Part shown: in pieces, positions 1-64,000 of the stretch
Numbering within the stretch: the first letter of the stretch is position 1
How the letters are laid out: each line of letters begins with the position of its first letter
From: Candidatus Poriferihabitaceae bacterium
Lineage (GTDB): Bacteria > Pseudomonadota > Gammaproteobacteria > Arenicellales > Poriferihabitantaceae
DNA: 64,000 nucleotides
Direction of reading: 5' to 3'
Assembly (NCBI GenBank): GCA_965204165.1
Contig: OZ241969.1
Coordinates: 498,910-562,909 of the forward strand
Position numbers and translations under genes: made by a program
The notes under the pieces: model-generated
What the model saw: only the letters and a program-made list of their open reading frames with translations
What the model was told of the DNA's origin: nothing
Databases searched by the model: none

Positions 1-250
1 CCGTCTCGAATACGGCAAGCGCGATCTCGAGCAGCCAGCTCAGGGGCTGGGTCATCGGATCCAGCACGAAGCGCAGGGCGTCCTTGATCGCCAGGAACCC
101 CTCCTCGAGACCTTTCGTCAGGGCCCTCGACTGGATGATTCTCCCGCAGGCGTCGTTGAGGGCGTCCAGCGAGGGGAAAGGGAGTTCCCACAGCGTGGTT
201 TCCTTGGCTCCCCCCCCGCTGCTTTGGGCGAGCAGGTCGGCCATCGACAT
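1..250 (-). CDS. ABC transporter permease, N-terminal part (ProW/OpuAB-like); gene runs off the left edge
   Basis: My own reverse-strand translation from ATG 250 (or 244) gives MSMADLLAQSSGGGAKETTLWELPFPSLDALNDACGRIIQSRALTKGLEEGFLAIKDALRFVLDPMTQPLSWLLEIALAVFET... and stays open to position 1. It lies directly downstream of the binding-protein gene on the same strand and resembles the pre-TM1 region of betaine permeases. It is absent from the ORF track because it is truncated. Confidence 0.45.
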   Translation of the reverse strand, partial: MSMADLLAQSSGGGAKETTLWELPFPSLDALNDACGRIIQSRALTKGLEEGFLAIKDALRFVLDPMTQPLSWLLEIALAVFET

Positions 251-405
251 CGGCGCATCGCCGGCACCGCCGGAATCGCACCAGTCTCTCAGGCCGAGAC
301 CGTCGAAAACGAAGTCGTATGTCGCCAATTTACTTGTCAGGCGCAGCGCCCGGGCCGGTCAGAATCCGCCCCGGGCACTGGAATCGCATGGTGCATGATG
401 GTGAA

Positions 406-436
406 GTTGCACGGACACCTGCGGCGTCCGTGCAAC
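406..436 (-). other. intercistronic stem-loop between binding-protein and permease genes
   Basis: GTTGCACGGAC (406-416) and GTCCGTGCAAC (426-436) form a perfect 11-bp inverted repeat with a 9-nt loop. It lies a few nt downstream of the binding-protein stop on the minus strand. There is no U-tract, so it is more likely an mRNA-stabilising or attenuating hairpin than a full terminator. Confidence 0.45.
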
Positions 437-443
437 CACCCGC

Positions 444-1436
444 CTACTTGATCAGGCTGGCCAGCTTCTCACGGGCCGCGTCATTCACCCACTGTGACCA
501 GGTGTCAGACTGCGTGGTGAGGAAATAGACCGCAGCCTCTTCGGCAGATGCCTTGTTGTCCTCCTGCCAGGCAAGCAGGGCGCTCATCAGGTCGACGTCG
601 AAACTGATCTTGCTCATGAGTTCGGCAATGTCCGGCTTCTGCGCGGCCAGCTCCGCCGTGGAAACGGTCAGCACTGGCGCAGGCGGGAAGTCGGAGACGC
701 CGGGGGACGGGTTGTCCTTGTTCTGGTTGGCCGAGTGGACCATGGTGTCGATGTCGCCAATGGCCACCTTGGTCATGTTGTATTTGCCAAGAACGGAGGT
801 CGGTCCCCAGTAGTAGCCGAACCACGGCTCCTGGTTCTCATATGCGGCGGCGATCGAAGTCTGGAGTGTCTCGCCGGAACCATGGTTGAACACCTCGAAT
901 CCGGCACCCTCGAGCCCGAGGGCCTTGACCAGGTTATCGTTGACGATGCGGCAACCCCAGCCGTCCGGGCAATTGTTGAAACGCCCGCCGACCAGGTCGG
1001 GATTCGCCATGACGCCCTCGATCGTGGCCAGTTCCGGATGGGCGTCAGAGAGGTATTGGGGCACCCACCAGCCTTCCACGCCACCCGGCGCGATCACTTC
1101 CGCAAGGCGTGATACCTTGCCGTCGGCCTCCAGCTTTGCATAGACGTCGCCGGTCGAGTTCAGCCACAGCTCGGTCACGATATCCGGTTCGTTGTTCTCC
1201 GCCAGGGACGCCACCGACGTGGTGGTTGCGGACGGCACCTTTTCAATCGCACAGCCATAACCCTGTTCCATCAGGAACTTGGCAACCTCGGTGATGATCT
1301 GGGAGGAGGCCCAGTTCATCTCGGTGATGGACACTTCGCCGCAATCGGCATGCGAAGGGCCAGATGCGATCAGCATCAGGCCGGCAACGGCGCCGGCGAA
1401 TCCCCGAACAATCCTGCGTGAATAGTTTGAATACAT
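444..1436 (-). CDS. glycine betaine/proline-type ABC transporter substrate-binding protein (OpuAC/ProX family)
   Basis: 330-aa ORF with an ATG preceded by AGGAGG. It has an N-terminal signal peptide (AGLMLIASGPSHA/DCGE). The Trp-rich body (EMNWASSQ, GWWVPQYL, FGYYWGP) fits the betaine-binding fold as I recall it. Confidence 0.8.
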   Translation of the reverse strand: MYSNYSRRIVRGFAGAVAGLMLIASGPSHADCGEVSITEMNWASSQIITEVAKFLMEQGYGCAIEKVPSATTTSVASLAENNEPDIVTELWLNSTGDVYAKLEADGKVSRLAEVIAPGGVEGWWVPQYLSDAHPELATIEGVMANPDLVGGRFNNCPDGWGCRIVNDNLVKALGLEGAGFEVFNHGSGETLQTSIAAAYENQEPWFGYYWGPTSVLGKYNMTKVAIGDIDTMVHSANQNKDNPSPGVSDFPPAPVLTVSTAELAAQKPDIAELMSKISFDVDLMSALLAWQEDNKASAEEAAVYFLTTQSDTWSQWVNDAAREKLASLIK

Positions 1437-1667
1437 TGTCAGTTCCTCCTAGTGGTATTTGAGTGTCGCTCCTAGTTAATATCCAGTCGCTCGCATATTG
1501 TCCGATATTTCACGTTGATGCAAGAAGATGCTGTACCGATGTTGTACCGGCAGGGATAAAGACTGGTCGGAATTGAAACATAGGCACAGGGGCGACCGGC
1601 CGCAGGCGGTACGTTGCCCTGTCGCCTGGCGGTACAATCCAGACTCTTTCCGGGTGAGGCAATCCAC

Positions 1668-2441
1668 ATGAGCTGGTGGGGCAAACTGATCGGCGGCACC
1701 CTTGGCTTCCTGGTGGGCGGACCGCTGGGCGCGATGCTCGGCGCCTATTTCGGCCATGGCTTCGACAACCGGGCCGGTGGTTCGGCGCGCGCCCTTCCGG
1801 GCGACCAGGAAAGGGTGCAGACGATCTTCTTCGCCGCCACCTTCTCGGTCATGGGCCACCTCGCCAAGTCCGACGGCAAGGTCACCCGTGACGAGATCGA
1901 ACTTGCCAATGCGCTCATGAGCGAGATGCGGCTCGGGGCGGACCAGCGGCAGCTGGCGAGGACCCTCTTCAACCAGGGGAAGGAGCCGGGATTCGACTTC
2001 GACGGCGTGATCGAGCAGTTTCTCCAGGAATGCCACCGCCGCACGACACTGATCCGGATGTTCCTGGAGATCCAGGTGCAGGCCGCGTTCGCGGACGGGC
2101 GGCTGGACCCGGCGGAAAACCGTCTCCTGTCCAGGCTGGCGGAGATGCTGGGCTTCGATCAACAGACCCTCGAGCAGATCATCAACCTGGTCCGCGGCGC
2201 CGCCCACGCCCATGAGCAGCCGGGCAGGATCAGCGAGGCGGATGCCTACGAGATCCTCGGCGTCGACCCCGAGACCCCGACCGCGGAAATCCGCAAGGCC
2301 TACCGGCGCCTCCTCAGCCAGCATCATCCGGACAAGCTCGTATCCCGGGGACTGCCGGAAGAAATGGTCCGGCTCGCGAACGAGAAGACCGGCGAGATTC
2401 GCAAGGCCTGGGAAACGGTCCGGGAAGCGCGGGCGCAGTAG
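1668..2441 (+). CDS. djlA: co-chaperone DjlA (membrane-anchored J-domain protein)
   Basis: Start moved to ATG 1668 (MSWWGKLIGGTLGFLVGGPLGAMLG is the TM/Gly-rich N-terminus). There is a central TerB-like region and a C-terminal J domain with HPD (AYRRLLSQHHPDKL). Confidence 0.85.
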   Translation: MSWWGKLIGGTLGFLVGGPLGAMLGAYFGHGFDNRAGGSARALPGDQERVQTIFFAATFSVMGHLAKSDGKVTRDEIELANALMSEMRLGADQRQLARTLFNQGKEPGFDFDGVIEQFLQECHRRTTLIRMFLEIQVQAAFADGRLDPAENRLLSRLAEMLGFDQQTLEQIINLVRGAAHAHEQPGRISEADAYEILGVDPETPTAEIRKAYRRLLSQHHPDKLVSRGLPEEMVRLANEKTGEIRKAWETVREARAQ

Positions 2442-2455
2442 CTGGCGGAAGGACC

Positions 2456-3172
2456 ATGGGGAAGGAAAACGGAAAACCCGTCATCGTCTTCGTCGACCAC
2501 CATGAGAACCCCATGGACGACCGGGCGTGGACCTGCATCGGCGACATGGGACTGGGCCGCCGGCTGGTGTGTCCGTTTCGCGGGGAGGAGCTCGGCGACC
2601 CGGGTCCGGAGGTCGCGGGCACGGTGATCTACGGCGGCGCCCAGAATGTGGGCGAACAGGACCGCTTCCCCTTTCTCAGGGGAGAGATCCGGTGGATCGA
2701 ACGGTGCCTGGAAAAGGGTCTGCCGGTGCTCGGCCTGTGCCTTGGCGGACAGCTCCTGGCCCATGTCCTCGGCGCACGGGTGGGTGCACGGGTGCCCCGG
2801 GAATGCGAATTCGGGTACTACCCCCTGATGCCCACCGCCGCAGGGCTTGGCTGGCTGCCGGACGGTATGCACGTCACCCAGGCCCACTACGAGGAGTTCG
2901 ACATCCCGGCGGGAGCGGTTCACCTGGCCTCCAGCGAACGCTTCGCCCACCAGGCTTTCCGCTATGGCGAAAATGCCTTTGGCCTCCAGTTCCATCCGGA
3001 GATCAACAAGCAGGTATTCCGCCGCTGGCAGGCGTCCGACTGGGCGATGTTCGGCGTGCCGGGCGCCCAGGAAAAACACGAACAGGACCGCCTCATGGAT
3101 AAACATGACGATGTCCAGGGCCGCTGGTTTCGCGGTCTCCTGGAAAGCCTGTTCCATACAACCGCCGCCTGA
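2456..3172 (+). CDS. class I glutamine amidotransferase-like protein
   Basis: 238 aa with a GGAAGG SD. It has the nucleophile elbow GLCLGGQ and the downstream LQFHPE His/Glu pair typical of GATase1. Confidence 0.75.
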   Translation: MGKENGKPVIVFVDHHENPMDDRAWTCIGDMGLGRRLVCPFRGEELGDPGPEVAGTVIYGGAQNVGEQDRFPFLRGEIRWIERCLEKGLPVLGLCLGGQLLAHVLGARVGARVPRECEFGYYPLMPTAAGLGWLPDGMHVTQAHYEEFDIPAGAVHLASSERFAHQAFRYGENAFGLQFHPEINKQVFRRWQASDWAMFGVPGAQEKHEQDRLMDKHDDVQGRWFRGLLESLFHTTAA

Positions 3173-3511
3173 ATCCGTGCACCCGGTTCCGGCCGATGCC
3201 GCCCGACATGCACCCCTCCGGGCCCTGACCGGTATAATCGGCATGAAGACAGTCGTCCCGGTATTCGTCCAACCGCTCCGGCCCGATCGATACATGATGT
3301 CCGACGAACCGACACCCGCCACCCTGTGCGCCCAGCCGGCGGAAGGCCCGTATACGGCCGGCCGCCGGCCGGACCGGGCCCGCTCATCCGGTCCGGCCTT
3401 CCCCATCGGGGGCGGCGGCCCGGCCGCCGAAGTCCGATGAACAAGAGGCACGCCCGGCGCCGGTCCGGTCCGCCCGGCGGCAGACGCCGGCGGCGGTCAG
3501 AACGGCGGACG

Positions 3512-3691
3512 ATGGTCGACAACACCGTGCCCTCACCCTGCCAGTCCATCTGCCGTTTCGACGGCGAGCCCTTCTGTATCGGCTGCTATCGCGATGCCGA
3601 CGAGATCCGGGAATGGATGATCATGACCCGCAAACAGAAACTGGCCGTGCTGGAACAGCTGCCGGCCAGGCGCCGCGCCGCCGAACTGTAG
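3512..3691 (+). CDS. DUF1289 (YdhL-like) small Cys-rich protein
   Basis: MVDNTVPSPCQSICRFDGEPFCIGCYRDADEIREW matches the SPCxxxC...CxGC signature of DUF1289. The in-frame upstream ATG at 3437 would add an Arg-rich extension and is judged less likely. Confidence 0.6.
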   Translation: MVDNTVPSPCQSICRFDGEPFCIGCYRDADEIREWMIMTRKQKLAVLEQLPARRRAAEL

Positions 3692-3770
3692 CCGGCGAAA
3701 ACCGGGGAAGCCGGCAGGGTCCGGACGAATCCGCAGCGGGGACGCCCCAGCCGGACGCCCCCCGGGAAAC

Positions 3771-5315
3771 CTACCGGGACAGCTGCGGCAGCACGGAGAG
3801 GTCCCCGGCCACCAGGCCGCCGGTTACGAGTTCCCGGGCGACACTGAGTTCATCCGCCAGGTAGCGGTCCCCGGCCAGTGCCGGGACGCGCTCGCGCAGC
3901 ATGGCGATGACCCGCCGGAGCGGCGCGCTGGTCTCAAGGGGCGCGCGGAACCCGATCCCCTGGGCGCTGACCAGCAGTTCGATGCCGACGATCTGGGCGA
4001 GGTTCCGGTTCATGTCCAGCAGCCGTCTTGCGCCGTGGCATGCCATGGAGACGTGGTCCTCCTGGTTGGCGCTGGTGGGTGTGGAATCCACGGAACAGGG
4101 CGCGGCCTTCTGCTTGTTTTCCGCCATCAGCGCGGCGGCGGTGACCTCCGCCACCATGAATCCCGAATTGAGGCCCGGTTCCGGCGACAGGAATGCCGGC
4201 AGCCCGTAGTTCAGGGCCGGATCCACCATGGTGGCGATGCGTCGCTCGGTGATGGCACCGATTTCCGAGACGGCAAGCGCGATCTGGTCGGCGGCGAACG
4301 CCACCGGTTCGGCATGGAAGTTCCCGCCGGACACGATCCGCCCGCCCTCAAGGATCACCAGCGGATTGTCCGTCACCGCATTGGCCTCGATTTCCAGGGT
4401 GGCGGCCGCATGGCGCAACTGGTCGATGCAGGCGCCCATGACCTGGGGCTGGCAGCGCAGGCAGTAGGGGTCCTGAACCCGGTGATCGTTTTCCCTGTGG
4501 GACTCGCGGATTTCGGAATCCCTGAGCAACAAGCGCAGGGCGTCCGCCGCGTCGGCCTGGCCCCGGTGTCCCCGCAGGGCGTGGATTTCGGGACTGAACG
4601 GCTCCGTGGACGCCATCATCGCGTCGCTGGCCATGGCGCCCGTCACCAGGGAACTGCACGCCGCCCGCCAGGCGTCCAGGACGCCCGCAAGGGCCAGTGC
4701 CGCGGAGACCTGGGTGCCGTTGATGAGTCCCAGCCCCTCCTTGGGGCCGAGGACCACGGGCGCGAGGCCGGCCCGCTCGAGGGCGCGGCCGGCCGGCATT
4801 TCCTGCCCCTCCAGCCTGGCCCGGCCCTCGCCCATCATGGCGGCGGTCAGGTGCGCCAGGGGTGCGAGGTCGCCGGACGCACCCACCGAACCCTGACCGG
4901 GAATGACGGGCAGTATCCCCTCATTCAGCATGTCCAGGAGCTGCCGGACAATGGTCCAGCGCACCCCGGAAGCGCCGCGGGCAAGGGAATTGATCTTGAG
5001 CAGCATCACCAGCCGCACAACCTCGTCGGGCAGCGCCTCGCCCACCCCGCAGCAGTGGGACATGATCAGGTTCCGCTGCAGGGTCTCGGTTTCCCCGGCG
5101 TCGATCAGGGTGGTGGCCAGTTTGCCGAAGCCGGTGTTCACGCCGTACACCGCGGCTTCGCCGGCGGCGGCCCGCTCGACGATTCGCGCCGCCCGGTCCA
5201 CGTCCTGCCGGGCTCCGTCATCCAGGGCAACCGTGCCCTGGCGCCGGTAGTGCGATTCCAGGTCCGCGAGCGTCAGCGTGCCCGGGACCAGCTTGAGTGG
5301 GTCGGAGGAAGTCAT
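3771..5315 (-). CDS. hutH: histidine ammonia-lyase
   Basis: 514 aa with the canonical MIO triad in [30 protein letters not shown] and NQEDHVSM motifs are present. Its start overlaps the hutF stop (ATGA). Confidence 0.95.
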
Positions 5316-6697
5316 TGCGCCAGTTGGTTGATAGTCTGCCGAAACCGTTGAAGAACGTCGAGCCGCCCGGGATGACAGCCGTCCCGGACCACCGGCTTGC
5401 CGGCCACATAGACATCGGTCAGCGGGTTTTCATTGCCCGAAAAGACCCAGCTGTCCACCAGTGCGCCCCTTTGCCGCCCCAGGGTGCGCGGCAGGTCGGG
5501 ATCGAGGACGATGAAGTCGGCCCGGGCTCCCGGGCGGATGGCGCCGCCGTCGATGCCGCAGGCCCGGGCACCGCCGAGCGCGCTTTTGGTCAGCAGGTTC
5601 TCGCCGGTGTGCGGACTGTCGCATCCCGCGCCGGCCAGCAGGTTGCGCCCCCGGTGCTGCAGCCTTTGTCCGTATTCCAGCCAGCGCAGCTCCTCCACCG
5701 GGCTGACGGAGATGTGGCTGTCCGAGCCGATCCCGAAACAGCCGCCCTCGCGGAGGAAAGCCGGCGCCGGGAAGATCCCGTCACCCAGGTTGGCCTCGGT
5801 GGTGGGGCACAGCCCCGCCACCGCGCCGGATGCCGCTATCCGGCCGGTTTCCCCGTCGGTGATGTGGGTGGCGTGGACCAGGCACCAGTCCGGGCCGGGG
5901 GAGAATTGATCGTACAGCCACTCCACCGGACGCCTGCCGCTGAACGACAGGCATTCGTCCACTTCCCGCACCTGTTCCGCGACATGGATATGGACGGGCC
6001 GCCCAGCCGGGGCTCCGTCCAGGACCTCGCGCAGCAGGTCCTCGTCCACCGCCCTCAGTGAATGGGGTGCGATGCCGAGTTGCTGACCGGGCTCCAGCCC
6101 GCCCTCGAGCCCGGCGACGATCTCGAGGAAGCCGTCCGCGTCGTTGATGAACCGCTTCTGTCCTTCGCCCGGCGGCAGGGAGCCGAACCCGCCGAACCGG
6201 TAGAGCACCGGCAGCGCGGTGAAGCCGATTCCGGTGTCCCGCGCGGCCCGGGCGCACTGGCGGGTCATTTCCGCCCTGTCGTCATAGGGCCGGCCGGCCG
6301 GATCGTGGTGCAGGTACTGGAACTCGGCGACATGGGTATACCCCGCCTCCAGCATCTCCAGGTAGAGCATCCTGGCGATATGGTACAGCTGGTCGGGCGT
6401 GATTCGTGCCAGCATCCCGTACATGGCCTTGCGCCAGGTCCAGAAGGAATCGTCGACGTCGCCGGCAAGTTCCCCCAGCCCGGCCATGGCCCGCTGGTGG
6501 GCATGGGAATGGAGATTGGGAATTCCGGGCAGCACGACCCCGTCCAGCCGTACCGTGTCCGGGTCCGCATCCTTCAGCCGGATTCCGCTTCGCACCGTAT
6601 CGAAGACGCCGCTCCCGTTCACCCGGAAATGCACGTCTTCCGCCCAGCCGTCGACCAGCAAAACCGATGAACACCAATAGTTTCCTGGCCGGGCCAT
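5312..6697 (-). CDS. hutF: formimidoylglutamate deiminase
   Basis: Amidohydrolase fold with [15 protein letters not shown]. Start set to ATG 6697 ([18 protein letters not shown]...), which matches the usual HutF N-terminus. The longer ORF start at 6745 would overlap hutI. Confidence 0.85.
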
Positions 6698-6743
6698 TGT
6701 GCGACTTGCTTTAGCGGGAACGGCAGTATAGCATACCAGATAC

Positions 6744-7970
6744 ATGTATATACAACTGCTTCAGAACACCCTGCTGGCCCGGCTGGTTGACGGGAACGAC
6801 TACCACCTGTTGCCGGATGCAACCGTGGTGATCGAAGACGATCGCATTGCCTGGGCCGGCCCGGACGCGAATCTTCCCGACCGCTACCGCGGGGCGGACC
6901 GTCTCGACTGCGGCGGACGGCTGCTGACACCCGGACTGATCGACTGCCACACCCACCTGGTCTACGGCGGCAACCGCGCCGGGGAGTTCGAGCGCCGCCT
7001 CCAGGGCGAGGACTACGGGGAAATCGCCCGCCAGGGAGGCGGCATCATGGCCACCGTCCGTGCGACCCGCTCCGCCACCGTGGACGACCTGGTGGTGCAG
7101 TCCCGGCCGCGCCTCGGGGCGCTGGTCGCGGAAGGTGTCACCACCGTGGAAATCAAGTCCGGCTACGGGCTCGAACGGGACACGGAAATCCGCATGCTCG
7201 AGGCCGCGGGGCGCCTTTGCCGGGAAGCGGGCGTTCGCTGCCAGCGGACCTTCCTGGGCGCCCACGCCCTCCCCCCCGAGTTCTCCGGCCGCGCCGACGA
7301 CTACATTGCCCTCGTTTGCGATGACATGCTGCCGCAAGCGGCGGCGGCGGGCGTGGTGGACGCCGTGGACGCCTTCTGCGAGCACATCGCCTTCAGTGTC
7401 GCGCAGACCGAGAGGGTCTTCGACCGGGCACAGGACCTGGGCCTGCCGGTGAAATGCCACGCCGAACAGCTCTCGCACATGGGCGGCGCGGTGATGAGCG
7501 CATCCCGGGGGGCACTGTCCGTCGACCACATCGAGTACCTGCCGGCCGAAAGCGTCGGCAGCCTGGCCGAAGGGAATACCGTGGCCGTGCTGCTGCCCGG
7601 CGCGTTCTATATCCTGAAGGAACGGCAGCTCCCGCCCGTGGCGGCACTGCGGGAACACGGCGTTCCGATCGCGCTCGCCACCGATGCGAACCCGGGCTCC
7701 TCCCCCGTGTTCTCGCCGCTGCTCATCATGAACATGGGCTGCACCCTTTTCGGCCTCACCCCCCTTGAGGCCCTGGCGGGCTTCACCATCAACGCGGCCA
7801 GGGCCCTCGGTCTTGCGGATCGCATCGGCTCCATCGAGCCCGGCAAGGCGGCGGACCTGGCCCTGTGGAACTGCGGCCACCCGGCGGAACTCAGTTACCA
7901 CGTCGGGCTCAACTCCTGTGCGGGGGTGGTCCAGGGCGGCCAGTGGCGGGGCGGGAGGCCGCCGGCATGA
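6744..7970 (+). CDS. hutI: imidazolonepropionase
   Basis: 408 aa with GLIDCHTHLVYGG, KCHAEQLS and ATDANPGSSP motifs of HutI. An in-frame stop lies 5 codons upstream, so ATG 6744 is the only possible start. Confidence 0.9.
   Translation: MYIQLLQNTLLARLVDGNDYHLLPDATVVIEDDRIAWAGPDANLPDRYRGADRLDCGGRLLTPGLIDCHTHLVYGGNRAGEFERRLQGEDYGEIARQGGGIMATVRATRSATVDDLVVQSRPRLGALVAEGVTTVEIKSGYGLERDTEIRMLEAAGRLCREAGVRCQRTFLGAHALPPEFSGRADDYIALVCDDMLPQAAAAGVVDAVDAFCEHIAFSVAQTERVFDRAQDLGLPVKCHAEQLSHMGGAVMSASRGALSVDHIEYLPAESVGSLAEGNTVAVLLPGAFYILKERQLPPVAALREHGVPIALATDANPGSSPVFSPLLIMNMGCTLFGLTPLEALAGFTINAARALGLADRIGSIEPGKAADLALWNCGHPAELSYHVGLNSCAGVVQGGQWRGGRPPA
6745..6754. promoter_or_regulatory. candidate HutC operator (perfect palindrome TGTATATACA)
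   Basis: 10-bp perfect palindrome at the hutI edge of the 46-bp hutF/hutI divergent region, overlapping the hutI ATG (6744). It matches the TGTA-N2-TACA core of enterobacterial and pseudomonad hut operators as I remember them. A hutC repressor gene is in the same locus. Confidence 0.45.
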
Positions 7971-8722
7971 ACCTCGCCGAACTGCAGCACCTGGACCGGA
8001 ACATCGCGTTGCCGCTGTACCAGCAGATCAAGCGCAACATCCGCACCAGCATCCGCAAAAGGCAGTGGCAGCCGGGCACCCGGCTGCCGTCGGAAAACGC
8101 GCTGGTGAACGGTCTTGGCGTCAGCCGCATGACCGTACACCGGGCGCTGCGCGAACTGACCCAGGAAGGCCTGCTCGAGAGAGTGCACGGCCTCGGCACG
8201 TTCGTCGCCAAGCCGCCGCGCCACGCCAGCCTGATCACCCTGCAGGACATCGCCGACGAGATCCGCGAGGCGGGATTCACCCACAACTGTGAAGTGCTCG
8301 AACTCGGGACCGTGAAGGCCGACGCCGCCCGGGCCGGGCTCATGGAGGTGGCCGAGGACGACGGGCTGTACCGCCTCCTCGCGGTCCACTTCCAGGACCG
8401 GGAACCCATCCAGGTCGAGGACCGCCTGGTGAGCCCTTCCCTGGCGCCGGAATTCATCGGACAGGATTTTTCCCGGCATACCGCCACGCAATACCTCGTC
8501 GACCTGATAAAACCGGACGAGATGGAACACATCGTCCAGGCGGTGCTGCCGGACCACTGGACCGCGCAGGCCCTGAACATGGATCCCGCCGAACCCTGCC
8601 TGCAGCTCAACCGCCGGACCTGGAAGGGCGGTCGGGTCGTCACCGGGGTCCGCCTGACCTATCCCGGGTACCGCTATGCCCTGGCGGCCCGTTACCAGAC
8701 CGACCAGTTCACCATCCGCTGA
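7967..8722 (+). CDS. hutC: histidine utilisation repressor (GntR/HutC family)
   Basis: Start moved to ATG 7967 ([25 protein letters not shown]...). It overlaps the hutI stop (ATGA). It has a wHTH ([26 protein letters not shown]) followed by a UTRA-type C-terminal domain. Confidence 0.85.
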
Positions 8723-8733
8723 TCCGCCGAACC

Positions 8734-10407
8734 ATGAAAAGAACCCGCACCGATGACACCCGACGCGTCTCCGCCCCCCGGGGGTCCACCCTGCAGTGCA
8801 AGAGCTGGCTCACCGAGGCGGCCTTTCGCATGATCCAGAACAATCTCGATGCCGAGGTGGCGGAGAATCCGGCGGAACTGATCGTCTATGGCGGCATGGG
8901 CCGCGCCGCCCGGGACTGGGAAAGCTTCGACCGGATCCTGGAGTGCCTGCGGGAACTCGAGGATCACCAGACCCTGCTGGTGCAGTCCGGCAAGCCGGTG
9001 GGGGTCTTTGAAACCCACGCCGACGCGCCCCGGGTACTGATCGCCAATTCCAACCTGGTGCCCGCCTGGGCGAACTGGGATCATTTCAACGAACTGGACC
9101 GCAAGGGCCTCATGATGTACGGCCAGATGACGGCGGGATCCTGGATCTACATCGGCAGCCAGGGCATCGTGCAGGGCACCTATGAAACCTTCGCCGAGGC
9201 GGGCCGCCAGCACTACGGCGGCAAGACCTCCGGCAGATGGGTGCTGACATCCGGTCTCGGCGGCATGGGCGGCGCCCAGCCCCTGGCGGCCACCATGGCG
9301 GGCTTCAGCATTCTCTGCGTGGAATGCGACGAGAGCCGCATCGAATTCAGACTCCGCACCGGCTATCTCGACAAGCGCGCCGCTCATCTTGATGAGGCCC
9401 TGGCCATGATCCGCAGCGCCTGCGAGGCCGGCGAAGCGGTGTCCGTGGGATTGCTCGGCAACGGCGGGGAGATCCTGCCGGAGCTGGTGAGACGCGGGGT
9501 GAAGCCGGATCTCGTCACGGACCAGACCTCGGCCCACGACCCGGTAAACGGCTACCTGCCGGCAGGCTGGACCCTTGGCCGGTGGCACTCGGAACGCCGG
9601 AAGAACCCGCAGCTCGTGGTGGAACAGGCCCGCCGATCCATGGCCGACCATGTCAATGCCATGCTCGCGTTCCACAAGCAGGGAATTCCCACGGTGGACT
9701 ACGGCAACAACATACGCCAGGAGGCCATGAATTACGGCGTGGAAAACGCCTTCGACTTCCCCGGGTTCGTGCCGGCCTACGTGCGGCCGCTGTTCTGCCG
9801 CGGCGTGGGGCCGTTCCGCTGGGTGGCGCTGTCCGGCGACCCGGAGGACATCTACCGGACCGATGCCAAGGTCAAGGAAATGGTGCCGGACGACCCCCAT
9901 CTGCACCACTGGCTCGACATGGCCCAGGAACGCATCCGCTTCCAGGGCCTGCCGGCGCGCATCTGCTGGGTCGGTCTCGGCATCCGCCACCGGCTGGGAC
10001 TGGCCTTCAACGAGATGGTCCGGACCGGGGAACTGAAAGCACCGGTCGTCATCGGCCGCGACCACCTGGATTCCGGCTCCGTGGCCAGCCCCAACCGGGA
10101 GACGGAACTGATGCTCGACGGTTCCGACGCGGTGTCGGACTGGCCCTTCCTGAATGCCATGCTGAACACCGCCAGCGGCGCCACCTGGGTGTCGCTTCAC
10201 CACGGCGGCGGTGTCGGCATGGGCTACTCCCAGCATGCCGGACTGGTGATCGTCTGTGACGGCAGCGAAGACGCCGACCGGCGAATCGCGCGGGTCCTGT
10301 GGAACGATCCCGCCAGCGGTGTCATGCGGCACGCGGATGCCGGATACCAGGACGCACGGCGATGCGCCCGGGAGATGGGTCTCAACCTCGGCGCCATCGA
10401 CCTGTGA
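8734..10407 (+). CDS. hutU: urocanate hydratase
   Basis: 557 aa that reads as typical urocanase throughout ([45 protein letters not shown]). Confidence 0.95.
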
Positions 10408-11411
10408 TGTCCGGACAGATCCAGATCACCTGGCTGAACGGCCGGGACATCGAGGCGCTGGCATTCACGGACGACGAGATCCTGGAGGCGGTGGAAGCGG
10501 GTCTTGGGTTCGCGGGGGAAGGCGAGACCGTGATCGAACCGAGGGTGCACCTCCGGCCGGACCCCGCCTTCAACGGCCATTTCAACGTGCTCCGGGGGTA
10601 CGTCGCGCCCCTTGGCACGGCGGGAGTCAAGATCGTCGGCGACTACGTCGACAACTATCGCCGGGGTCTGCCCTCCGAAATGGCGCTGCTGAACCTGTTC
10701 GACCCGCAAACCGGCATGCCGAAGGCCATCCTCGACGCCACCGCCATCACGGAGATGCGCACCGGGGCGCTCACCGCCATCGGCGCCAAGTACCTCGCCA
10801 GGAAGAATCCCAGGGTGCTCGGCCATGTCGGGGCACGGGGCACGGCGTACTGGAACGTGCGCCTGCTGGACCGATTGTTCGATTTCGCGGAAATCCGGGT
10901 GCATTCCCGCCGGCCCGAAAGCCGCGAGGCCTTTGCCCGGCGCCTGTCCGCGGATCTGGAAAAGGAGGTCATCGCCACCGATGACTGGGAAAGCTGCCTC
11001 GACGGCGCGGACATCCTGGTGGAGGCCTCACGCCTGCCGGAGCCGATGCCGCTGTTCCGGACCCGCTGGATACGCCCCGGTGCCCTGGTGATACCCTACG
11101 GCACCATGAGCGCCCTGGAACTGGACATCACCGACGGCATGGACAAGATCGTGGTGGATGACCGGGGACAGATGAACGCCGGCCCCCTGGGCGCCCTCAG
11201 GCCCCATATCGACGCGGGCAAGGTGAGCCCGGAATCGGTGCATGGCGAGATCGGTGAAATCGTGTGCGGACGCCTTCCGGGCCGGGAGAGCGAGGCCGAG
11301 ACCATCCTGTTCTGGCACCGGGGCCTTGCCACCAGCGACATCGCGCTCGGGGTCGCCATGCTGCAGAAGGCCGGACGCCTGAACATCGGCCGGACGCTCG
11401 ACTACAGCTGA
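10407..11411 (+). CDS. ornithine cyclodeaminase / mu-crystallin family protein
   Basis: Start at ATG 10407 shares one nt with the hutU stop (TGATG). It has the OCD_Mu_crystall pattern (ITEMRTGALTAIGAKYLA and the Rossmann motif LGHVGARGTA). Confidence 0.8.
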   Translation: MSGQIQITWLNGRDIEALAFTDDEILEAVEAGLGFAGEGETVIEPRVHLRPDPAFNGHFNVLRGYVAPLGTAGVKIVGDYVDNYRRGLPSEMALLNLFDPQTGMPKAILDATAITEMRTGALTAIGAKYLARKNPRVLGHVGARGTAYWNVRLLDRLFDFAEIRVHSRRPESREAFARRLSADLEKEVIATDDWESCLDGADILVEASRLPEPMPLFRTRWIRPGALVIPYGTMSALELDITDGMDKIVVDDRGQMNAGPLGALRPHIDAGKVSPESVHGEIGEIVCGRLPGRESEAETILFWHRGLATSDIALGVAMLQKAGRLNIGRTLDYS

Positions 11412-11448
11412 CACGCCGGCCGGTCCGGGAAGGTGGCATAATCGCGCC

Positions 11449-12237
11449 ATGGAAGGTGAATTCAACGCCCTGAGATCGGGCATGTTCGCGGGCATCCTGC
11501 TGCTGATGCTGGTCATTGAACGGATCTGGCCGAAGCGGCGGCAGATCGTCCCGGCCTGGCCCAGGCTGAGCACCAACCTGGGGCTCATCGTCATCGACAC
11601 CCTGGTCGTGCGGCTGCTCCTGCCCCTGACGGTGGTGGGTACGGCTGTATGGGCCACTCAGCAGTCCTGGGGACTTTTCAACCAGGTGCAACTGCCGCGG
11701 GCGCTGGAACTGGTCGCCGCCCTGCTGATACTGGACCTCGCCATCTACCTGCAGCACCGCGCCGCACATCACTTCACCTGGTTCTGGCGGATTCACCGGG
11801 TCCATCATGCCGACCCGCGTTTCGATACCACCACCGGCATCCGCTTCCATCCCCTGGAGATCATCATTTCTACCGTCTACAAGATGCTGCTCGTTGTCCT
11901 TCTCGGACCGTCCGCCATCGCCGTGCTGATCTTCGAGATCGTCCTGAACGGAACCTCGCTGTTCACCCATACCAACGTGGCGCTGCCACGCAGGCTGGAT
12001 GCCGTGCTGCGCCTCGTGATCGTGACGCCGGACGTACACCGGGTGCACCACTCCCACCTGTCGGCCGAAACGAACAGCAACTTCGGTTTCAACCTCACGG
12101 TCTGGGACCGGTTGTTTCACACGTGGAAGGAGCAGCCGGACCGGGGGCATGCCGCCATGGACATCGGGCTGCCGGAGTATTCCGACAACATGCCCACCCA
12201 TCTGGGCTGGTGCCTCTGGCTGCCGTTCACGAAATAG
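11449..12237 (+). CDS. fatty acid hydroxylase / sterol desaturase family membrane protein
   Basis: 262 aa and polytopic, with three His boxes (HRAAHH, HRVHHAD, HRVHHSH). Confidence 0.75.
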   Translation: MEGEFNALRSGMFAGILLLMLVIERIWPKRRQIVPAWPRLSTNLGLIVIDTLVVRLLLPLTVVGTAVWATQQSWGLFNQVQLPRALELVAALLILDLAIYLQHRAAHHFTWFWRIHRVHHADPRFDTTTGIRFHPLEIIISTVYKMLLVVLLGPSAIAVLIFEIVLNGTSLFTHTNVALPRRLDAVLRLVIVTPDVHRVHHSHLSAETNSNFGFNLTVWDRLFHTWKEQPDRGHAAMDIGLPEYSDNMPTHLGWCLWLPFTK

Positions 12238-12327
12238 CGTCCCCGCCGCATACGACGATTCGCTACTGGAGCGCGTGATGGCTGGGGTTTACACTCGGGT
12301 TCTTTCCACACCAAGCAGAATCAGACG

Positions 12328-13737
12328 ATGACCATCGCCCTGATCGGACCCTCCGGCGCAGGCAAGGGGACGCAGGCCGCCAGGCTGGTTGCAACCCGCG
12401 ACCTGTTGCACATTTCAACCGGAGACCTGTTCCGCGATGCCCTGGAGAAGAGAACGGCACTGGGATTCCTGACCCGGCAGTACATGAATGCCGGCGAGCT
12501 CGTGCCCAACGAGGTGGTCGGCTCGCTGATCGAGGAATGGATGGTCAAGGTGATGCCCAGCAAGGAAATCCTGTTCGACGGTTTTCCCCGGACCCGTCAC
12601 CAGGCCAACCTGCTGGACGACCTGTCCCGGGTCCAGGACCGCCACCTCAGGGCGGCGATCTACCTGAAGGTGTCGGACGAGGAAATCTCCCGGCGCCTGC
12701 CGGGGCGGATCATCTGCCGCACCTGCCAGACGCCCTACCATGTGGAGCACCGTCCGCCGGCGGTGGAGGGCCGCTGCGACCTGTGCCGGGGTGAACTGCA
12801 TACCAGGGACGACGACATCCCGGCCATCGTGCGGACACGCATCCGTACCTCCCACCGCACCCTGGAGCCGCTGCTGGATCATTACGCGGAATCGGGCAAG
12901 CTGCTGATCGTGGACGGCGAGGGAACGGTGGACGAGGTATTCGAGTCCATCTCCCACGCCATGGATGCCGTCGAGCGGGGCATCGCGGCCTTCGCCACAC
13001 CCGAGGAACTGCACGAAATCCAGCCCCTCAAGGGAACCGTCACCGCCATCAGCACCAGCGAGGCCAGGCGCACGCTGGATGTCGTGCTGCTGGGCGGCCC
13101 GGGTTCCGGCAAGGGCACCCAGGCCAAGCACCTGACGAGAAATCTCGGCCTGGACCACGTCGCCACCGGCGATATCTTCCGCCACCACATCCATTCCGAG
13201 ACCGATCTCGGGAGGCTGGCAAAAACCTACATCGACAACGGCGAACTGGTGCCGGACGACGTCACCGAGGCCATGGTGGAGGACCGCCTGGAACAGATCG
13301 CCCAGGGCCGCGGATTCATCCTGGACGGCTTCCCCCGCACCACCCCCCAGGCGGAGGCGCTGACGGAGATCATGAACAAGCTGCAGCGGCGGCTGGCAGC
13401 GGTAATGCACATCAAGGTGGACGATGACGCCATCGTGGAGCGCCTGTCCAACCGGCTCACCTGCCGCAGTTGCCAGACACCGTTCCACCGGCGCTACAAT
13501 CCCCCGGAGAAAGAGGGCGTCTGCGACAAGTGCGGCGGCGAACTGTACGTGCGGGACGATGACAATCCGGAAACGGTGCGGACCAGGCTGAAGACATACC
13601 ATGCCCAGACCGAGCCGTTGATCGCCTACTACCGGGACGCCGGCCTCCTGATGGATATTGACGGCGAACTGCCGCTCAACGAGGTGACCCGGTCCATGGC
13701 CCACGAACTGGAAAACATCAGGGCGGACCTTTCCTAG
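12328..13737 (+). CDS. adk: tandem (double) adenylate kinase fusion
   Basis: 469 aa containing two complete ADK modules. Module 1 has GPSGAGKGTQ, DGFPRT, CRTC..CDLC and RDDD. Module 2 has GGPGSGKGTQ, DGFPRT, CRSC..CDKC and RDDD. Confidence 0.85.
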   Translation: MTIALIGPSGAGKGTQAARLVATRDLLHISTGDLFRDALEKRTALGFLTRQYMNAGELVPNEVVGSLIEEWMVKVMPSKEILFDGFPRTRHQANLLDDLSRVQDRHLRAAIYLKVSDEEISRRLPGRIICRTCQTPYHVEHRPPAVEGRCDLCRGELHTRDDDIPAIVRTRIRTSHRTLEPLLDHYAESGKLLIVDGEGTVDEVFESISHAMDAVERGIAAFATPEELHEIQPLKGTVTAISTSEARRTLDVVLLGGPGSGKGTQAKHLTRNLGLDHVATGDIFRHHIHSETDLGRLAKTYIDNGELVPDDVTEAMVEDRLEQIAQGRGFILDGFPRTTPQAEALTEIMNKLQRRLAAVMHIKVDDDAIVERLSNRLTCRSCQTPFHRRYNPPEKEGVCDKCGGELYVRDDDNPETVRTRLKTYHAQTEPLIAYYRDAGLLMDIDGELPLNEVTRSMAHELENIRADLS

Positions 13738-13754
13738 GGCCATCCCGCCGGCCG

Positions 13755-14675
13755 TTACGGAATGCGCGGGCGGCGGTTCACCAGGTACACCCCGGCGCAG
13801 ACCATGGCGAGCGCCCACAGCACGGAGGACGTCAGGTCCTCCCCCAGGATCAGCCAGCCGAATATCACGCCGAAAACCGGCGCAAGAAAACTGAACGACG
13901 CCATGTCCGCGGCGGGATACACCGACAGCACCCAGAACCAGACCAGGAACCCGAGGCAGATCACCACCAGCACCTGGAAGGCCACCAGCCAGGCCGTCAG
14001 CGCGGTGAACTGCCGAACCGGGTCGCCGACCAAGGCGGCGGCAGCCATCAGGATGACCGCCGACACCACGAGCTGGTACAGGAGCTGCATTTCCGGGCAG
14101 GCCCTGGACAGGCTGGTGGTTCGGGCCACGAGGATGATGCCCGCCCAGAACACGGCGGCGACGAGGCAGTAGAGATCTCCGCGCAGGGTGGGGCGCAGCG
14201 TGTCGAAATGGTCGGACATTGCAACCACGACGCCCGCCACCGCGAGAACGAGCCCGGCCAGCCGGACCAGGGTCAGGTTTTCGCCCGGAATCATGAAGTG
14301 GGCCCCGACAGCCGCCCAGAACGGCATCGTGTAGAAGAATACCGAGGCACGGGCCACCGTCGTGTGGTCCAGCGCCGGGAAGAGCAGGAGAAATTCGCTG
14401 GCGAAGAAAACGCCGGCGAGAATCCCGGGGGCCAGGCTGCCGTCGCGCAGCGTCAGCCTGCGGCGGAGGGCCATCGCCACGAGAAGGACCGGAAGGATGG
14501 CCAGGGCGGAACGCAGCCCGGCCTGGAACACCGGCTGCAACCCGATATTGGTCACCTTCACCACTACCTGGTTGAGCCCCATCAGCGCCGAGCAGAAAAT
14601 CAGGAGCCCCGCGCCCAGCCCGTCAATACGCTCGCGCCGCCGGGTAACCGGTAACCTCCTGGTCGTGTCGTTCAT
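13755..14675 (-). CDS. DMT superfamily (EamA-like) transporter
   Basis: 306 aa with about 10 predicted TM segments and the duplicated EamA pattern. Confidence 0.8.
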   Translation of the reverse strand: MNDTTRRLPVTRRRERIDGLGAGLLIFCSALMGLNQVVVKVTNIGLQPVFQAGLRSALAILPVLLVAMALRRRLTLRDGSLAPGILAGVFFASEFLLLFPALDHTTVARASVFFYTMPFWAAVGAHFMIPGENLTLVRLAGLVLAVAGVVVAMSDHFDTLRPTLRGDLYCLVAAVFWAGIILVARTTSLSRACPEMQLLYQLVVSAVILMAAAALVGDPVRQFTALTAWLVAFQVLVVICLGFLVWFWVLSVYPAADMASFSFLAPVFGVIFGWLILGEDLTSSVLWALAMVCAGVYLVNRRPRIP

Positions 14676-14786
14676 GGATGCCTGGATTCACATGGGCGGA
14701 TCGCGAGTGTAGCGGTTTTGAAACACACCCGGCTATTTGAGTACACTTCGCCCGTAACCCAACCCACAACCCATCGTTCATTCATC

Positions 14787-15491
14787 ATGCAAAGATTCAG
14801 CGGCAAGAAAGCCATTGTCCTCGGCGGCACCTCCGGTATCGGCCTCGCGGTTTGCCGCCAGCTCCGGGACGAGGGGGCGAACGTCCTCGCCGCCAGCCGC
14901 CGGGGCAGTACGGAAACCGGCGAGGAGGGCATCGAGACCGTGGCCTGCGACGTGCTGGACCGCGAGGCCCTGGACCGGCTTTTTTCCGCCCATGCACCCT
15001 TCGACTTCCTGGTATGCGCCGCCACCGGCGGCCCCCGGGCCCGGGGACCGTTCCTGGACATGGACCTGGACGCCTTCCAGGCATCCTTCGCCAAGCTCTG
15101 GGGCTATACCAACGCCGTCCACAGCGGCACGCCGCATCTGGCCGAGAACGGCGCCATCGTGCTCATCAGCGGGTCACCGGCCCGCAAGTCCGGCCCGGGC
15201 ATGCTCGCCATATCCACGGTCGGCAACGCCGTGGAAGGGTTCGCCCGGGCACTCGCCCCGGAGATTCCCCCCCGGCGCATCAACGTGGTTTCGCCGGGCA
15301 CCATCGACACGCCGATGTTCCCCATGGAAGGCGATGAACGGGCGCGGTATTTACGGGACCAGACCGGAGACAACGCCATTCCGCGGGCGGGAAAGCCGGA
15401 GGAAGTGGCGGAGGCGGTGCTGTTCCTGCTCGGCAACGAATTCGTGACGGGCACCACCGTGGACGTGGACGGGGGCGCGCTGCTGCCCTGA
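14787..15491 (+). CDS. short-chain dehydrogenase/reductase (SDR)
   Basis: Start moved to ATG 14787 (MQRFSGKKAIVLGGTSGIGLAV carries the TGxxxGxG motif). The C-terminus VTGTTVDVDGG is typical of SDRs. Confidence 0.8.
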   Translation: MQRFSGKKAIVLGGTSGIGLAVCRQLRDEGANVLAASRRGSTETGEEGIETVACDVLDREALDRLFSAHAPFDFLVCAATGGPRARGPFLDMDLDAFQASFAKLWGYTNAVHSGTPHLAENGAIVLISGSPARKSGPGMLAISTVGNAVEGFARALAPEIPPRRINVVSPGTIDTPMFPMEGDERARYLRDQTGDNAIPRAGKPEEVAEAVLFLLGNEFVTGTTVDVDGGALLP

Positions 15492-15569
15492 CAGGACCGG
15501 GCGGCGGGCATTGCCCGCATCTCCCCCGCCCGGGCATCCGCCGCGCAATTCCCGGCAAGAGCGGATGCC

Positions 15570-16463
15570 CTACCGCAGTATGCGCCGCCGCTCCCGGAAC
15601 CAGATCACCAGCCCCGCGACAATCACCACCGCCGCGCCGAGGAGTGTCCAACGATCCGGCGGGTGGTGGAATACCAGGTAGCTGAGAGCGGTCATCCAGA
15701 TGATGAAACTGTAGCTGAACGGCGTCAGCATGCTGGCCTCGGCGAATCCATGCGCCCGGGTGATGCATTCGTGGCCCAACCAGCCGAAGAGCGGCGTCAG
15801 CAGCAGGATGTGCCATTCCTGGGAGGTTTCCGGAACCTGCCACGACCAGACGCCGAAAGGCAGCAGTACCAGCGTCCCCACCAGTCCGGCGTAGAACTGC
15901 TGCATCTGTATGGCGACCACGCCCGCCAGCTTGCGTGTCAGCAGGGTGTAGAACGCGAACAGGGTGACGTTGGAGAGCGAAAGCAGCACCGCCGGATGAA
16001 ACTCGGCATCGAACGGCCGGATCGCGATCAGGATCCCGAGGAATCCGGCGACAATTGCAGACCACCGCCAGACCCCCACGCGCTCCCCCAGGAACACCCC
16101 GGACAGCGCGCAGACGATGATCGGGGCGGAAAACATGATGGTGGAGGTCAGGGTCAGGGGCAGGTACCTAAGTGCCATGAAATTCAGCACGGTGGTCAGC
16201 ATCAGCAGCACGCCGCGCAGCACGACCAGGGACATCATGGGAGTACGGAAGCGGCCGAGGGACAACCCTCCCCGGCAGATCAGAACCGTGGATATCAGGA
16301 AATGCCCCGCATAGCGGACGAGCGACACCTGCAGCACGGACAGCCCAGCCAGCACCAGCCATTTCGCGCTGCTGTCGAGCATGGCGAACAGCAGGTAGGC
16401 GAGACACATGAGCAGGATGCCCGGCATCGGGCGGTCGCTCCTGGGGTTGGCGACAATGGACAT
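15570..16463 (-). CDS. DMT superfamily (EamA-like) transporter
   Basis: 297 aa and polytopic. It lies 39 bp downstream of the HAL-like gene on the same strand. Confidence 0.8.
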   Translation of the reverse strand: MSIVANPRSDRPMPGILLMCLAYLLFAMLDSSAKWLVLAGLSVLQVSLVRYAGHFLISTVLICRGGLSLGRFRTPMMSLVVLRGVLLMLTTVLNFMALRYLPLTLTSTIMFSAPIIVCALSGVFLGERVGVWRWSAIVAGFLGILIAIRPFDAEFHPAVLLSLSNVTLFAFYTLLTRKLAGVVAIQMQQFYAGLVGTLVLLPFGVWSWQVPETSQEWHILLLTPLFGWLGHECITRAHGFAEASMLTPFSYSFIIWMTALSYLVFHHPPDRWTLLGAAVVIVAGLVIWFRERRRILR

Positions 16464-16502
16464 GGACTGGGTATCCCCTGCCGGGCAGGGGCATGCTGTG
16501 AA

Positions 16503-18002
16503 TCAGAGGTCTTCGCAGATTCCTCCGGCGATCCGGTCTGCCAGGGCGTCTATGGCATCACCAAGCGGCCGTTCCGCCGCCGCCGGCTCCACCACCTTCC
16601 TGACGCGGTCATGGAGTTCGGCCAGCAACGGGGCCGAGGTCGGACCGCCTCGCAATTCCGCGGCCCGGTCCGCCACCATCATCTCCATGGCGCACAGTTT
16701 CCATCCCAGTTCGACCACGCCCTGCAGACCCTTGACGGCGGCGGGCGCATTGGACTGGATGTCCTCCACGCCATCCGCATTCACACTGGGCCAGACCGGC
16801 ACCGGCATGGCCGCGTGGCCAAGTTCCGCCACCACCGACTCGGCAACCTTCATGAGCGGGGCGAAGCCGTTGGCATCGAGGCCGGGCGCCGCCAGGTACT
16901 GGGGCAGTCCGCTGAAGCGCTCTGAGAGCAGCTTGCTCATTCGGGCAAGCTGCGCCTGGGACAGTTGCACCAGTGCCTGGGACAGGGCGTGGGCGGCGAC
17001 CGTCAGGAGCGGCGTATGAAACGCGCCGCAGGAGATGATGCGGTCCCCGGCAAGGTCGACCACGGGGTTGTCGCTGGCACTGTTGATTTCCGCGCAGGCC
17101 GCCTCCTTCGCGAAATCCAGCGCGGCGAATGCGGCGCCGTGAACCTGCGGAAGGTTCCGTATCGACAGCGGATCCTGCAGCCGCCGGGCATTTGCCGGGT
17201 CGACGATCCGGCTCCCCGCCAGCAGCCGGCGCAGATCCCCGGCGGCCCGGGCCTGCCCCGGCTGCGGATGCAGATCGTCCACCAAGGCATCGAGCGGTGT
17301 CGTGGAGGCCTCGAACGCATCCATCGACATGGCCGCGGCGCCCTGCGCCGCACCGAGCAGGCGTCCCGCGCCGTGGACCGCCAGTGCCATGGCCGCCGCG
17401 GAAAACCCGGAGTGATTCGCCAGGGCGAGACCGTCCCTCGGTCCGGGCGACAGGGGGGCCAGTCCCGCCTCGGACAGCGCCTTAGCGGCATCCATCGTCC
17501 GGCCCCGGGCATCAGTCATCCGCCCTTCCCCGCACAGGGCCAGACCCAGAACAGCCCCCTGGCAGAGGTCGCCGGCACCGATGGAACCGACGCTGCCGAC
17601 CACCGGTGTCAGCCCCCGGTTGAGACACTCGCAGAGCATCTCCGGCACCGAGGCATCCGCGCCCGCGGCGCCTTTCATCAGCGTGTTCAGCCGCACCGCC
17701 ATCGCGGCCCGGACCTGGGTCCTGGACAGGGGCGTACCGATGGCATGGGCCCGGCCCCGCAGGGTTTTCAGTGAAAAGTCCGCCGCCTCCGCCGCGGTCA
17801 GTGTCTCAGTTGCACGGGACCCGAGGCCGGTGGTGAGCCCGTAGACCTGTTCCCCCTTCCCGAGGGCTTGAAGCACCCGGTCCCGGGCCCGGCGCACCCG
17901 CTCAAGACCCGCCTCGTCCAGCGACACTCCGGCGTCGGGCGAGGCGGCGATCCGGGCAAGTTGGTCAAGGGTGAGGCTGCTGCCATCAACGACGACAGCC
18001 AT
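16503..18002 (-). CDS. HAL/PAL-family (aromatic amino acid lyase fold) protein lacking the MIO-forming Ser
   Basis: Start moved to ATG 18002 (MAVVVDGSSLTLDQL...), which shares one nt with the stop of the upstream desaturase gene (TGATG). Family motifs YGLTTGLG, QDPLSIRNLPQVHGA, NSASDNPVV and GVEDIQSN are present. The Ala-Ser-Gly triad reads Gly-Ala-Gly (GSIGAGDL, codons at 17571-17579). Confidence 0.75.
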   Translation of the reverse strand: MAVVVDGSSLTLDQLARIAASPDAGVSLDEAGLERVRRARDRVLQALGKGEQVYGLTTGLGSRATETLTAAEAADFSLKTLRGRAHAIGTPLSRTQVRAAMAVRLNTLMKGAAGADASVPEMLCECLNRGLTPVVGSVGSIGAGDLCQGAVLGLALCGEGRMTDARGRTMDAAKALSEAGLAPLSPGPRDGLALANHSGFSAAAMALAVHGAGRLLGAAQGAAAMSMDAFEASTTPLDALVDDLHPQPGQARAAGDLRRLLAGSRIVDPANARRLQDPLSIRNLPQVHGAAFAALDFAKEAACAEINSASDNPVVDLAGDRIISCGAFHTPLLTVAAHALSQALVQLSQAQLARMSKLLSERFSGLPQYLAAPGLDANGFAPLMKVAESVVAELGHAAMPVPVWPSVNADGVEDIQSNAPAAVKGLQGVVELGWKLCAMEMMVADRAAELRGGPTSAPLLAELHDRVRKVVEPAAAERPLGDAIDALADRIAGGICEDL

Positions 18003-18922
18003 CAGGGCGCGCCGGCAACCGCGGCAGCAGGTTTCCGGCCGAGCGCGCGATAGATCTCCCGGTTCACCCGGAAATAGCCGTGGCCGACATGGACCAGACG
18101 GTCGGATATCAGGCGGTTGGCCTGCGGCAGGCGGTGGAAGGGGATGCCCGCGTAGGCATGGTGCGCGGTGTGGAGATTCATGTTCCAGCAGAGCCGCTGC
18201 AGCAACGGGTTGGTCAGCGTGGTGCGGGTGTTGTCGAACATGTCGGGAACCTCGGGGCAACCGGTATGTTCCGCAAGCAGGAACATGCGCAGCGCCGGCT
18301 GCGCCACCATGACCGGCAGTATCCAGTACCACCACAGCGCCGCAGTCTGGAATACCACGGACAGCGTTGCCAGTGCGCCGTAGATCAGCAGGAACCGCCG
18401 GGCCTCCGCTACCACTGCGTCCCGCCGGGACGCCGGCACGAAATCATCGGCCCGGCCGGAAGCATACCGAAGGAACATGCGGCCCTGGGCAGCCCAGTAG
18501 GGCAGCCCGCTGACATGCCGGACATAGCCCCACCTGGAGCCGGGTTTCGGCACCCCGAGTTCCGGGTCGCCGGGTACCTGGGTGTGGCGATGGTGCGTCA
18601 TGTGGAAGGCCCGGAAGTACCGGGGCGGCAGGAACAGGACCAGTCCGCAAAGGAACGCCACGCCACGGTTCAGGCCGCGCGACGCAAAAGCGGTTTCGTG
18701 AATGGTTTCGTGCAGGGGGCAGAACGAGAAAACCAGCACCACCGCGTAGCCGCACCAGCAGAGCGCCGCCGGCACCGGCGGCAGCCACAGGGAGCCGGCG
18801 GCCAGCAGACCCAGCAGCAGCAGGTGCAGCGCCAGGGCTCCGAGGCCCGCCCCGTCGGTCTTCACCACAAGACCGGACAGGACATCCGGGTCGATTGCCT
18901 GGGATCGTCGTGCCTGGGACAT
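18002..18922 (-). CDS. membrane fatty acid desaturase family protein
   Basis: 306 aa with His boxes HETIH, HMTHHRH and HTAHH, plus TM segments. Confidence 0.8.
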   Translation of the reverse strand: MSQARRSQAIDPDVLSGLVVKTDGAGLGALALHLLLLGLLAAGSLWLPPVPAALCWCGYAVVLVFSFCPLHETIHETAFASRGLNRGVAFLCGLVLFLPPRYFRAFHMTHHRHTQVPGDPELGVPKPGSRWGYVRHVSGLPYWAAQGRMFLRYASGRADDFVPASRRDAVVAEARRFLLIYGALATLSVVFQTAALWWYWILPVMVAQPALRMFLLAEHTGCPEVPDMFDNTRTTLTNPLLQRLCWNMNLHTAHHAYAGIPFHRLPQANRLISDRLVHVGHGYFRVNREIYRALGRKPAAAVAGAP

Positions 18923-19211
18923 GGATCGTTCGGAAATTCCAATAATACCAGGGTGAGTTTATCGGACTCAGGGAGGATGGGGAATCTTCACCCGGCGGCG
19001 GCATGGTGATTTTCATCATCATGTGCCGCGCCGGTTCCATGGTTCCGTTCCGCCCGCGGGACCCTGGCCGGGAACGGTCCCGGCCCCCACATGGAATACG
19101 CTGGGCGGGAGTGCTATTCTCACTCCCGCGACATGGAAAACAGGAGACTGCGCCAGGGCAGGAGCCGCGCACCCGGTCCGGCTGCGGTTCCGATCCGGAA
19201 GAGGTACGCCA

Positions 19212-21572
19212 ATGAACAGTTCCGAAGAAACAAGACGCGAATCCGGGAGGTCCGAGGAGCGGATGGCTGCGCTGAGCGCGGCCATCCTGCGCATCAACGC
19301 GAGTCTGGATCTCGCCACCGTTCTGCAGGAGGTCGTCGACAGCGCCTGCGCGCTCACCGGCGCGCGCCACGGTGTCATCGCCACCGCCGACGAGGCGGGC
19401 GAGATGCGCGAACTTGTCGCCTCCGGCTTCACCGACGAGGAGCACCGGCAGTTGGCGAAGTGGTCCGAAGATGCGCGATTCTTCGAGCACTTCCGGGACT
19501 TTTCGGGGCCGGTGAGTCTCGACGACCTGCCGCCCGAAATCCTCGCGGACGGCAGCCCGGAGCACCCGATGCCGGCCAGGACCTTCCAGGTCACCCCGGT
19601 GCGCCACGGGGGCGAGCACATGGGCAGCTTCTTCCTCGCCGGCAAGGAGGGCGCCCCGGAATTCACCGGGGAGGACGAAGAGGCGCTCGTGCTCTTCGCC
19701 TCCCAGGCCGCCACCGCGATCGCAAACGCACGCGCGCGCCGCGACGAACAGCGCGCCCGGGCGGACCTCGAGGCCCTGGTCGAGACTTCGCCGGTCGGCG
19801 TCGTCGTGTTCGACGCGCGGACCGCACGGACGATGTCGATCAACCGGGAGGCGCGGCGCATCGTCGAGGGACTGAACACCGCGAGCCGCGCTTCGGGAAA
19901 TCTGCTCGAGGTGTTGACCTGCCGCTTCGCGGACGGCAGCGAGGTCGCGTTCCCGGAAATCCCCCTGATCCGCGCACTCGGCAACGCCACCACGATGCGC
20001 GCCGAGGAAATCGTGCTTTCGGTGCCGAACGGGCCCAGCGTCAGGACCCTCATCAACGTGACGCCGATCCGTTCCGACGACGAGGAGGTCGTCTCGGTGG
20101 TCGTCACCCTGCAGGACCTGGCGCCGCTTGAGGAACTGGAACGGCAGCGGGTGGAATTCCTGAGCATGGTGAGTCACGAACTGCGCGCCCCCCTGACCTC
20201 CATCAAGGGCTCGTCCGCCGCGGTGCTGGGTGCCGCGCCCGCGTTGCCGCGGGCCGAGATGCTGCAGTTCTTCCGCGTCATCGACGGCCAGGCCGACCAC
20301 ATGCTGGGCCTGATCGGCAACCTGCTCGACGCCGGCCGCATCGAGGCGGGCACGCTGTCGGTGGAACCGGAATCCTCGGAGGTGGCCGCCCTCGTGGACC
20401 GGGCGAGAAACACCTTCCTGAGCGGCGGCGCCAGGCATGCCGTTCGCATCGAGCTGCCGCCCGCTCTCCCCCGGGTGATGGCGGACCGGGAACGCATTGT
20501 CCAGGTGCTGAACAACCTGCTGTCCAACGCCGCCCGGCACTCCCCGGAATCCACCCCGATCCGCGTGGAGGCGACGCACGAGGGGGTGCATGTCGAGGTC
20601 TCGGTCTGCGACTGGGGCCGGGGCATGCCGCCGGAGATGCTGGCGCAGCTCTTTCGCAAGCATGTCGCCCTTGACGGCGCCAACGCCGGGGGCGGGATCG
20701 GGACAACGGGCCTGGGGCTGGCCATATGCAAGGGGCTGGTGGAGGCCCACGGGGGCCGCATCCGCGCCGAGAGCGCGGGGCTCGGCAAGGGCGCGCGGTT
20801 CGCATTCACGCTGCCGGTGGCCGATGCCGAGGAAGTCCGGCCCCTTCCCCAGCAGCCCCCGGGCCGCCCGGACCTGCCCGGCGACTCACGGGAGAAGCCG
20901 CGCATCCTGATCGTGGATGACGACCCGAAGATGCTGCGCTACGCGCGTGATTCCCTCACTCATGCCGGCTATACCGCGCTGGTGACCGGTGACCCGGAGG
21001 AGATTTCCGATCTGATCAACACGGAAAAACCCCGGCTGGTGCTGCTTGATCTCATGCTGCCGGGGGCTGACGGCATCGAGCTGATGGCGCAGATTCCGGA
21101 ACTCTCCGACCTGCCCGTCATCATCATCTCCGGTTACGGCCACGACGAGACGCTTGCGCGCGCCTTCGACAGCGGCGCGGCGGATTACATCGTCAAGCCC
21201 TTCTCGCCGACCGAGCTCACCGCAAGGGTCGGGGCGGCGCTGCGCAGCCGGGTGAGCCCGGAGCCATTCGTGCTCGGCAGGCTCGCCATCGATTACGAGC
21301 GGCGTCGGGTGACGGTGGGTGCGCGGGCGGTGACCCTCACCGCCACCGAGTACGAACTGCTGCGCATCCTCTCGGTCAACGCCGGGCGGGTGGTGACCTC
21401 CGGGTCGCTGCTGCGCCGGTTCTGGAGCACGCGGAGTCCCGACGATACCGAGCCCGTGCGCACCTTCGTGAAGAAACTCCGGGCCAAGCTCGGCGACGAC
21501 GCGGGCTCTCCCACCTATATCTTCAACGAGCGCGGCGTCGGCTACCGCATGGCAAGACCGGGGGAGCAATGA
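19212..21572 (+). CDS. hybrid sensor kinase / OmpR-type response regulator (GAF-PAS-HisKA-HATPase-REC-wHTH), no TM segment
   Basis: Start moved to ATG 19212 (GGAAGAGG SD). It has the H-box SHELRAPLTSIKG, N-box NLLSNAARH, G-boxes DWGRGM and GLGLAICKG, REC residues (IVDDD, LLDLMLPG, VKPF), and a C-terminal trans_reg_C domain (TEYELLRIL...GVGYRMA). Confidence 0.85.
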   Translation: MNSSEETRRESGRSEERMAALSAAILRINASLDLATVLQEVVDSACALTGARHGVIATADEAGEMRELVASGFTDEEHRQLAKWSEDARFFEHFRDFSGPVSLDDLPPEILADGSPEHPMPARTFQVTPVRHGGEHMGSFFLAGKEGAPEFTGEDEEALVLFASQAATAIANARARRDEQRARADLEALVETSPVGVVVFDARTARTMSINREARRIVEGLNTASRASGNLLEVLTCRFADGSEVAFPEIPLIRALGNATTMRAEEIVLSVPNGPSVRTLINVTPIRSDDEEVVSVVVTLQDLAPLEELERQRVEFLSMVSHELRAPLTSIKGSSAAVLGAAPALPRAEMLQFFRVIDGQADHMLGLIGNLLDAGRIEAGTLSVEPESSEVAALVDRARNTFLSGGARHAVRIELPPALPRVMADRERIVQVLNNLLSNAARHSPESTPIRVEATHEGVHVEVSVCDWGRGMPPEMLAQLFRKHVALDGANAGGGIGTTGLGLAICKGLVEAHGGRIRAESAGLGKGARFAFTLPVADAEEVRPLPQQPPGRPDLPGDSREKPRILIVDDDPKMLRYARDSLTHAGYTALVTGDPEEISDLINTEKPRLVLLDLMLPGADGIELMAQIPELSDLPVIIISGYGHDETLARAFDSGAADYIVKPFSPTELTARVGAALRSRVSPEPFVLGRLAIDYERRRVTVGARAVTLTATEYELLRILSVNAGRVVTSGSLLRRFWSTRSPDDTEPVRTFVKKLRAKLGDDAGSPTYIFNERGVGYRMARPGEQ

Positions 21573-21596
21573 CGGCCCCGCCTTCCCGCCCCGGGT

Positions 21597-22517
21597 CTAT
21601 TCCCTGCGGGGTCTCCCAATCCCGGAGCCCGGGTCCCGGCCGACCGCCATCATCCGCTCCCGCTCCTCCCTGAGACCCAGAAGCGAGTTGACCATCAGGG
21701 TGGTCACGACGATGGCGCCCCCGACCATGGAATGGGCCCCGGGATTCTCTCCCAGCGCCAGCCAGACCCAGACGGGTCCCAGCACGGTCTCCAGCAGCAT
21801 CATCAGGCCCACTTCCGGCGCCGGCAGGTATTTCGGTCCGAGGAACATCAGCGCATTGGCCACCGGCAGCATGATCATGCCCATGACGATGAGCCAGCCG
21901 AGGTCGGCGTTGGTGGTTTCCCCCGGAGCCACCAACGGGGCCAGGAACAGGGCGGTGAAAATGCCGCCAAGGCCGAGCGCGGGCATGATATCGCGGTTGC
22001 GGGCGGCCCGGATGAGGGAAAACTGGGTACCGAGAATGAAGGCGGCGCACAGTCCGACAATGTCCCCGAGCCAGGCCCCCTCGAGGCGGACGCTGCCCCG
22101 GGTGATCACCGAGATTCCCACCATCACCATGACGATGGCGAACCAGGTGCGCCGCGGGACGCGCTCGCGCAGGAACAGCCAGGCGATCACCGCGGCCCAG
22201 ATCGGCGTGGTGCTCAACATGAACAGGGTGTTCGCCACCGAGGTATGGGTGATGGAATAGATGAAGCAGGTATTGCCAAGCCCGAAACAGATCATGATGC
22301 CGTATTCCGCGGCGGAGAACCGGCCGAGGTGCGCGAACAGCCGGCCGCGATAGCGCAGGACGGCGAACAGCGAGATGACGATCCCGTACAGCAGGCAACG
22401 CCAGAACGTGATGGTCAGGGCTTCCGCATGGATCAGCCGTGTCAGCAGGCCGTCGGGGCTGAGGGCGAGAACCCCGAGCATCGTGATCAGATACCCCTTG
22501 GACCGGGTCGACAGCAT
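21597..22517 (-). CDS. DMT superfamily (EamA-like) transporter
   Basis: Start moved to ATG 22517 (MLSTRSKGYLITMLGVLALSPDG...). It shares one nt with the stop of the upstream YcaQ-like gene (TGATG). The protein is polytopic. Confidence 0.8.
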   Translation of the reverse strand: MLSTRSKGYLITMLGVLALSPDGLLTRLIHAEALTITFWRCLLYGIVISLFAVLRYRGRLFAHLGRFSAAEYGIMICFGLGNTCFIYSITHTSVANTLFMLSTTPIWAAVIAWLFLRERVPRRTWFAIVMVMVGISVITRGSVRLEGAWLGDIVGLCAAFILGTQFSLIRAARNRDIMPALGLGGIFTALFLAPLVAPGETTNADLGWLIVMGMIMLPVANALMFLGPKYLPAPEVGLMMLLETVLGPVWVWLALGENPGAHSMVGGAIVVTTLMVNSLLGLREERERMMAVGRDPGSGIGRPRRE

Positions 22518-23779
22518 CAGCAGCCAGGCAGGTGTTCTTTCACGGAGGCGGCCAGCGCCCGGGGAACCCGGCCGGTCAGGTCGACGCCCTGGCAGCCGTT
22601 GAAGGCGGCAAAATCCCGCAATGCCCTGGCGAACGCCGCGGCGAAGCGGTCCGTTGCCCGCAAGCCGGGTTCCGGCACCAGGCACCGCACCTCCAGCACT
22701 CCCAGATTCCGGTGGGCCTTCAGGTCCGTGCGCGCCACCAGCCTGCCGCGCCAGAGCACCGGCAGGACGAAGTACCCGTACACCCGTTTCCCTTCGGGGA
22801 CATAGCATTCCAGCTGGTAGTCGAAATCAAACAGTTCCCTGACTCGCCGGCGCTGTATCACCAGGTTGTCGAAGGGCGACAGCAGGCAGGCCTTCTCCCT
22901 TTGCAGGCGATGGTCCAGCAGGTCCAGGGAATCAGGCAACACCAGCCAGGACCCGCCCCTGACACTGACTTCGAGGAGCTCGCCGGACCCGACCATGGCG
23001 CGGACGACCCGGTTCACCGGATCCCGCATCCCCTGGCGCAAGTGGACGAAGTCGGTCACCCTGCCGAGACCGTTGGCCCTGAGGAACGAGGTCACGAGGT
23101 ACCGGGCGAATTCCTGGCTGCCGGGCGCGGAGGTGTCCGTTCCCTCGGGCAATACCCGCTCGGTCAGGTCGTAGACCTTGTTGAACCCCTCGCGGCGCAC
23201 GGACATGATGCGCCCCTCGATGAACAGTTGCTCGAGCGCATATTTCGCCGGTTTCCAGTCCCACATCTCGCGTTTTCCGGAGCCGGTGTCCTCGAAGTCC
23301 CGCGACATCAGCGGCCCTTCCTCGCGAATCCGCGCCAGCACCCGCCGCATCAGCTTCACATCCTTGGAATGCCAGCGTCCGCCGCCCCCGCGTTCCGCCA
23401 GCATGCGCGGCAGGGCGTACCGGTAGTCCTCCATCGGCAGGTAGGCGGCGGCATGGGACCAGTACTCGAAAACCTTCCCCCTCGCCACCAGCTGGTCCAG
23501 GTGTGCCTGCCGGTAGCGCGAATTGCGGTTCCAGAGGGTGTGGTGGTGTGCGCGTTCGATCACCGAGATCGTGTCGATCTGGACATAACCGAGATGACGT
23601 ATGACCCGGCGGGTTGCCTCCTCGGCCGAACCGCCGGCGGCGGAACGCGGCACACCCTGGCTGGCGAGGACCAGCTTGCGTGCCTCGTCGATGGAGAGCG
23701 ATGCGGGGACGACTCGGGCCAATGTCAATGCGGGAAGGGTACCGGGACCGGATTCTAACCTGCTATCGGTGTCCGGCAC
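22517..23779 (-). CDS. winged-helix DNA glycosylase-like protein (YcaQ/AlkZ family, DUF1006)
   Basis: 420 aa with a GTG start. GYVQIDTISVIERAHHHTLWNR, FEYWSHAA and YGYFVLP are as I remember for YcaQ/AlkZ-type interstrand-crosslink glycosylases. Confidence 0.7.
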   Translation of the reverse strand: MPDTDSRLESGPGTLPALTLARVVPASLSIDEARKLVLASQGVPRSAAGGSAEEATRRVIRHLGYVQIDTISVIERAHHHTLWNRNSRYRQAHLDQLVARGKVFEYWSHAAAYLPMEDYRYALPRMLAERGGGGRWHSKDVKLMRRVLARIREEGPLMSRDFEDTGSGKREMWDWKPAKYALEQLFIEGRIMSVRREGFNKVYDLTERVLPEGTDTSAPGSQEFARYLVTSFLRANGLGRVTDFVHLRQGMRDPVNRVVRAMVGSGELLEVSVRGGSWLVLPDSLDLLDHRLQREKACLLSPFDNLVIQRRRVRELFDFDYQLECYVPEGKRVYGYFVLPVLWRGRLVARTDLKAHRNLGVLEVRCLVPEPGLRATDRFAAAFARALRDFAAFNGCQGVDLTGRVPRALAASVKEHLPGC

Positions 23780-23832
23780 CCGGTCACCGGGCGCCTGCCG
23801 CCGGCAGGGCCGGGCACCGGAGTCCGGTTCCT

Positions 23833-24753
23833 CTATGCGCTCCCGGGACCGGACTTTCCCTGCTTTTTCGCTGCCTTCTTCGCAGCCCTGGCCGCACGCT
23901 CCTCGGCCACCTCGTGCAGTTCACCTTCGATCATTTCCGGCGTCTCCAGGGTGATCCTCCCCAGATGGCCCGCACGAAAGTCGTTGAGCAGGATTCTGGC
24001 GGCCCGGTCCATGTCCACCACGCCGCCCCGGCCGAGACAGCCGCGGCTCCGCCCCAGGGCCTCCAGGATCGCCTCCCCGCCGGCCGGCCCGGCATCCAGG
24101 GCATAACGGTCGGTCATGGGTCCCGGGTATTGGGCAACGAGGAACTCGGCAAGGTACACGGCGATCTCGACATGGGAGATCGCGGTTTCCCGGATCGCGC
24201 CGGTGACGGCGAGCCGGTAGCCGCTGTGCGCATTTTCCACGTTGGGCCAAAGGACCCCCGGCGTATCCAGCAGCACCACGCCATCGCCCACGGCAACCCG
24301 CTGCTGGCGTTTCGTGATCGCCGGCTCGTTGCCGGTTTTGGCCACCGAGCGCCCCGCCAGGATGTTGATCACGGTGGACTTGCCCACGTTGGGTATGCCG
24401 GCCACCATGGCCACAACCGGTTCAGGACGGCGCGGAAACCCGGCGCTGCACAGTCCGACGATGCGCTTTACCTCCGCGGGCCGGCGGGCGGATACGGCGA
24501 GGGATTTGCCCTGGTGCCCCTTGCGGTACCAGTCGGTCCAGATCTCCGTGCGCGCCGGATCCGCCAGGTCTGCCCGGGTCATCACCCGGATGACCGGCTT
24601 GTCGCGGCGCAGTTCCGCCAGCATCGGATTCGCGCTCGAAAACGGCAGCCTGGCATCCAGCAGCTCCACCACCACGTCCACGCCGGCAAGCGCGGTCCGC
24701 ATCTCTCGGGCCGCCTTGTGCATGTGTCCGGGATACCACTGTATCTTCACCAC
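23833..24753 (-). CDS. rbgA: ribosome biogenesis GTPase YlqF/RbgA
   Basis: MVKIQWYPGHMHKA N-terminus with circularly permuted GTPase motifs (DARLP..., GIPNVGKST, LLDTPG). GTG start. Confidence 0.85.
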   Translation of the reverse strand: MVKIQWYPGHMHKAAREMRTALAGVDVVVELLDARLPFSSANPMLAELRRDKPVIRVMTRADLADPARTEIWTDWYRKGHQGKSLAVSARRPAEVKRIVGLCSAGFPRRPEPVVAMVAGIPNVGKSTVINILAGRSVAKTGNEPAITKRQQRVAVGDGVVLLDTPGVLWPNVENAHSGYRLAVTGAIRETAISHVEIAVYLAEFLVAQYPGPMTDRYALDAGPAGGEAILEALGRSRGCLGRGGVVDMDRAARILLNDFRAGHLGRITLETPEMIEGELHEVAEERAARAAKKAAKKQGKSGPGSA

Positions 24754-24759
24754 GAACCC

Positions 24760-25812
24760 CTATTGCCGTTTCCTGCCGGGTCCGGACGCGGCCCGCCGGC
24801 CCCGGCCGCGGGACTCTCCGCCGCCGCGCCCCGACTCCGCAGGTCCGGTCGCCCTGGATTTTCCGGTCTTCCCGGCAGCGCTCCGCCGGGTCCCGCCGGC
24901 CCGGGCGCCGGGGCGCTTGCCGGGACTCCTGTCGGGTCGGGTTCCTGCCCTGCCCGCCGGCTGTCTGTCCGAAGCGCCCGGCCCGGCCAGGGTGATCTCC
25001 CTGTCCCCGATCACGATGAGACGCTCCCGGTAGAGCCCCCCCAGGGCTTTCTTGTAGTAGCCCTTGCTGACGCCGAATACCTCCAGGATGCGCTCGGGCG
25101 GCGCATGGTCCGTCAGGTCGGATCGGCCGCCGTGGGATTCGAGGTGGTCGATGATCTCACTGGCAAGACCCCGCCTTGTTTTCGCCCGCTCCGGGGTGAG
25201 AGCGAGGTCAATGCGCTGATCGTCGCTGCGGATCCGCTTGATGAACCCCTTGATGTTCATGCCGGGACTGAGCCGGCGCACCGCATCCCGGTGAAAGATC
25301 ATGCCGACGTGGGTATGCCCGATCACCGCCTTCCAGCCCAGGTCCGTCCGGGCTGCAATCAGCAGATCCACCGGTTGCCCCACCCGGAAACCCGGGCCCT
25401 CCTCCTGCAGCCGGCGTCCCAGGCGTGAACTTGCCGCCACCCGGTCCGTGTTCTTGTCCAGGTAGGCGGTCACCACGTAGGAGTTTCCCACCTCCATGCG
25501 CACGGCCTGCTCGGCGAAGGGCGCCAGGAGATCCTTAGGCAGTCCCCAGTCCAGGAAGGCGCCCACGTTATTGACCGCGACCACCCTGAGGAACGAACAC
25601 TGGCCAACCTGGATTTTCGGGGTGTGCGTGGTGGCAATGAGCCGGTCCTCGGAGTCGCGGTACACGAATACCGTCACGGACTCTCCGGGCGCCAGCCCCT
25701 CGGGAATCTCCTTCCCGGGCAACAGGATTTCCCTGCCGTCGCCCGCATCGAGATACATGCCGGGGCCGGACTGTCTGGTCGCCGTGAGGTTGTTGAGTCT
25801 GCCGATCTGCAC
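24760..25812 (-). CDS. S1-like RNA-binding domain protein (CvfB/YitL family) with Arg/Gly-rich C-terminal tail
   Basis: Start set to GTG 25812 (VQIGRLNNLTA...GMYLDAGDGREILLP), which is preceded by GGGGGG and matches the usual family N-terminus. ATG 25848 is the alternative. It has tandem S1-like repeats and a wHTH-like C-terminal part. Confidence 0.7.
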   Translation of the reverse strand: MQIGRLNNLTATRQSGPGMYLDAGDGREILLPGKEIPEGLAPGESVTVFVYRDSEDRLIATTHTPKIQVGQCSFLRVVAVNNVGAFLDWGLPKDLLAPFAEQAVRMEVGNSYVVTAYLDKNTDRVAASSRLGRRLQEEGPGFRVGQPVDLLIAARTDLGWKAVIGHTHVGMIFHRDAVRRLSPGMNIKGFIKRIRSDDQRIDLALTPERAKTRRGLASEIIDHLESHGGRSDLTDHAPPERILEVFGVSKGYYKKALGGLYRERLIVIGDREITLAGPGASDRQPAGRAGTRPDRSPGKRPGARAGGTRRSAAGKTGKSRATGPAESGRGGGESRGRGRRAASGPGRKRQ

Positions 25813-26104
25813 GGGACCCCCCTGATTGGATGCCCGAGTGTACTGCATTTGCCGGTGCCCGGGTCGGACAGGCCCAGGCCCCGCGGTTCCCCTTGTGGGA
25901 TTTACCTGCTTGTCCCACAATAGGCCAACGGTCCGTTTCGCGGCATTGGCCGGCCGTGTTCATTCCCGATCGGAGCCTGCGGAACCGACCGGCGCGCAAG
26001 CGCACCACAGCCACGACCCGGTAAATGGAAGTGGGACCGGTTTTCACCCTGTCCCGATTCCATCGGGACAGACCGGACAACGGCGTCACCCGGATACCCG
26101 CTCC

Positions 26105-26875
26105 ATGTGCATACTGTTCGTCGCGCTGAACCAGCACCCGCGCTACCCCCTGATCATCGCCGCCAACCGGGACGAGTACCACGCCCGTCCCAGCCTCTCC
26201 ATGCACTGGTGGGAGGACCGGCCCCGGATCTTCGCCGGCCGGGACTTGAGCGCCGGCGGCACCTGGCTTGGCATCAACCGCGACGGCGCATTCGCCGCGG
26301 TGACCAACTTCCGCACCGGGGAAGATCACCGCGCCGATGCCCGCAGCCGTGGAGAGCTGGCGGTCAGATACCTGGAATCGTCCGGAACCCCGGCGGAATT
26401 CCACGGGTTTCTCCGGCAACACCACCATGAATACAATCCGTTCAACCTGGTGTACGGCGACCGGGAGGGCCTGCATACCTGGGGATACGACAATCCCGGG
26501 GGGCGTGCCCTGGATTCCGGTTTCCACAGTGTAAGCAACGGCCCCATGGACACGATCTGGCCCAAGATGTCCCGCGGCGTGACCGGACTCGCCAGGCAGA
26601 TCCGGGATCACCCGGACATCGGTCCGGAATCCCTTCTGCCGCTGATGCTGGACACCACCCCCGCCCCTGACGGGGATTTGCCCGGCGGCGGGCCGGATCT
26701 CGAAAGGGAACGCCAGCTGTCTCCCATCTACATCCGGGGAGAGGAATACGGCACCCGCACCACCACGATACTCCTGTTCCGGGAAGACGGTATCGGCATC
26801 GCCGAATACGAACATGGACCCGAACGGCCGGCCACATCCGCCAACCGGTTCCACGTCCCGAAAACCGCCGCTTGA
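26105..26875 (+). CDS. NRDE family protein (TANGO2-like, DUF833)
   Basis: Start moved to ATG 26105. MCILFVALNQHPRYPLIIAANRDEY contains the N-terminal Cys2 and the NRDE motif. Confidence 0.75.
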   Translation: MCILFVALNQHPRYPLIIAANRDEYHARPSLSMHWWEDRPRIFAGRDLSAGGTWLGINRDGAFAAVTNFRTGEDHRADARSRGELAVRYLESSGTPAEFHGFLRQHHHEYNPFNLVYGDREGLHTWGYDNPGGRALDSGFHSVSNGPMDTIWPKMSRGVTGLARQIRDHPDIGPESLLPLMLDTTPAPDGDLPGGGPDLERERQLSPIYIRGEEYGTRTTTILLFREDGIGIAEYEHGPERPATSANRFHVPKTAA

Positions 26876-27047
26876 GCGGGTATGCCGGCGTCCCCGGCGG
26901 CGGATCACGGGACAGGCTTCCGGCGGCGGCGCCGTGGATCGGGTCTGTATTTCCGCACCGAACCGCGGAATCCGCCGGATCCGGCACAAATGCCGCGCAA
27001 GTCAAGTTAGAATCCCGCTGTCAGAAACCGTAAATCCGGCTGCCGCC

Positions 27048-27428
27048 ATGCCCTGGCCCGAAAACCAGACGAGCGTTCTCGACGAACCGCTCGCCGTCTG
27101 CTCCATCAGTCCCATGACGGGGTTCGTCCGCAACGGTTGCTGCGAAACCGGGCCCGAGGATATGGGTTCCCACACGGTCTGTGTCGAGGTGACCGCCGAG
27201 TTTCTCGAGTTCAGCAAGTCCCGGGGCAACGACCTGTCCACCCCGATACCGGCCTTTGAATTTCCCGGCCTCAAGCCAGGCGACCGCTGGTGCCTGTGCG
27301 CGGCGCGCTGGCAGGAAGCCCTGGAAGCCGGCGCCGCTCCGAAGGTGGTCATGCGGGCCACGCACCAGAGGGCACTGGAAATCATCGGGTTCGCAGACCT
27401 TTCCCGCCACGCCATCGACATTTCCTGA
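27048..27428 (+). CDS. DUF2237 family protein
   Basis: Start moved to ATG 27048. PMTGFVRNGCCETGPEDMGSHTVC and PGDRWCLCAARW fit DUF2237. Confidence 0.7.
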   Translation: MPWPENQTSVLDEPLAVCSISPMTGFVRNGCCETGPEDMGSHTVCVEVTAEFLEFSKSRGNDLSTPIPAFEFPGLKPGDRWCLCAARWQEALEAGAAPKVVMRATHQRALEIIGFADLSRHAIDIS

Positions 27429-28660
27429 TGTCCGGCAAAACCGCCGTTGTGATCGGCGCCGGTATTGTCGGGGTCAGTGTTGCCCTGTGGATACAGCGGC
27501 GCGGTCATCACGTCATCCTGCTTGACCGCGGCGAACCGGGCATGGGCACTTCCTACGGCAATGCCTGCATCATCGCGAATTACGGCTGCATCCCGATCAA
27601 CAGCCCTGCCCTGTTCACGGCGATTCCCTCGCTCCTGTGGTCCCGGGAAAGCCCTCTCAGGCTGGATCCGTTCCATGCGCTCCGCCATCCCGGCTGGATG
27701 CTGGACTTCCTCAGAAACTGCACCCCTGCCCGCGTGGACCGGATTGTCCGGGCCCTTGGGTCGCTGCTTTCACGTACCGGCGACGGTCTCGAACCGCTGG
27801 TGGGTGACGCCGGCGCGGAATCCCTGATACGCCGGGACGGCAGCATCTATGCCTACGCAACCCGCCGGGCTTATGAGGACGCCGTCCCGTCCAACCGCAG
27901 GCGTGCGGAGGAGGGAGCGGTCTTCGACACCATCGACGGCCGGGAACTGCGGGACCTGGAGCCGGCCATCGACATGGATTTCTACCGCGCGCTCAGGTTT
28001 ACGGATGCGCTGCAGGTCGCCAACCCGAAAACCCTCGTGGACCGGTACATGGAGCATTTCAGCGCCCGGGGAGGCGTCTTCCGGCGGGCTTGCGTCAGGG
28101 CGGTGGAACCGGGCCCGGGCGTGATCCTGGATGACGGGGAGCGGATTCCCGCGGACACGGTCGTGGTATCCGCGGGGGCGTACTCGAGGACCATCGCCGG
28201 CGCCGGAACGCGGCGGCTGCCGCTGGATGTCGAGCGTGGCTACCATGTCCAGTTCCCCGGCCGGCAGTCACTGCTCGGCAGGCCCGTCGCCTGGGCGGAG
28301 CGCGGCTTCTACGCCACCCCGACCACCGCGGGCCTGCGTTTCGCCGGCACGGTGGAACTCGCCTCGCTGGACAAGCCTCCGAGCCCCGCGCGCATCGAAT
28401 ACCTCACCCGCAACGCCAAGCGGATGTTCGGCCTGGAGGAAGACCCCGCGCAATCCTGGCTGGGGTTCAGGCCCACGTTTCCGGACGCCCTGCCCGTGAT
28501 CGGACCCAGCCCGGTTTCACCGGACATCCTGCTGGCGTTCGGCCACCACCATCTCGGCCTGACCTTGTCCGGCATCACCGGGATGCTGATTTCCGAAATC
28601 ATGGAGGGCCGCAGGCCCTCGCTGGACATCACCCCCTACTCGGCCAGACGGTTTTCCTGA
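27428..28660 (+). CDS. FAD-dependent oxidoreductase (D-amino-acid dehydrogenase/DAO family)
   Basis: Start ATG 27428 shares one nt with the DUF2237 stop (TGATG). VVIGAGIVGVSVALWIQRRGHHVILLDR is the GxGxxG/FAD fold, and the C-terminal GHHHLGLTLSG is typical of the DAO family. Confidence 0.8.
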   Translation: MSGKTAVVIGAGIVGVSVALWIQRRGHHVILLDRGEPGMGTSYGNACIIANYGCIPINSPALFTAIPSLLWSRESPLRLDPFHALRHPGWMLDFLRNCTPARVDRIVRALGSLLSRTGDGLEPLVGDAGAESLIRRDGSIYAYATRRAYEDAVPSNRRRAEEGAVFDTIDGRELRDLEPAIDMDFYRALRFTDALQVANPKTLVDRYMEHFSARGGVFRRACVRAVEPGPGVILDDGERIPADTVVVSAGAYSRTIAGAGTRRLPLDVERGYHVQFPGRQSLLGRPVAWAERGFYATPTTAGLRFAGTVELASLDKPPSPARIEYLTRNAKRMFGLEEDPAQSWLGFRPTFPDALPVIGPSPVSPDILLAFGHHHLGLTLSGITGMLISEIMEGRRPSLDITPYSARRFS

Positions 28661-28671
28661 GCGATTTCCGC

Positions 28672-29433
28672 TCAGCAGGTTACCGGCTGGCTGGAATACC
28701 GGTCATGGGGAATGACCTCCGTGGTGCCCGCCGCGAGCGCGCGCACGTCGTCGATCTCGTTTTCCAGGGCGAGGCGGAAGCCGAACCGAATGAAGAATTC
28801 CTCGTAGAGTTCACCGCCCCTGGTGCCCACGGCATAAAAACGGTCATTCGCCCCGTCATATTCCAGATCCACCGTGGTGAGCGGCTGCCGGGCCGGGCCG
28901 CCGATCACTTCCGCGCCCCGGGACGGGTCGTACACGCTTCGCTCCGAACAGCAGTAGATGATCTGACTGCGTTCGCTCACCTGCTCGTTACTGTCCATGT
29001 AGCGGGTCAGTTCCGGCCTGAAATTGAGAAAGCTCACCGTGCGGGTGGGATAGCTGAGCTTGTGGGCGCAGATGGCGGAAAACGCCACCACCGAGGCGCC
29101 GGGGCCCGCCCCGCCCCGCCAGCGGTAGTGCTGGCCGTCCTCCGTGGCGAGATCACGGCCGGTGTTCAGGCTGCGGCCGATGTCCACCAGGAAGCAGGGC
29201 GTGGTGATGTGCGGGTAATGGAAAATGAACGCATCACCCCGGGACAGCGCGTCGCTGCCGATCGGCTCCCCCAGGTGATCCACGAGCAATACCCGGTTGT
29301 AGCTGCGCAAGGGCTCCGATCTCACCACCATGGCGGGATTCGAGGCCACGGCCGCGACTGTCGCCAGGCAGGTCTTGACGAAACCGCGCCGTGTGGACAA
29401 ACTGGATTTCTGTTTCATGTTCCGGTTACTCAA
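28672..29433 (-). CDS. Tat-exported Rieske-fold protein resembling arsenite-oxidase small subunit (AioB), with non-canonical cluster ligands
   Basis: Twin-arginine signal STRRGFVKTCLATVAAVA. FIFHYPHITTPCFLVDIG, GGAGPGASVVAFSAICAHKLS and IIYCCSERSVYD...LEYDGANDRFYAVG parallel the AioB Rieske domain as I recall it. Box I reads CAHKLS (not CTHMGC) and box II reads CCSE (not CPCH). Confidence 0.5.
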   Translation of the reverse strand: MSNRNMKQKSSLSTRRGFVKTCLATVAAVASNPAMVVRSEPLRSYNRVLLVDHLGEPIGSDALSRGDAFIFHYPHITTPCFLVDIGRSLNTGRDLATEDGQHYRWRGGAGPGASVVAFSAICAHKLSYPTRTVSFLNFRPELTRYMDSNEQVSERSQIIYCCSERSVYDPSRGAEVIGGPARQPLTTVDLEYDGANDRFYAVGTRGGELYEEFFIRFGFRLALENEIDDVRALAAGTTEVIPHDRYSSQPVTC

Positions 29434-29442
29434 GGACGGATT

Positions 29443-30204
29443 CTACCAGCCGAGGAAGAGCCGGGAGGACAGTTTCGTCTCCGTGCCATCCTCCCGGCGG
29501 ACGATCAGTTGCCCCTCCCCGTCCACCCCGGCGCCGACACCCTGGATCGTGCCGCCGGCATGCCGGATGGACACCTGGCAGTCCGCCACGTCCGCCCGCG
29601 CTTTCCACGTTGCGAGCACATGGCCAAAACCCCGATCATCCCACAGATTGATCCAGGAGACGAACTCCCTGGCCCATGACTCGAACAGGTCCAGGGGCGT
29701 GATGGAATCATTGCCTTCCGCCTGGTGCAGGCTCATCTGCTCCGCTTCGCCGGATTCGGGGGCGCTGGCCACGTTCACGGCCAGGGTGGCGGTCAGCCAC
29801 CGTCTGGCGGGGGATTCTCCCCGATCCAGCCACACCGACGCGACGCGGTAGGAGGCGATCCGGATCTCGTTCGGCCAGCCGAACCTGAGTGCGGTCAGGG
29901 GCGAGACGTGGGCGGCGATCGCGTTGCACAGGCTGACCAGGGAGACGAACAGGATCTCGTGGTCCCGGTCCGGCGGAAACTCGGGCTCCAGCACCAGCGC
30001 CGCATGGAGATTGCCGGGGCCGGTGTCCGGGGCTCCGGCACCGCCTGCCCCTGCCGGCTGCGACCGTTCCTCATCGGCCAGGATCAGGGTGCCCTCCTCG
30101 GCGCCGCCGGACGCCGCTTCCATCGCATGGTCCCGCAGGTTCCCCACCTCGGGGAGATGAACCAGGCGATAGGCTGCCGGCAGAACCGGGAGGTCTCGGT
30201 CCAT
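29443..30204 (-). CDS. biotin/lipoate protein ligase (BPL_LplA_LipB)-like protein, degenerate active site
   Basis: 253 aa with a BirA-like core (NLHAALVLEP, RFGWPNEIRI, C-terminal SH3-like GVDGEGQLIVRREDG). The GRGRxGR loop is absent, and KWPND reads GWPNE. Confidence 0.5.
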   Translation of the reverse strand: MDRDLPVLPAAYRLVHLPEVGNLRDHAMEAASGGAEEGTLILADEERSQPAGAGGAGAPDTGPGNLHAALVLEPEFPPDRDHEILFVSLVSLCNAIAAHVSPLTALRFGWPNEIRIASYRVASVWLDRGESPARRWLTATLAVNVASAPESGEAEQMSLHQAEGNDSITPLDLFESWAREFVSWINLWDDRGFGHVLATWKARADVADCQVSIRHAGGTIQGVGAGVDGEGQLIVRREDGTETKLSSRLFLGW

Positions 30205-30951
30205 TCAGTTGAACTTCCGGTTGATGTCGCCGAGCACCTGGACCAGGGTTTCATGGCCCTGCTCCTCGGCATAGGTGATCGGCGTGCGCCCCTCCATGTC
30301 CGGCATGTCCCTGCGGGCGCCGTGCCCGAGCAGATTGACCGCCACGGCCGTATGGCCCATGGCGGCGGCATGATGCAGTGCCGTGGCGCCCTGGTCGTCC
30401 CGGGCGTTGATCTCGATGCCCGGGGATTCCAGCAGCAGGTCCACCACGCTTTCCCTGTTCTCGTAGGCCGAGCGGTGCAGGGGCGTCCACAGGAACACGT
30501 CCCGGGTATTGATATCCGCCCCTGCGCCGATCAGCTGCCGGGTCACCGCCACGCTGCCCTTTGCCGCGGCGATCATGAGCGCGCTCCAGCCGTTGGCGCC
30601 GCGGGCATTGACATCGACGCCGGCGTCCAGGATCGGGCCGACGCAGCGAGGGTCGCCGGTGACCGCGGCGAACATCAGTGCCGTGCCGCCGTTCTCGTTG
30701 CTGGCACCCGGGTCCGCACCCATGGAAAGCAGTTTTTCGATCTGGCCGCACCGGCCCGCCCGGGCCACCACCATCAGGGCGGTTCTGCCCGCCGCGGTGG
30801 ACTCGTTGATGTCCGCCACCATATCGCTGAGACGGATCACCCGTTCCACATCCGCCGAGTGGATGGCGCGGCGGAAACTGTCGTCCGCCGGCGCCGGGAG
30901 GCAGGCCCCGGACAGCACCAGCAATGCAAGGAGCCTACGCGCTTGCCACAT
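30205..30951 (-). CDS. secreted ankyrin-repeat protein
   Basis: Start at ATG 30951 (MWQARRLLALLVLSGACLPAPADD is a signal peptide); ATG 30960 is the alternative. About six ANK repeats (GRTALMVVA, GGTALMFAA, GWSALMIAA, WTPLHRSA, GATALHHAA, GRTPITYA). Its stop abuts the start of the BirA-like gene. Confidence 0.8.
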   Translation of the reverse strand: MWQARRLLALLVLSGACLPAPADDSFRRAIHSADVERVIRLSDMVADINESTAAGRTALMVVARAGRCGQIEKLLSMGADPGASNENGGTALMFAAVTGDPRCVGPILDAGVDVNARGANGWSALMIAAAKGSVAVTRQLIGAGADINTRDVFLWTPLHRSAYENRESVVDLLLESPGIEINARDDQGATALHHAAAMGHTAVAVNLLGHGARRDMPDMEGRTPITYAEEQGHETLVQVLGDINRKFN

Positions 30952-31435
30952 GGGTAGCATAGTGGCTCGTGACCTCCCGCATGGCGGCATCGGCGTCGTA
31001 GCGGCCCGTCAGCCGGATCATGGCATCATGTTTCACGGCATCGCCGAGGATGGAACGGTAACCGTCGCGCTCGCGTTGGCCGAGTTGCAGCTGCTGGGAA
31101 TGGATCACCCGGAATTTTCCGTCGGCAAAGAAGAACCGCAGGTGCTGCTGTTCGACCAGGTTCTCCAGCGTCCTGAACTGCAACCTGCCAAGGCCCGGGG
31201 TGAGCAGCACCTCCCCGGCCAGCGGGTCTTCCGGACGGGTGGCGACCTCGAAGCGCAGCATCACCACGGCCGCACTCGCGCATTCGATCACGTCCGCCTC
31301 CAGCGCCACCGGCACGGGGGCCCGGCACTTTCCGAGTATCCGCCGGTCCTCCCTGCACTCCGGGCCGCCCAGACCGAAAAATACCGCGGTTTCCCATGTT
31401 CCGTGATCCAGGCGCACCGGCAGACAGGTGGTCAT
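30935..31435 (-). CDS. hypothetical protein (first gene of the ankyrin operon)
   Basis: ORF 30935..31486 in the track. ATG 31435 (MTTCLPVRLDHGTWE...) is preferred, with ATG 31453 or TTG 31486 possible. No motif recognised. It overlaps the ankyrin start by 17 nt. Confidence 0.35.
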   Translation of the reverse strand: MTTCLPVRLDHGTWETAVFFGLGGPECREDRRILGKCRAPVPVALEADVIECASAAVVMLRFEVATRPEDPLAGEVLLTPGLGRLQFRTLENLVEQQHLRFFFADGKFRVIHSQQLQLGQRERDGYRSILGDAVKHDAMIRLTGRYDADAAMREVTSHYATHVASA

Positions 31436-31651
31436 CACGCCGCCTGAACGCATTCTGCTCACGATTTCAGGAGGAAACTGCTGCAACGGTAATTACCGGT
31501 TGGATGCCTTCTGCCGGGCACAACGCCCGGACAGTGCGATCGGGACAGGGGGGAACCCCACGGCGGCGCCCCCGGACTTCACTGGTCCCGCGCCGTCGCG
31601 GGCCGGACGGGGGACCCGCGCCTCCGGGCTGCCCGCCATGCCTGGCACACT

Positions 31652-31676
31652 AAAAACCCCTGCAATGCAGGGGTTT
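31652..31676 (-). terminator. rho-independent terminator of the formate dehydrogenase operon
   Basis: On the minus strand, AAACCCCTGC-ATT-GCAGGGGTTT is followed by a U-run (plus-strand AAAAA at 31652-31656). It begins about 22 nt after the FDH gamma stop (31699). Confidence 0.65.
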
Positions 31677-31698
31677 GTTAGTGGTCGGCGACGTCAGG

Positions 31699-32772
31699 TC
31701 AGGTCGTCGACGCATCGGCAGCCACATCCGCATCTGCGCTGGTCTCGGCGGCCTCCGCATCGCTCTCAAGCCCTTCGTACCAAAGATCGTGATGCTGCTT
31801 GGCCCATTCGACACTCACCTTGCCGGTGGTCATGCCTTCCAGCGCGCCCTCGGTACCGATGGTGCCGATATAGACGTGCCCGAAGAACACCACGATCCAG
31901 ATGATGGCCGCAATGGCGTGCACCTGGTGCGCCCACTGCATGGTGGCCCGGCTGCTGTCCATGAATCCCCATTGCGCAGCCCAACCGATGAGTACCAGGC
32001 CGGTGCCGCACACCGCCACCAGGCCAACCAGGATGACGATCCAGTACCAGACCTTCTCGCCGCCATTGGCCTTGCCGGCGCTGGGGTGGGCCTTGCCGAT
32101 GATGCCGCCCCCGGCGGCGAACCACTTCATGTCCACCGCGTTGGGGATGTTGTTCTTGACCCAGAAAAGCAGCATGGCGAACACGCCGATGGTGAAAAAC
32201 GGGCCCACGTAGTTATGCACGTTGATGGACAGGTTGGCCCAGGCGGCGAACCCCTGGGGTCCCATCAGCGGGATCAGCACCGCGCGCCCGAACAGTATGC
32301 TGAGGCCGGTGATGGTCAGAAGGACGAACAGGGTCGCCGTGTACCAGTGCATCAGGCGTTCCAGCCCGCTCCAGCGAGCCACGGTAAGCCCCGATTTTTC
32401 CCCCTCGATGCGGATCCGCCCGCGCAGGAGGAAAAACAGGAAGATCAGGCCGAGGGAACCCAGGACGGCCCAGCCGCCGTAGTTCGCGATCAGCCCGTTG
32501 CGCAACTGGCGCCAGTTCTGGCCGCCGTTGTTGATGAACACCCCGGCCTCGGGCCCCGTGACCGAGCTGTACCCTGCCTGTCCCTCACGCACCAGGCGCC
32601 AGAAGTTGGCCCGCTGGTTGGTGTCGTTGGCTACCTGGGCATAGGCGTCCTCACCCCCCGTCACGAGGTAGGACGCCATCGGCAGAGCCATCGCGCTGAG
32701 CACGATGAACAGGATGGACCAGTTCATGGCGCGCCGGCGACGGCGGTTCTTGTCAGCTTTTTCTGTATTCAT
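31699..32772 (-). CDS. formate dehydrogenase gamma subunit (membrane cytochrome b)
   Basis: 357 aa with several TM helices and conserved His residues (RLMHWYTA, NVHNYVGP, WAHQVHAIAAI, FFGHVYIG). A large periplasmic N-terminal extension is present. Confidence 0.8.
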   Translation of the reverse strand: MNTEKADKNRRRRRAMNWSILFIVLSAMALPMASYLVTGGEDAYAQVANDTNQRANFWRLVREGQAGYSSVTGPEAGVFINNGGQNWRQLRNGLIANYGGWAVLGSLGLIFLFFLLRGRIRIEGEKSGLTVARWSGLERLMHWYTATLFVLLTITGLSILFGRAVLIPLMGPQGFAAWANLSINVHNYVGPFFTIGVFAMLLFWVKNNIPNAVDMKWFAAGGGIIGKAHPSAGKANGGEKVWYWIVILVGLVAVCGTGLVLIGWAAQWGFMDSSRATMQWAHQVHAIAAIIWIVVFFGHVYIGTIGTEGALEGMTTGKVSVEWAKQHHDLWYEGLESDAEAAETSADADVAADASTT

Positions 32773-32792
32773 TGTTCTCCCCGATGACTGGT

Positions 32793-32972
32793 TTACCGAT
32801 CCCGTTGCCCGTCCAGGCGCTCCTGCAATGCGGCGCTGTCGGCGCTGAGGTCATCCGACGGCCCATAGTACTCGCCGGGCTGGTGAAAGGTCACGTCGGT
32901 GGACTCCCAGCAGCCGGCCAGTGCAAGGCATGCCAGCAACAGGATCAATGAATGGAGTGTTTTTCTGTGCAT
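32793..32972 (-). CDS. small lipoprotein (59 aa) between FDH beta and gamma genes
   Basis: My own translation gives MHRKTLHSLILLLACLALAGCWESTDVTFHQPGEYYGPSDDLSADSAALQERLDGQRDR, with the lipobox LAGC. A GAGGG SD lies upstream of the ATG at 32972. At 59 aa it is one residue shorter than the shortest ORFs (60 aa) listed in the track. Confidence 0.5.
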   Translation of the reverse strand: MHRKTLHSLILLLACLALAGCWESTDVTFHQPGEYYGPSDDLSADSAALQERLDGQRDR

Positions 32973-33064
32973 GTCGACCCTCGGATTGGGAATTGCCCGG
33001 CGCCGTCACCGGCGCCGGTAAACCAGGAAACCGGGGCGGGTGCGAAACCCGCCCCGACCAGGAC

Positions 33065-33649
33065 TCAACTACCGTAAGCGGTTTCCCAACCCCAGGTCTG
33101 CGGTCTTCCACCGCGGCGCAGGATCCGCTCGCGGTAGATGTCCGCGACCATGTCGCCGTCACCGGCGATGAGCGCCTTGGTGGAGCACATCTCCGCGCAG
33201 AGCGGCAGCTTGCCTTCCGCAATCCGGTTGCCTCCGTACTTCTCGCGCTCGGCCACGGAATTGTCGTCCAGGGGACCGCCGGCACAGAAAGTGCACTTGT
33301 CCATCTTGCCGCGCACGCCGAAGGCCTCTTGCTGCGGGTACTGCGGCGCGCCGAACGGACAGGCGTAGAAACAGTAGCCGCAACCGATGCAGAGATCCTT
33401 GTCGTGCAGCACCACGCCATCGTTTGTGGTGTAGAAGCAGTCCACCGGGCACACTGCGGAGCAGGGTGCGTCGGTGCAGTGCATGCAGGCCACGGAGATG
33501 GATTTCTCACCGGCCTGGCCGTCACCGAGCGTGATGACGCGACGCCGGTTCACGCCCCAGGGAACCTCGTTCTCGTTCTTGCAGGCGGTTACGCAGCCGT
33601 TGCATTCGATGCAGCGTTCGGCGTCACACAGGAATTTCATTCTTGCCAT
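33065..33649 (-). CDS. formate dehydrogenase beta subunit (4Fe-4S ferredoxin-type)
   Basis: 194 aa with four Cys clusters (CIECNGCVTAC, CMHCTDAPCSAVCP, CIGCGYCFYACP, CTFC...CAEMC). Confidence 0.9.
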   Translation of the reverse strand: MARMKFLCDAERCIECNGCVTACKNENEVPWGVNRRRVITLGDGQAGEKSISVACMHCTDAPCSAVCPVDCFYTTNDGVVLHDKDLCIGCGYCFYACPFGAPQYPQQEAFGVRGKMDKCTFCAGGPLDDNSVAEREKYGGNRIAEGKLPLCAEMCSTKALIAGDGDMVADIYRERILRRGGRPQTWGWETAYGS

Positions 33650-33665
33650 GTTCGTATCCTCCAGC

Positions 33666-36530
33666 TTAAGCGAGTGTGATGCGGCAGAGAGTCACTTTAC
33701 TCTCCTGCATCTGGGTTACGGAATCGTATCCGTAGGTGAACGCGGTGTTCGCCGCCTCGCCCCGGACATATGGTGCGGTCCCCTCAGGATACTTGTCCAC
33801 GAGGTCCACGCCCTCGTAGTGACCGCCGAAGTGGAACGGGGTGAATACCACGCCCGGCCCCACGCGCTGGGTGACCATTGCCTTGACCTTGATCTTTGAC
33901 CCCTCGGGGCTTTCGATCCAGATCATGTCGCCGTCCTTCACGTTGTGATCATTGGCGTCCTTGGGATTGATCTCCGCGAACATCTCCTGCTGCAGTTCCG
34001 CCAGCCAGGGATTGGACCGGGACTCCTCGCCGCCGCCCTCGTATTCCACCAGCCGTCCGCTGGTGTGAATGATCGGGAATTCCTTGGAGTAATCCTGGGC
34101 CTGGATGGAGGCGTACCTGGTGGGCAGGCGGTAGAACCGCTTGCGGTCCTCGTAGGTGGGATATTTCGCCACCAGCTCGCGGTCCGGCGCGTAGAGCGGC
34201 TCGCGATGGATCGGCACCCGGTCCGGGAAGGTCCAGACGATGGCCCGGGCCTTGGCGTTGCCAAACGGTGCGCAGCCATGCTTGATGGCCACCCGCTGGA
34301 TGCCGCCGGACAGGTCGGTTTTCCAGTTCTTGCCGTCGGCCAGCGCCTTTTCCTCGGGGGTCAGGTCATCCCACCAGCCCAGGGTTTTCAGCATGTCGGC
34401 GGTGAACTCCGGATGGCCGTCCTGGATCTCGTTGCCTACCGGCCAGGAATCCTCTGCGAGGATGTTGGTGCCTTCATGCTCCACACCGAAGCGGGCGCGG
34501 AAGTTCAGTCCTCCCTCGGCCACGGGCTTGCTCGGATCGTACAGCACCGGGGTTCCCGGGTGCTTCATCTCGGCCGTTCCCCAGCAGGGCCAGGGCATGC
34601 CGTAGAAGTCGCCGTCGCAGGGGCCACCTGCCGCCTTCAGCGTCGTGGTGTCGAAGGTGTGCTTGTTCTCCATGTGAAGCTTGAGGCGTTCCGGGCTCTG
34701 GCCGGTGTAGCCGATGGTCCACATGCCCTTGTTGAACTCGCGGGTGATGTCCTCGATCAGCGGCTCGTCGTTGTTGACCTCGATGTTCTTGCACAGCTGG
34801 TCGGCGATGCCGAGTTTCTTCGCCAGCTTGTAGAGGATCGTGTGGTCAGGCAGCGATTCGAACAGCGGCTCGATGACCTTCTCGCGCCATTGCAGGGAGC
34901 GGTTCGACGCGGTGACCGAGCCGTAGGTCTCGAACTGCGTGGTGCCCGGCAGCAGCCAGATGCCGTCGGTACGGTCGTTCATGACCGCGGCATGGGTCGG
35001 ATAGGGATCGATGATCACCATCATGTCCAGCTTGGCCATGGCCTTCTTCATTTCCGGCCCGCGGGTCTGGCTGTTCACGGCATGCCCCATGTAGACCATG
35101 CAGCGGATGTTGTCCTTCTGCCCGATGTTCTCCTCGAGCACCCCGTCGACCCAGCGGGAGACCGGGATGCCGCGGTAGTTCATCGGATGGGTGGGCTTGC
35201 CGTTGTCGCCCTCGACCTCTTCCTGGCTGAACCGGGACTTGACCCATGCCGGGTCCAGACCCCATACCCGGGACCAGTGGCCCCAGGCGCCGTTGGACAG
35301 GCCGTAGTAGCCGGGGAGGGAATGGGACAGCACGCAGAAGTCGGTAGCGCCCTGCACGTTGTCGTGTCCCCGGAAGATATTGGCGCCGCCGCCCTCCTTG
35401 CCGATGTTGCCGAGGGCAAGCTGGAATGCGCAGTAGGCGCGGGTGTTGTTGTTGCCGATGGTGTGCTGGGTACCGCCCATGCACCAGACGAAGGTCGCCG
35501 GGCTGTTTTCCGCCATCATCTGCGCGGCCCTCTTGACGGTCGCCTCCGGCACGCCGGTGACGCGCTCGGTCTCTTCCGGCGTCCACTTGGCCACCTCGGC
35601 GCGGATCTCGTCCATGCCGTAGACCCGCTGGCGGATGTACTCCTTGTCCTCCCAGCCGTTCTCGAAGATATGCCACATCATGCCCCAGATGATGCCCACG
35701 TCGGATCCCGGACGGATCCGCACGTAGTGATCGGCATGGGCCGCGGTACGCGTGTAGCGCGGGTCGATCACCACCATCTTGGAGCCGTTCTCCTTCGCCC
35801 TGAAGATATGCTGCAGGGAAACCGGGTGGGCTTCCGCCGGGTTGGAGCCGATGAACAGCATGCACTTGGAATTGTGCATGTCGTTGTAGCTGTTGGTCAT
35901 GGCGCCGTAGCCCCAGGTGTTCGCAACGCCCGCCACGGTGGTGGAATGGCAGATGCGCGCCTGGTGGTCGACGTTGTTCGTGCCCCACATTGCGGCGAAC
36001 TTGCGGAACAGGAAGGCCTGCTCGTTGTTGAACTTGGCGGAGCCAAGCCAGTAGACCGAGTCGGGACCGGATTCCTCCCGGATCTTCAGCATACCGTCGC
36101 CGATCTCGTTGACGGCGTCATCCCAGGACTGCCGCTTCCACCGGCCGCCTTCCAGCTTCATCGGGTACTTGAGGCGGCGCTCTCCATGCCCGTGCTCCCG
36201 TACGGCCGCGCCCTTGGCGCAGTGGGAACCCAGGTTGAAGGGGGAGTCGAAGTCCGGCTCCTGGCCGGTCCATACCCCGTTCTGCACCTCGGCCCGCACG
36301 CCGCAGCCCACCGAGCAGTGGGTGCAGACGCTGCGCTTGACGACGATGTCGCCGGTGGCGGCGCTGGCGGCATGGGCCTTTCTCACCCTGCCGGGCATCA
36401 GCGTGGTGGCCGCGGCGCCGGCACCCATGGCCAGCCCGGAACGCTTCAGAAAGGTTCTTCGGTCGATGGACTGTCCGATGCCCGGCTGGCCCTGGCCATC
36501 GGAGCCTGTTTGCTTGCGTATCAGTTTCAT
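33666..36530 (-). CDS. fdhA: formate dehydrogenase alpha subunit (molybdopterin, Tat-exported, Cys-type)
   Basis: 954 aa with Tat signal SIDRRTFLKRSGLAMGAGAA and N-terminal FeS motif CTHCSVGCGV. The active-site context ARICHSTTVAG has Cys where FdnG/FdoG have Sec, and there is no in-frame TGA. Confidence 0.95.
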   Translation of the reverse strand: MKLIRKQTGSDGQGQPGIGQSIDRRTFLKRSGLAMGAGAAATTLMPGRVRKAHAASAATGDIVVKRSVCTHCSVGCGVRAEVQNGVWTGQEPDFDSPFNLGSHCAKGAAVREHGHGERRLKYPMKLEGGRWKRQSWDDAVNEIGDGMLKIREESGPDSVYWLGSAKFNNEQAFLFRKFAAMWGTNNVDHQARICHSTTVAGVANTWGYGAMTNSYNDMHNSKCMLFIGSNPAEAHPVSLQHIFRAKENGSKMVVIDPRYTRTAAHADHYVRIRPGSDVGIIWGMMWHIFENGWEDKEYIRQRVYGMDEIRAEVAKWTPEETERVTGVPEATVKRAAQMMAENSPATFVWCMGGTQHTIGNNNTRAYCAFQLALGNIGKEGGGANIFRGHDNVQGATDFCVLSHSLPGYYGLSNGAWGHWSRVWGLDPAWVKSRFSQEEVEGDNGKPTHPMNYRGIPVSRWVDGVLEENIGQKDNIRCMVYMGHAVNSQTRGPEMKKAMAKLDMMVIIDPYPTHAAVMNDRTDGIWLLPGTTQFETYGSVTASNRSLQWREKVIEPLFESLPDHTILYKLAKKLGIADQLCKNIEVNNDEPLIEDITREFNKGMWTIGYTGQSPERLKLHMENKHTFDTTTLKAAGGPCDGDFYGMPWPCWGTAEMKHPGTPVLYDPSKPVAEGGLNFRARFGVEHEGTNILAEDSWPVGNEIQDGHPEFTADMLKTLGWWDDLTPEEKALADGKNWKTDLSGGIQRVAIKHGCAPFGNAKARAIVWTFPDRVPIHREPLYAPDRELVAKYPTYEDRKRFYRLPTRYASIQAQDYSKEFPIIHTSGRLVEYEGGGEESRSNPWLAELQQEMFAEINPKDANDHNVKDGDMIWIESPEGSKIKVKAMVTQRVGPGVVFTPFHFGGHYEGVDLVDKYPEGTAPYVRGEAANTAFTYGYDSVTQMQESKVTLCRITLA

Positions 36531-36598
36531 GCTTGGTTCTCCTGAGTCGCTGTGCGAATCATCAAGTTTGTATGTATTTCGGTTGCTCCGCCTTCGGC

Positions 36599-36787
36599 CT
36601 ATCTGCGGGCCAGCCGGTAATAGGCACGGACATGATCGGTTTCACGGTAGCCCTGCTTGGCCACGGGTTCCGTGGTCTCCTGTGTGCCGGCAAGCACGCC
36701 GGATGCAGCAGCCCCGGTACCGATCGCCGCGGTGGTCACGGCAGCGCCTTTCAGAAATGCGCGCCTGGCTTTTTCCGGTTTCTTCAT
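36599..36787 (-). CDS. small Tat-signal protein of FDH loci (formate dehydrogenase region TAT target)
   Basis: Start set to ATG 36787 (GAGG SD). MKKPEKARRAFLKGAAVTTAAIGTGAAA is a twin-arginine signal. The 62-aa size and the position immediately upstream of fdhA fit the family I recall as TIGR02811. Confidence 0.6.
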   Translation of the reverse strand: MKKPEKARRAFLKGAAVTTAAIGTGAAASGVLAGTQETTEPVAKQGYRETDHVRAYYRLARR

Positions 36788-36838
36788 GGTGTGTACCTCA
36801 GCTTGATCAAGGTTGGTGTATGTCATTCAGATACAGTC

Positions 36839-37483
36839 TCAGTGTTGCTGAACATTCAGATACTGGCTTTCCAGTTGCATGAACCGTTCTCCGAGCAGCC
36901 CCACGGCCCGGTAGAAATCCGCGTTGCGCGCCGATTTCAGTTCATGGAAAAACTTCTCGCCCCAGGGAAGGAGGTGGCGCAGGAAGAACCGGCGCTGCCG
37001 GAACCCCTCGACGTCATCCGATTCGATCAGGATCGACATGGTCTCGCAGATCGCGGCGATGTGATCCTCCGGTTCCTTGTGATCCCCGTTTGCCTCGAAA
37101 CCCAGCGAACGCAGGTCATCCCTGAGCTCACTGAGGGGCTTTTCCATCAGGAACCCGGTCAGGTGCCAGGATCCGTAGGGAACGATTTCGCCCCGGCCAA
37201 GGCCGATGAACAGGGCATGGAATTCATCATCCAGCCGGGCCGTGTCCGCCTCTTCGGCGGCGCGGCGCAATGCCAGCCAGGCCTCGCCGACATCCCCGGG
37301 GCTGTCGGCATCAGCCGGGTCATCGATATGGCAGAGATAGTCCAGCAGATCGCGGTCCGGGATATCGCTGAGCAGGGACGCCAGGACGGCATAGGTCGCG
37401 GCCCGCGCCTGATCCTCCTGTGCGATCAGGGCAGCCGTTTCGAGATTCCCGTTTTCAGTCGTCAAAGGCTGGACGGATTCCAA
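36839..37483 (-). CDS. TorD/DmsD-family redox enzyme maturation chaperone
   Basis: 214 aa with a TTG start preceded by GGGAG. ARAATYAVLASLL, DEFHALFIG and DHIAAICETM fit the TorD family. Confidence 0.75.
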   Translation of the reverse strand: MESVQPLTTENGNLETAALIAQEDQARAATYAVLASLLSDIPDRDLLDYLCHIDDPADADSPGDVGEAWLALRRAAEEADTARLDDEFHALFIGLGRGEIVPYGSWHLTGFLMEKPLSELRDDLRSLGFEANGDHKEPEDHIAAICETMSILIESDDVEGFRQRRFFLRHLLPWGEKFFHELKSARNADFYRAVGLLGERFMQLESQYLNVQQH

Positions 37484-37787
37484 TCAGGCGCTCCCAAGTG
37501 GTGTTCAGTACCAAGGAACCACCGGCCGTCCATTGGATGGATACGGCACGGTACGTTCCGGCGTATACCGTTTTTTGTTGTTTTGGTAGCGTAAAGATAT
37601 ACCCCGGGCATGTACGGTTCAAGCTTGCCGCCTTCACGTAAATTTCACCTGACCGGCAGGCCGCAGCAATAGCCCCGGCTTATGGTTATTGAAAACAAAG
37701 ACTTATCCCGGTTTTTCAGAACAGATGCAAAATTCACTGGCCGCCGCATAGAATTCCTTCCTGCCAAACAGGAAAAAAATGAAATAA

Positions 37788-39449
37788 TTATCCGATCATG
37801 TCCTTGCGATCATAGAGGTCGGCGACCCGGCAATCCTCGCACATCCGCAGTCGGTTCCGCTGCTCCGGCGTCTCGAACATCCAGTGGCCCGCCAGTTTTT
37901 CCATCATGCGATCGATCATCGCCACGGTGGCGAACGGCTTTCCGCAGGCAATGCACCGGAACGGCTCCTCCTCCTTCAGTGTGCGGCTCCTGGTCGCCGC
38001 ATCGTCCGGATCGAACCGCGGGTCCAGGGTCAGGGCGGCCTCCGGGCAGGCCCGGGTGCAGATCCCGCACTGGACGCAGTTGCTTTCGATGAAGCGCAGC
38101 GCCGGGGACTCCCCCCCGGCTTCGAGGGCATTGCCGGGGCAGACCGATACGCATCCCATGCACAGCGTGCAGGCCTCGGAATTCAGGATCACCTGCCCGA
38201 ACGGGCTGCCCGCCGGCAGGGGCGCCGGACCCGCCGCGGCCGCGCCCTGCACCATGTGCCGCAGCGCATTTCGCAGCATGCTTCGCTTGCCGCCCGCGGC
38301 CGCGAAGGTGGCGACGGCGTCCCGTTCGGTTTCCGCAGGGACGGACGCCAGCACCGGGTCCAGGGATTCGGTCAGGCGGACGATGCAGTGGTCAAGACCG
38401 GAGCCGCGCAGCACGGCCCGGATGAATTCCGCGGTCTCCTCGAGACTGCGGCGGACCTGCTCGGGAACCTCCGGATGGACATGGAGCCAGATGTCCCCGG
38501 CGCCGTAGGCCAGCGCGCAGGACAGCAGTTCCGGGCCCACCGAGCCGATTTCCTCCACCAGCAGTGGAATGACATGCTCCGGCAGCTCCTGCGCGGCGGC
38601 CGCCACCGTCTCCTCGCCGTGTTCCCTGTCGTAGACAAGCAGCGTGATCTCCCGGGGCCCGAGACGCTCCCGCAGGTCGCGGCAGACCCGCCGCAGGAAC
38701 TCCACCTGCTCCTCCACCGGCGGATAACGGTAGGTGATCGCCCCCGACGGGCAGCGGGCGGCACAGCTTCCGCCCCCCTGGCAAAGATAGGGGTTGACCT
38801 CAATCTGTTCGCCCACGGAGATGATCGCATCCGTCGGACAGGCCTCCAGGCAGCGGTTGCAGCCCTCGATGCCGCTGCGGCCATGGGCGCAGATGTCCGG
38901 GTCGTACTGGAAATAGCGGGGCTTCTCGAATTCGCCCACCAGTTCCCGCACCGCCTCGATCGCCTCGTCAAGCCTGCCGGGGTCGGCGCCGACGTGGTGG
39001 TAGCCCGGCGGCTTGATGGCGGCGCCGATCAGCGCCTCGGCGCCCGCGTCGATCACATGGTCGAAAAGGCCGTTGGGGATGCCCATCATCTGTCCGAGTC
39101 CGACCCGGTCCTCCTCACCCCCGTCCGGACCCGGAAGACTCGCGGTGAAACGGCCGAGGTATCCCTCCAGTGCAAGTCCGGGGGATTTCCAGGCATTGGG
39201 GGCGGCCAGGGGGCGGTCGTCCCCGCCAGTGACCGCGATGTAGCAGAGGAACCTGTCTCCCAGTGCGGCTTCCGCCTCGCGGCCCGGCGCCTCGTCCATG
39301 ACCAGCAGCACCCGGTTGGCCGCCACGTAGGCGACGCTGGTGGTCGGCGCGGGCGACCAGGGCGCCCCGGACAGCACCTCATGGCGGATTCGCCCGGCCT
39401 GTGTCTGCGCGGAAAGGTTGAGCCCGAGGGCTTCCATATAGCCTGTCAT
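37788..39449 (-). CDS. multi-cluster 4Fe-4S ferredoxin-domain protein (polyferredoxin)
   Basis: 553 aa with several CxxCxxCxxxCP motifs (CNRCLEACP, CTLCMGCVSVCP, CVQCGICTRACP) and a C-terminal Cys pair (CIACG...CEDC). Confidence 0.8.
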   Translation of the reverse strand: MTGYMEALGLNLSAQTQAGRIRHEVLSGAPWSPAPTTSVAYVAANRVLLVMDEAPGREAEAALGDRFLCYIAVTGGDDRPLAAPNAWKSPGLALEGYLGRFTASLPGPDGGEEDRVGLGQMMGIPNGLFDHVIDAGAEALIGAAIKPPGYHHVGADPGRLDEAIEAVRELVGEFEKPRYFQYDPDICAHGRSGIEGCNRCLEACPTDAIISVGEQIEVNPYLCQGGGSCAARCPSGAITYRYPPVEEQVEFLRRVCRDLRERLGPREITLLVYDREHGEETVAAAAQELPEHVIPLLVEEIGSVGPELLSCALAYGAGDIWLHVHPEVPEQVRRSLEETAEFIRAVLRGSGLDHCIVRLTESLDPVLASVPAETERDAVATFAAAGGKRSMLRNALRHMVQGAAAAGPAPLPAGSPFGQVILNSEACTLCMGCVSVCPGNALEAGGESPALRFIESNCVQCGICTRACPEAALTLDPRFDPDDAATRSRTLKEEEPFRCIACGKPFATVAMIDRMMEKLAGHWMFETPEQRNRLRMCEDCRVADLYDRKDMIG

Positions 39450-39479
39450 GTCAGGATTCTCCTCCGGGCGGGCCCATGC

Positions 39480-40148
39480 TCATGCGGGAGTGTTCGATCC
39501 GCCGTCGGCATCCTCGGGATCGTCCCCCGCATCCAGGTCCGGTGCGGCATCCGCGTTCGAGGCCACTTCCGTCGGCGCGTCCCCGGGCGCCGGTTCGGGC
39601 GACTCCCGCGGCTCTTCGGACTCCGCCGACGCGAGCCGTTCCCGCTCCTCGGCTTCCAGACGGCGCTTTTCCGCCACCTCGGCCTGGTGCTTCATGTCGG
39701 AGGTGACCATGTCGCCCAGCCCCTCGAACTGGGTGAAATCCTCGTCGTAGTCATCCAGGCCGTCGCGCACGTTGAAAACCGCCGCGGTAAACAGCTTGCG
39801 CATCGCCCGCCTGCGCAACTTTTCGCTGACGCCGGGGGACAGGAATCCGGAATAGTCGCTGTGCTCGTCGAGCGACTCCAGGGCGGGCATGTCCGCGTCC
39901 GTCAGCACCGGCGCATCGGCCTCGGCTTCCTCACGGGACGACTTCAGCCGGTCGGCTTCCACGGTGGTCCGCATGCGCCCGGGGCTGTCCTCGGGTACGA
40001 TGGTATTGAGGGGCAGCGCCTCCTCGCCATCGGCCCGGTCGTCCCCCGGTTCACCCCGGGTCTCCCGGTCGCCGGAGCGCTTGCGGTCCGACCACCGCCT
40101 GAGGAAGCCCTCCTCCTGGTCCGCATCCAGGTCGGGTCGCCTGCTCAT
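39480..40148 (-). CDS. DUF3306 family protein
   Basis: The N-terminal EEGFLRRWSDRKR signature and acidic low-complexity body are as I recall for DUF3306, and the FDH-linked context fits. Confidence 0.6.
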   Translation of the reverse strand: MSRRPDLDADQEEGFLRRWSDRKRSGDRETRGEPGDDRADGEEALPLNTIVPEDSPGRMRTTVEADRLKSSREEAEADAPVLTDADMPALESLDEHSDYSGFLSPGVSEKLRRRAMRKLFTAAVFNVRDGLDDYDEDFTQFEGLGDMVTSDMKHQAEVAEKRRLEAEERERLASAESEEPRESPEPAPGDAPTEVASNADAAPDLDAGDDPEDADGGSNTPA

Positions 40149-40684
40149 TGCACCCCATCCCCGGCGTCCCCGTCACGGGAGGCGGCATAGAGCGAGTCCT
40201 CCAGCCAGTCACGCCGCTTGCGCTTGCGCTTGATCTGCGGCTGGTAGTGACTGATCACGTAGCGCTCGAGCAGTTCCGTGATCTCCTCGGGCATGGGCGC
40301 CGACAGGACCATGTCGTCGGCTTCCATGTGACCGCTTGCCTCGTCCTGGTTGGCGGTCACCAGCATCGGGCGGATTTCCCGGGCACCGTATTCGCCTTCA
40401 CAGACCACGAACAGGTGGGGCTTGTCGGACAACAGGTTGTACCAGTAGCCCTCGCCGCCGTCCTTGTAGAGGTCCAGGGTGAATCCCGTGTGGATGAACC
40501 GGCTCGTGTTCCCGTCCACCTCGACCACGCTGTCCCCGCCAAGCGCCGTGATTCCCTCTCCGGTCAGGATCCCGTGGACCCGCCAGACGGGATAGCCCCA
40601 TTTTTTCTCGGGATCGATCCGGCGCTCCAGCACCACGGCAACGGGCACGGAGATTCTCGAGCCGGGCCCGGCCCGCTCCCCCAT
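40145..40684 (-). CDS. DUF3305 family protein
   Basis: Start moved to ATG 40684 (MGERAGPGSRISVPVAVVLERR...). LDLYKDGGEGYWYNLLSDKPHLFVV and the C-terminal KRKRKRRDW tail fit DUF3305. It overlaps the DUF3306 start by 4 nt. Confidence 0.6.
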   Translation of the reverse strand: MGERAGPGSRISVPVAVVLERRIDPEKKWGYPVWRVHGILTGEGITALGGDSVVEVDGNTSRFIHTGFTLDLYKDGGEGYWYNLLSDKPHLFVVCEGEYGAREIRPMLVTANQDEASGHMEADDMVLSAPMPEEITELLERYVISHYQPQIKRKRKRRDWLEDSLYAASRDGDAGDGVQ

Positions 40685-40727
40685 CCCCTGCCCGTGGACG
40701 GTTCCGGTCACGCCGCTCAGGCCCCGG

Positions 40728-40937
40728 TCATTCCTCGATCTCGAGGGTATCCACCACGTCGACATCCAGGCCAAGCTGGCGGATGGAAAGCGACATGGTG
40801 GCTTCCAGGCGGTCCCCGTTCCGAACGGTTCCGGCACGGATGCCATCGCGGACCGCCTGTTCGATGGCACGTTGGGAGGTAATGCCGGTTTTCTTGAGGA
40901 ATTTTCTGATCTGGATGTTGAGCGCGTCTTCGTTCAT
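40728..40937 (-). CDS. small conserved-looking protein (69 aa)
   Basis: MNEDALNIQIRKFLKKTGITSQRAIEQAVRDGIRAG... has a balanced composition, unlike the overlapping Arg/Pro-rich shadow ORFs. I tentatively recall similar small DUF proteins. Confidence 0.45.
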   Translation of the reverse strand: MNEDALNIQIRKFLKKTGITSQRAIEQAVRDGIRAGTVRNGDRLEATMSLSIRQLGLDVDVVDTLEIEE

Positions 40938-41193
40938 GGATCGTCGGCCTGCCTGGTCGTGCCGGAAAGCATAGATGGAATGGTCCCCGAATTACAATAG
41001 CGCACCGTTCCCCGGCCCGGCCCCGGCGGGCGGGCTCCGTCCCGCCGGAAGGGGGTGCGGCATCCGGCTGCCACGGGACGGGCCTGCCGGGAATCTTCCG
41101 CCGCCCGCCATAGTCGGATAATATCACCGCTTGAGTTTCGCCGCCGAAACACCCACTTTCATCCCTTTCCCGACGAATTCACCCGACTCTCCC

Positions 41194-42066
41194 ATGGCCA
41201 CGGCACCCGGCATCAAGAACACCACGGCCCCGTCCCCGGCGGGCCGGCCGCGTCTCAGCGACGCCGGGCTGGAGTCGATCCACCGGGTGGCGGCGCTGGA
41301 CCAGTTCGGCACGAGCCGGGACATCAACATCGTGGGAGAAGTCCCCCTGACCATCAAGGTGGACGGCCAGGAGCTGGTGACCCTGATGACCCTCGGCGCG
41401 CGGCCAGAGATGCTGGTGCTGGGCTACCTGCGGAACCAGACCCTGTTCGACGACCCCGCCGAGATCCGCTCGGTCACGGTGAACTGGGACCGGGAGGTTG
41501 CCGAGGTGGAAACCCGGGAGGGCAAGGGCATCACCGGCGTCGACACCAGCAAGCGCACGGTGACCACGGGCTGCGGCCAGGGAACGATCCTCAGCTGCAC
41601 CCTGGACAAGCTGTACGACCATCGCCTGCCGCCGACGGAAATCCGGCAGTCGGACATTTACGACATGCTGGGCAAGATCCGGGACCACAACAAGACTTAC
41701 CGCGCCGCGGGCTCGGTGCACGGATGCGGGTTGTGCCTGGGCGGGGAGATCCTGACATTCGTCGAGGACGTGGGCCGGCACAACGCCATGGACACGATCT
41801 CGGGTGAGATGTGGCTGGACAACATCAGCGGCCAGGACAAGATTTTCTACACCACCGGGCGGCTGACATCGGAAATCGTCATGAAGGCGGCGCTGATGGG
41901 CATCCCGGTGCTGGTATCCCGCAACGGCACCACCCACATGGGCTTCGAACTGGCGGAAGAACTGGGCGTCACCCTCATCGCCCGCGCCAAGAGCCGGCAT
42001 TTCGTGGCCCTCAATTCGCACAACCTCGTCTTCGACGCCGTCCCGAAGCAGGTGCGCTTCGATTAA
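41194..42066 (+). CDS. fdhD: formate dehydrogenase accessory sulfurtransferase FdhD
   Basis: GCGLCLGGEIL (catalytic Cys loop), EDVGRHNAMD and GRLTSEIVMKAALMGIPVLVSR are present. ATG 41194 is preferred over the track start 41131, which is a TTG. A GATAAT/TAATAT -10 candidate lies at 41117-41124. Confidence 0.85.
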   Translation: MATAPGIKNTTAPSPAGRPRLSDAGLESIHRVAALDQFGTSRDINIVGEVPLTIKVDGQELVTLMTLGARPEMLVLGYLRNQTLFDDPAEIRSVTVNWDREVAEVETREGKGITGVDTSKRTVTTGCGQGTILSCTLDKLYDHRLPPTEIRQSDIYDMLGKIRDHNKTYRAAGSVHGCGLCLGGEILTFVEDVGRHNAMDTISGEMWLDNISGQDKIFYTTGRLTSEIVMKAALMGIPVLVSRNGTTHMGFELAEELGVTLIARAKSRHFVALNSHNLVFDAVPKQVRFD

Positions 42067-42245
42067 CCCCTCAGGCTGGCGCCGCCGGCCGGGTCAGCAG
42101 TCGTCGAGCGGGAACCGCAAGCGCCGCCTAAAAACTGTTGGATAACACGACTCCCCGGATTCCTGTCAACAGTTTCGTTGACAACAAAATCGTTGAACAT
42201 GCTCTGGCAGTGAACTTCGATCCGCGGATCGGCAGATGCTCGGGT

Positions 42246-42953
42246 CTAACCATGCAGGGCGCCCCGGGGCATGGTCAGCCCCGTGAAGATGGCAATGCCA
42301 AACAGCATGATCAGCGATCCCGCCACCCTGCGCACCATGGGCCGGCGCATGGGTCCCCCCTCGCCGCCCAGCAGGCCCACGGCGGCAACCGCCGGCAGCG
42401 TGCCGAGGCCGAAGGCGCCCATGGCCACGGCGCCGGTCAGGGGCCTGCCGCTCGCCAGCACCAGCGCCAGGGCCGAATAGACCAGACCGCAGGGCAGCCA
42501 GCCCCAGATCATGCCCGCGGCAAAGGCGCGGCCGTAGCCGTCGACGGGCAGCAGGTGCCTGGTCAGCGGCGAGAGCCGCCGCCACAGCTGCATGCCGATG
42601 CGTTCCACCGGCGCCAGTGCGTTCCCCCATCCCGTGAGATACAGGCCGAGGAGGATCATGAACAGACCGCTGACGACCTGCGCCAGGGCGCGGCCGGTCT
42701 CCGCACCGAGCATGGCCAGCAGGGTGACGCCCGCCAGCGCGGCAATGGCGCCGGCAACCGCGTAGCTGCCGATCCGTCCGCCGTTATAGGCGAGCGTCAT
42801 CAGCCAGCGCCGGCGGGGCATCCGGTTGGCGGACACGGAAACCGTCGCGGCATGCAGCATGCCGGCGATGCCGCCGCACATGCCCACGCAGTGCAGGGAT
42901 CCCAGGAGACCGAGCAGGAAGGCGCTGGCGATGATGAGGATGTCCGGCGTCAC
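42246..42953 (-). CDS. TauE/SafE-like (DsbD_2-type) membrane protein commonly linked to ccoGHIS
   Basis: 235 aa and polytopic, with an N-terminal GSLHCVGMCGG motif. Its start overlaps the ccoH stop by 4 nt. Confidence 0.65.
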   Translation of the reverse strand: MTPDILIIASAFLLGLLGSLHCVGMCGGIAGMLHAATVSVSANRMPRRRWLMTLAYNGGRIGSYAVAGAIAALAGVTLLAMLGAETGRALAQVVSGLFMILLGLYLTGWGNALAPVERIGMQLWRRLSPLTRHLLPVDGYGRAFAAGMIWGWLPCGLVYSALALVLASGRPLTGAVAMGAFGLGTLPAVAAVGLLGGEGGPMRRPMVRRVAGSLIMLFGIAIFTGLTMPRGALHG

Positions 42954-43453
42954 GGGCTGCCGAGTTCGACGACATCGTCACCGGGCCGTTCCAGGTACCC
43001 GGTCACCCGCCAGCGCGCGGTTTCCAGCTGGATCACCCAGCGGCCGGCGGCGGCCCCGTCGAGCTGTCCGCGGTAACGGCCGTCCGGCCCCGCGGTAAGC
43101 AGGACGGACCGGTCCAGGCCGGAACGGGTCCGGTGCAGCAGCCTGAGCATCAGGGTTTGCGGCACCGCCAGGCGGCCGTCGTGGCTGAGGTCGAGGACCA
43201 GCTCGTCGGCCGCGACCCGCAGCCTGGCGGCAACGGCGTGCCGCGCCGCCAGCTGGTCCCTTGCCAGCACCCGGTTGATCTCCTTGCCGCGCTTGTAATA
43301 GTCGTCCTCGACCAGGCCGTCGTAGTGCCGGATGGACAGGCCCAGCAGCATGAACCCCACGAGCACCGCGGTGGCGGGGATGGCGATGACCATCCACACC
43401 ATGGGCTCGCGGTACCAGCGGCGGACAGGCGGGTTGTCGGATTCCCGGATCAC
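42950..43453 (-). CDS. ccoH: cbb3 oxidase assembly protein CcoH/FixH
   Basis: 167 aa with WYREPMVWMVIAIP followed by a single TM, in the FixH pattern. It overlaps the ccoG stop by 4 nt. Confidence 0.75.
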   Translation of the reverse strand: MIRESDNPPVRRWYREPMVWMVIAIPATAVLVGFMLLGLSIRHYDGLVEDDYYKRGKEINRVLARDQLAARHAVAARLRVAADELVLDLSHDGRLAVPQTLMLRLLHRTRSGLDRSVLLTAGPDGRYRGQLDGAAAGRWVIQLETARWRVTGYLERPGDDVVELGSP

Positions 43454-44829
43454 CGCGGCCTCAGGAAGCTGGCCTCATCCTCATTGGCGATGCGCGGATC
43501 ATCCTCCGCGGTCACCCGGAACAGGATGTTCGTGGACGGCCGCTCGAGATTGACCGGATCGATCCGTACACTGGCGGTGACGTTCCCCACGCTGCCGGAC
43601 GGAATCTCGCGGTCGGCGTCCGCGTCGACCTGCATCCCCGGCAGGCCCTCCGCCTCGATCCGGAAGCGGTGCCCATCCCCGTGCTTGTTGAGGATCTTCA
43701 GGGTATAGATGTTTTCCACCAGCCCGCTGTCGGTGACACGGTACAGCACGTTGCGGTCCCGGATGATGTCGAGTTCCACCGGGGCGCGGCTGATCAGGCC
43801 GTAGATCAGCGCGCCGGTCACGGCCAGCAGCACGGCGCCGTAGATGACCACCCTGGGCCGGAACAGCCGGGTGGCCCCGGATTCCAGGGCATTCAGCGTG
43901 GTATACCGGACCAGGCCCTTGGGATAGGACATCTTCTCCATGACCTGGTCGCAGATGTCCACGCAGGCGGCACAGCCGATGCACTGGTATTGCAGGCCTT
44001 CGCGGATGTCGATCCCTGTCGGGCAGACCTGGACGCACAGCGTGCAGTCGATGCAGCTGCCGAGACCCTTTTGTGCCGGGTCGTCGCCGCGGCGGCGATG
44101 TCCGCGCGGCTCGCCGCGCTTCTCGTCGTAGGAGATGATCAGCGTGTTCCGGTCGAACATCGCGCTCTGGAACCGCGCGTAGGGACACATGTAGATGCAG
44201 ACCTGCTCGCGCATCCAGCCCGCGTTGCCGTAGGTGGCGAAGCTGTAGAACAGGACCCAGAACGTCTCCCAGGGACCGGTGGACAGGTTCAGGATCTTGT
44301 CCCCCAGTTCCAGGATCGGCGTGAAATAGCCGACGAAGGTATAGCCGGTCCAGAGGGAAAGCAGGATCCAGGCCGCGTGCTTGGTGAACCGGAGGCGGAA
44401 CTTGCGCGCGTCCATCGGCGAGTTGTCCAGCCTGATGCGCCGGTTCCGGTCGCCCTCGATGCGATGCTCGATCCACATGAACACCTCGGTCCAGACCGTC
44501 TGGGGACAGGCATAGCCGCACCACAGGCGCCCGGCGATGGCGGTGAAGAAGAACAGTGACAGGGCGGCGACGATGAGCAGTCCGGCCAGGTAGATGAAGT
44601 CCTGGGGCCACAGCACCAGGCCGAAGACGTAGAACTTGCGCGCGGGCAGATCGAACAGCACCGCCTGGCGGCCGTCCCAGGGAATCCAGGGAACGAGGTA
44701 GTACAGCCCGAGGAGCGCCAGTACGGCGGCCACGCGCAGGCGGGCGAACATCCCCGTGACCTGCCTCGGATGGATAGCCTGGCGCTTCTCGTAAAGCTCC
44801 TGCTGCAGCGTCTGGGCTCCGCCGGCCAT
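43450..44829 (-). CDS. ccoG: cbb3 oxidase accessory protein CcoG/FixG (4Fe-4S)
   Basis: 459 aa with TM segments, CGYACPQ, CIDCTLCVQVCP and CIGCAACVDIC. Confidence 0.9.
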   Translation of the reverse strand: MAGGAQTLQQELYEKRQAIHPRQVTGMFARLRVAAVLALLGLYYLVPWIPWDGRQAVLFDLPARKFYVFGLVLWPQDFIYLAGLLIVAALSLFFFTAIAGRLWCGYACPQTVWTEVFMWIEHRIEGDRNRRIRLDNSPMDARKFRLRFTKHAAWILLSLWTGYTFVGYFTPILELGDKILNLSTGPWETFWVLFYSFATYGNAGWMREQVCIYMCPYARFQSAMFDRNTLIISYDEKRGEPRGHRRRGDDPAQKGLGSCIDCTLCVQVCPTGIDIREGLQYQCIGCAACVDICDQVMEKMSYPKGLVRYTTLNALESGATRLFRPRVVIYGAVLLAVTGALIYGLISRAPVELDIIRDRNVLYRVTDSGLVENIYTLKILNKHGDGHRFRIEAEGLPGMQVDADADREIPSGSVGNVTASVRIDPVNLERPSTNILFRVTAEDDPRIANEDEASFLRPR

Positions 44830-45110
44830 CAGGGGTGCGGCTCCCCGGAACGGTTCCGCCCGCCGCCGGGCTCCGGCGTGCAGAGGATGTAGATGGCGAA
44901 GAACGCGGCGACGATGCCGGCGGCCCAGAAATACAGGAACGCGAGGGTGTACCCGGCGAGGCGGGTGGCGGACTCCACGCCCACCTCGTCCATCAGCACC
45001 CAGGGATCAACGAAGGCGAACAGGACCCCCGTGAACGCGCCGGCCACGAGAAACGGCGGCCAGAGGACCGCGATCAGCGCCTTGCGTCGGTTCTTGCGCG
45101 TCCATTCCAT
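44829..45110 (-). CDS. small integral membrane protein (93 aa) between ccoP and ccoG
   Basis: ATG start with three hydrophobic segments. Its stop shares one nt with the ccoG start. No family recognised. Confidence 0.45.
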   Translation of the reverse strand: MEWTRKNRRKALIAVLWPPFLVAGAFTGVLFAFVDPWVLMDEVGVESATRLAGYTLAFLYFWAAGIVAAFFAIYILCTPEPGGGRNRSGEPHP

Positions 45111-45119
45111 GTGAACAGG

Positions 45120-46013
45120 CTACTCCCTGATGCTGCTGAGATAGGCCGTCAGCAGGTGAATCCGGCTTTCGTCAAGCAGTTCGCCGAAGGGGGGCATGAC
45201 GCCGATGCGCCCCTGCCCCACGGAATGGCGGATGGCGCCCAGGGAGCCCCCGTAGAGCCAGACCCCGTCCGTGAGGTCGGGCGCGCCGAGTACCGGGTTG
45301 CCCTTGCCCTCGGGACCGTGGCAGGCCAGGCAAAGGGTGTCGTAGTGCTGCTTGCCCGGCTCGACGAAACTCGGGTTCAACGGATCGCGGGTCATGGCAT
45401 ACACGTATTCCGACACCTGCTCCACGCCTTCCGGCCCGATCGCGGCCGCCCATCCGGGCATCACCGCCGTGCGGCCGGCCGCAATGGTGGTCTTGACCTC
45501 GGCGTCGCCGCCGCCCCAGATCCACTCGTGGTCCCGCAGGTTGGGAAACCCGGTGGCACCCCGGGCATCGGCCCCGTGGCAGATGGCGCAGTTGGTGGAG
45601 AACAGACGCTTCGCGGTGCCCATGGCGTCGGCGTTCCCGGCAAGCTCATCGAGCGGGGTGGCCAGGTAGGCATCATAGAGCGGCTTGAAGGACGCCTCCG
45701 CGGCCCTGACCTCGTTGTCGTACCGGTCCTTGGACGTCCAGCCGAGCAGGCCGGCGAAGCTTCCGAGCCCGGGATACAGCAGCAGGTACACTGCACTGAA
45801 GACCAGGGTGATGTAGAACATGTTGAGCCACCACTTCGGCAGCGGATTGTTGTATTCCTTCAGGTCCTCGTCCCAGACATGCCCCATGGTCTCGGCCTCC
45901 CCCGACTTCGGCGTCGTGGTGTTGGCAACCATCAGGACGACGCAGAAGACCAGGCCGAGCACCGTCGGGACGATGATGAACCAGCTCCAGAATTCACTCA
46001 CGAAATCGGACAT
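45120..46013 (-). CDS. ccoP: cbb3-type cytochrome c oxidase subunit III (dihaem c)
   Basis: 297 aa with an N-terminal TM and two CxxCH motifs (CAICHG, CLACHG). Confidence 0.9.
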   Translation of the reverse strand: MSDFVSEFWSWFIIVPTVLGLVFCVVLMVANTTTPKSGEAETMGHVWDEDLKEYNNPLPKWWLNMFYITLVFSAVYLLLYPGLGSFAGLLGWTSKDRYDNEVRAAEASFKPLYDAYLATPLDELAGNADAMGTAKRLFSTNCAICHGADARGATGFPNLRDHEWIWGGGDAEVKTTIAAGRTAVMPGWAAAIGPEGVEQVSEYVYAMTRDPLNPSFVEPGKQHYDTLCLACHGPEGKGNPVLGAPDLTDGVWLYGGSLGAIRHSVGQGRIGVMPPFGELLDESRIHLLTAYLSSIRE

Positions 46014-46015
46014 AG

Positions 46016-46192
46016 TCAGCCTCGCTTGAATGTGTGATCGTTATCGCCCGGGTCCGCGGGATCGTTGTCGTCATCCAGGGGCAGGTTGGCGGCCTCGGCG
46101 AAATCCTTCTTTCGCCGGCCGCTCCAGGCCCAGGCGAAGATCCCCAGGAATACCAGGAAAAGCGCGATGGTCCAGAAGATATGGAAAGTCAT
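46016..46192 (-). CDS. ccoQ: cbb3-type cytochrome c oxidase subunit CcoQ
   Basis: My own translation gives MTFHIFWTIALFLVFLGIFAWAWSGRRKKDFAEAANLPLDDDNDPADPGDNDHTFKRG (58 aa), with a GGAGG SD. At 58 aa it is shorter than the shortest ORFs (60 aa) listed in the track. It sits in the classical position between ccoO and ccoP. Confidence 0.7.
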   Translation of the reverse strand: MTFHIFWTIALFLVFLGIFAWAWSGRRKKDFAEAANLPLDDDNDPADPGDNDHTFKRG

Positions 46193-46204
46193 GCCGTCAC
46201 CTCC

Positions 46205-46816
46205 TTACCTGCGGTTGGGAATCAGGGTGCCCAGTCCCTGGAGATAGGCGATCATGGCGTCCATCTCGGTCTTGCCCTCCAGCGCGGCCGGCGCGGCGGC
46301 GATCTCCTCGTCCGAGTAGGGATGGCCCAGCATGCGCAGCGCCCGCATCCGGGCCTGGATGGTGGAGGCGTCCAGGGGAGTCTCCTCCAGCCAGGGATAT
46401 CCCGGCATGATGGATTCCGGCACCACGTCGCGGGGGCGGATCAGGTGGATCCGGTGCCAGTCGTCGCTGTAGCGCCCCCCCACCCTGGCGAGATCGGGGC
46501 CCGTGCGCTTGGAGCCCCACAGGAACGGCCGGTCATAGACGAACTCCCCCGCCACGGAATAGTGGCCGTAGCGCTCGGTCTCCGTGCGGAAGGGCCGGAT
46601 CAGCTGGGAGTGGCAGGAAACGCAGGACTCCCGGATGTACAGGTCGCGCCCGGCCAGGGACAGGGCGTCGTAGGGCTTCAGCCCCTCCACCGGCTCGGTG
46701 GTGGAAACCTGGAAAAACAGCGGCACGATCTGGACCAGGCCGCCGACGCTGACCAGCAGGATGACCAGCACGATCATCAGCCCGATGTTCTTTTCCGCTT
46801 TCTGCTGAATGGACAT
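46205..46816 (-). CDS. ccoO: cbb3-type cytochrome c oxidase subunit II (monohaem c)
   Basis: 203 aa with an N-terminal TM and CVSCHSQ. Confidence 0.9.
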
Positions 46817-46837
46817 GGTTGTTTCCCGAATCGAGGA

Positions 46838-48259
46838 TTAATGCGCGGGAGCGAGCACGGGCGCGTCCTCGGCCCTGCCGCTTCTGACGGTCATGTACAC
46901 GTTGTATGCCATGACCAGCATGCCGCCGAGATAGATCAGGCCGCCCAGGAACCGCACCAGGTAGTAGGGATGCATGGCCTCGACGGTCTCGATGAAGCTG
47001 TAGATCAGGGTGCCGTCCTCGTTCACCGCGCGCCACATCAGGCCCTGCATGATCCCGGAGATCCACATGGAGGTGATGTAGAGCACGATGCCGACGGTGG
47101 CCATCCAGAAATGCAGGTCGATCAGCCTGACGCTGTAGATCTTCTGCCCGTAGAGCCTGGGGATCAGGTAGTAGAGCGCCCCCATGGACACCATGCCGAC
47201 CCAGCCGAGAGCGCCGGAGTGGACGTGCCCGATGGTCCAGTCGGTGAAGTGGGACAGCGCATTCACCGTCTTGATGGACATCATCGGCCCCTCGAAGGTG
47301 GACATGCCGTAGAACGACACCGAGACGATGAGGAATTTCAGGATCGGGTCAGTACGCAGCTTGTGCCAGGCGCCGGAAAGGGTCATGATGCCGTTGATCA
47401 TGCCGCCCCAGGAGGGCGCCAGCAGCACCAGCGAGAACACCATGCCGAGAGACTGGGCCCAGTCCGGCAGCACGGAGTAGTGGAGGTGGTGGGGGCCGGC
47501 CCAGATGTAGGTGAAGATCAGGGACCAGAAGTGCACCACCGACAGCCGGTAGGAATACACCGGCCGGTTCGCCTGCTTGGGAATGAAGTAGTACATGATC
47601 CCGAGGAACCCGGCGGTGAGAAAGAATCCCACCGCGTTGTGGCCATACCACCACTGCACCATGGCGTCATGCACGCCGGCATAGACGGAGTAGGACTTGA
47701 GGTGGGTGACCGGCACCGCCAGGCTGTTGAAGATGTGCAGGATGGCCACGGTGACGATGAAGGCCCCGAAGAACCAGTTGGCGACGTAGATGTGCTTGAC
47801 CCGGCGCTTCATGATGGTGGCGAAGAAGACCAGGGCATAGGAAACCCACACCACCGCGATCAGGATGTCGATGGGCCACTCGAGTTCGGCATACTCCTTG
47901 GTGGTGGTGATGCCGAGGGGCAGCGTGACCGCGGCCAGGACGATGACCAGGTTCCACCCCCAGAAGGTGAACGCCGCCAGCGGTCCCAGCGCCAGCCGGG
48001 TGTGGCAGGTCCGCTGCACCACGTAGTACGACGTGGCGAACAGGGCGCTGCCGCCGAAGGCGAAGATCACCGCGTTGGTGTGCAGCGGCCGGAGCCGGCC
48101 GAACGTCAGCCAGGCCGTGTCGAAATTCAGCGCCGGCCAGACCAGCTGGGCGGCGATCAACACCCCGACCAGCATGCCCACGATCCCCCATACGACGGTC
48201 ATGATGGCAAACTGCCGCACCACGGTGTAGTTGTAGACGTCCGGGCTTGTTGTACTCAT
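46838..48259 (-). CDS. ccoN: cbb3-type cytochrome c oxidase subunit I
   Basis: Start moved to ATG 48259 ([25 protein letters not shown]...). About 12 TM segments, and the haem-copper His ligands are present ([29 protein letters not shown]). Confidence 0.95.
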
Positions 48260-48306
48260 GCTGAAATCCTGAAGAGATTGAATGCGGGAGAAGACGGGGC
48301 TGAACC

Positions 48307-48909
48307 TCAGGTCCTGAAGTCGGGACCGGCGCCGAATCCCCAGAAACTGACCGTCACCACGATGAGCCCCACGAGGGCCACCAGTCCGAGGGCGAGGATG
48401 GCGCTGGAGAAGAGGAATCCCTGCTCCTTGTTGACCTCCATCATGATCGGCACCCCGGTATACAGGAGCGCCACGCTGTATCCCAGCGCCGGGAGGCCGA
48501 GGAAGTACACGAACCAGGGCATGGGATAGAGCATCGCGAGCCCGACCAGGAACAGCGGGACCGCGGTGAACGCCGCCAGGGAGAAACATTCCTGCAGGGA
48601 CTTGTCGGAATCATAGGTCCGGGCCATCCAGTGGATCGTCCGGGCAAGGATGTAGACCACCGCCAGCATGGCAAAGAACGTGAGCACCGAGATCTTCAGC
48701 GCGCTGTCGGGCGTCAGGCGCACCACGTCCCCTGCCCCCACCCGCCACCCGACCGTGGAGGTGCCGATATACGACGCCACCGGCGCGATCAGGGCCAGGG
48801 GAATGACGTAGCGGGCGTAGCATTCCTTCACGGACAGTGCTTCCGCCTTGACTGCCTCCCATCCCGCCGAGGGGCGGAGCATCAGGTTGGTGATCAGGCT
48901 GATTTTCAC
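48307..48909 (-). CDS. Yip1-domain membrane protein
   Basis: 200 aa with a GTG start preceded by GGGAGAA. Five TM segments in a Yip1/DUF1282-like layout. It lies 47 bp upstream of ccoN on the same strand. Confidence 0.6.
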
Positions 48910-48965
48910 GGTTTTCTCCCGTAATCTGGGTATGCTAATACTCCCCCAGCCCCCCGGCGTGATTC

Positions 48966-48979
48966 TTGACCCAAATCAA
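48966..48979. promoter_or_regulatory. FNR/Anr-type box TTGAC-CCAA-ATCAA
   Basis: 9/10 match to TTGAT-N4-ATCAA in the yip1-ccoN / ccoI divergent region. Its centre is about 44 bp upstream of a position roughly 20 nt before the yip1 GTG. A TATTAG -10 candidate lies at 48935-48940 on the minus strand. Confidence 0.5.
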
Positions 48980-49010
48980 GATCAGCCGGAATTACTCGGT
49001 TAGGCTTCGG

Positions 49011-50987
49011 ATGTCCACCACCGGCAGGTCCAACTTGAACATCGCCGTACCGCTCAGGGAGGATGCCGGCGGCTCCCCGCCGGACATCCCCTGTTTCCAC
49101 TGCGCCCTGCCCGTGACCACGGCGGGCGAGTTCCGGACCCGGACAGAAGACGGCGGCCGGGAGTTCTGCTGCGCCGGCTGCCAGGCGGTGTCCGAGGTCA
49201 TCAGCGCCGGGGGCATGGAGCGCTACTATGCCCTGCGGGATGCGCCCGGCAACCGTCCCGAAGCGGTGGACCGCCAGCAGTTCCTGGTCTATGACAATCC
49301 CAGGCTGCAGCAGGGCTGGCTCATCCGGAAGGACCAGTTCGCGGAAGCGGAATTCCTCGTCGACGGCATTGCCTGCGCGGCCTGCGTCTGGCTGATCGAG
49401 AGCTGGCTGGCGCGGCTGCCCGGGGTGGAGTCGGCCGACGTGAACTTCAGTACGCACCGGCTGGGGGTCCGCTGGGACCCGTCCCTGGCCGGGGTCAGCG
49501 ACCTGCTGATGGCGGTGCACCAGGTGGGCTACCGGGCCCTGCCCTACACCAGGGAGGCGCGCAGGTCGCTTGAGGAGAACCGGCGCCGGGAACTGCTCAA
49601 GCGCCTGGGCGTGGCGGCCGCCCTCGGGATGCAGGTGATGGTGATCAGCGTGGCGCTGTACGCCGGCGACTGGTTCGGCATCGAACCCGCCCTGGCGGAC
49701 TTTCTGCGGCGCGTCAACCTGCTGCTGGTGCTGCCGATCGTCGGCTATTCCGCCCAGCCCTTCTTCCGCGGCGCCTGGCGCGGCATCCGCACCCGCTCGC
49801 CGGGCATGGACCTGCCGGTCAGCCTCGGTATCGCCCTGGCCTTCGCCGGCAGCCTGTGGGCCACGGTGTCCGGCGGAGGCGACGTCTACTACGACTCCAT
49901 CGCGATGTTCGTCTTCTTCCTGCTCGGTGCGCGCTACCTGGAACTGGGCGCCCGGCTGAAAGGCGCGCGGGCCATGGACTCCCTGGCTGCCGTGGTGCCG
50001 GGCACCGCCCGCCGGCGGCGGGCTGACAACACCCTGGAGACCGTGCCGGCCGCGGAGACGGAGGCGGGCGAGCGGCTCCTGGTCCGCGCGGGCGAGGTGG
50101 TGCCGGCGGACGGCGTGATCGACGACGGCGCCTCCAGTTTCGACGAGTCGCTCATGACCGGGGAGGACCGGCCGGTGTCCCGCGGTGTCGGGGACCCGGT
50201 GATGGCGGGATCCGTGAACGTCTCCCAGCCGGTGACCGTCACCATCACTGCGCGTCCCGGCGCGACGGTGCTCGATTCGATCCTCAGGCTGGCGGAACGG
50301 GCTCATGCGGACAAGCCGCGCATTTCCCGGCTGGCGGAACGGGTTGCCCGCTGGTTCGTGGTGGGCGTCGTCATGCTGGCGGCGGCGGTGGCGGGCCTTG
50401 GTCTCTGGCTGGGGAATCCCGCCTGGCTGCCCACCACCATCGCGGTCCTGGTGGTGACCTGCCCCTGCGCGCTGTCCCTGGCGACGCCCCTGGCCCTCCA
50501 TGCGGGCATCGGAAACCTGGTCCGGCGCGGTGTGCATGTCGTTCGCGGCCATGCGCTGGAGACGCTCAACCGGGTGAATCACGTGGTGTTCGACAAGACC
50601 GGCACGCTGACCCGCGCGGAAATGGCCCTTGAGGGCATCACCACCCTTGGCCACCTTGATTCCGGGGAGGCGCTCAGGATCGCCGCGGCCCTGGAACAGG
50701 GCGCAAGCCACCCCCTGGCCCGGCCCCTGCTGGAGGCCGCGGGGGACGCCCCCCTGCCCCGGGTGACGGATTTCGCCAACGTGCCGGGACGGGGCGTCCG
50801 CGGCCGGGTGGACGGGAAAGAGTACCGGCTGGGAACAGCGGAATTCGTCGCCGAATCCATGGGCAGGCTTGACTTGGGCGGGGCGGCGGCGGACCGCACG
50901 GACGCCGCCGGCCTCCTGGTGACGCTGGGCGAGGCGTCGGGCCCGGTGGCGACATTCAGGTTCCGGGATGAACTCCGTGCGGGCGTA
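49011..50987 (+). pseudogene. ccoI: copper-translocating P1B-type ATPase CcoI/FixI, 5' fragment (interrupted by IS)
   Basis: N-terminal CxxC metal sites (CFHCALPV, CCAGCQAV), the CPC motif (VVTCPCALSLATP) and DKTGTLT are present. Similarity stops after FRFRDELRAG(V) at about 50987. The ORF then reads 55 IS-derived codons to a stop at 51152. Confidence 0.85.
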
Positions 50988-50988
50988 T

Positions 50989-51000
50989 ATGGACGCCGCC
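50989..51000. repeat. IS terminal/subterminal inverted repeat (left in window): ATGGACGCCGCC
   Basis: Exact reverse complement of 52601-52612. Confidence 0.7.
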
Positions 51001-51471
51001 GGGTTTGCAACCCCCCGGCTTCACGCTTTGGCAGTTTGACAAGTCGTCGAGCGCGGTCGTATATCAGGCCTCTGATTAAGCGGCATCACGATGTGCCGCG
51101 GGCCGGTATGGATATCAGCGGAACAGGTCCAGATCGCACTGTAGGCCTTTAGGCCGATGCCCGCACATGGTTTTCCTGTCCCCGGCTATTCGACTGTTTG
51201 CCCCTACTGCCTCTGCGCTCTTTCGAGTGGTTGCAACAACCCGGTCTCCCGGTTCCTCGTGGTTAACTCACGATCGCCGGAAAGCCGGGACGGTTCCGGA
51301 GTATTCCCCGGAATCGTTCAGGTGCCGGTCCGGCCTGCCTTGCAGACCGCAGCGGCGAAGTTCTTTTCCAGGGCCGGGGAGGCCTTTGCAGGCCCGTCCT
51401 GGCGCCGAACGCGGGACACCCTCGGCCATACGAGGTCGCCAACCCATGTCTGAGTGTCTCCGGACACATTC

Positions 51472-52527
51472 TCACGCTCCCGCGGCCTGGATGCCGGCAG
51501 CCCGGACTACCGCGTCATGCCGATAGTCCTCCCCCTTCATCAGCAGCGCCCACATGATCCGTGCCATCTTGTTGGCCAGCACGATGGCGGCCTGGATCGT
51601 CGGCTTGCGTTCGAGCAGCCGCTTCAACCAGGGGTCCGGCTCCTTGCCCCAGCGGGTCGTTCGCTGGATCACGGTCATCGCGCCGGTGATCAGCAGTCGG
51701 CGCAGGTCCCGCTGACCCATCTTCGACAGCTCCCCGATCCTGGTCTTCCCCCCGGACGATTTCTGAAGGGGCACGAGACCGAGCCAGGCTGCGAAATCCC
51801 TGCCGCACCTGAAGTCCTCCATGTCCGGCGCAAAGGCCAGGAACGCCAGTCCCGTGATCGGGCCCACGCCCGGAATGGTCCGAAGACGTCGAATGGTTTC
51901 ATCATCCCTGGCGGCCGCCCGGCCCTGGCGGTCCAGTTCGACAATCCGGGCATCGAACGCGCGGATCTGCTTTACGAGCATGTCCGCCATCTCCCGGGCG
52001 AGGTCGGGAAGCCGGGAGTCTTCCCGGTCCTCCAGCACCGCCTCCAGGGTCTTGACGTTGGCCCGCCCCCTGGGCGCCACCAGGCCGTACTCCGCCAGCA
52101 GTCCCCGCAGGGAATTGATGGTCTGCGTACGCTGACGGACCATGAGGTCCCGGACCCGGAACAGCATGGCCCGTGCCTGCTGGCCTTCGTCTTTTACCGA
52201 AACGACCCGCATCGTCGGGCGTGAGGCCGCCTCCGCGATGGCTTCCGCATCCGCCATGTCGTTCTTGTGCCGTTTGACGAACGGCTTCACATAGGCGGGC
52301 GGCAGAATATGAACCCGGTGGCCCAGCTGGCGGATCTCACGTGCCCAGTGGTGGGCCCCGCCGCAGGCCTCCAACGCAACCAGGCAGGGGGGCTGCTTGC
52401 CCAGAAAGTACAGCAGCTTCCCCCGCGTGACCCGCTTGCGGAATGCCACCGAGCCGTCCTGGTAGGCCCCGTGGAGCTGGAATAGATTCTTTGCCAGGTC
52501 AATACCGATGATGCTAATCTTTTTCAT
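51472..52527 (-). CDS. IS110 family transposase (DEDD N-terminal domain + Transposase_20 C-terminal domain)
   Basis: 351 aa with MKKISIIGIDLAKNLFQLHG, ALEACGGAHHWA, KNDMADAEAI and LRTIPGVGPITGLAFLAF. Confidence 0.9.
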   Translation of the reverse strand: MKKISIIGIDLAKNLFQLHGAYQDGSVAFRKRVTRGKLLYFLGKQPPCLVALEACGGAHHWAREIRQLGHRVHILPPAYVKPFVKRHKNDMADAEAIAEAASRPTMRVVSVKDEGQQARAMLFRVRDLMVRQRTQTINSLRGLLAEYGLVAPRGRANVKTLEAVLEDREDSRLPDLAREMADMLVKQIRAFDARIVELDRQGRAAARDDETIRRLRTIPGVGPITGLAFLAFAPDMEDFRCGRDFAAWLGLVPLQKSSGGKTRIGELSKMGQRDLRRLLITGAMTVIQRTTRWGKEPDPWLKRLLERKPTIQAAIVLANKMARIMWALLMKGEDYRHDAVVRAAGIQAAGA

Positions 52528-52600
52528 GGATGTCGTCTCTCGTTGAAGGAGTGTTCAATGCCAGCCTGCTGGCACCTGCTTCACTATGAAGCAGTAGAGA

Positions 52601-52612
52601 GGCGGCGTCCAT
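52601..52612. repeat. IS terminal/subterminal inverted repeat (right in window): GGCGGCGTCCAT
   Basis: Exact reverse complement of 50989-51000. Confidence 0.7.
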
Positions 52613-53128
52613 TCCATCGCACACGGCCTCGTGCAGCGGATGCGGTCCGACGGCATGGACATTTCCCTGCTGTCCGGAGACCGCCCCGGCGCGGTGGACG
52701 CCATTGCCCGGGACGTGGGCATCGGGGATGCCCGCGGCGGATGCCTGCCCGGGCAGAAGCTTGCCGCACTGGACACCCTGATCGGGGACGGCAGGGTGGT
52801 AGCCATGGTGGGCGACGGGATCAACGACGCGCCCGCGCTGGCCAGGGCCCATCTCGGCGTCGCCATGGCGCGCAATGTCAACCTGGCCTCCGCCAGCGCC
52901 GACATGGTGATCACGGCGGATGATCTCGGGGTGCTCGGCGACGCCCGGCGCGTTGCCCGGCGCACCTTCCGCATCATCCGCCAGAACATCGCCTGGGCGC
53001 TGGCCTATAATATCCTGGCCGTGCCCGCGGCGCTGGCCGGCATGGTGCCCCCCTGGCTGGCGGGCATCGGCATGTCCCTCAGTTCCGTGGTGGTTGTACT
53101 GAACGCCGCGCGCCTGACCAGAGACTGA
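52613..53128 (+). pseudogene. ccoI: CcoI/FixI P-type ATPase, 3' fragment
   Basis: SIAHGLVQRMRSDGMDISLLSGDRPGAV...MVGDGINDAPALA... (hinge motif) plus the last two TM helices. It is in frame with the 5' fragment once the IS is removed. Confidence 0.85.
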
Positions 53129-53132
53129 ATCC

Positions 53133-53318
53133 ATGGAAATCATCTACCTGCTGATACCGCTGTCCATCGTGCTGGTGGCGGCCATCGTCGGGGTTTTCCT
53201 GTGGTCGGTGCGCAGCGGACAGTTCGACGACCTCAAGGGACCGGCGCACCGTATCCTGATGGACGACGACGCCCCCGCCCGGAAGAACGCAAGCCAGGAC
53301 CCGTCCGCCGCCGATTGA
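53133..53318 (+). CDS. ccoS: cbb3 oxidase maturation protein CcoS/FixS
   Basis: 61 aa. MEIIYLLIPLSIVLVAAIVGVFLWSVRSGQFDDL is the classical CcoS sequence pattern. Confidence 0.85.
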   Translation: MEIIYLLIPLSIVLVAAIVGVFLWSVRSGQFDDLKGPAHRILMDDDAPARKNASQDPSAAD

Positions 53319-53451
53319 GGCGTGCTCCGCCCGGCCCGGCGGGCCGGGAACATGACCGCCGCCGCCCTGGTATACAATCCGGCGTGCCGCGCGCCGGGGA
53401 TCACGGATTCCGGGAACGCCCGGCACCTTCCCGTTCCTACCTCACACCGCG

Positions 53452-54447
53452 ATGCACAGCAGAAAACTTGGCCCCTTCTCCGTTTCCGCCATCGGCCTCG
53501 GCTGCATGAACGTGTCCTCGGGCTATGGCCCGAGGCCCGGGGAAGACCATGCCGGCCGGCTGTTCAACCAGGCCCTGGATGCCGGCTACACCTTCCTCGA
53601 CACCGCCGCCATGTACGGCATGGGCCACAACGAAACGCTGATCGGGAAATACCTGTCCCACCGCCGGGACGAGTACACGCTGGCCAGCAAGTGCGGGATC
53701 TTCCGCAATGACGCCGGCGCCGCCGAGACGGACGGCAGGCCGGAGGTGCTGCTCCGGACCTGCGAGGACAGTCTCCGGCGACTGAACACGGAGGTCATCG
53801 ACCTCTACTACCTGCACCGGATCGACCCCAGGGTGCCGGTGGAGGAAAGCGTGGGCGCCCTCGCGCGCATGGTGGAGGCGGGCAAGGTCCGCACCATCGG
53901 GCTGTCGGAAATCTCTTCCGACAGCCTCCGCCGCGCCCATGCCGTGCATCCCGTCACCGCGGTACAGTCGGAGTACTCGCTCTGGACCAGGACGCCGGAA
54001 CGGAAGATTCTCGCGGCCTGCGGGGAACTGGGCATCGCCTTCGTCCCGTTCTCTCCCCTGGCCCGGCAGTTCCTCACCGGCAAATGCGGCGACGTGACCA
54101 CGGTCCTCGAGGGCGACATCCGTGCCTCCATCGCCCGGCCCCGGTTCGAACCCGGGGCATTCGCCCGCAACAGCAGGCTCCTGGTGCCCTATGCCGAAAT
54201 CGCCGGGCGCGTCGGCTGTTCCATGGCGCAGCTGGCGCTTGCCTGGCTGCTCGCCCGCGGGGAAAACATCATCCCCATTCCCGGCACCAAGCACATCGAC
54301 TACATGGTCGAAAACGCGGGCGCCGGCGATGTGCGCCTCGACCCCGAAACGGTTGGTGAACTCGACGCCCTGATCAACGAGGACACGGTGGAGGGAAGGC
54401 GCTACACGGACGCGGTGATGGAAAAGGTGGATTCGGAGCGGGACTGA
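53452..54447 (+). CDS. aldo/keto reductase
   Basis: 331 aa with GLGCM, FLDTAAMYG, DLYYLHR, GLSE and QSEYSLW motifs. Confidence 0.85.
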   Translation: MHSRKLGPFSVSAIGLGCMNVSSGYGPRPGEDHAGRLFNQALDAGYTFLDTAAMYGMGHNETLIGKYLSHRRDEYTLASKCGIFRNDAGAAETDGRPEVLLRTCEDSLRRLNTEVIDLYYLHRIDPRVPVEESVGALARMVEAGKVRTIGLSEISSDSLRRAHAVHPVTAVQSEYSLWTRTPERKILAACGELGIAFVPFSPLARQFLTGKCGDVTTVLEGDIRASIARPRFEPGAFARNSRLLVPYAEIAGRVGCSMAQLALAWLLARGENIIPIPGTKHIDYMVENAGAGDVRLDPETVGELDALINEDTVEGRRYTDAVMEKVDSERD

Positions 54448-54466
54448 GCCCCGGGGAGACGCCCGG

Positions 54467-57400
54467 TCAGGCGTACTCCAGGGCGCGCGGCTGCCTTTCC
54501 CTGACGTTGGCGCTTCTCAGCGCATCCGCGTCGTAACGGAAACGCAGGTCCGGCGGGGAGATGCCCCGCAGCCCGGCAAACAGCCCGGGGTCCGGCCTGA
54601 CCCGCCGCCCGGCGCCCAGGCGAAGGTCGCCGGTCTCCCCGCTGCGCCTCCTGTAGTGCAGGGTGACCCCGACGTCGCCGCCCGCATACCGTCCCAGCAA
54701 CGCCTCCATGTCGGCGACATGGCCGTCATCCACGAATTCCTCGGACAGGCAGATGCCCACCTCCCGCAGGAATTCACGCCTGAGCTGGTCGATGGAATAC
54801 AGGGCGCCGGCCCGCATCTGCGGGTTGCCGGTGTAATCGTCGGTACTGAGCTCGCCCTGGACGATGATGATCGCGTCCTTGCGAACCACGTCCGAATATG
54901 CGGCGAATTTCTCGGCGAACAGGCTGACCTCGATCCTTGAGACCCCGTCATCGAGCGTGGCCACCGCCATTTTCCCGCGCCGGGTGTTGAGCACCCTGAG
55001 GCCCGTCACCAGGCCGGCGATCACCCCGTCCCGCGGAGTGCCGAGGTCCAGGGCATGCGGGGCCCGGACCACCAGCCCTGCCAGTTCCTCCCGATAGCGG
55101 TCGAAGGGATGCCCGGTGAGGTAGAGCCCCAGCGTCTCCCGTTCCCCGGCGAGGCGCTCGTCCTCGGTCCAGGGCGCAACCTCCGGAGTGCTGACTTCCG
55201 CCAGGGGCACCGCGGTCACGCCGAACATGTCCGACTGTCCCGCGTCCCGGTCCGTCTGCTGCTGGTCCGCCGCGTGCATGGCCCTGCCGACATCGGCCAT
55301 CAACTGCGCCCGGTTGCCGTGCAACCCGTCCATGGCGCCGCTCTTGATCAGTGCCTCCAGGACCCGCCTGTTGACCTTCTTCCCGTCCACGCGCCGGCAG
55401 AAATCGAACAGGTCCGGAAACGCCCCGCCGGCGTTGCGCTCGTCGACGATGGCGTCGATCACGCCGCGGCCGATGCCCTTCAAGGCCCCGACGCCGTACT
55501 GTATCCGCCGGTCGTCGACGGGCCGGAAGCCGTAACTGCAGGCATTGATGTCCGGGGGCAGCACCTCGAGCCCCATGTCCAGGGCGTCCGCCCGCAGGGA
55601 AACCACCTTGTCGGTGTTGTCGATGTCCGCGGTCATGGCCGCGGCCATGAACGCCGCGGGATAGCGGGCCTTCAGCCAGCCGGTGTGATAGGACACCAGG
55701 GCATAGGCCGCGGAATGCGACTTGTTGAATCCGTATCCCGCGAACTTTTCCATCAGGTCGAAGATGGATTCCGCGATGCCCCTTTTCACACCGCGTTCCA
55801 CGGCGCCGTCGGCGAACATCTGGCGATGCTTGGCCATCTCCTCGGGCTTTTTCTTGCCCATGGCGCGGCGCAGCAGGTCGGCCCCGCCGAGGGTGAACCC
55901 GGCCAGTTCCTGTGCGATCTGCATCACCTGCTCCTGGTAGAGGATCACGCCGTAGGTGGACTGCAGTATCGGGCTGATGTCCGGGTGCGGGGAGCGGACC
56001 GGCTCGCGGCCGTGCTTGCGGTTGATGAAGTCGTCCACCATGCCCGACTGCAGCGGCCCCGGACGAAACAGGGCAACCAGGGCGACCAGGTCCTCGAAGC
56101 TGTCCGGCTGCAGGCGGAGGATCAGTTCCTTCATGCCCCGGGATTCCAGCTGAAAGATGGCCGTGGTCCTGCCCTGGCGGATCAGTTCATACGTCTTCGC
56201 GTCATCCAGTGGCAGGGTGTCGTCCAGGACCAGCGGCGGATCGCCCGCGGCCTGTCTCTGGTCATTGGCCATGCGCACCGCGTTGTCGATGATCGTGAGG
56301 GTCTTGAGACCGAGAAAATCGAATTTCACGAGGCCGATGCTTTCGAGGTCGTCCTTGTCGAACTGGGTGATGGCCTGGCTGAGGTGCCGGTCCGCGTACA
56401 GCGGCGTGAACTCGGTCAGGGGCCGCGGCGCGATGACCACGCCGCCGGCATGCTTGCCCACGTTGCGGGCAATGCCTTCGAGCTGCAGGGCCATGTCGAT
56501 CAGTTCCTGGATCTCGGGCTCCTCCCGGTAGCGCGCCGCAAGGGCCTCTTCCTGGCGGAGCGCCTTGTCCAGGGTCATCCCGAGCTCGAAGGGGATCAGC
56601 TTGGCGACCTGGTCGACGAAGCCGTAGGGCTGTCCCATGACCCTGCCGACATCCCGCACCACCGCCTTGGCCGCCATGGTGCCGAACGTGATGATCTGGG
56701 CAACCTGTTCCCTGCCGTAACGGTCCGCGACATATTCGATGACCCGGTCGCGGCCGTCGACGCAGAAGTCCACGTCGAAATCCGGCAGGGAAACCCGCTC
56801 GGGGTTGAGAAACCGCTCGAACAGGAGTCCGTACCTGAGCGGGTCGAGATCGGTGATTCCCGTGGACCACGCCACCAGCGAGCCCGCGCCGGATCCGCGT
56901 CCGGGCCCTACCGGGATCCCGTTTTCCCGAGACCAGCGGATGAAATCCGCCACGATCAGGAAATAACCGGAAAATCCCATCTGGTCGATCACCGACAGCT
57001 CCATCTCCATGCGGTCCAGGTAGGTCGGCTGCACGGCGGCCTGGCCATCGGCGCCCCGGATGGCCCCGACGCCGAGGCGCCGGGCCAGTCCCTTCTCGGT
57101 CTCCTGCCGGAGCAGGCCGGAGACGGATTCGTCCCGTGCACCGGGGTAGTCCGGCAGGTAATTCTCGTCAAAGCGGAGAAAGAGGTTGCAGCGCTTGGCC
57201 ACCTCCGCGGTGTTCGCGACCGCCTCGGGATGATCCCGGAACAGCATCACCATCTCCTCGCTGCTGCGGAGGTATTGCCGGTCGGTGAATCTCCTGGGAC
57301 GGCGGCTGTCCCGGAGCACCCGGCCGTCATTGATGCACACCCGGATCTCGTGGGCCTCGTATTCGTCCGGGGTGAGATAGACCACGCGGTTGGTGGCCAC

Positions 57401-57997
57401 CAGCGGGATTCCGCGGCTGCGGGCCAGGTCCGCGGCCAGGGCAATGAAACCCTCCTCCCCGGTCCGCCCCACACGGCTGACTTCCTGGTACAGGCGGTCG
57501 CCGGCCAGGTCATGGAGCCCCGCGAGCACCGCGCCGGGATCATCGTGGTTGTGTTCCCACGCCCAGGCCAGCGGGCCTTCCTGGTCGTCCAGGATCACGA
57601 TCAGCCCCCCGTGCAGCGCCTGGAAATCCGCCCAGGTGATCACCACCCGCTGGTTGGTCTGGCCGCGCAGGTACGCGGCCGTGAGCAGGCGGCTCAGGTT
57701 GCGGTAGCCCGCCTGGTTCTGGCACAGCAGTTTGAGCCTGTGGAACGCGGGCCAGTCCCCGGCTTCCTGCTCCGCCGGCAGTTCCAGCCAGACATCGGCG
57801 CCGATGATGGGCTTGATTCCGGCGCCGAGACAGGCCTGGTAGAACTTCACCGCCCCGTAGAGATTGGACAGGTCCGTGACCGCCACCGCCGGCTGGCCGA
57901 TTTCCGCCACCCGTTCAGCCAGGGGGCCGATCCTCACGATCCCGTCCGCCAGGGAGTACTCGGTATGCAGGTTGAGGTGTACGAAGACCTGTTCCAT
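54467..57997 (-). CDS. dnaE: DNA polymerase III alpha subunit
   Basis: 1176 aa with an N-terminal PHP domain (FVHLNLHTEYSLADG), a polymerase core (GRGSGAGSLVAW, PDFDVDF) and a C-terminal OB fold. Confidence 0.97.
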   Translation of the reverse strand: MEQVFVHLNLHTEYSLADGIVRIGPLAERVAEIGQPAVAVTDLSNLYGAVKFYQACLGAGIKPIIGADVWLELPAEQEAGDWPAFHRLKLLCQNQAGYRNLSRLLTAAYLRGQTNQRVVITWADFQALHGGLIVILDDQEGPLAWAWEHNHDDPGAVLAGLHDLAGDRLYQEVSRVGRTGEEGFIALAADLARSRGIPLVATNRVVYLTPDEYEAHEIRVCINDGRVLRDSRRPRRFTDRQYLRSSEEMVMLFRDHPEAVANTAEVAKRCNLFLRFDENYLPDYPGARDESVSGLLRQETEKGLARRLGVGAIRGADGQAAVQPTYLDRMEMELSVIDQMGFSGYFLIVADFIRWSRENGIPVGPGRGSGAGSLVAWSTGITDLDPLRYGLLFERFLNPERVSLPDFDVDFCVDGRDRVIEYVADRYGREQVAQIITFGTMAAKAVVRDVGRVMGQPYGFVDQVAKLIPFELGMTLDKALRQEEALAARYREEPEIQELIDMALQLEGIARNVGKHAGGVVIAPRPLTEFTPLYADRHLSQAITQFDKDDLESIGLVKFDFLGLKTLTIIDNAVRMANDQRQAAGDPPLVLDDTLPLDDAKTYELIRQGRTTAIFQLESRGMKELILRLQPDSFEDLVALVALFRPGPLQSGMVDDFINRKHGREPVRSPHPDISPILQSTYGVILYQEQVMQIAQELAGFTLGGADLLRRAMGKKKPEEMAKHRQMFADGAVERGVKRGIAESIFDLMEKFAGYGFNKSHSAAYALVSYHTGWLKARYPAAFMAAAMTADIDNTDKVVSLRADALDMGLEVLPPDINACSYGFRPVDDRRIQYGVGALKGIGRGVIDAIVDERNAGGAFPDLFDFCRRVDGKKVNRRVLEALIKSGAMDGLHGNRAQLMADVGRAMHAADQQQTDRDAGQSDMFGVTAVPLAEVSTPEVAPWTEDERLAGERETLGLYLTGHPFDRYREELAGLVVRAPHALDLGTPRDGVIAGLVTGLRVLNTRRGKMAVATLDDGVSRIEVSLFAEKFAAYSDVVRKDAIIIVQGELSTDDYTGNPQMRAGALYSIDQLRREFLREVGICLSEEFVDDGHVADMEALLGRYAGGDVGVTLHYRRRSGETGDLRLGAGRRVRPDPGLFAGLRGISPPDLRFRYDADALRSANVRERQPRALEYA

Positions 57998-58000
57998 GGC

Positions 58001-58597
58001 CTATCGCGGCCCCCCGGCCACGGAACCCAGGACCCGCTGCACCGGGGAGAAGCTCCGCCTGTGGTGCGCGCAGGGACCATGCCTTTCCAGGGCGTCCAGG
58101 TGCGCCCGGGTGGGGTATCCCTTGTGGCGCTCGAAACCGTATTCCGGGTGGTCCCCCGCCAGACGGCGCATCATCCGGTCCCGGCACTCCTTCGCCAGGA
58201 TGGAGGCGGCCGAGATTTCCGCATGCAGCCGGTCGCCCCCCACGACCATGCGTGTGGGCAGGCCAAGCCCGGGGTCCCGGTTGCCGTCCACCAGGACCAG
58301 GGCGGGCGGCACCCCGAGCCCCTCCACCGCCCGGCGCATGGCGAGCAGCGAGGCCTTGAGGATGTTCAGGCGGTCGATTTCGGCCACCGTCGCGAATGCG
58401 ACATGCCAGCGAAGCGCCCGCTCCTTGATCACCGGTTCCAGGCGCCGGCGCCGCAGCGGGGACAGCCTCTTGGAATCGTCCAGGCCGTCGATGGGCCGGC
58501 CCCGGGGCAGGATGACCGCGGCCGCCACGACCGGGCCCGCCAGCGGCCCCCTGCCGGCTTCATCCACACCGGCGACCATGGCTCCGGCGCTGTCCAT
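58001..58597 (-). CDS. rnhB: ribonuclease HII
   Basis: 198 aa with [15 protein letters not shown] and DDSKRLS. Confidence 0.9.
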
Positions 58598-59742
58598 CAG
58601 GGCCGCTTCATCAGCCCGGACACCACCTCCGCCGCCATTCGGTCCGCATCCCGGTGAAGGGCGGTCTGAATGTCGGCAAAGGCAGCTTTGATATCCCGCA
58701 TACGTTCGGGATTCTGCAGGTAAGCGCAGACGCTTTCAACAATGTTCCGCGGATTGGCATCATGCTGGATCAGTTCCGGGACGAGGGGCGCGGGCAGCAG
58801 GTGGTTGGGCATGGCGAAATGGTCCACCAGCCGCATCCTGCGCATCAGCCAGTAACTGAACGGCGACAGCCGGTATACCACCACATGGGGCACCTGCAGG
58901 AGCGCCGCCTCCAGCGATGCGGTGCCCGAGGCCAGCACCGCCACATCGGCGGCTTCCAGCGCAAGGCGCGAGCGGCCGTCCAGCAGCAGTATCGGCAGGT
59001 CGTCCGTGTCCCCCGCCTCCCGCTCGAACGCCTCCCTGGCCTCCGGTCCGGCGAACGGGAGAACGAAGCGGGCCTCCGGGTGCTGCCGCGCCAGCCGCCT
59101 GGCCGCCAGGAGCATCGGTTCCGCCAGGCGGCGCACCTCGCTGCTCCGGCTGCCGGGAAGCAGCGCCAGCACCAGCCCCCGGTCCGGCAGTCCCAGGGCG
59201 CGGCGCGCGGCCGCCGGATCGGGCGCCCTGATCTCATCCGCCATCGGATGCCCGACGCAGGTCACCGGTATGCCGCAACGACGGTAGTACTCGGCCTCGA
59301 ACGGAAACAGCGCCAGCATGTGGTCCACCGCCCGGCGGATCCGGCGGATCCGGTATCCCCGCCACGCCCAGACGGTGGGACTGACGTAGTGGACGCACGG
59401 GATACCGCCCGACCGGAGCTTCGCCTCCAGTCCCAGGTTGAAGTCCGGCACGTCCACGCCCACGAACGCCGCCGGCGGATTCCGGCGCCACCGCCTGGCG
59501 AGGTCCCTGCGGATGGCAAGAATATCCCGCAGCTTGCCCCACAGGCCGTCCAGCCCCATCACGCCGATGCGTTCCATGGGATACAGCAGGCGGCAGCCCG
59601 CAGCGTCCATGTCGGGCCCGCCGATTCCGGAAAATTCAAGGTCCGGATGCCGCCGGCGCAGCGCCCGGATCAGCCCGGCACCGAGCCGGTCACCGGACGG
59701 CTCCCCGGCCACGATGGCGATCCGTTGATTGCCCTTTGCCAC
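58597..59742 (-). CDS. lpxB: lipid-A-disaccharide synthase
   Basis: 381 aa with a GTG start. [12 protein letters not shown]-terminus. Its stop shares one nt with the rnhB start. Confidence 0.9.
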
Positions 59743-59752
59743 GACCGGCCGC

Positions 59753-60532
59753 TCAGTGGCGGATCACGCCGCGTTCGGAGCGCCGTAGGAATTCACAGAA
59801 TGTGGACAGGGCGGGGTCGCCGGGGGCCAGGCGTTCGATATCCCGAATGGCGGTCTTCAGGTCGAGATTGCACCGGTAGAGCAGGCGGTAGGCGCGCTTC
59901 AGCAGGGTAATGGTTTCCTCGGGAAAGCTGCGTCGGTGGAGCCCCTTGGCGTTGATGCCGTAGGGCCGCGCCGAATTCCCGGCGGCCACGATGAACGGGG
60001 GGACGTCCTGGAAGCACACGGCGCCGATCCCGGTGATGCAGTGCGCCCCCACCTGGCAGAACTGGTGCACCAGTGTAAAACCGCCCAGGATGGCGTAGTC
60101 CCCCACGTCCACGTGTCCCGCAAGACTGGCGCCGTTGGCGAAGGTGACGTGATTTCCCAGGGTGCAGTCATGGGCGATGTGCGCATAGGCCATGATGAAG
60201 TTGTCGTCGCCGATCCGCGTCTGTCCCAGGTGGCCGGCGGTGCCGCGGTTGAAGGTGCAGTATTCCCGGATGATGTTCCGGTCCCCGATCATCAGCCTCG
60301 TGGGCTCGCCGGCATAACCATGGTGCTGCGGGGACTCGCCGATGGAACTGAACTGGTAGAGCCTGTTATGCCGGCCGATGGTCGTATGGTTCCGGATCAC
60401 CACATGGGGACCGATCCAGGTACCGTCACCGACGACAACGTCGTCCTCGATGATGCTGTACGGCCCGACCTGCACTCCTTCACCGAGTTCCGCCCCGGGG
60501 TCCACAATCGCGGTGGGGTGAATCTCCGCCAT
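59753..60532 (-). CDS. lpxA: acyl-ACP--UDP-N-acetylglucosamine O-acyltransferase
   Basis: Hexapeptide-repeat protein with N-terminus MAEIHPTAIVDPGAELGEG. ATG 60532 is preferred over the TTG at 60535. It shares one nt with the fabZ stop. Confidence 0.9.
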   Translation of the reverse strand: MAEIHPTAIVDPGAELGEGVQVGPYSIIEDDVVVGDGTWIGPHVVIRNHTTIGRHNRLYQFSSIGESPQHHGYAGEPTRLMIGDRNIIREYCTFNRGTAGHLGQTRIGDDNFIMAYAHIAHDCTLGNHVTFANGASLAGHVDVGDYAILGGFTLVHQFCQVGAHCITGIGAVCFQDVPPFIVAAGNSARPYGINAKGLHRRSFPEETITLLKRAYRLLYRCNLDLKTAIRDIERLAPGDPALSTFCEFLRRSERGVIRH

Positions 60533-60984
60533 CAATAGTTGCGGTAGGTGAACGTGATGTTGGCTTCGGCCGCCAGGCTGTCATTCACCGATGCGGTTCC
60601 CCGGTATTTCCAGATTCTTGACCGGTAGTTCGTCTGGCTCACTTCCAGGATCAGCTGATCCCCCGGCCCGACCGGTCTCTTGAAACGGGCGTTGTCGATG
60701 CCCGCGAACAGGAAGATGATGTTCTCCCCGGGGTCCTCTTCCAGGCCGCGGCTTGCCAGGATGGCGGATGCCTGGGCAATGGCCTCGATGATCAGCACCC
60801 CGGGGAACACCGGGCGCCCCGGGAAGTGGCCCTGGAAAAACGGTTCATTGACCGTGACATTCTTGACCGCCCGCAGCGATTCACCCACGGTGTAGTCGAT
60901 CACCCGGTCGATCAGGAGAAAGGGATACCGGTGGGGCAGGATGCCCATTACCCGGTGAATGTCAAGTGTCTCGTTGCTGCTCAT
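60532..60984 (-). CDS. fabZ: 3-hydroxyacyl-ACP dehydratase FabZ
   Basis: 150 aa with LPHRYPFLLIDRV, FFQGHFP and GVLIIEA. Confidence 0.9.
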   Translation of the reverse strand: MSSNETLDIHRVMGILPHRYPFLLIDRVIDYTVGESLRAVKNVTVNEPFFQGHFPGRPVFPGVLIIEAIAQASAILASRGLEEDPGENIIFLFAGIDNARFKRPVGPGDQLILEVSQTNYRSRIWKYRGTASVNDSLAAEANITFTYRNY

Positions 60985-61146
60985 GTCGGTTCCGTTTGTG
61001 CGGGGTGGGACAACAGTGGTGATGCGGTCGAAGTGTCTGTTGATGTGGTGATCCCGAAATCGGTCGCATTCCCCGGGTGCTGGTTGCCGGCCGCACGTTC
61101 CTCCTCCCAGGCGGTCCGGACGGCGCCCGTGCCGTCCGCGACATGG

Positions 61147-62172
61147 TCAATCCCCGTCACCGCGGGACGTTCTCCGCATGCTCTCCAGGCGATTGAGCAT
61201 GGCCACGATCCGCCGCCACCGCGATGCCGGCTGCGCCGGAATCATGGAAGCCCATGTCCCCGCCTCCGGAATCGAACTGGCCACGAACGCGCCGGCGTTC
61301 AGCACCACATCATCCGCGATGACCAGGTGGTCGAGAATGGAAACCCGCCCGCCGATACGGCAGCGACGGCCGATCCGCGTGCTGCCCGCCACGGCAGTGC
61401 ACCCGGCAATGATTGTATCATCCCCGATCCGGACGTTATGGGCAATCTGGATCTGATTGTCCAGCTTCACCCGGTCACCGATCACGGTATCGTCAATGGC
61501 GCCGCGATCGATGGTGGTGTTCGCGCCGATATCCACCTCGTCGCCGATATCCACCCCGCCCAACTGGTGAATCTTTGTCCACCGTCCCCCTTCCGGGGCG
61601 TACCCGAAACCGCTGGCGCCGACCACGACACCCGGCGAAAGCACGCAGTCGCGTCCGATCCTGGAGCGCCGGCACAGTGTTACGGAGGATTCGATCCGGG
61701 TCCCGTCGCCCACCTCGCAGCCATCCTCCAGGACGGCGTTGTGGCCGATGACGACACGGTCGCCGATGCGGCAGTCACGGCCGACGACCGCGCCCGCGCC
61801 GATGATCGCGCGATGGCCGATGACCGACCCCGGCCCGACCACCGCGTTCGGATGCACCCGGGAATCCTCACCCCCCTGCCCTTCGGCGAACAGTGCGCTG
61901 ACCTGGGCGTAGGCAATGTAGGGGTCGGCCACCAGTATGCGGTTGCCGGTGAAGGCGGCGGCATGGGCCTCCGTGACGAGCAGGCAGCCCGGTGGAACAG
62001 TGAAGCGGTCGGGAAGGTGCCGCGGGGAAGCCAGGAAGGAAAGCCTGTCGGCAGCCGGCCGGTCGATACTCGCCAGTCCGCTGATGATCGCGTCCGGGTC
62101 GCCTTCCAGGCGCCCCCCGCACAATGCCGCGATATCGGCCAGGCGGATGGATGGACTTTCCTGTCGGCTCAT
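61147..62172 (-). CDS. lpxD: UDP-3-O-(3-hydroxyacyl)glucosamine N-acyltransferase
   Basis: 341 aa, a left-handed beta-helix hexapeptide protein with an LpxD N-terminal domain. Confidence 0.9.
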
Positions 62173-62187
62173 GGGGCCCCCGCCGGC

Positions 62188-62685
62188 CTATTGCTCCGCG
62201 CGCCTGACCAGCTCCTTGAGCACTTCCTCGGTTATGTCGATGCGATTGCTGACAAACACCGCCTGCTGGATGATCAGGTCGAAGTCGTCACGCCTGGCGA
62301 CGTGAATCACCGCATCGGATATGATCTTCTGGAGTCCCGCCAGGCTGCGGTTCCTGCTGTCGTTGTATTCCTCGTTGTAGTCGCGCTGGTCGCGGCGAAT
62401 GATCCGCTGCATCTCCTGGAGTTCCTCGGATACCCGCGCCACCTCCTCCTCTGCCATCAGCACCGCGTTCTTCTCCAGTTCCTGCCGCCTGGACTCGAAC
62501 AGGTCCACCCGGCCCTTGAGTTCGCGGTTGCGTTCCGCGAAGGCGTCCTCCAGCTTCTTGACTTCCACGATCCCCTGGGGCGACTCGTCGATCAGGCGCC
62601 TTACCTCGACATAGCCGATCTTCTCGGCCAGCGCATATCCGGGCATGGCCAGGAGGAGGAGGATCACATACAGGTATCGCATCAT
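62188..62685 (-). CDS. skp: periplasmic chaperone Skp/OmpH
   Basis: Start moved to ATG 62685 (MMRYLYVILLLLAMPGYALA is a signal peptide). The body is a coiled-coil, Lys/Glu/Arg-rich. It sits between bamA and lpxD. Confidence 0.8.
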   Translation of the reverse strand: MMRYLYVILLLLAMPGYALAEKIGYVEVRRLIDESPQGIVEVKKLEDAFAERNRELKGRVDLFESRRQELEKNAVLMAEEEVARVSEELQEMQRIIRRDQRDYNEEYNDSRNRSLAGLQKIISDAVIHVARRDDFDLIIQQAVFVSNRIDITEEVLKELVRRAEQ

Positions 62686-62781
62686 TGAAACGGACTCCGG
62701 TGTGGAATGCATATTGAACTTACTGTTACGCTGTTCCCGGTGCGCGGGAACGCTGCCGGCCCCATGCCGCGGCAAACCCGA

Positions 62782-64000
62782 TCAGCGGAACAGGGTGCCG
62801 AATGAAATCTGGAAATTCTCGATTTCGTCACCTGCCTTGTCGTTGAGCGGCTCACCGTAACTCAGGCTGAACGGCCCGATGGGAGAGAACCAGTTGAAGG
62901 ACAGGCCGACGGAATAGCGCATCTCGTCGAGATCCACGTCCTCGCCCTGACCGTAGATCATGCCGCCGTCGAAAAAGATTCCGAACCGCTTGTCCTTGTT
63001 CACGCCGTCGCCGAAGGGCGGCAGCAGCAATTCCATATTGACCAGGATACGGCGGTCACCGCCGAGCGGCTGCGGTGTCGCGCCCGAGTCCCTCGGGCCG
63101 AGCGACCGGCCGTCAAAGCCCCTGACGGACCGGGAGCCGCCGGCATAGTAGTTCTTGAAGAACGGCAGGCCGATGTCGGCGCTGTCGCCGAATCCGTCGC
63201 CATACCCGATGCCGCCGCCGACCTTGTAGGTGAGGCTCTCGCCAATCGGCAGGTAATAGGACCCGTTCAGGTTGACCTTGTAATACTCGAAATCACTGCC
63301 CGGCACCGTGATCTCCGTGCTGAGAGCCGCCACGCCGCCCTGGGTGGGAAAGAAGAAATCGTTCCGGGTGTCCCTGGACACGCCGAGGGTCAGCACGACA
63401 TCGTCCGCATCCGGATTCTCCTCGATGATCGGCAGGAACTCCGGCGGCGTTTCACTGGTGGAAGCCAGGTCCAGGCGCTCCAGGGCGACGCCGAGATTGA
63501 GGGAGTTGGTTTCCGCGATCGGGATCCGGTAAGTGACCTCCGCGGTCGTGGTATCGAGAATGTACTCGGCGGTATTGACATCGGCTGAGTTGACTTCCTG
63601 CTGGCTGAGCGTGATGCCCCGGCTGATGCCGTCCGGGGTGTAATAGGGATTGTTGTACGTGACGGAAGCCTCGCGCGCGGCGTCCGAATTGTTCACGTCC
63701 ACGCGCAGTTCACGCCCGGTGCCAAGCACGTTCCGCTGCTGGAAGTTGACGCCCACAAGCGCCCCGTCCGCATCGGAATATCCCGCGGACAGCTGGATGC
63801 TGCCGGTTTCCCGCTCGACCACCACCACGCGCATGTCCACCTGATCCGTGGTGCCCGGAACCGTCGGTGTTTCGATGGTCACGCTGGCGAAGAATCCGAG
63901 GCGGTTCAGCCTTTCCCTGGAGCGCCGCACCGCGCTGGCGGAATACCACGCCCCCTCGAACTGCCGCAGTTCGCGCCGGATCACCTCGTCGCGGGTGTGG
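62782..64000 (-). CDS. bamA: outer membrane protein assembly factor BamA, C-terminal part (gene continues beyond the right edge)
   Basis: The last POTRA domain and the beta-barrel are present, with a C-terminal ...NFQISFGTLFR ending in an aromatic-X pattern. The reading frame stays open to 64000. Confidence 0.9.
   Translation of the reverse strand, partial: HTRDEVIRRELRQFEGAWYSASAVRRSRERLNRLGFFASVTIETPTVPGTTDQVDMRVVVVERETGSIQLSAGYSDADGALVGVNFQQRNVLGTGRELRVDVNNSDAAREASVTYNNPYYTPDGISRGITLSQQEVNSADVNTAEYILDTTTAEVTYRIPIAETNSLNLGVALERLDLASTSETPPEFLPIIEENPDADDVVLTLGVSRDTRNDFFFPTQGGVAALSTEITVPGSDFEYYKVNLNGSYYLPIGESLTYKVGGGIGYGDGFGDSADIGLPFFKNYYAGGSRSVRGFDGRSLGPRDSGATPQPLGGDRRILVNMELLLPPFGDGVNKDKRFGIFFDGGMIYGQGEDVDLDEMRYSVGLSFNWFSPIGPFSLSYGEPLNDKAGDEIENFQISFGTLFR

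Follow-up and report, generated by a model that had tools for sequence, protein, structure and literature searches.

Adenylate kinase (ADK) is among the most studied models for catalysis and domain motion, and the bacterial enzyme, Adk, is usually regarded as a monomer with one module. Fusions are on record, as in the HGPRT/adenylate kinase protein of Zobellia galactanivorans (PMC7326950). Two-domain PPK2 enzymes of class II convert NMP to NDP, and a polyphosphate:AMP phosphotransferase (PAP) together with ADK regenerates ATP from polyphosphate and AMP (PMC8776046, PMC11968564), a route of ATP regeneration described for Acinetobacter johnsonii 210A (Resnick and Zehnder 2000, as cited in PMC8776046). 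Within the 64-kb stretch of gammaproteobacterial DNA analysed here (the window), we found a single ORF, with an ATG start and no internal stop, that encodes two ADK modules in one chain:

12328–13737, plus strand: complete tandem adenylate kinase gene, 469 aa plus stop (ORF list, translation, Pfam)
12328–12978, plus strand: N-terminal ADK module, aa 1–217, with P-loop GPSGAGKGTQ (aa 7–16), TGDLFR, DGFPRT and RDDD
12715–12786, plus strand: zinc LID of the N module, C130/C133/C150/C153, one of two PF05191 stretches
12979–13074, plus strand: inter-module linker, aa 218–249, with a semi-conserved F-A-T-x-E-E motif and, at aa 225–231, a short helix predicted by AlphaFold
13075–13734, plus strand: C-terminal ADK module, aa 250–469, with P-loop GGPGSGKGTQ (aa 256–265), TGDIFR, DGFPRT and RDDD
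13462–13533, plus strand: zinc LID of the C module, C379/C382/C399/C402, best PF05191 stretch aa 376–411

A first-pass annotation, made from the sequence, had described a fused double ADK with two full zinc-LID modules in one 469-aa ORF, and the ORF, Pfam and NCBIfam evidence agree with it. The domain scan that it proposed matched PF00406 (ADK, E 2.7e-93) and PF05191 (ADK_lid, E 3e-24) twice each. Its module estimates (aa 1 to about 215 and about 250 to 469, with a linker of about 35 aa) lie close to the borders set by the ADK profile, aa 1–217 and 250–466, between which about 32 aa (nt 12979–13074) remain as linker, and each motif it quoted was present in the translation: both P-loops, TGDLFR/TGDIFR, DGFPRT twice, RDDD twice and the four-Cys LIDs CRTC..CDLC and CRSC..CDKC. 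The two halves aligned without gaps at 41% identity over 215 residues (E 6e-66), where about 40 percent had been judged by eye. Searched alone against NCBIfam, the N half (aa 1–215) scored 205.2 bits on TIGR01351, above the cut-off of 168, and the N module scored 220.7 bits on the NF001380 equivalog, below the cut-off of 251. The C half (aa 250–469), whose failure to score as an ADK would have spoken against a fusion, passed both models, with 283.4 bits on NF001380 (cut-off 251) and 249 bits on TIGR01351 (cut-off 168). Each module therefore has what marks an ADK (profile scores, P-loop GxxGxGK, catalytic residues and Cys4 LID), but the chain, with 469 aa and two modules, departs from the single module of about 215 aa that defines a canonical Adk. 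It is as good as certain that the window gene encodes a real tandem ADK, each module being complete with CORE, NMP-binding and zinc-LID parts. AlphaFold2 modelled the whole chain with a mean pLDDT of 86.9 and a pTM of 0.84, with a linker helix at aa 225–231 and a pLDDT of about 69 for aa 231–240; the pTM, which is indirect evidence for an interface between the modules, suggests that the two are packed in a fixed arrangement, probably as a covalent pseudo-dimer.

The first-pass annotation named no described bacterial equivalent; likewise, full-text literature searches found no paper on a bacterial tandem ADK or an ADK–PPK2 operon, and the PDB held no solved tandem bacterial ADK and no sequence-matching chain longer than 245 aa. 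The family is so far uncharacterised. A search for the same architecture in relatives, which had also been proposed, showed that 119 of the best 120 homologues were full-length tandem proteins (461–511 aa, 53–97% identity), all labelled merely ‘adenylate kinase’, from named sources in Gammaproteobacteria, Anaerolineae/Chloroflexota, Verrucomicrobiota/Opitutaceae, Lentisphaerales and Gemmatimonadota. A profile scan of genome contigs with the full-length alignment gave at least seven tandem loci among the matches listed, and a metagenome-contig scan with the N half plus linker gave one new tandem locus (L094); single-domain adk matches dominated both scans, in the second because the pattern FDGFPRTxxQ is universal, and the matches listed for the first did not include the genome of the window itself. 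Judged by these sequences, the bacterial tandem architecture is not rare and extends over several phyla.

We placed 180 modules in a neighbour-joining tree with E. coli Adk as the root; it is a rough, distance-based tree and carries no support values. All N modules grouped in one clade and the C modules in a second, and N–N and C–C patristic distances correlated (r = 0.81). Because the modules of each kind form one clade across phyla, a single fusion is indicated, and an old one, as the first-pass annotation had proposed; one ancient duplication or fusion would later have spread across bacterial phyla. Base composition did not favour a recent acquisition by horizontal transfer in this gammaproteobacterium, a reading that was rejected: the GC content of the gene is 0.648 where the window has 0.661, and its GC3 of 0.86 falls in the 0.85–0.88 range of the neighbouring genes; since both values match its surroundings, the gene appears to have been long resident.

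The strongest functional clue is the linkage of the family to PPK2 and acs genes in relatives. Loci were sampled opportunistically and comprised 16 informative lineages, in eight of which a PPK2 gene adjoined the tandem ADK; six of these PPK2 genes encode polyphosphate:AMP phosphotransferases. The latter, TIGR03708 genes, lay less than 100 nt downstream of the ADK stop or overlapped it (L006, L007, L008, L011, L089 and the P0109 locus), and the three that were typed scored 643–690 bits against a cut-off of 547.65. In L088 and L092, a TIGR03707 PPK2 gene lay upstream. Two of the 16 lineages (L086/L087 and L175) shared an acs-DUF4212-SSF-[2xADK]-DUF294 cluster, and the remaining six had no informative neighbour. 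The genes secY, map or infA were beside the tandem ADK in none of the 16, whereas in Chloroflexota (L031, L015) single adk genes come after secY. All of this linkage lies outside the window and was unseen by the earlier reader.

The tandem ADK appears to be an accessory, non-housekeeping, AMP-recycling kinase, and the family is probably coupled to polyphosphate- and AMP-handling enzymes. We put this explanation as a whole at a probability of about 0.6, its parts (a real tandem, activity of both modules, coupling in the family and coupling at the window’s own locus) being graded separately. Each module most likely catalyses ATP + AMP <-> 2 ADP, and the tandem enzyme would process AMP beside the enzymes that make or use it. 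With a polyphosphate:AMP phosphotransferase, AMP and polyphosphate would give ADP, and two ADP would then give ATP and AMP; with a class-I-like PPK2 the tandem ADK would supply ADP, and where the partner is an AMP-forming acetyl-CoA synthetase, the AMP released would be recycled. Polyphosphate-driven ATP regeneration may be the ancestral coupling.

Conservation argues for two working modules. In 44 N modules, K13, R36, R88, Q92, R123, R127, R160, D162, D163 and R171 were kept in 89–100%, and in 44 C modules all catalytic residues (in E. coli numbering K13, R36, R88, Q92, R119, R123, R156, D158, D159 and R167) were kept in 98–100%; the zinc cysteines were kept in 93–100% and 98–100%, respectively. 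The earlier statement that catalytic motifs are intact in both halves thus extends from the window to the 44 sampled members of the family. In the gammaproteobacterial clade, dN/dS was 0.05–0.19 for each half and 0.07–0.17 overall. In the linker, pN was far below pS (0.014 versus 0.162; 0.049 versus 0.223), T224 was at least 90% conserved in one alignment (A2) and the motif F-A-T-x-E-E was seen in two (A1 and A2). Mean identity within the family was 65% for C modules and 55% for N modules, against 44% for single-domain ADKs, and by this measure divergence between phyla is smaller in the tandem family than in ordinary Adk. Conserved as they are, both modules are very probably active.

The modules may nevertheless differ in what they do. 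One could imagine a bifunctional nucleotide kinase with an ordinary ATP:AMP kinase as its C module and an N module that prefers another donor or acceptor, a division of labour that we consider rather unlikely. GTP:AMP, (d)NMP, or GDP/GMP made by PAP would be options for the N module. Across the family, the N module evolves faster by a factor of 1.44 and is less like single ADKs (39% identity, against 46% for the C module, which is 50–52% identical to its nearest single-domain ADKs), and falls, as above, below the NF001380 cut-off; it carries family-specific changes (P9->S in the P-loop, L83->F, an invariant R177 and, in 57%, Q16->H), and a variant subgroup (P0148–P0152, P0166) has lost the N-module zinc LID. 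Against such a division, Q92, T31, R36 and R88, which are AMP-site residues in E. coli Adk structures, are kept in the N module, and within the gammaproteobacterial clade it is the N half that is more conserved than the C half. PAP enzymes phosphorylate GMP too (PMC8776046), a further point in favour of a specialised N module.

The coupling seen in relatives has no visible counterpart around the window gene, which is surrounded by hut, transporter and lipid-modifying genes, with the following immediate neighbours:

11449–12237, plus strand: fatty-acid hydroxylase family gene, upstream (PF04116, E 5.8e-28), 90 nt from the ADK start
13755–14675, minus strand: EamA-family transporter gene, downstream and convergent (ORF list; PF00892 in the gene tables of L001–L005)

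Because the EamA gene is convergent, the tandem ADK gene ends its transcription unit; a scan for promoters and terminators around it gave nothing above shuffled expectation. In the gammaproteobacterial clade (L001–L005, L090, L093), the fatty-acid hydroxylase gene keeps its place to the left of the tandem ADK, and no functional link between the two is inferred. No tblastn match to PPK2 at E 1e-5 was obtained anywhere in the 64 kb, and none lay within 10 kb of the tandem ADK in two related gammaproteobacterial genomes. The polyphosphate link therefore does not hold locally, and the TIGR03708 gene encoded with the ADK in six relatives has no equivalent in the window. That polyphosphate coupling extends, by homology with these relatives, to the window’s own gene is rather doubtful; without a partner, the tandem ADK of this gammaproteobacterium presumably adds adenylate-equilibrating capacity.

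The window gene could also be the sole housekeeping ADK of this gammaproteobacterial lineage, the tandem having replaced the canonical single-domain adk with plain Adk function, a reading to which we give a lower chance still than to divided labour. The genome check for a canonical adk proposed in the first-pass annotation, answered here for the window, found none elsewhere in the 64 kb, which says little because this is about 1.3% of the 4.99-Mb contig that carries the exact protein. The related genome L090 has no adk after htpG, which is where adk lies in E. coli, and this leaves room for the tandem being the only ADK. The strong purifying selection in the gammaproteobacterial clade and the long residence of the gene, with GC and GC3 like those of its neighbours, would fit such a replacement, which is possible in principle because a tandem ADK of Lentimicrobium (L071) holds the usual hpt-adk-obg position. 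However, the hut, transporter and lipid-modifying surroundings are no position known for adk, and other phyla tie the family to PPK2 or acs, never to secY or map.

A stronger version of the accessory reading is speculative, and no likelier than replacement. The tandem ADK would be the dedicated partner of polyphosphate-dependent nucleotide kinases, the pseudo-dimer and a two-domain PAP together forming a compact polyphosphate-to-ATP buffer module that spread horizontally between phyla; the ADK modules would have specialised, for example with one facing PAP and taking ADP directly, or one handling guanine nucleotides, and the window lineage would use a PPK2 encoded elsewhere.

By analogy with class II PPK2, one module might instead be catalytically silent, with a regulatory or scaffolding role: the two-domain PPK2 that is so often the neighbour has an inactive N domain (PMC8776046), and the independent Lentimicrobium tandem ADK (L071) has a degenerate second LID. 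This is very improbable, as the catalytic residues are kept in both modules in 89–100% of 44 members and purifying selection acts on both halves.

Weakest of all, and already refuted, is an artefact, in which a sequencing or assembly error joined two neighbouring adk genes or a repeat was collapsed. No support for it was found beyond the superficial point that some NCBI records give just a 220-aa product. Against it, an identical protein is encoded on at least four contigs that differ in sample or assembler, and an error of assembly or a frameshift is thereby excluded, as the first-pass annotation had held for a repeat; the DNA beneath one 220-aa record (L093) holds the intact 469-aa ORF; 130 of 138 candidates tested have two long modules within a single chain; the linker has a semi-conserved motif; and halves at 41% protein identity cannot collapse as a repeat.

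Those short records cut the tandem ADK to its 220-aa C half by a false start, the CTG at 13075. A separate C-half protein from an internal start was considered and rejected, this CTG being the sole candidate and the full ORF being intact in that DNA. We likewise rejected a 467-aa ORF on the opposite strand (12415–13818), read as a shadow ORF of which this GC-rich window has many. Because some NCBI records cut the gene to canonical length, automated annotation may under-report the tandem architecture; the lesson for annotation is that a gene can be trimmed to fit the length expected of it.

With two apparently active modules in one chain, conserved across several phyla, the family offers a natural system for the effects of covalent ADK pairing on cooperativity, stability and split specificity. 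The operon link to PAP suggests a PAP + ADK route, genetically encoded, that leads from polyphosphate to ATP and is relevant to polyphosphate-accumulating bacteria and to enzymatic ATP regeneration in biocatalysis.

Among known systems, the closest to each module is the canonical long-LID zinc Adk (B. subtilis and Geobacillus stearothermophilus, PDB 1p3j and 1zin; reconstructed ancestors such as 5g3y), which each module matches over its full length; the C module reaches E 6e-66 to 5g3y and, with the best chains, 44–50% identity and a TM of about 0.8 normalised to the target. Shared features are the P-loop, the catalytic arginines and aspartates, the conserved Q92 and the Cys4 LID. The canonical enzymes are, however, monomeric chains of about 215 aa, whereas the tandem has two modules that are joined by a semi-conserved linker and probably meet at a fixed interface; its N-module P-loop reads GPSG, not GPPG, and its genomic position is unlike that of a housekeeping adk.

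Mammalian AK8 (sperm axoneme, 9fqr chain G8, 475 residues) also has two modules and aligns with the tandem ADK over 464 columns, but at 22% identity, with a TM of 0.37 and an rmsd of 27 Å, its modules are arranged differently, and neither shared descent nor a shared arrangement was found. The bacterial fusion looks independent, because its clades hold only its own family and a short-LID-N variant, with single-domain ADKs as sister. Long proteins of 900–2700 aa with 2–14 matched ADK stretches were seen in the representative search, and flagellar multi-ADK proteins occur in protists; the eukaryotic multi-ADK proteins are axoneme-docked, whereas the tandem bacterial ADK is presumably cytoplasmic.

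Pseudomonas aeruginosa PA3455 (PPK2C), a two-domain class II PPK2, is likewise a P-loop nucleotide kinase, about 500 aa long and duplicated internally in tandem; it is unrelated by sequence, and its N domain is inactive, whereas both ADK modules keep their catalytic residues. A 389-aa tandem of short ADKs occurs in Lentimicrobium/Bacteroidales (L071, L073; ADK-ADK in one ORF in L071). With short LIDs, almost no linker, the degenerate second LID, the hpt-adk-obg position and 29% identity, the L071 tandem is, by its sequence features, an independent event. The Zobellia protein joins ADK to a different enzyme; like the L071 tandem, it shows that fusion of ADK modules happens in bacteria. A dedicated PAP–ADK operon was not found in the literature. 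The ADK of the A. johnsonii 210A pathway is reportedly an ordinary single-domain enzyme; in six relatives of the window gene the two activities of that pathway stand side by side, 2xADK followed by the TIGR03708 PAP.

The tandem adenylate kinase (ADK) of the window is encoded by one uninterrupted frame in which a linker joins two modules:

12328–13737, + strand: tandem ADK gene, single ORF with ATG start, 469 codons and zero internal stops
12979–13074, + strand: inter-module linker of ~32 residues, between the ADK-profile borders

A Pfam scan of the 469-aa protein found PF00406 (ADK) twice and PF05191 (ADK_lid) twice, in non-overlapping stretches as the first-pass annotation had expected. Scanned separately against NCBIfam, the N half (aa 1–215) scored 205.2 bits on TIGR01351, above the cut-off of 168, and 220.7 bits on the stricter equivalog model NF001380, under its cut-off of 251; the C half (aa 250–469) scored 283.4 bits on NF001380, above cut-off. 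The halves align without gaps over 215 residues at 41% identity (E 6e-66), close to the 40% estimated by eye in that annotation. Its claim of two complete modules in one uninterrupted ORF is thus borne out by the ORF, Pfam and the per-half NCBIfam scores, and every motif it quoted is present in the translation.

An ADK profile made of 66 single-domain sequences placed the modules at aa 1–217 and 250–466. The linker between them is not junk, because it carries a semi-conserved F-A-T-x-E-E motif (T224 is kept in at least 90% in family alignments) and its pN is well under pS within the gammaproteobacterial clade. A 467-aa ORF at 12415–13818 (− strand) runs antisense to nearly the whole ADK gene; we took it as a shadow ORF, since overlaps between long ORFs of opposite strands occur throughout this 66% GC window.

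The identical 469-aa protein was found on at least four contigs (two ENA metagenome and two Logan assemblies) from different samples and assemblers; contigs that carry it reach 4.99 Mb, and 27 members make up its 90% cluster. Apart from one truncated exception, the best 120 homologues in a large protein collection are 461–511 aa long, with 95–100% query coverage and 53–97% identity, and a module scan found two long ADK modules per chain in 130 of 138 candidates. The independent samples and assemblers, together with full-length homologues of the same architecture in several phyla, exclude an assembly artefact, as had been argued from the sequence. In some NCBI records (MDE0715418.1 and others) the product of this gene is just 220 aa long, and at least three within the same 90% cluster are cut to the C-terminal 220 aa. 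At one such locus in a related genome (L093; GCA_028820605.1, JAPPIN010000045.1), the full 469-aa ORF equivalent to window 12328–13737 is intact at 2254–3663; the deposited CDS starts at the CTG of L250, read as Met, leaving 838 nt upstream without a called gene. The short record is therefore an annotation truncation and not a split gene, and the tandem architecture may be under-reported in annotations.

The cluster of the window protein bears the source name ‘Gammaproteobacteria bacterium’, and distant full-length homologues are named Anaerolineae/Chloroflexota, Verrucomicrobiota (Opitutaceae, Opitutia), Lentisphaerales and Gemmatimonadota. In a 50%-identity representative library, the family comprises four full-length collinear representatives (P0141–P0143 and P0146). 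Recent import into the window genome was rejected on composition, as the gene (GC 0.648, GC3 0.86; window GC 0.661) is near its neighbours' values. Two lineages have transposase genes next to the tandem ADK, L092 (4227–5234, IS110) and L174 (27–2108 and 10959–12242, DDE, mutator-type), which would agree with movement of the ADK gene between genomes.

A rough neighbour-joining tree, rooted on E. coli Adk, took in 180 modules: 44 N and 44 C modules, those of the variants, 68 single-domain ADKs, and modules of other two-module proteins. In it the N modules, short-LID variants included, all fell into one clade, and another held all 44 C modules with four of five variant C modules. Pairwise patristic distances among N modules correlated with the C-module distances for the same proteins (r = 0.81), from which we infer that the halves have travelled together since a single fusion; these clades and distances agree with the old duplication-fusion originally proposed. 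The N module evolves 1.44 times faster than the C module. Mean identities were 55% (N–N), ~66% (C–C), 45% (N–C), 39% (N–single), 46% (C–single) and 44% (single–single). Because N modules are nearer to C modules than to any single ADK, the sequences would fit descent from a C-like ancestor by tandem duplication. The origin could instead be a fusion of two paralogues, given that the N and C clades are not sisters in this rough tree. Whichever the origin, conservation between phyla is higher in this family than in ordinary Adk, a pattern suggestive of horizontal spread, of tighter constraint, or of both. Five variants of 437–446 aa (P0148, P0149, P0151, P0152 and P0166) lack the zinc LID insertion in the N module and retain the zinc LID in the C module; the insertion was lost secondarily, since these N modules fall within the N clade.

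Both modules of the window protein hold K13, R36, R88, Q92, R119, R123, R156, D158, D159 and R167 (E. coli numbering) and four LID cysteines. In a sample of 44 family members, these catalytic residues and cysteines are kept in 89–100% of N and 98–100% of C modules, so the intact motifs noticed in this protein hold family-wide. Within the gammaproteobacterial clade, dN/dS is 0.05–0.13 for the N half and 0.10–0.19 for the C half. It is plausible, and compatible with a doubly active enzyme, that the modules are sub-functionalised: besides evolving faster, the N module has small conserved changes of its own (P-loop GPPG to GPSG, L83 to F, and an invariant R177). That one module is silent is unlikely in view of the retained catalytic residues, and nothing in the sequences points to a pseudo-enzyme half.

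An AlphaFold2 model of the whole chain, from a 28-sequence alignment, gave a mean pLDDT of 86.9 and pTM of 0.84, with a short helix predicted in the linker (aa 225–231). This pTM suggests a defined inter-module packing, and so a putative covalent pseudo-dimer. Pseudo-dimer stabilisation, higher or cooperative activity, and split nucleotide specificity are candidate reasons for fusing two modules.

The genes around the tandem ADK in the window are:

3771–11411: histidine-utilisation cluster (aromatic-lyase/HutH-like, two amidohydrolases, GntR/UTRA regulator, urocanase), then an ornithine cyclodeaminase-family gene
11449–12237: fatty-acid hydroxylase family gene, directly upstream, 90-nt gap to ADK
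directly downstream of ADK, convergent: EamA transporter gene

The order upstream is thus histidine-utilisation cluster, cyclodeaminase-family gene, hydroxylase-family gene and tandem ADK. The hydroxylase–ADK pair is kept in three related genomes (L005, L090 and L093). The histidine-utilisation cluster is present in L005 and absent from the same place in L090, and is therefore a variable insertion upstream of the pair. The region is also rich in lipid- or aromatic-modifying enzymes: in addition to the hydroxylase, it has an SDR (~14787–15491) and another gene of the aromatic amino-acid lyase family (499 aa), adjoining a fatty-acid desaturase family gene (~16503–18922, − strand). Neither tRNA genes nor Rfam families at gathering threshold were found across 1–64000, and the 64-kb window holds no PPK2 gene.

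More telling neighbours occur in other phyla:

~500-aa two-domain PPK2 downstream: Opitutaceae (L006), Verrucomicrobiota (L007), Opitutia (L008), Lentisphaerales (L011), Gemmatimonadota (L089) and the P0109 locus
acs–tandem ADK cluster, Anaerolineae: L086 1606–9330; L175 1734–9281

In these six PPK2 lineages, the PPK2 gene starts 15–96 nt past the ADK stop or overlaps it; the three of six that were typed score 643–690 bits on TIGR03708 (polyphosphate:AMP phosphotransferase, PAP; cut-off 547.65). A PPK2 of ~300 aa passing TIGR03707 lies just upstream of ADK in two more lineages, across a 48-nt gap in L088 and with the IS110 transposase intervening in L092, where an AMP-forming ligase is nearby. 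The two Anaerolineae clusters run acs (AMP-forming acetyl-CoA synthetase), DUF4212, sodium:solute symporter, tandem ADK and DUF294 (cNMP-binding/CBS nucleotidyltransferase-like), then histidine kinase and response regulator, and the tandem ADK there apparently belongs to an operon for acetate activation. Six lineages (the gamma clade, L009, L010, L091, L094 and L174) have no telling neighbours, and the L012 contig ends at the gene.

Class II PPK2s, usually two-domain, use polyphosphate to convert NMP to NDP, and PAP with adenylate kinase is the classical way of making ATP from polyphosphate and AMP (PMC8776046, PMC11968564). An ADK in an operon with PAP fits this scheme exactly: AMP and polyphosphate would give ADP, and 2 ADP would then give ATP and AMP. 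Beside a class-I-like PPK2, the tandem ADK would supply ADP from AMP, and beside Acs it would remove the AMP that Acs forms. Because these linkages share a theme, which we read as AMP handling by an accessory ADK, we read the family as a tandem, putatively doubly active ADK working with AMP-producing or -consuming enzymes, above all polyphosphate-dependent kinases. Linkage in relatives thus yields a testable functional hypothesis; for the window gene itself, the same function would follow by homology, without support in its local neighbourhood.

The tandem ADK could alternatively be the sole housekeeping ADK of the window lineage: no second adk was found in the 64-kb window, which is only ~1.3% of the 4.99-Mb contig, and none after htpG in the related genome L090. 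Next to the tandem gene, secY, map and infA are absent in all 16 informative lineages; single-domain adk of Chloroflexota follows secY (L031 and L015) and in L015 also precedes map.

Full-text literature largely outside subscription journals yielded no paper that treats a tandem ADK in bacteria, a result in keeping with the initial impression that no bacterial equivalent had been described, and none that treats an ADK–PPK2 operon or the sample accessions. The finding is real and its first interpretation is supported overall: this is an uncharacterised yet widespread form of a very well-known enzyme, of concern to the adenylate kinase and polyphosphate metabolism fields, and it overturns nothing.

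ADK–ADK fusions arose at least twice in bacteria. In a Lentimicrobium sp. MAG (L071 7998–9167), a single 389-aa ORF encodes two short-LID modules that nearly abut; the LID of the second is degenerate and lacks R-x-D-D. At only 29% identity to the window protein, this ORF is apparently a tandem ADK of independent origin; lying between hpt and obg (the hpt–adk–obg position), it may be the housekeeping ADK of its lineage. A Bacteroidales UBA6248 MAG (L073 8001–9146) gave the same two-module tblastn pattern. A PDB sequence search returned zero matching chains longer than 245 residues, and the sole two-module fold match was AK8 of the bovine sperm axoneme (9fqr_G8; 22% identity), where a TM of 0.37 and rmsd of 27 Å indicate a different module arrangement. 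Eukaryotic AK8-type proteins resemble the tandem ADK only in having two modules, and the fusions appear independent. Each module is a bona fide long-LID member of the adenylate kinase family, whereas the whole protein departs from the single-module architecture of canonical Adk.

Follow-up and report, generated by a model that had tools for sequence, protein, structure and literature searches.

A MIO-independent PF00221 lyase and its ornithine cyclodeaminase-like partner in Candidatus Poriferihabitaceae, with a possible role in the catabolism of a histidine-derived betaine

Known MIO-deficient lyases and the operon under study

The ergothionase of Treponema denticola (ergothioneine trimethylamine-lyase, PDB 6s7j) has the PF00221 fold of histidine ammonia-lyase (HAL, HutH) and no MIO, and ergothionase genes occur in the company of those for thiourocanate hydratase, desulfhydrase and hydantoinase. 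All MIO-deficient members of the family that have been characterised are trimethylammonia-lyases with a strict requirement for the trimethylammonium group; the conserved Tyr of the family takes the beta-proton, and Lys384 of ergothionase binds the thiolate (bioRxiv 10.64898/2026.04.22.720169). Shewanella Swoo_3913 and SO_3299 are histidine-betaine/N(pi)-methyl-histidine-betaine trimethylammonia-lyases and SO_3057 is an ergothionase (bioRxiv 10.64898/2026.04.22.720169). An "ergothioneine sulfonate catabolic pathway" of Agrobacterium radiobacter is also on record, in the form in which PMC13405746 cites it (Yan, Huang, Zhang, ACS Catal 2022).

Here we analysed a stretch of 64,000 nucleotides from Candidatus Poriferihabitaceae bacterium (contig OZ241969.1), called the window below, in which three tightly packed genes of the minus strand code for a desaturase-like protein, a PF00221 protein (the lyase) and a putative EamA/DMT transporter (Table 1). 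The layout given in the original prediction was borne out by the sequence: the lyase start and the desaturase stop have one base in common (TGATG, 18004-18000), 39 nt lie between the lyase and the transporter gene, and the three products match PF00487, PF00221 and PF00892. The start that yields a lyase of 499 aa is backed by homologues aligning across 100% of its length. The middle protein had been assigned to the HAL/PAL fold and a structure prediction had been proposed for it; both the PF00221 match and an AF2 model (pLDDT 91.6; TM 0.92-0.94 to HAL and ergothionase) agree with that assignment.

Table 1. Features of the window discussed in the text, by position
Feature	Position	Strand	Remarks
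hutH	3771-5315	-	complete hut cluster
hutF	5312-6745	-	complete hut cluster
hutI	6744-7970	+	complete hut cluster
hutC	7865-8722	+	complete hut cluster
hutU (urocanate hydratase)	8734..10407	+	directly upstream of OCD-like gene
Ornithine cyclodeaminase/mu-crystallin family protein (OCD-like)	10404..11411	+	335 aa; PF02423 E 1.4e-53
FA_hydroxylase membrane di-iron protein	11449..12237	+	PF04116; downstream of OCD-like gene
SDR oxidoreductase, convergent with operon	14718..15491	+	PF13561
EamA/DMT transporter, putative	15570..16463	-	297 aa; PF00892 x2
PF00221 lyase-fold protein	16503..18002	-	499 aa; PF00221 E 3.9e-115
Lys385 codon, equivalent of ergothionase Lys384	16848..16850	-	Val in HAL
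QDPLSIR, Leu279 at HAL Tyr280 position	17157..17177	-	ergothionase QDPLSFR; HAL QDPYSLR
Loop GSIGAGDL where MIO-forming GSVGASGDL expected	17565..17588	-	alignment; ergothionase SSIG-EGDI
Arg84 codon, position of HAL imidazole-binding His83	17751..17753	-	clade signature; alignments
Tyr54 codon in YGLTTGLG, conserved beta-proton-abstracting Tyr	17841..17843	-	Tyr in 144/144
Desaturase-like protein	18002..18922	-	306 aa; PF00487 E 1.7e-39
GAF-PAS-HisKA-HATPase-REC-OmpR fused regulator, divergent	19212..21572	+	domain matches

Active site and affiliation of the lyase

Alignment of the lyase with P. putida HAL, the HutH of the window and ergothionase showed that its MIO loop lacks one residue (GSIG-AGDL against GSVGASGDL), and the change is therefore a deletion and not a substitution. 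A Gly-Ala-Gly triad without the MIO serine had been read within GSIGAGDLCQG; the codons (17579-17571) are as read and, judged from its sequence, the lyase cannot form MIO, but the loop has lost a residue rather than exchanged one. Sequencing error does not explain these readings, since two MAG contigs (L001 and L002) have the same protein at 97% identity, and 120 of the 120 closest database homologues have the short loop and no Tyr in QDPYSLR (mostly Leu). The lyase belongs to a clade of 144 sequences, monophyletic and sister to ergothionase in an NJ tree with few outgroups, and the profile of this clade scores ergothionase 6s7j, its top solved-structure match, at 329 bits, above every HAL (best 316). 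The original prediction had asked whether a Gly-Ala-Gly clade exists; a clade lacking Ala-Ser-Gly does, and in it the loop Ala is followed by Gly in 56 members, while 50 have Ser there and 38 Ala. Because this residue differs across the clade, the constant feature of the loop is the deletion and not the loss of Ser, the former MIO position being free to vary.

The catalytic Tyr of QDPY(C/S)LR is replaced, as the original prediction had stated, and the position of Leu279 holds L, I, V or T in 143 of the 144 sequences. The remaining family residues are kept, also in accordance with it: the catalytic Tyr54, Gln276, Arg282, Glu413 and Asp414 are found in every clade member and Asn312 in 137, so that the carboxylate-binding Gln/Arg/Asn and the Glu are all present. 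Position 385 is Lys in 143/144 sequences, and position 84, His in both HAL and ergothionase, is Arg in 143/144; this near-invariant replacement of the imidazole-binding His sets the clade apart from HAL and ergothionase in the alignments.

HutH (P. putida 1b8f and the window copy) resembles the lyase in fold, tetramer-type architecture (TM 0.94, ~31% identity) and the equivalents of Tyr53, Asn195, Gln277, Arg283, Phe329 and Glu414, whereas its Ala-Ser-Gly, Tyr280 and His83 are missing from the lyase. With 310 bits on the NCBIfam hutH model against a cut-off of 539, and a score under every NCBIfam equivalog cut-off, the lyase is no ordinary ammonia-lyase, as had been proposed. Ergothionase shares with it the PF00221 fold, the absence of MIO, the identical loop shortening, QDPLS(F/I)R, the catalytic Tyr, Gln/Arg/Asn, the Glu and the Lys (384 and 385, respectively), despite an identity of only ~26%; ergothionase has Ser-His where the window clade has Gly-Arg at the imidazole-binding position. 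The Shewanella lyases, which release trimethylamine from a betaine, are likewise MIO-deficient with the Tyr base and carboxylate site conserved, but they keep the His and carry Asn/Gln for the Lys, while the window lyase keeps the Lys and carries Arg for the His. They are also periplasmic and work with flavocytochrome c reductases in anaerobic respiration, unlike the window lyase, which has an OCD-like partner and no N-terminal hydrophobic, signal-like segment in a hydropathy scan. By its motifs the lyase falls within the known MIO-independent branch that holds ergothionase and the histidine-betaine lyases, with whom it shares the loop deletion and the Tyr-to-Leu change, and the term "undescribed", used earlier for the pathway, does not hold for this class.

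In true HAL/PAL enzymes the loss of MIO and Tyr280 abolishes activity (engineered S153A mutant), which would fit a pseudo-enzyme without activity or a hutH paralogue in decay. All other catalytic and substrate-binding residues are nevertheless invariant in more than 140 diverged members, and the open reading frame is intact, the model confident and the operon partner conserved, so we regard a dead protein as extremely improbable.

Gene neighbourhood of the clade

It is the OCD-like gene, and not the desaturase or the exporter, that is best conserved alongside the lyase clade. Of 80 genomes with the lyase, 50 have the OCD-like gene no more than 7 kb away from it, at 62-75% identity to the window copy, which lies ~5 kb from the lyase and begins with an ATG that shares bases with the hutU stop (ATGA). 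Starting from the OCD-like gene instead, 34 of 80 loci had a neighbour of the PF00221 family; with the exception of one true HutH, every such neighbour with a readable motif was MIO-less. HutU was near the OCD-like gene in 10/80 genome loci and 10/80 metagenome loci. The OCD-like protein reaches no NCBIfam equivalog; its family is one of NAD(P)H imine-reductase type. The gene stands outside the coordinates of the original prediction and was overlooked there.

That prediction had set constant linkage of lyase and desaturase as a test, and had joined the two with the exporter in a pathway of lipid or small-molecule modification and export. Translational coupling argues for such a pathway, as do the desaturase-lyase order kept in 11 diverged loci (11/80, desaturase directly upstream, lyase identity 44-55%), other arrangements of the desaturase in a few alphaproteobacteria (L019, L028, L051, L065) and the second di-iron protein (PF04116) after the OCD-like gene. 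However, only 17-18 of the 80 related loci (about 20%) have a desaturase within 7 kb of the lyase and ~78% lack one, and desaturase homologues (~50% identity) stand alone in 3/3 genomes checked; the DMT transporter is in place at 3/80 loci (L001-L003), which come from near-identical genomes with at least 89% identity to the window. Neither linkage is thus general, and only in some lineages does the lyase have the desaturase-like di-iron protein as an accessory partner. The lyase active site, moreover, is of a soluble small-molecule enzyme type, and the neighbours (LysR and HutC regulators, hutU and hutG, betaine uptake ABC systems and CoA-dependent enoate enzymes) are those of a catabolic locus. 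Modification and export appear improbable to us on these grounds, and the context favours a pathway that breaks down a betaine taken up from outside.

The desaturase-like protein has hydrophobic segments and the His boxes HETIH-71, HMTHH-107 and HTAHH-251. It shares PF00487 with GntB, a membrane di-iron L-arginine gamma-hydroxylase, CrtW/CrtR and acyl-lipid desaturases, all matches being far under cut-off (GntB 31 bits against 380; CrtR 26 against 475); GntB is an example of a family member that acts on free amino acids. The PF04116 protein, with weak OlsE similarity (90 bits against 475), is kept only in L001-L003, and on an Alisedimentitalea plasmid the lyase-OCD pair has a "sterol desaturase family" gene next to it. 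The fused one-polypeptide regulator is present as the divergent neighbour reported earlier but is not conserved with the operon, being intact only in L001 and L002 and fragmented in L003.

OpuAC-type (PF04069) ABC transporters adjoin the lyase-OCD pair in R. johnstonii pRL12, Martelella, Sinorhizobium B11, Rhizobium CC-CFT758, R. rhizogenes and Streptomyces chartreusis. The hutC repressor gene overlaps the lyase start in some rhizobia and sits a short way upstream in Martelella; the immediate neighbours also include HutG and urocanase. Rhizobial clusters also hold luciferase-like monooxygenases. No ErtB-E genes of the known ergothioneine pathway were seen adjoining the lyase, whose context has the OCD-like gene in place of the ergothionase pathway genes, and the marine loci showed no conserved transporter or trimethylamine-oxidation gene.

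Proposed reaction and substrate

We propose, with a probability of roughly 0.6, that the lyase is a trimethylamine-releasing, MIO-independent enzyme in the catabolism of a histidine-derived betaine. The proposal draws on the characters shared with ergothionase, the conserved catalytic and carboxylate residues, what is known of MIO-deficient members, the OpuAC-type transporters and hut genes nearby, the reciprocal linkage with the OCD-like gene, and the recurrence of genes for enoate handling (CoA-transferase, MaoC and SDR, or acyl-CoA synthetase and ECH). The cytoplasmic lyase would bind an N-alpha-trimethylated amino acid through the Gln/Arg/Asn carboxylate site, Tyr54 would take the beta-proton and trimethylamine would depart directly; trimethylamine is a good leaving group, and therefore no electrophilic cofactor would be needed. 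The short loop and the Tyr-to-Leu change may make room for the bulky trimethylammonium group, and the product would be an alpha,beta-unsaturated acid. The retention of Lys and Glu, together with Arg for the imidazole-binding His, suggests that the substrate is probably a histidine-derived betaine with an anionic or hydrogen-bond-accepting group, for example ergothioneine or its oxidised (sulfonate) form.

A lyase without cofactor acting on a primary or secondary amine with an activated beta-proton (aspartase- or EDDS-lyase-like), or adding an amine in reverse with the OCD-like protein as an opine-type dehydrogenase, would draw on the OCD family including SbnB-type enzymes for N-carboxyalkyl amino acids (the OCD-like protein has SbnB as one of its relatives in NCBIfam and the PDB) and on Arg84 and Lys385, which could stabilise an aci-carboxylate. 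The leaving-group pocket is nevertheless that of ergothionase at both compared positions (loop deletion and Tyr-to-Leu), betaine-type SBPs favour a quaternary amine, and MIO-deficient members strictly need trimethylammonium (bioRxiv 10.64898/2026.04.22.720169); we give this chemistry, if anything, slightly less weight than modification and export.

Since the imidazole-binding His is lost to Arg in 143/144 sequences, the substrate may not be imidazole-based, and the same class of enzyme could act on a betaine with an acidic or carbonyl side chain (aspartate-, glutamate- or serine/threonine-type). Arg84 and Lys385 would then bind the side chain, and the enoate would be degraded via CoA thioesters and not by HutU. 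This would suit the recurrent CoA-transferase, MaoC and SDR genes beside the lyase in rhizobia, the acyl-CoA synthetase and ECH genes in sponge gammaproteobacteria, the SDR cluster recurring near the lyase in 13/80 loci (66-74% identity in L004-L007), and the glutaminase adjoining the lyase-OCD pair in 5 loci. It leaves the HutC, HutU and HutG links unexplained, however, with Glu413 and the ergothionase Lys still there, and no betaine lyase of this kind is known to us. A non-imidazole betaine is consequently rather unlikely, albeit the strongest of the alternatives.

Arg84 and Lys385 would together suit an anionic 2-sulfonate on a histidine-derived betaine. In R. rhizogenes, to which A. radiobacter K84 is now assigned, the Arg84/Lys385 family member P0290 lies in a cluster ordered hutC - lyase - OpuAC SBP - OCD - PhnD/SsuA-type SBP - ABC; the marine and sponge loci differ from it in having desaturase-like genes and no ABC transporter. 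A second, different MIO-less paralogue of R. rhizogenes could be the published A. radiobacter enzyme instead of P0290. Under the proposed catabolism of a histidine-derived betaine, the EamA proteins may be lineage-specific transporters and the desaturase-like protein an accessory oxygenase recruited in some lineages. The OCD-like enzyme would take the unsaturated acid further, for instance by stripping off its 2-substituent reductively so that urocanate results, a reaction for which we know of no verifiable precedent, and the urocanate would then be degraded by the adjacent Hut enzymes.

Layout of the operon and the shortened loop

The three packed, co-directional genes that the original prediction placed at 15570-18922 are all encoded on the minus strand, and each of them was matched to its family by HMM searches. 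The desaturase stop and the lyase start share one base (TGATG), and a spacer of 39 nt separates the lyase and DMT genes. As predicted, Gly-Ala-Gly stands at codons 17579-17571, inside GSIGAGDLCQG, and QDPLSIR at codons 17177-17157. The motifs are no sequencing artefact: two independent MAG contigs (loci L001 and L002), which are 97% identical to the window, carry the same lyase at 97% identity. The GC content of the operon (0.64-0.71) resembles that of its surroundings and hence gives no sign of recent transfer, while a promoter and terminator scan of 15300-19400 returned no sites on either strand.

Features of the window discussed in the text, with the matches on which their assignment is based
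Feature	Coordinates	Strand	Length (aa)	Match or remark
OpuAC-type solute-binding protein	444-1436	-		PF04069; 2.3 kb from hutH
HutH	3771-5315
OCD-like protein	10404-11411	+		PF02423, E 1.4e-53; lies outside 15570-18922
FA_hydroxylase, membrane di-iron protein	11449-12237	+		PF04116; OlsE similarity weak, 90 bits against a cut-off of 475
Tandem adenylate kinase	12328-13737	+	469
EamA/DMT transporter	16463..15570	-	297	PF00892, two stretches
Lyase-fold protein	18002..16503	-	499	PF00221, E 3.9e-115
Desaturase-like protein	18922..18002	-	306	PF00487, E 1.7e-39
Fused two-component regulator	19212-21572	+
Third EamA/DMT protein	21597-22517	-
AlkZ-like DNA glycosylase	22517-23779	-		PF06224

The prosthetic-group triad of the lyase was said to be altered with respect to histidine ammonia-lyase (HAL) and to the HutH of the same window. 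Ala-Ser-Gly, from which HAL-type enzymes form their methylidene-imidazolone (MIO), is indeed absent from the window lyase, but because its loop (GSIG-AGDL in the alignment) is one residue shorter than those of P. putida HAL and the window HutH, the change is a deletion rather than a substitution. Neither is Tyr280 of QDPYSLR kept, its place being taken by Leu279. Both features, the short loop and the loss of this Tyr (replaced by Leu in most), extend to all 120 closest database homologues (44-98% identity).

Three canonical His boxes of the forms HX3H, HX2HH and HX2HH (HETIH-71, HMTHH-107 and HTAHH-251) were located in the desaturase-like protein, which also has hydrophobic segments and reaches no NCBIfam equivalog. 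The DMT transporter comprises two EamA repeats and about 10 hydrophobic segments according to a hydropathy scan.

Active site of the lyase and its ergothionase-like subfamily

MIO-deficient members of PF00221 constitute a described enzyme class, the trimethylammonia-lyases (bioRxiv 10.64898/2026.04.22.720169 and the literature). The substrate of ergothionase is ergothioneine, which yields thiourocanate and trimethylamine; histidine betaine is the substrate of Swoo_3913 from Shewanella woodyi, and N(pi)-methyl-histidine betaine that of SO_3299 from S. oneidensis. All characterised MIO-deficient members need a trimethylammonium substrate. Trimethylamine departs without electrophilic help, so that the MIO becomes dispensable. 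Lys384 of ergothionase binds the thiolate of ergothioneine, and histidine-betaine lyases carry Asn or Gln in its place (bioRxiv 10.64898/2026.04.22.720169). Engineered S-to-A mutants that lack the MIO are also described in the literature.

The window lyase spans PF00221 profile positions 1-466 of 466, and an AlphaFold (AF2) model built from a 34-sequence clade alignment (pLDDT 91.6, pTM 0.92) superimposes on HAL and ergothionase structures with TM values of 0.92-0.94. It does not reach the hutH equivalog cut-offs (309.9 against 539.15 bits for TIGR01225 and 311.4 against 524 for NF006871) and scores under every curated NCBIfam equivalog, so that those models class it neither as a histidase, PAL or TAL nor as an aminomutase. 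When its clade was compared as a profile with the PDB, the ergothionase of Treponema denticola (6s7j) scored 329 bits and any HAL at most 316. The alignment shows that ergothionase has the same one-residue loop deletion (SSIG-EGDI) and the same Tyr-to-Leu change (QDPLSFR), and that its Lys384 aligns with Lys385 of the window lyase, the counterpart of the thiolate-binding Lys specific to ergothionase.

Conservation was examined in 144 sequences of the clade, of which the protein database supplied 120 and metagenome loci reached via the partner gene the other 24; the roles given to residues rest on alignments to HAL and ergothionase. Tyr54, Gln276, Arg282, Glu413 and Asp414 are invariant (144/144), Lys385 occurs in 143 sequences, Asn312 in 137, and position 279 is Leu, Ile, Val or Thr in 143, while the former MIO position is free to vary (Gly in 56, Ser in 50, Ala in 38). 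The combination that marks trimethylammonia-lyases, namely a beta-proton-abstracting Tyr (here Tyr54) kept without the MIO triad, was hence found throughout the clade, and so were the carboxylate-binding Gln276 and Arg282, with Asn312 in all but the few sequences mentioned. The imidazole-binding pair of His and Glu is incomplete: Glu413 is kept, and the position of HAL His83 is occupied by Arg84, preceded by Gly, in 143 of the 144 sequences, this Arg being the one systematic difference of the clade from both HAL and ergothionase. More than 140 sequences keep their active site strictly conserved, as would not be expected of a dead pseudo-enzyme, and we disfavour this explanation.

A neighbour-joining tree recovered the clade as monophyletic with ergothionase as its sister relative to three HALs, a placement that is only indicative owing to the few outgroups. 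We conclude that the window lyase belongs to the MIO-independent, ergothionase-like branch and, within it, to a separate and large subfamily whose side-chain pocket is altered and whose signature comprises the one-residue loop deletion, QDPLSxR, Gly-Arg at 83-84 and Lys385. In a class already described the subfamily is not categorically new. Most of the defining sequence features of ergothionase and the histidine-betaine lyases are present in the window lyase, which probably works as they do, whereas their imidazole-binding His is missing and their gene contexts are absent. At the two positions compared, the predicted leaving-group pocket matches that of ergothionase. This pocket, and the betaine-type solute-binding proteins (SBPs) encoded near several relatives, stand against a cofactor-less amine-lyase acting on activated primary or secondary amines, which we likewise disfavour.

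Gene neighbourhoods and the OCD-like partner

A scan of one genome per GTDB species (185,579 species genomes) found a relative of the window lyase in about 520 of them, at 521 loci, of which the best 80 were analysed; these come from sponge-associated Gammaproteobacteria (including 'Ca. Poriferihabitaceae'), roseobacters, Rhodospirillales, Kiloniellaceae and Hyphomicrobiales. The original prediction suggested for the desaturase, the lyase and the exporter an undescribed pathway of small-molecule or lipid modification. At 11 of the best 80 loci the desaturase gene directly precedes the lyase in the same orientation, and 17-18 of the 80 have it within 7 kb. A few alphaproteobacteria show other arrangements, such as desaturase-OCD-lyase in L065, a MAG locus; L028, from Cochlodiniinecator piscidefendens, likewise carries all three genes. 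Desaturase homologues of about 50% identity had no PF00221 neighbour in three of three alphaproteobacterial genomes checked. The DMT gene occurs solely in L001-L003, and the fused regulator described as the divergent neighbour is intact in L001 and L002 only. With a patchy desaturase and an exporter that is not conserved, the biosynthesis-and-export model is disfavoured. Two candidate lines of evidence were rejected: the window FA_hydroxylase and DMT as conserved partners, each being present in 3 of 80 loci only, and P0007, an 804-aa desaturase-lyase fusion on a single metagenome (ENA) contig, which was set aside as Rosetta-stone evidence because the last ~35 residues of its desaturase part are unlike all homologues, probably owing to a frameshift or an error of assembly where the stop and start of the two genes overlap.

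Several further features of these loci were observed. The regulator unites GAF, PAS, HisKA, HATPase, receiver and OmpR-type DNA-binding domains in one polypeptide, a complete two-component system; its being intact only in MAGs 97-98% identical, with fragments in L003, indicates a recent insertion between the third DMT gene and the desaturase. The start of this third DMT gene shares a base with the stop of the AlkZ-like gene, and the order AlkZ-like, DMT, desaturase, lyase appears to be ancestral in sponge gammaproteobacteria (L004, L005, L007 and L013-L015), the third DMT gene lying directly upstream of the lyase, with the desaturase absent, in L004 and L005. In the window the OCD-like gene is followed by that of the FA_hydroxylase, the second membrane di-iron protein, and on an Alisedimentitalea scapharcae plasmid the OCD-lyase pair is likewise flanked by a gene of the 'sterol desaturase family' (L081 9737-10714). 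The 469-aa ORF of the window encodes two complete adenylate-kinase (Adk) units in tandem, each with its own P-loop (GPSGAGKGTQ and GGPGSGKGTQ) and four-Cys zinc lid (CRTC...CDLC and CRSC...CDKC), at a locus conserved in L003 (cluster c83); fused double Adk proteins are unusual in bacteria.

The most conserved neighbour of the lyase is a protein of the ornithine cyclodeaminase/mu-crystallin family (OCD-like; PF02423), present within 7 kb in 50 of the best 80 loci. Its gene usually stands directly upstream on the same strand, with a few bases between its end and the start of the lyase, and a divergent LysR gene is often present. Across bacterial classes the identity to the window copies is 62-75% for the OCD-like protein against 43-61% for the lyase. 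The best NCBIfam match of the protein is archaeal alanine dehydrogenase, at 184 bits against a cut-off of 409, no equivalog being reached, and the best PDB match is AlaDH 1omo (E 8e-42). In the reverse test, with 80 metagenome loci from marine and soil samples centred on OCD orthologues (69-80% identity), 34 had a PF00221 neighbour, of the short-loop, QDP(L/I/V)S type wherever the motif was readable, except for one true HutH. Literature linking ornithine cyclodeaminase with MIO-less lyases, ergothioneine or roseobacters was searched for and none was found.

The OCD-like gene of the window follows a complete, canonical cluster of hutH, hutF, hutI, hutC and hutU, its ATG overlapping the hutU stop (ATGA, 10404-10407). 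HutU is encoded near the OCD-like gene in 10 of the best 80 genome loci and in 10 of the 80 metagenome loci, in the latter mostly directly upstream and in soil as well. A census of 116 genes flanking the lyase-OCD pair showed no third universal partner (LysR 13, glutaminase 5, urocanase 3, desaturase 3, EamA 3, N-formylglutamate amidohydrolase 2), and at 84 loci there was no conserved transporter, sulfite- or trimethylamine-handling gene or any other third gene next to the pair. The five-step ergothioneine set (ErtA-E type: thiourocanate hydratase, desulfhydrase, hydantoinase, carbamoylase) is absent among the 116 flanking genes.

As separate observations, the OCD-like gene of the window, whose enzyme is uncharacterised, terminates a hutI-hutC-hutU operon, and the OpuAC-type SBP encoded near hutH may bind histidine, as HutX-type proteins do, or a betaine; the genes of its permease and ATPase, should it have them, would be located before the start of the window. 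In Gemmobacter MAGs, at two loci only (L063 1-1116 and L071 3581-5911), a ~777-aa protein encoded directly upstream of the OCD-lyase pair resembles by eye flavoproteins of the trimethylamine-dehydrogenase/N-methylproline-demethylase type, a weak hint of methylamine metabolism.

Beyond the marine bacteria, the lyases paired with an OCD-like gene on annotated replicons share the shortened loop, the motif QDPLS(Y/L)R and both the Arg and the Lys without exception. In R. johnstonii 3841 (pRL12), Martelella mediterranea (pMM593) and R. rhizogenes the gene order is hutC, lyase (annotated 'hutH'), glycine-betaine-type SBP (PF04069), OCD-like, PhnD/SsuA-type SBP (PF12974), two permeases and an ATPase, and in rhizobia with the hutC-lyase order a CoA-transferase, an SDR and a MaoC dehydratase precede the cluster. 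In Sinorhizobium sp. B11 and Rhizobium sp. CC-CFT758, the latter with a LysR regulator gene before the cluster, the genes of a betaine-type ABC transporter come first, then those of two luciferase-like monooxygenases, followed by the OCD-like gene and finally the lyase. On a linear plasmid of Streptomyces chartreusis (NZ_CP108841.1, L169 6994-9449) an unannotated OCD-like gene and the lyase stand beside a divergent OpuAC-type ABC system; this OCD-like gene is 66-70% identical to the rhizobial ones and the MIO-less lyase 41%, and such OCD-like identity across phyla suggests horizontal spread of the module. At six sponge-gammaproteobacterial loci (L013-L015, L022, L045 and L057) genes for an NDP-forming acyl-CoA synthetase and for an enoyl-CoA hydratase are present in addition. 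Source names of clade members were only 'histidine ammonia-lyase', 'HAL/PAL/TAL family ammonia-lyase' and 'aromatic amino acid lyase', and none of the proteins from the rhizobial, Streptomyces and sponge loci is called ergothionase in its source.

In R. rhizogenes the hutC-lyase-SBP-OCD-SBP-ABC cluster, on a 2,650,913-bp contig, encodes the clade member P0290 (499 aa). The species also encodes a second PF00221 paralogue of 516 aa (chromosome CP049214.1, L173 559-2109, minus strand; also L172) with another form of MIO loss, a three-residue deletion (GSVGY---LIATSH) accompanied by QDALSLR; the imidazole-binding His is kept, there is no equivalent of Lys384, and the gene lies beside an OpuAC-type ABC transporter of its own and a CaiB-type CoA-transferase. 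This paralogue may be a separate betaine lyase that lost the MIO independently. According to its citation in PMC13405746, the 'ergothioneine sulfonate catabolic pathway' of Agrobacterium radiobacter includes an ergothionase (Yan, Huang and Zhang, ACS Catal 2022, 12:4825, 10.1021/acscatal.2c00169). Since R. rhizogenes carries P0290 and this pathway has been published for A. radiobacter, the rhizobial branch may, as far as that citation describes it, already be characterised, and the ergothionase cited there could be either P0290 or the second R. rhizogenes paralogue.

Proposed reaction, substrates and significance

At these loci the lyase is repeatedly linked with betaine-type uptake systems, with HutC, HutU and HutG, with oxygenases and with enzymes that handle enoates in a CoA-dependent way. 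Taking the active site and this linkage together, we propose, with a probability of about 0.8, that the lyase is a trimethylamine-releasing betaine lyase, which would convert an N-alpha-trimethyl amino acid to an alpha,beta-unsaturated acid and trimethylamine. That this betaine derives from histidine is suggested by the hut linkage and by the Glu and Lys that have been kept, and we put the chances at somewhat better than even. The rival is a betaine without an imidazole, whose side chain is acidic and whose breakdown runs through CoA esters; such a substrate would agree with the replacement of His by Arg and with the CoA genes, but not with the hut linkage. Within the histidine-derived reading, Arg84 and Lys385 suggest an anionic substituent, such as the thiolate of ergothioneine or its oxidised sulfonate form, although ergothioneine or its sulfonate as the specific substrate is a tentative choice, with the odds rather against it.

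Members of the OCD family are NAD(P)H-dependent imine reductases and cyclodeaminases. The OCD-like enzyme would process the lyase product, possibly by reductive loss of the C2 substituent, yielding urocanate that the Hut enzymes could degrade. An accessory oxidative step may fall to non-homologous oxygenases, for which the desaturase-like protein, the luciferase-like monooxygenases of rhizobia and the PF04116 protein are candidates, and the EamA proteins would be lineage-specific transporters. In its fullest and most speculative form, which we consider unlikely as a whole, the proposal would be that the Arg84/Lys385 lyase and its OCD-like partner form a horizontally spread module of marine Alpha- and Gammaproteobacteria, sponge symbionts, rhizobia and Streptomyces that converts a histidine betaine bearing sulfur, namely ergothioneine or its sulfonate, or else selenoneine, to trimethylamine and urocanate. 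The OCD-like enzyme would catalyse a new NAD(P)H-dependent reductive removal of the imidazole C2 substituent, and non-homologous oxygenases would have been recruited to oxidise an intermediate of this pathway, the membrane desaturase-like di-iron protein in the window and luciferase-like monooxygenases in rhizobia, which would give a 'fatty-acid desaturase' a new, non-lipid role.

The interest of the subfamily lies in its being large, seen under generic lyase-type source names only, ecologically widespread and paired with two uncharacterised enzymes, and its signature would permit the correction of annotations in about 520 species genomes. The co-conserved OCD-like enzyme and the recurrent oxygenases offer direct hypotheses for new reactions. 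If trimethylamine is indeed released from ergothioneine-type betaines, marine bacteria, sponge symbionts and rhizosphere bacteria would possess an unrecognised route by which a widespread antioxidant is turned over, trimethylamine, a climate- and health-relevant amine, is produced, and carbon and nitrogen enter the histidine-utilisation pathway.

What the first reader, a model, noticed from the sequence alone, without database searches (positions are those of the whole stretch)
50988..51471. Long 3' non-coding arm of the IS: candidate bridge/seek RNA locus
The element has only 85 bp upstream of the transposase start (52528-52612) but 484 bp of non-coding sequence downstream of its stop (50988-51471). 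IS110-family DEDD recombinases were shown in 2024 to use an element-encoded guide RNA (bridge RNA / seekRNA) with target- and donor-binding loops. IS1111-type members carry the long non-coding end 3' of the recombinase, as seen here. The 12-bp inverted repeats (50989-51000 / 52601-52612) also fit the IS1111 subgroup habit of (sub)terminal IRs. One possible guide match exists: GCCCGCAC at 51159-51166 is the reverse complement of the ccoI flank GTGCGGGC at 50977-50984, a few nt from the junction. An 8-mer match in GC-rich DNA could easily be chance.
Basis: partly seen in the sequence, partly recalled or inferred. Interest (0 to 1): 0.55.

Follow-up and report, generated by a model that had tools for sequence, protein, structure and literature searches.

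The report
IS1111-type bridge (seek) RNA gene

Summary
Supported. An intact IS110-family (IS1111-group) element on the minus strand interrupts a CcoI-type copper P-type ATPase gene. The element spans 50984-52619 with a CG core at each junction, so the 12-bp inverted repeats are subterminal. Removing it restores an in-frame 842-aa ATPase.

The distal ~180 nt of the 3' arm (51030-51211, minus strand) is a structured RNA. An outer stem encloses a target-binding arm and a donor-binding arm. Compensatory base changes support this fold in 20 relatives aligned without a model and in 62 distinct sequences aligned to a covariance model.

Alone it is not significant (P about 0.5). However, guides and flanks change together across 23 and 43 independent IS lineages (0 of 10,000 permutations). 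The donor guide also tracks the right-end sequence and the core dinucleotide (CG, TG or AG).

This copy's left-target guide pairs only 5 nt with its site.

The proximal 260 nt of the arm (51212-51471) is not bridge RNA. A 165-nt block of it is shared only with four close relatives and looks constrained; its function is unknown.

No transcript data exist. Novelty: new member of a known kind.

The parts
50984..52619 (-). Whole IS110-family (IS1111-group) insertion sequence including the CG core copy at each junction. The mobile unit is 1634 bp.
   Evidence: End alignment with L001-L004. In-frame restoration of the ATPase. Single copy in the window.
52618..52619 (-). CG core at the left-end junction (transposase orientation).
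   Evidence: All four close relatives start CG|ATGGA. More distant clades have TG or AG here, with matching changes in the LTG and LDG.
52613..52617 (-). Left-end extension ATGGA outside the IR. With the core it forms the 7-bp left extension typical of IS1111 elements. It is the predicted pairing partner of the RDG.
   Evidence: The 7-bp extension is described in PMC11187229.
52601..52612 (.). Left subterminal inverted repeat (ATGGACGCCGCC in transposase orientation).
51472..52527 (-). Transposase / bridge recombinase gene, 351 aa, apparently intact. The GLVPLQKSSG motif is present.
   Evidence: It is 89% identical to L001 over the full length.
51377..51471 (-). Hypervariable spacer directly after the stop codon. 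It cannot be aligned even with the closest relatives, which carry different sequence and extra insertions of 100-200 nt here.
51212..51376 (-). Subclade-specific conserved block, predicted to form three hairpins. Its function is unknown. It is not part of the family-wide bridge RNA.
   Evidence: Shared only with L001-L004. Fold. No conserved ORF. Identity is 87/84/70%, against 77/72/63% at synonymous sites of the transposase gene.
51030..51211 (-). Bridge/seek RNA core. Outer stem P1 encloses the target-binding arm and the donor-binding arm (a three-way junction).
   Evidence: Covariation. CM R1 scores 164 bits here and is the only hit in 64 kb. The whole arm folds with z = -3.55.
51120..51182 (-). 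Target-binding arm: stem P2, an internal loop carrying RTG and LTG, and terminal hairpin P3 (51144-51155).
   Evidence: Helices 5-7 are 94-97% paired with compensatory changes and 91-99.5% in the CM alignment.
51158..51166 (-). Right-target guide (RTG), RNA 5'-GUGCGGG-CA. Seven nt are complementary to the ccoI flank next to the right end (window 50977-50983). The C then pairs with the core G (50984), giving the 8-nt match 50977-50984.
   Evidence: Anchored match length is 7, against a cross-pair mean of 1.9; lengths of 5 or more occur in 2.8% of cross-pairs.
51135..51142 (-). Left-target guide (LTG), RNA 5'-ACAGUG-CG. Only GUG+CG (51135-51139) matches the left flank ...GTGTG|CG (complement of window 52618-52622).
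   Evidence: In relatives this position matches 4-8 nt of the left flank plus the core.
51053..51119 (-). Donor-binding arm: P4, an internal loop carrying RDG and LDG, P5 (GGCC/GGCC) and hairpin P6 (51080-51099).
   Evidence: Helices 8-10.
51108..51114 (-). Right-donor guide (RDG), RNA UAUCCAU. UCCAU is complementary to the left-end extension ATGGA.
   Evidence: Covariation with the left end is partial and seen by eye only (CCCAU with ATGGG in L014-type elements, AUCUCAU with ATGGGAT in L022).
51058..51064 (-). Left-donor guide (LDG), RNA AUAUACG. It is identical to the right-end terminus AT-ATA-CG (window 50984-50990, complement).
   Evidence: The LDG tracks the right end across lineages: ATACG, AGATG, ACATG, ACACG, AGAAG. 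Mean match is 6.1 nt against 3.1 in cross-pairs.
51005..51010 (-). TTGCAA, a candidate -35 box of a promoter completed only in the excised circle. The proposed promoter is TTGCAA, 17 nt, then TACGAT across the RE-CG-LE junction.
   Evidence: Read from the sequence. TTGC is conserved at this position in relatives. No sigma-70-like promoter is found in the integrated element. This part is inference.
50989..51000 (.). Right subterminal inverted repeat.
50984..50988 (-). Right-end extension ATA plus the CG core (transposase orientation).
48966..50983 (+). 5' part of the interrupted CcoI-type heavy-metal P-type ATPase gene (the target).
52620..53128 (+). 3' part of the interrupted ATPase gene. ccoS follows at 53133-53318.

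Best explanation
Window 50984-52619 is an intact IS1111-group member of the IS110 family, inserted on the minus strand, antisense to a ccoI-type copper ATPase gene.

The distal part of its 3' non-coding arm (about 51030-51211, minus strand) encodes a bridge RNA, also called a seekRNA. The RNA folds as an outer stem enclosing two arms. Each arm is a stem, an internal loop and a terminal hairpin.

Target-binding arm:
- The 5' loop strand (RTG, GUGCGGG) pairs with the top strand of the target to the right of a CG core.
- The 3' loop strand (LTG, ..GUG-CG) pairs with the bottom strand of the target to the left of the core, and with the core itself.

Donor-binding arm:
- UCCAU (RDG) pairs with the element's left end, ATGGA.
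- AUAUACG (LDG) pairs with the bottom strand of the right end plus the core.

By analogy with IS621 and ISEc11, the DEDD/serine recombinase bound to this RNA would bring the circular donor junction (RE-CG-LE) together with a target carrying CG. It would then exchange strands at the core. This inserts the element without a target duplication and leaves CG at both junctions, which is what is seen here. The same four guides would recognise the two hybrid junctions for excision.

Expression is probably driven mainly by a promoter assembled at the circle junction (TTGCAA, 17 nt, TACGAT). In that case the RNA would be made from the transposase transcript and then trimmed.

What is shown: the element's anatomy and boundaries, the RNA structure by covariation, and the co-variation of guides with flanks and ends.
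What is inferred: transcription, processing, binding to the recombinase, the chemistry, and the junction promoter.

The proximal 260 nt of the arm is not part of this RNA. Its conserved 165-nt block is an unexplained add-on specific to this subclade.
For: Protein:
- PF01548 + PF02371 and NF033542 'IS110 family RNA-guided transposase' over the full length.

Boundaries and core:
- End alignment with L001-L004.
- In-frame 842-aa ATPase after excision, matching TIGR01525 positions 1-560 in one stretch.
- Gap-free alignment to CopA 3rfu across the junction.

Structure:
- In a MAFFT alignment of 20 lineages made without a model, 83.8% of cells are paired against 28-38% for slid controls. 29 of 46 pairs show double changes, and 0 of 500 shuffles reach this.
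- CM R1 finds one hit in the window at 164 bits (this sequence was in the seed); the next best is 7 bits.
- R1 finds full-length, same-strand hits just 3' of the transposase gene in 65 loci outside the seed.
- In that alignment 87.4% of cells are paired, 39 of 45 pairs show double changes, and the covariation score is 0.527, against 0.155 for shuffles and at most 0.088 for slid controls.

Guides:
- RTG against right flank: anchored match with the core excluded is 5.30 nt, against 2.06 +/- 0.27. LTG against left flank: 4.33 against 1.93 +/- 0.30. Both are 0 of 10,000 permutations. Wrong-sense and wrong-side controls give 1.6-2.0.
- The result repeats on lineages outside the seed: 4.30 against 2.03, and 3.86 against 2.47.
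- Genomes with several copies have the same left flank as the LTG: CTAA|CG in 2 of 3 copies (ATAA|CG in the third), CGGAAG|CG in 6 of 6, CAAAAA|TG in 5 of 5, CTGTTC|CG in 5 of 5.
- The four closest relatives keep the RNA backbone at 76-87% identity but have unrelated RTG and LTG. Each matches its own flanks.
- The LDG follows the right end and the core.

Literature:
- IS1111 elements carry the guide RNA 3' of the transposase gene, with the top-strand match 5' of the bottom-strand match and no duplication (PMC11187229).
- A bridge RNA is predicted in the right end of 93% of IS1111 elements (PMC11208160).
Against: - There is no transcript, processing or binding evidence for this element.
- No promoter-like site is found in the integrated copy. 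The proposed junction promoter matches only 8 of 12 consensus positions.
- The element is antisense to ccoI, so read-through from that gene cannot express it.
- In this copy the LTG pairs only 5 nt (3 plus the core) with the site. The RTG position opposite the first core base is an A-C mismatch. The site is therefore near-cognate, or the guide has drifted since insertion.
- Only one copy is visible in the window, so target specificity of this exact element is untested.
- RDG covariation with the left end is weak, because ATGG/CCAU is nearly invariant.
- Rfam has no family matching the arm. The published bridge/seekRNA models could not be run.
- The A5 alignment is fitted to the model and so leans toward the structure.
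Confidence: 0.9

Rival explanations
1. The arm is non-functional filler or a 3' UTR, and the 8-mer match to the flank is coincidence.
For: The 8-mer alone is expected by chance about half the time. Part of the arm (51377-51471) really is hypervariable.
Against: Structure is conserved with compensatory changes across lineages whose transposases are 33-89% identical. Guides and flanks co-vary. Identity of the RNA region exceeds synonymous-site identity of the transposase gene.
Confidence: 0.02
2. The conserved distal arm works as DNA, as an array of recombinase-binding sites next to the right inverted repeat, and not as an RNA guide.
For: IS1111 elements have long subterminal repeats that may be recognised as DNA. 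The TTGC motif and the right IR adjoin the region.
Against: Double compensatory changes keep the helices (39 of 45 pairs). That is the signature of a folded single strand, not of duplex binding sites. The loop sequences track the insertion-site flanks on both strands and the element's own ends. NCR-derived RNA co-purifies with IS1111 transposases and works in trans (PMC11187229).
Confidence: 0.03
3. The whole 484-nt arm, including the proximal block 51212-51376, is a single longer guide RNA. The block would be a functional 5' domain for stability, processing or recombinase loading.
For: The block adjoins P1 and is predicted to form three hairpins. It is 87/84/70% identical in L001-L003, against 77/72/63% at synonymous sites. 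Long and short seekRNA forms exist in IS1111 elements, and IS621 tolerates extended transcripts (PMC11187229, PMC13626964).
Against: The block is absent from every other clade carrying the same RNA, where the model starts about 50-100 nt after the stop codon. Only 3 of 49 predicted pairs show double changes, in four sequences. The block has no complementarity to the flanks or ends beyond chance.
Confidence: 0.25
4. The arm encodes a small protein.
For: Several ORFs of 49-119 aa overlap the arm in this GC-rich DNA.
Against: No reading frame stays open in all four related sequences. Indels among relatives are not multiples of three. The substitutions are paired across stems, not spaced by codon.
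Confidence: 0.01

Closest known systems
seekRNA of IS1111-family elements (ISEc11, ISKpn4, ISPa11, ISPst6; Siddiquee et al. 2024, PMC11187229)
   Same: - The guide RNA is encoded in the long NCR 3' of the transposase gene.
- The element has subterminal IRs with a 7-bp left-end extension and makes no target duplication.
- The top-strand match lies 5' of the bottom-strand match, in one internal loop around a hairpin.
- Close relatives share the backbone but have swapped guides, as in ISEc11 and ISXne4.
- A promoter is expected only at the circle junction.
   Different: - The transposase is a different lineage. It is at most about 60% identical to any IS110-family transposase in the plasmid collection.
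- No sequence comparison with the published seekRNAs could be made.
- A donor-binding arm and an enclosing outer stem are evident here. The paper describes only target matches in the short 82-96-nt form.
- This element has an extra 260-nt spacer between the transposase gene and the RNA.
Bridge RNA of IS621 (IS110 group; Durrant et al. 2024 PMC11208160; Hiraizumi et al. 2024 PMC11208158; PMC13626964)
   Same: - Two internal loops each carry a left and a right guide. They read the target and the donor on both strands around a shared core dinucleotide.
- The left guides (LTG, LDG) include the core.
- The recombinase has the DEDD + Tnp domain architecture.
   Different: - The RNA is 3' of the gene rather than 5'.
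- Guide order within each loop is reversed (right guide 5', left guide 3').
- The core is CG (TG or AG in sister clades) rather than CT.
- The subterminal repeats are 12 bp rather than 2-3 bp.
- Both arms are enclosed by an outer helix.
- Handshake guides were not identified here.
Predicted IS1111-group bridge RNAs (Durrant et al. 2024, Fig. 6 and Extended Data Fig. 10)
   Same: The RNA is encoded in the right end, with target-, donor- and core-complementary loop positions and long STIRs. Such an RNA is predicted in 93% of ISfinder IS1111 elements.
   Different: Those covariance models and figures were not available, so identity with a particular published structure class could not be checked.

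Membership tests
IS110 family, IS1111 group insertion sequence | DEDD (RuvC-like) N-terminal domain plus C-terminal Tnp domain carrying the GL-P----S/T-G motif. | tested here: met
   PF01548 (1e-14) and PF02371 (4e-25). NF033542 at 326 bits, covering profile positions 1-342 of 343. GLVPLQKSSG is read in the translation.
IS110 family, IS1111 group insertion sequence | Subterminal inverted repeats of 7-17 bp, with a few bases (7 at the left end) outside them. | tested here: met
   The 12-bp IRs are perfect. Homology with L001-L004 extends 7 bp beyond the left IR and 5 bp beyond the right IR.
IS110 family, IS1111 group insertion sequence | Long non-coding region downstream of the transposase gene and a short one upstream. 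| tested here: met
   486-488 bp against 90-92 bp.
IS110 family, IS1111 group insertion sequence | Insertion without a target-site duplication. The core dinucleotide is shared by donor and target. | tested here: met
   CG is present at both junctions in the window and in L001-L003. Removing 1634 bp restores the reading frame with no gap relative to CopA. No empty site from a related genome was examined.
IS110 family, IS1111 group insertion sequence | Sequence-specific target choice by all copies of one element. | not testable with these tools
   There is one copy in the window and no cognate site elsewhere in it. No identical element was found in the collections. The feature is met for related multi-copy elements.
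IS110 family, IS1111 group insertion sequence | A promoter assembled at the RE-LE junction of the circular intermediate. | tested here: inconclusive
   TTGCAA, 17 nt, TACGAT can be read across the reconstructed junction. TTGC is conserved. Only 8 of 12 consensus positions match, and no circle has been observed.
Bridge RNA / seekRNA | A conserved RNA secondary structure in the NCR, on the transposase strand, with stem, internal loop and hairpin modules. | tested here: met
Bridge RNA / seekRNA | Two loop segments complementary to opposite strands of the target, on either side of the insertion point. | tested here: met
   In the window the RTG pairs 7 nt plus 1 core base, and the LTG pairs 3 nt plus 2 core bases. 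Family-wide permutation tests give 0 of 10,000 in both sets.
Bridge RNA / seekRNA | Loop segments complementary to the donor, meaning the element's ends and core. | tested here: met
   The LDG AUAUACG equals the right-end terminus and co-varies with it and with the core across lineages. The RDG UCCAU pairs with ATGGA at the left end, but with only limited covariation.
Bridge RNA / seekRNA | IS1111-type order: the top-strand (right) guide lies 5' of the bottom-strand (left) guide. | tested here: met
   The RTG at 51158-51166 is 5' of the LTG at 51135-51142 on the minus strand. This is the order reported in PMC11187229.
Bridge RNA / seekRNA | The RNA is transcribed, binds the recombinase and is required for transposition. 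| not testable with these tools
   No expression data are available. No promoter or terminator consensus is found in the integrated copy.
Bridge RNA / seekRNA | A match to a published or curated covariance model. | not testable with these tools
   Rfam 15 gives no hit in the element at E up to 10. The published bridge/seekRNA models are not available here. A model built here was used instead.

The most novel reading that the evidence does not exclude
The conserved 165-nt block at 51212-51376 lies between the transposase stop codon and the bridge RNA. It is found only in this subclade and is more conserved than synonymous sites. It could be an extra functional RNA module. One possibility is a 5' domain or processing/stability element. 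Another is that it lets the guide RNA be made from the integrated copy without the circle-junction promoter. Either would be a new accessory layer on IS1111 bridge systems.
Probability: 0.2. Interest if true: 0.5.

Novelty: new member of a known kind. Interest (0 to 1): 0.3.

Why it matters
- It confirms, from sequence comparison alone, that an unannotated stretch of an IS in an uncultured-type, GC-rich gammaproteobacterial genome is a programmable guide RNA, and it maps all four guides to the base.
- It gives a well-supported consensus structure for one IS1111 clade: an outer stem enclosing target and donor arms, with a CG, TG or AG core. The clade spans transposases of 33-89% identity.
- About 60 natural examples of guides re-matched to new targets came out of the analysis. 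These could help in choosing or engineering IS1111-type bridge recombinases.
- For genome annotation, the ccoI gene here is disrupted by a potentially still-mobile element. Current pipelines and Rfam do not label this RNA.
- It does not change what is known about how these systems work.

Tried and rejected
- Rfam scan of 50500-53100 at E up to 10 gave nothing inside the element.
- The sigma-70 promoter and intrinsic-terminator scan of the integrated element found none.
- The 8-mer was tested as stand-alone evidence and rejected (P about 0.49).
- A search for other copies or cognate targets in the window found only the element itself and chance-level near matches.
- No element more than 60% identical was found in metagenome contigs or plasmids. 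In plasmids only the donor-arm/P1 part of the arm finds DNA matches, all of them unannotated.
- I tested whether the proximal spacer is a degenerate second bridge RNA or a repeat. There is no similarity.
- I tested whether the spacer codes for a protein. No frame is conserved.
- RNAalifold on four sequences proposed an AUCAG/CUGAU hairpin that would sequester the LDG. I rejected it in favour of the GGCC/GGCC helix P5, which holds in all clades and has a compensatory U-A in L057.
- Handshake guides as in IS621 were looked for by eye next to the RTG and RDG. No consistent pattern was seen, and this was not pursued.
They would leave two extra codons relative to CopA and ignore 7 + 5 bp conserved among relatives.

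Full report
**What is in the sequence**

The region holds one ORF of 351 aa on the minus strand (51472-52527). It carries the two Pfam domains of IS110-family recombinases: PF01548 (DEDD_Tnp_IS110) and PF02371. It also matches NCBIfam NF033542, 'IS110 family RNA-guided transposase', at 326 bits over the whole profile. The GL-P----SG motif reported for IS1111 transposases (PMC11187229) is present as GLVPLQKSSG.

The perfect 12-bp inverted repeats at 50989-51000 and 52601-52612 are real. So is the reverse-complement 8-mer pair 51159-51166 / 50977-50984. The element occurs once in the window.

**Boundaries**

A genome-collection scan with the transposase returned 55 loci. Four of them (L001-L004, 77-89% protein identity) share DNA homology over the whole element. 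Aligning their ends shows the homology starts at CG-ATGGA before the left repeat and stops at ATA-CG after the right repeat. The flanks beyond are unrelated to one another.

The element therefore spans 50984-52619 with CG at both junctions. That is a 1634-bp mobile unit plus one duplicated core. The repeats are subterminal, with the 7-bp left-end extension described for IS1111 elements (PMC11187229).

Joining 50985 to 52620 gives an 842-aa ORF with a single terminal stop. That ORF matches the heavy-metal P-type ATPase model TIGR01525 from position 1 to 560 in one stretch. It also aligns to Legionella CopA (3rfu) with no gap across the junction. ccoS follows at 53133-53318, so calling the gene ccoI is reasonable.

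**The RNA**

The minus strand of the arm folds more stably than shuffles (z = -3.55). Rfam has nothing matching it.

Profile searches showed that the last ~225 nt of the arm is conserved well beyond the close relatives. The first ~260 nt is not.

From these alignments I derived the following structure for 51030-51211:
- An outer helix P1 encloses two arms.
- Arm 1 (51120-51182) is a stem, an internal loop and a hairpin.
- Arm 2 (51053-51119) has the same layout.

On a MAFFT alignment of 20 distinct lineages, made without reference to the structure:
- 83.8% of cells are paired, against 28-38% when partners are slid by 1-3 columns.
- 29 of 46 pairs carry changes on both sides.
- No shuffle out of 500 reaches the observed values.

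A covariance model built from this alignment gives these results:
- It hits the window once, at 51030-51216, with 164 bits. This sequence was in the seed. The next best hit scores 7 bits.
- It finds full-length hits on the transposase strand, just downstream of the gene, in 70 loci. 65 of these were not in the seed, and their transposase identity goes down to about 33%.
- In that model-fitted alignment 87.4% of cells pair and 39 of 45 pairs show double changes.
- The covariation score is 0.527, against 0.155 for shuffles and at most 0.088 for slid controls.

**The guides**

In the internal loop of arm 1, the 5' strand reads GUGCGGG-CA. Its seven guide bases are the reverse complement of the seven ccoI bases next to the right end, and the next base, C, pairs with the second core base.

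The 3' strand reads ACAGUG-CG. Only GUG-CG matches the left flank ...GTGTG|CG.

Taken alone the 8-mer means little. About half of first-order Markov resamplings of the arm give an 8-mer match to a flank. The decisive evidence is comparative.

The four closest relatives keep the RNA backbone at 76-87% identity but have unrelated sequences at exactly these two loop positions. Each matches its own flanks. For example, in L002 GGGAUG-CG matches the flank CG|CATCCC, and in L003 UAUGAAU-CG matches the flank CG|ATTCATA.

I scored the length of the match anchored at the junction, with the core excluded.

| Set | Guide vs flank | Observed (nt) | Re-paired null | Permutations reaching observed |
|---|---|---|---|---|
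| First set, 23 lineages | RTG vs right flank | 5.30 | 2.06 +/- 0.27 | 0 of 10,000 |
| First set, 15 lineages | LTG vs left flank | 4.33 | 1.93 +/- 0.30 | 0 of 10,000 |
| Lineages outside the seed, 43 | RTG vs right flank | 4.30 | 2.03 +/- 0.18 | 0 of 10,000 |
| Lineages outside the seed, 35 | LTG vs left flank | 3.86 | 2.47 +/- 0.16 | 0 of 10,000 |

Wrong-strand and wrong-side controls give 1.6-2.0 nt.

Genomes with several copies of one element show the same left flank at every copy, equal to that element's left guide. In L027-31 both flanks are the same at all five copies.

In arm 2, the 3' loop strand AUAUACG equals the right-end terminus plus the core. It follows that terminus across lineages: ATACG, AGATG, ACATG, ACACG, AGAAG. 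This includes changes of the core from CG to TG or AG, which also appear in the left guide and at the left end.

The 5' loop strand UCCAU pairs with the left-end ATGGA. Because ATGG is almost invariant, covariation there is limited to a few cases.

**How it most likely works**

The anatomy matches the bridge RNA / seekRNA mechanism. A recombinase tetramer holds one RNA arm on the target and the other on the circular donor junction. Each DNA is read on both strands around a shared core dinucleotide. Strand exchange at the core inserts the element without a duplication (PMC11208160, PMC11208158, PMC11187229). The hybrid junctions are read by the same guides for excision (PMC13626964).

The order of guides (top-strand match first) and the location 3' of the gene are the IS1111 arrangement (PMC11187229). 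These mechanistic steps are inferred by homology and were not tested here.

No promoter-like or terminator-like site is found in the integrated copy. Across the reconstructed circle junction one can read TTGCAA, 17 nt, TACGAT, and TTGC is conserved in relatives. This is consistent with the junction promoters known for this family, but it is a weak consensus match. The element lies antisense to ccoI, so host read-through from that gene would not express it.

**What does not fit or remains open**

- This copy's left guide pairs only five bases with its site. The base opposite the first core position in the right guide is mismatched. The site is near-cognate, or the guide has drifted since insertion.
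- The proximal arm falls into two parts. One is a hypervariable stretch (51377-51471). The other is a 165-nt block (51212-51376) shared only with L001-L004.
- The block is predicted to form three hairpins and has no conserved reading frame.
- It resembles neither the bridge RNA nor anything else fetched.
- It is 87/84/70% identical to L001/L002/L003, against 77/72/63% at synonymous sites of the adjacent gene, so it seems to be under constraint.
- Its role is unknown. In all other clades the RNA begins about 50-100 nt after the stop codon.

**Comparison and verdict**

Every defining feature of an IS1111-group element and of a bridge/seekRNA that sequence analysis can test is met. Expression, protein binding and target specificity of this exact copy could not be tested.

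Bridge RNAs were already predicted in the right end of 93% of catalogued IS1111 elements (PMC11208160). This is therefore a new member of a known kind: a distinct lineage, with a transposase at most about 60% identical to any in the plasmid collection.

Its coordinates need correcting, and only the distal part of the arm is the RNA.

Noticed in passing
window 48966-50983 and 52620-53128 (+); ccoS 53133-53318: The element splits a CcoI-type copper P-type ATPase gene just before the conserved LLSGD region of the P-domain. ccoS downstream is intact. The host's cbb3-oxidase maturation ATPase is probably inactivated unless a paralogue exists.
   Followed up: partly
window 51212-51376 (-): A subclade-specific structured block between the transposase gene and the bridge RNA. 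It is more conserved than synonymous sites of the neighbouring gene, and its function is unknown.
   Followed up: partly
L001 about 2690-2900, L003 about 1815-2125, L004 about 1600-1790: The closest relatives carry an extra conserved insert of ~140-200 nt (CACTNCCGCCCTCGCTC...GACGGCCATGAATGGCC) right after the stop codon. The window's copy lacks it. This position seems to tolerate or collect insertions.
   Followed up: no
L004 523-1568: This relative's transposase reading frame is broken, with a stop at codon 110 in the frame of the start codon. It looks like a decaying copy.
   Followed up: no
L017-L020, L032, L052 (one Paracoccaceae genome): Six copies of one element share the left flank CGGAAG|CG, which equals the LTG. 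The right flank matches the RTG well in only two of them. This suggests the left guide dominates site choice in that element, or that secondary rearrangements occurred.
   Followed up: partly
L070-L096 (marine-sediment metagenome clade, ~40% identity): The donor guide reads AUAUACG, but the right-end junction is either ATATACG or ATATATG while the left end starts TG. The first core position seems to tolerate C/T differences.
   Followed up: no
L006 around 4320-4335: The right junction reads ACATACA|ACGGTCAT where sister copies L005 and L007 read ACATACG|CGG. This is a variant or imprecise junction.
   Followed up: no
L015 and L016 (Mesorhizobium sp. L-8-3): Two or three bridge-RNA hits and duplicated transposase segments lie within 4 kb. 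This suggests nested or tandem IS1111-type elements of two different lineages.
   Followed up: no
plasmid records H1-H15: The donor-arm/P1 part of this RNA finds 70-81% DNA matches on many alpha-proteobacterial plasmids, nearly all with no annotated feature beneath (one lies under a protein-coding gene). The RNA class is not annotated in public records.
   Followed up: no
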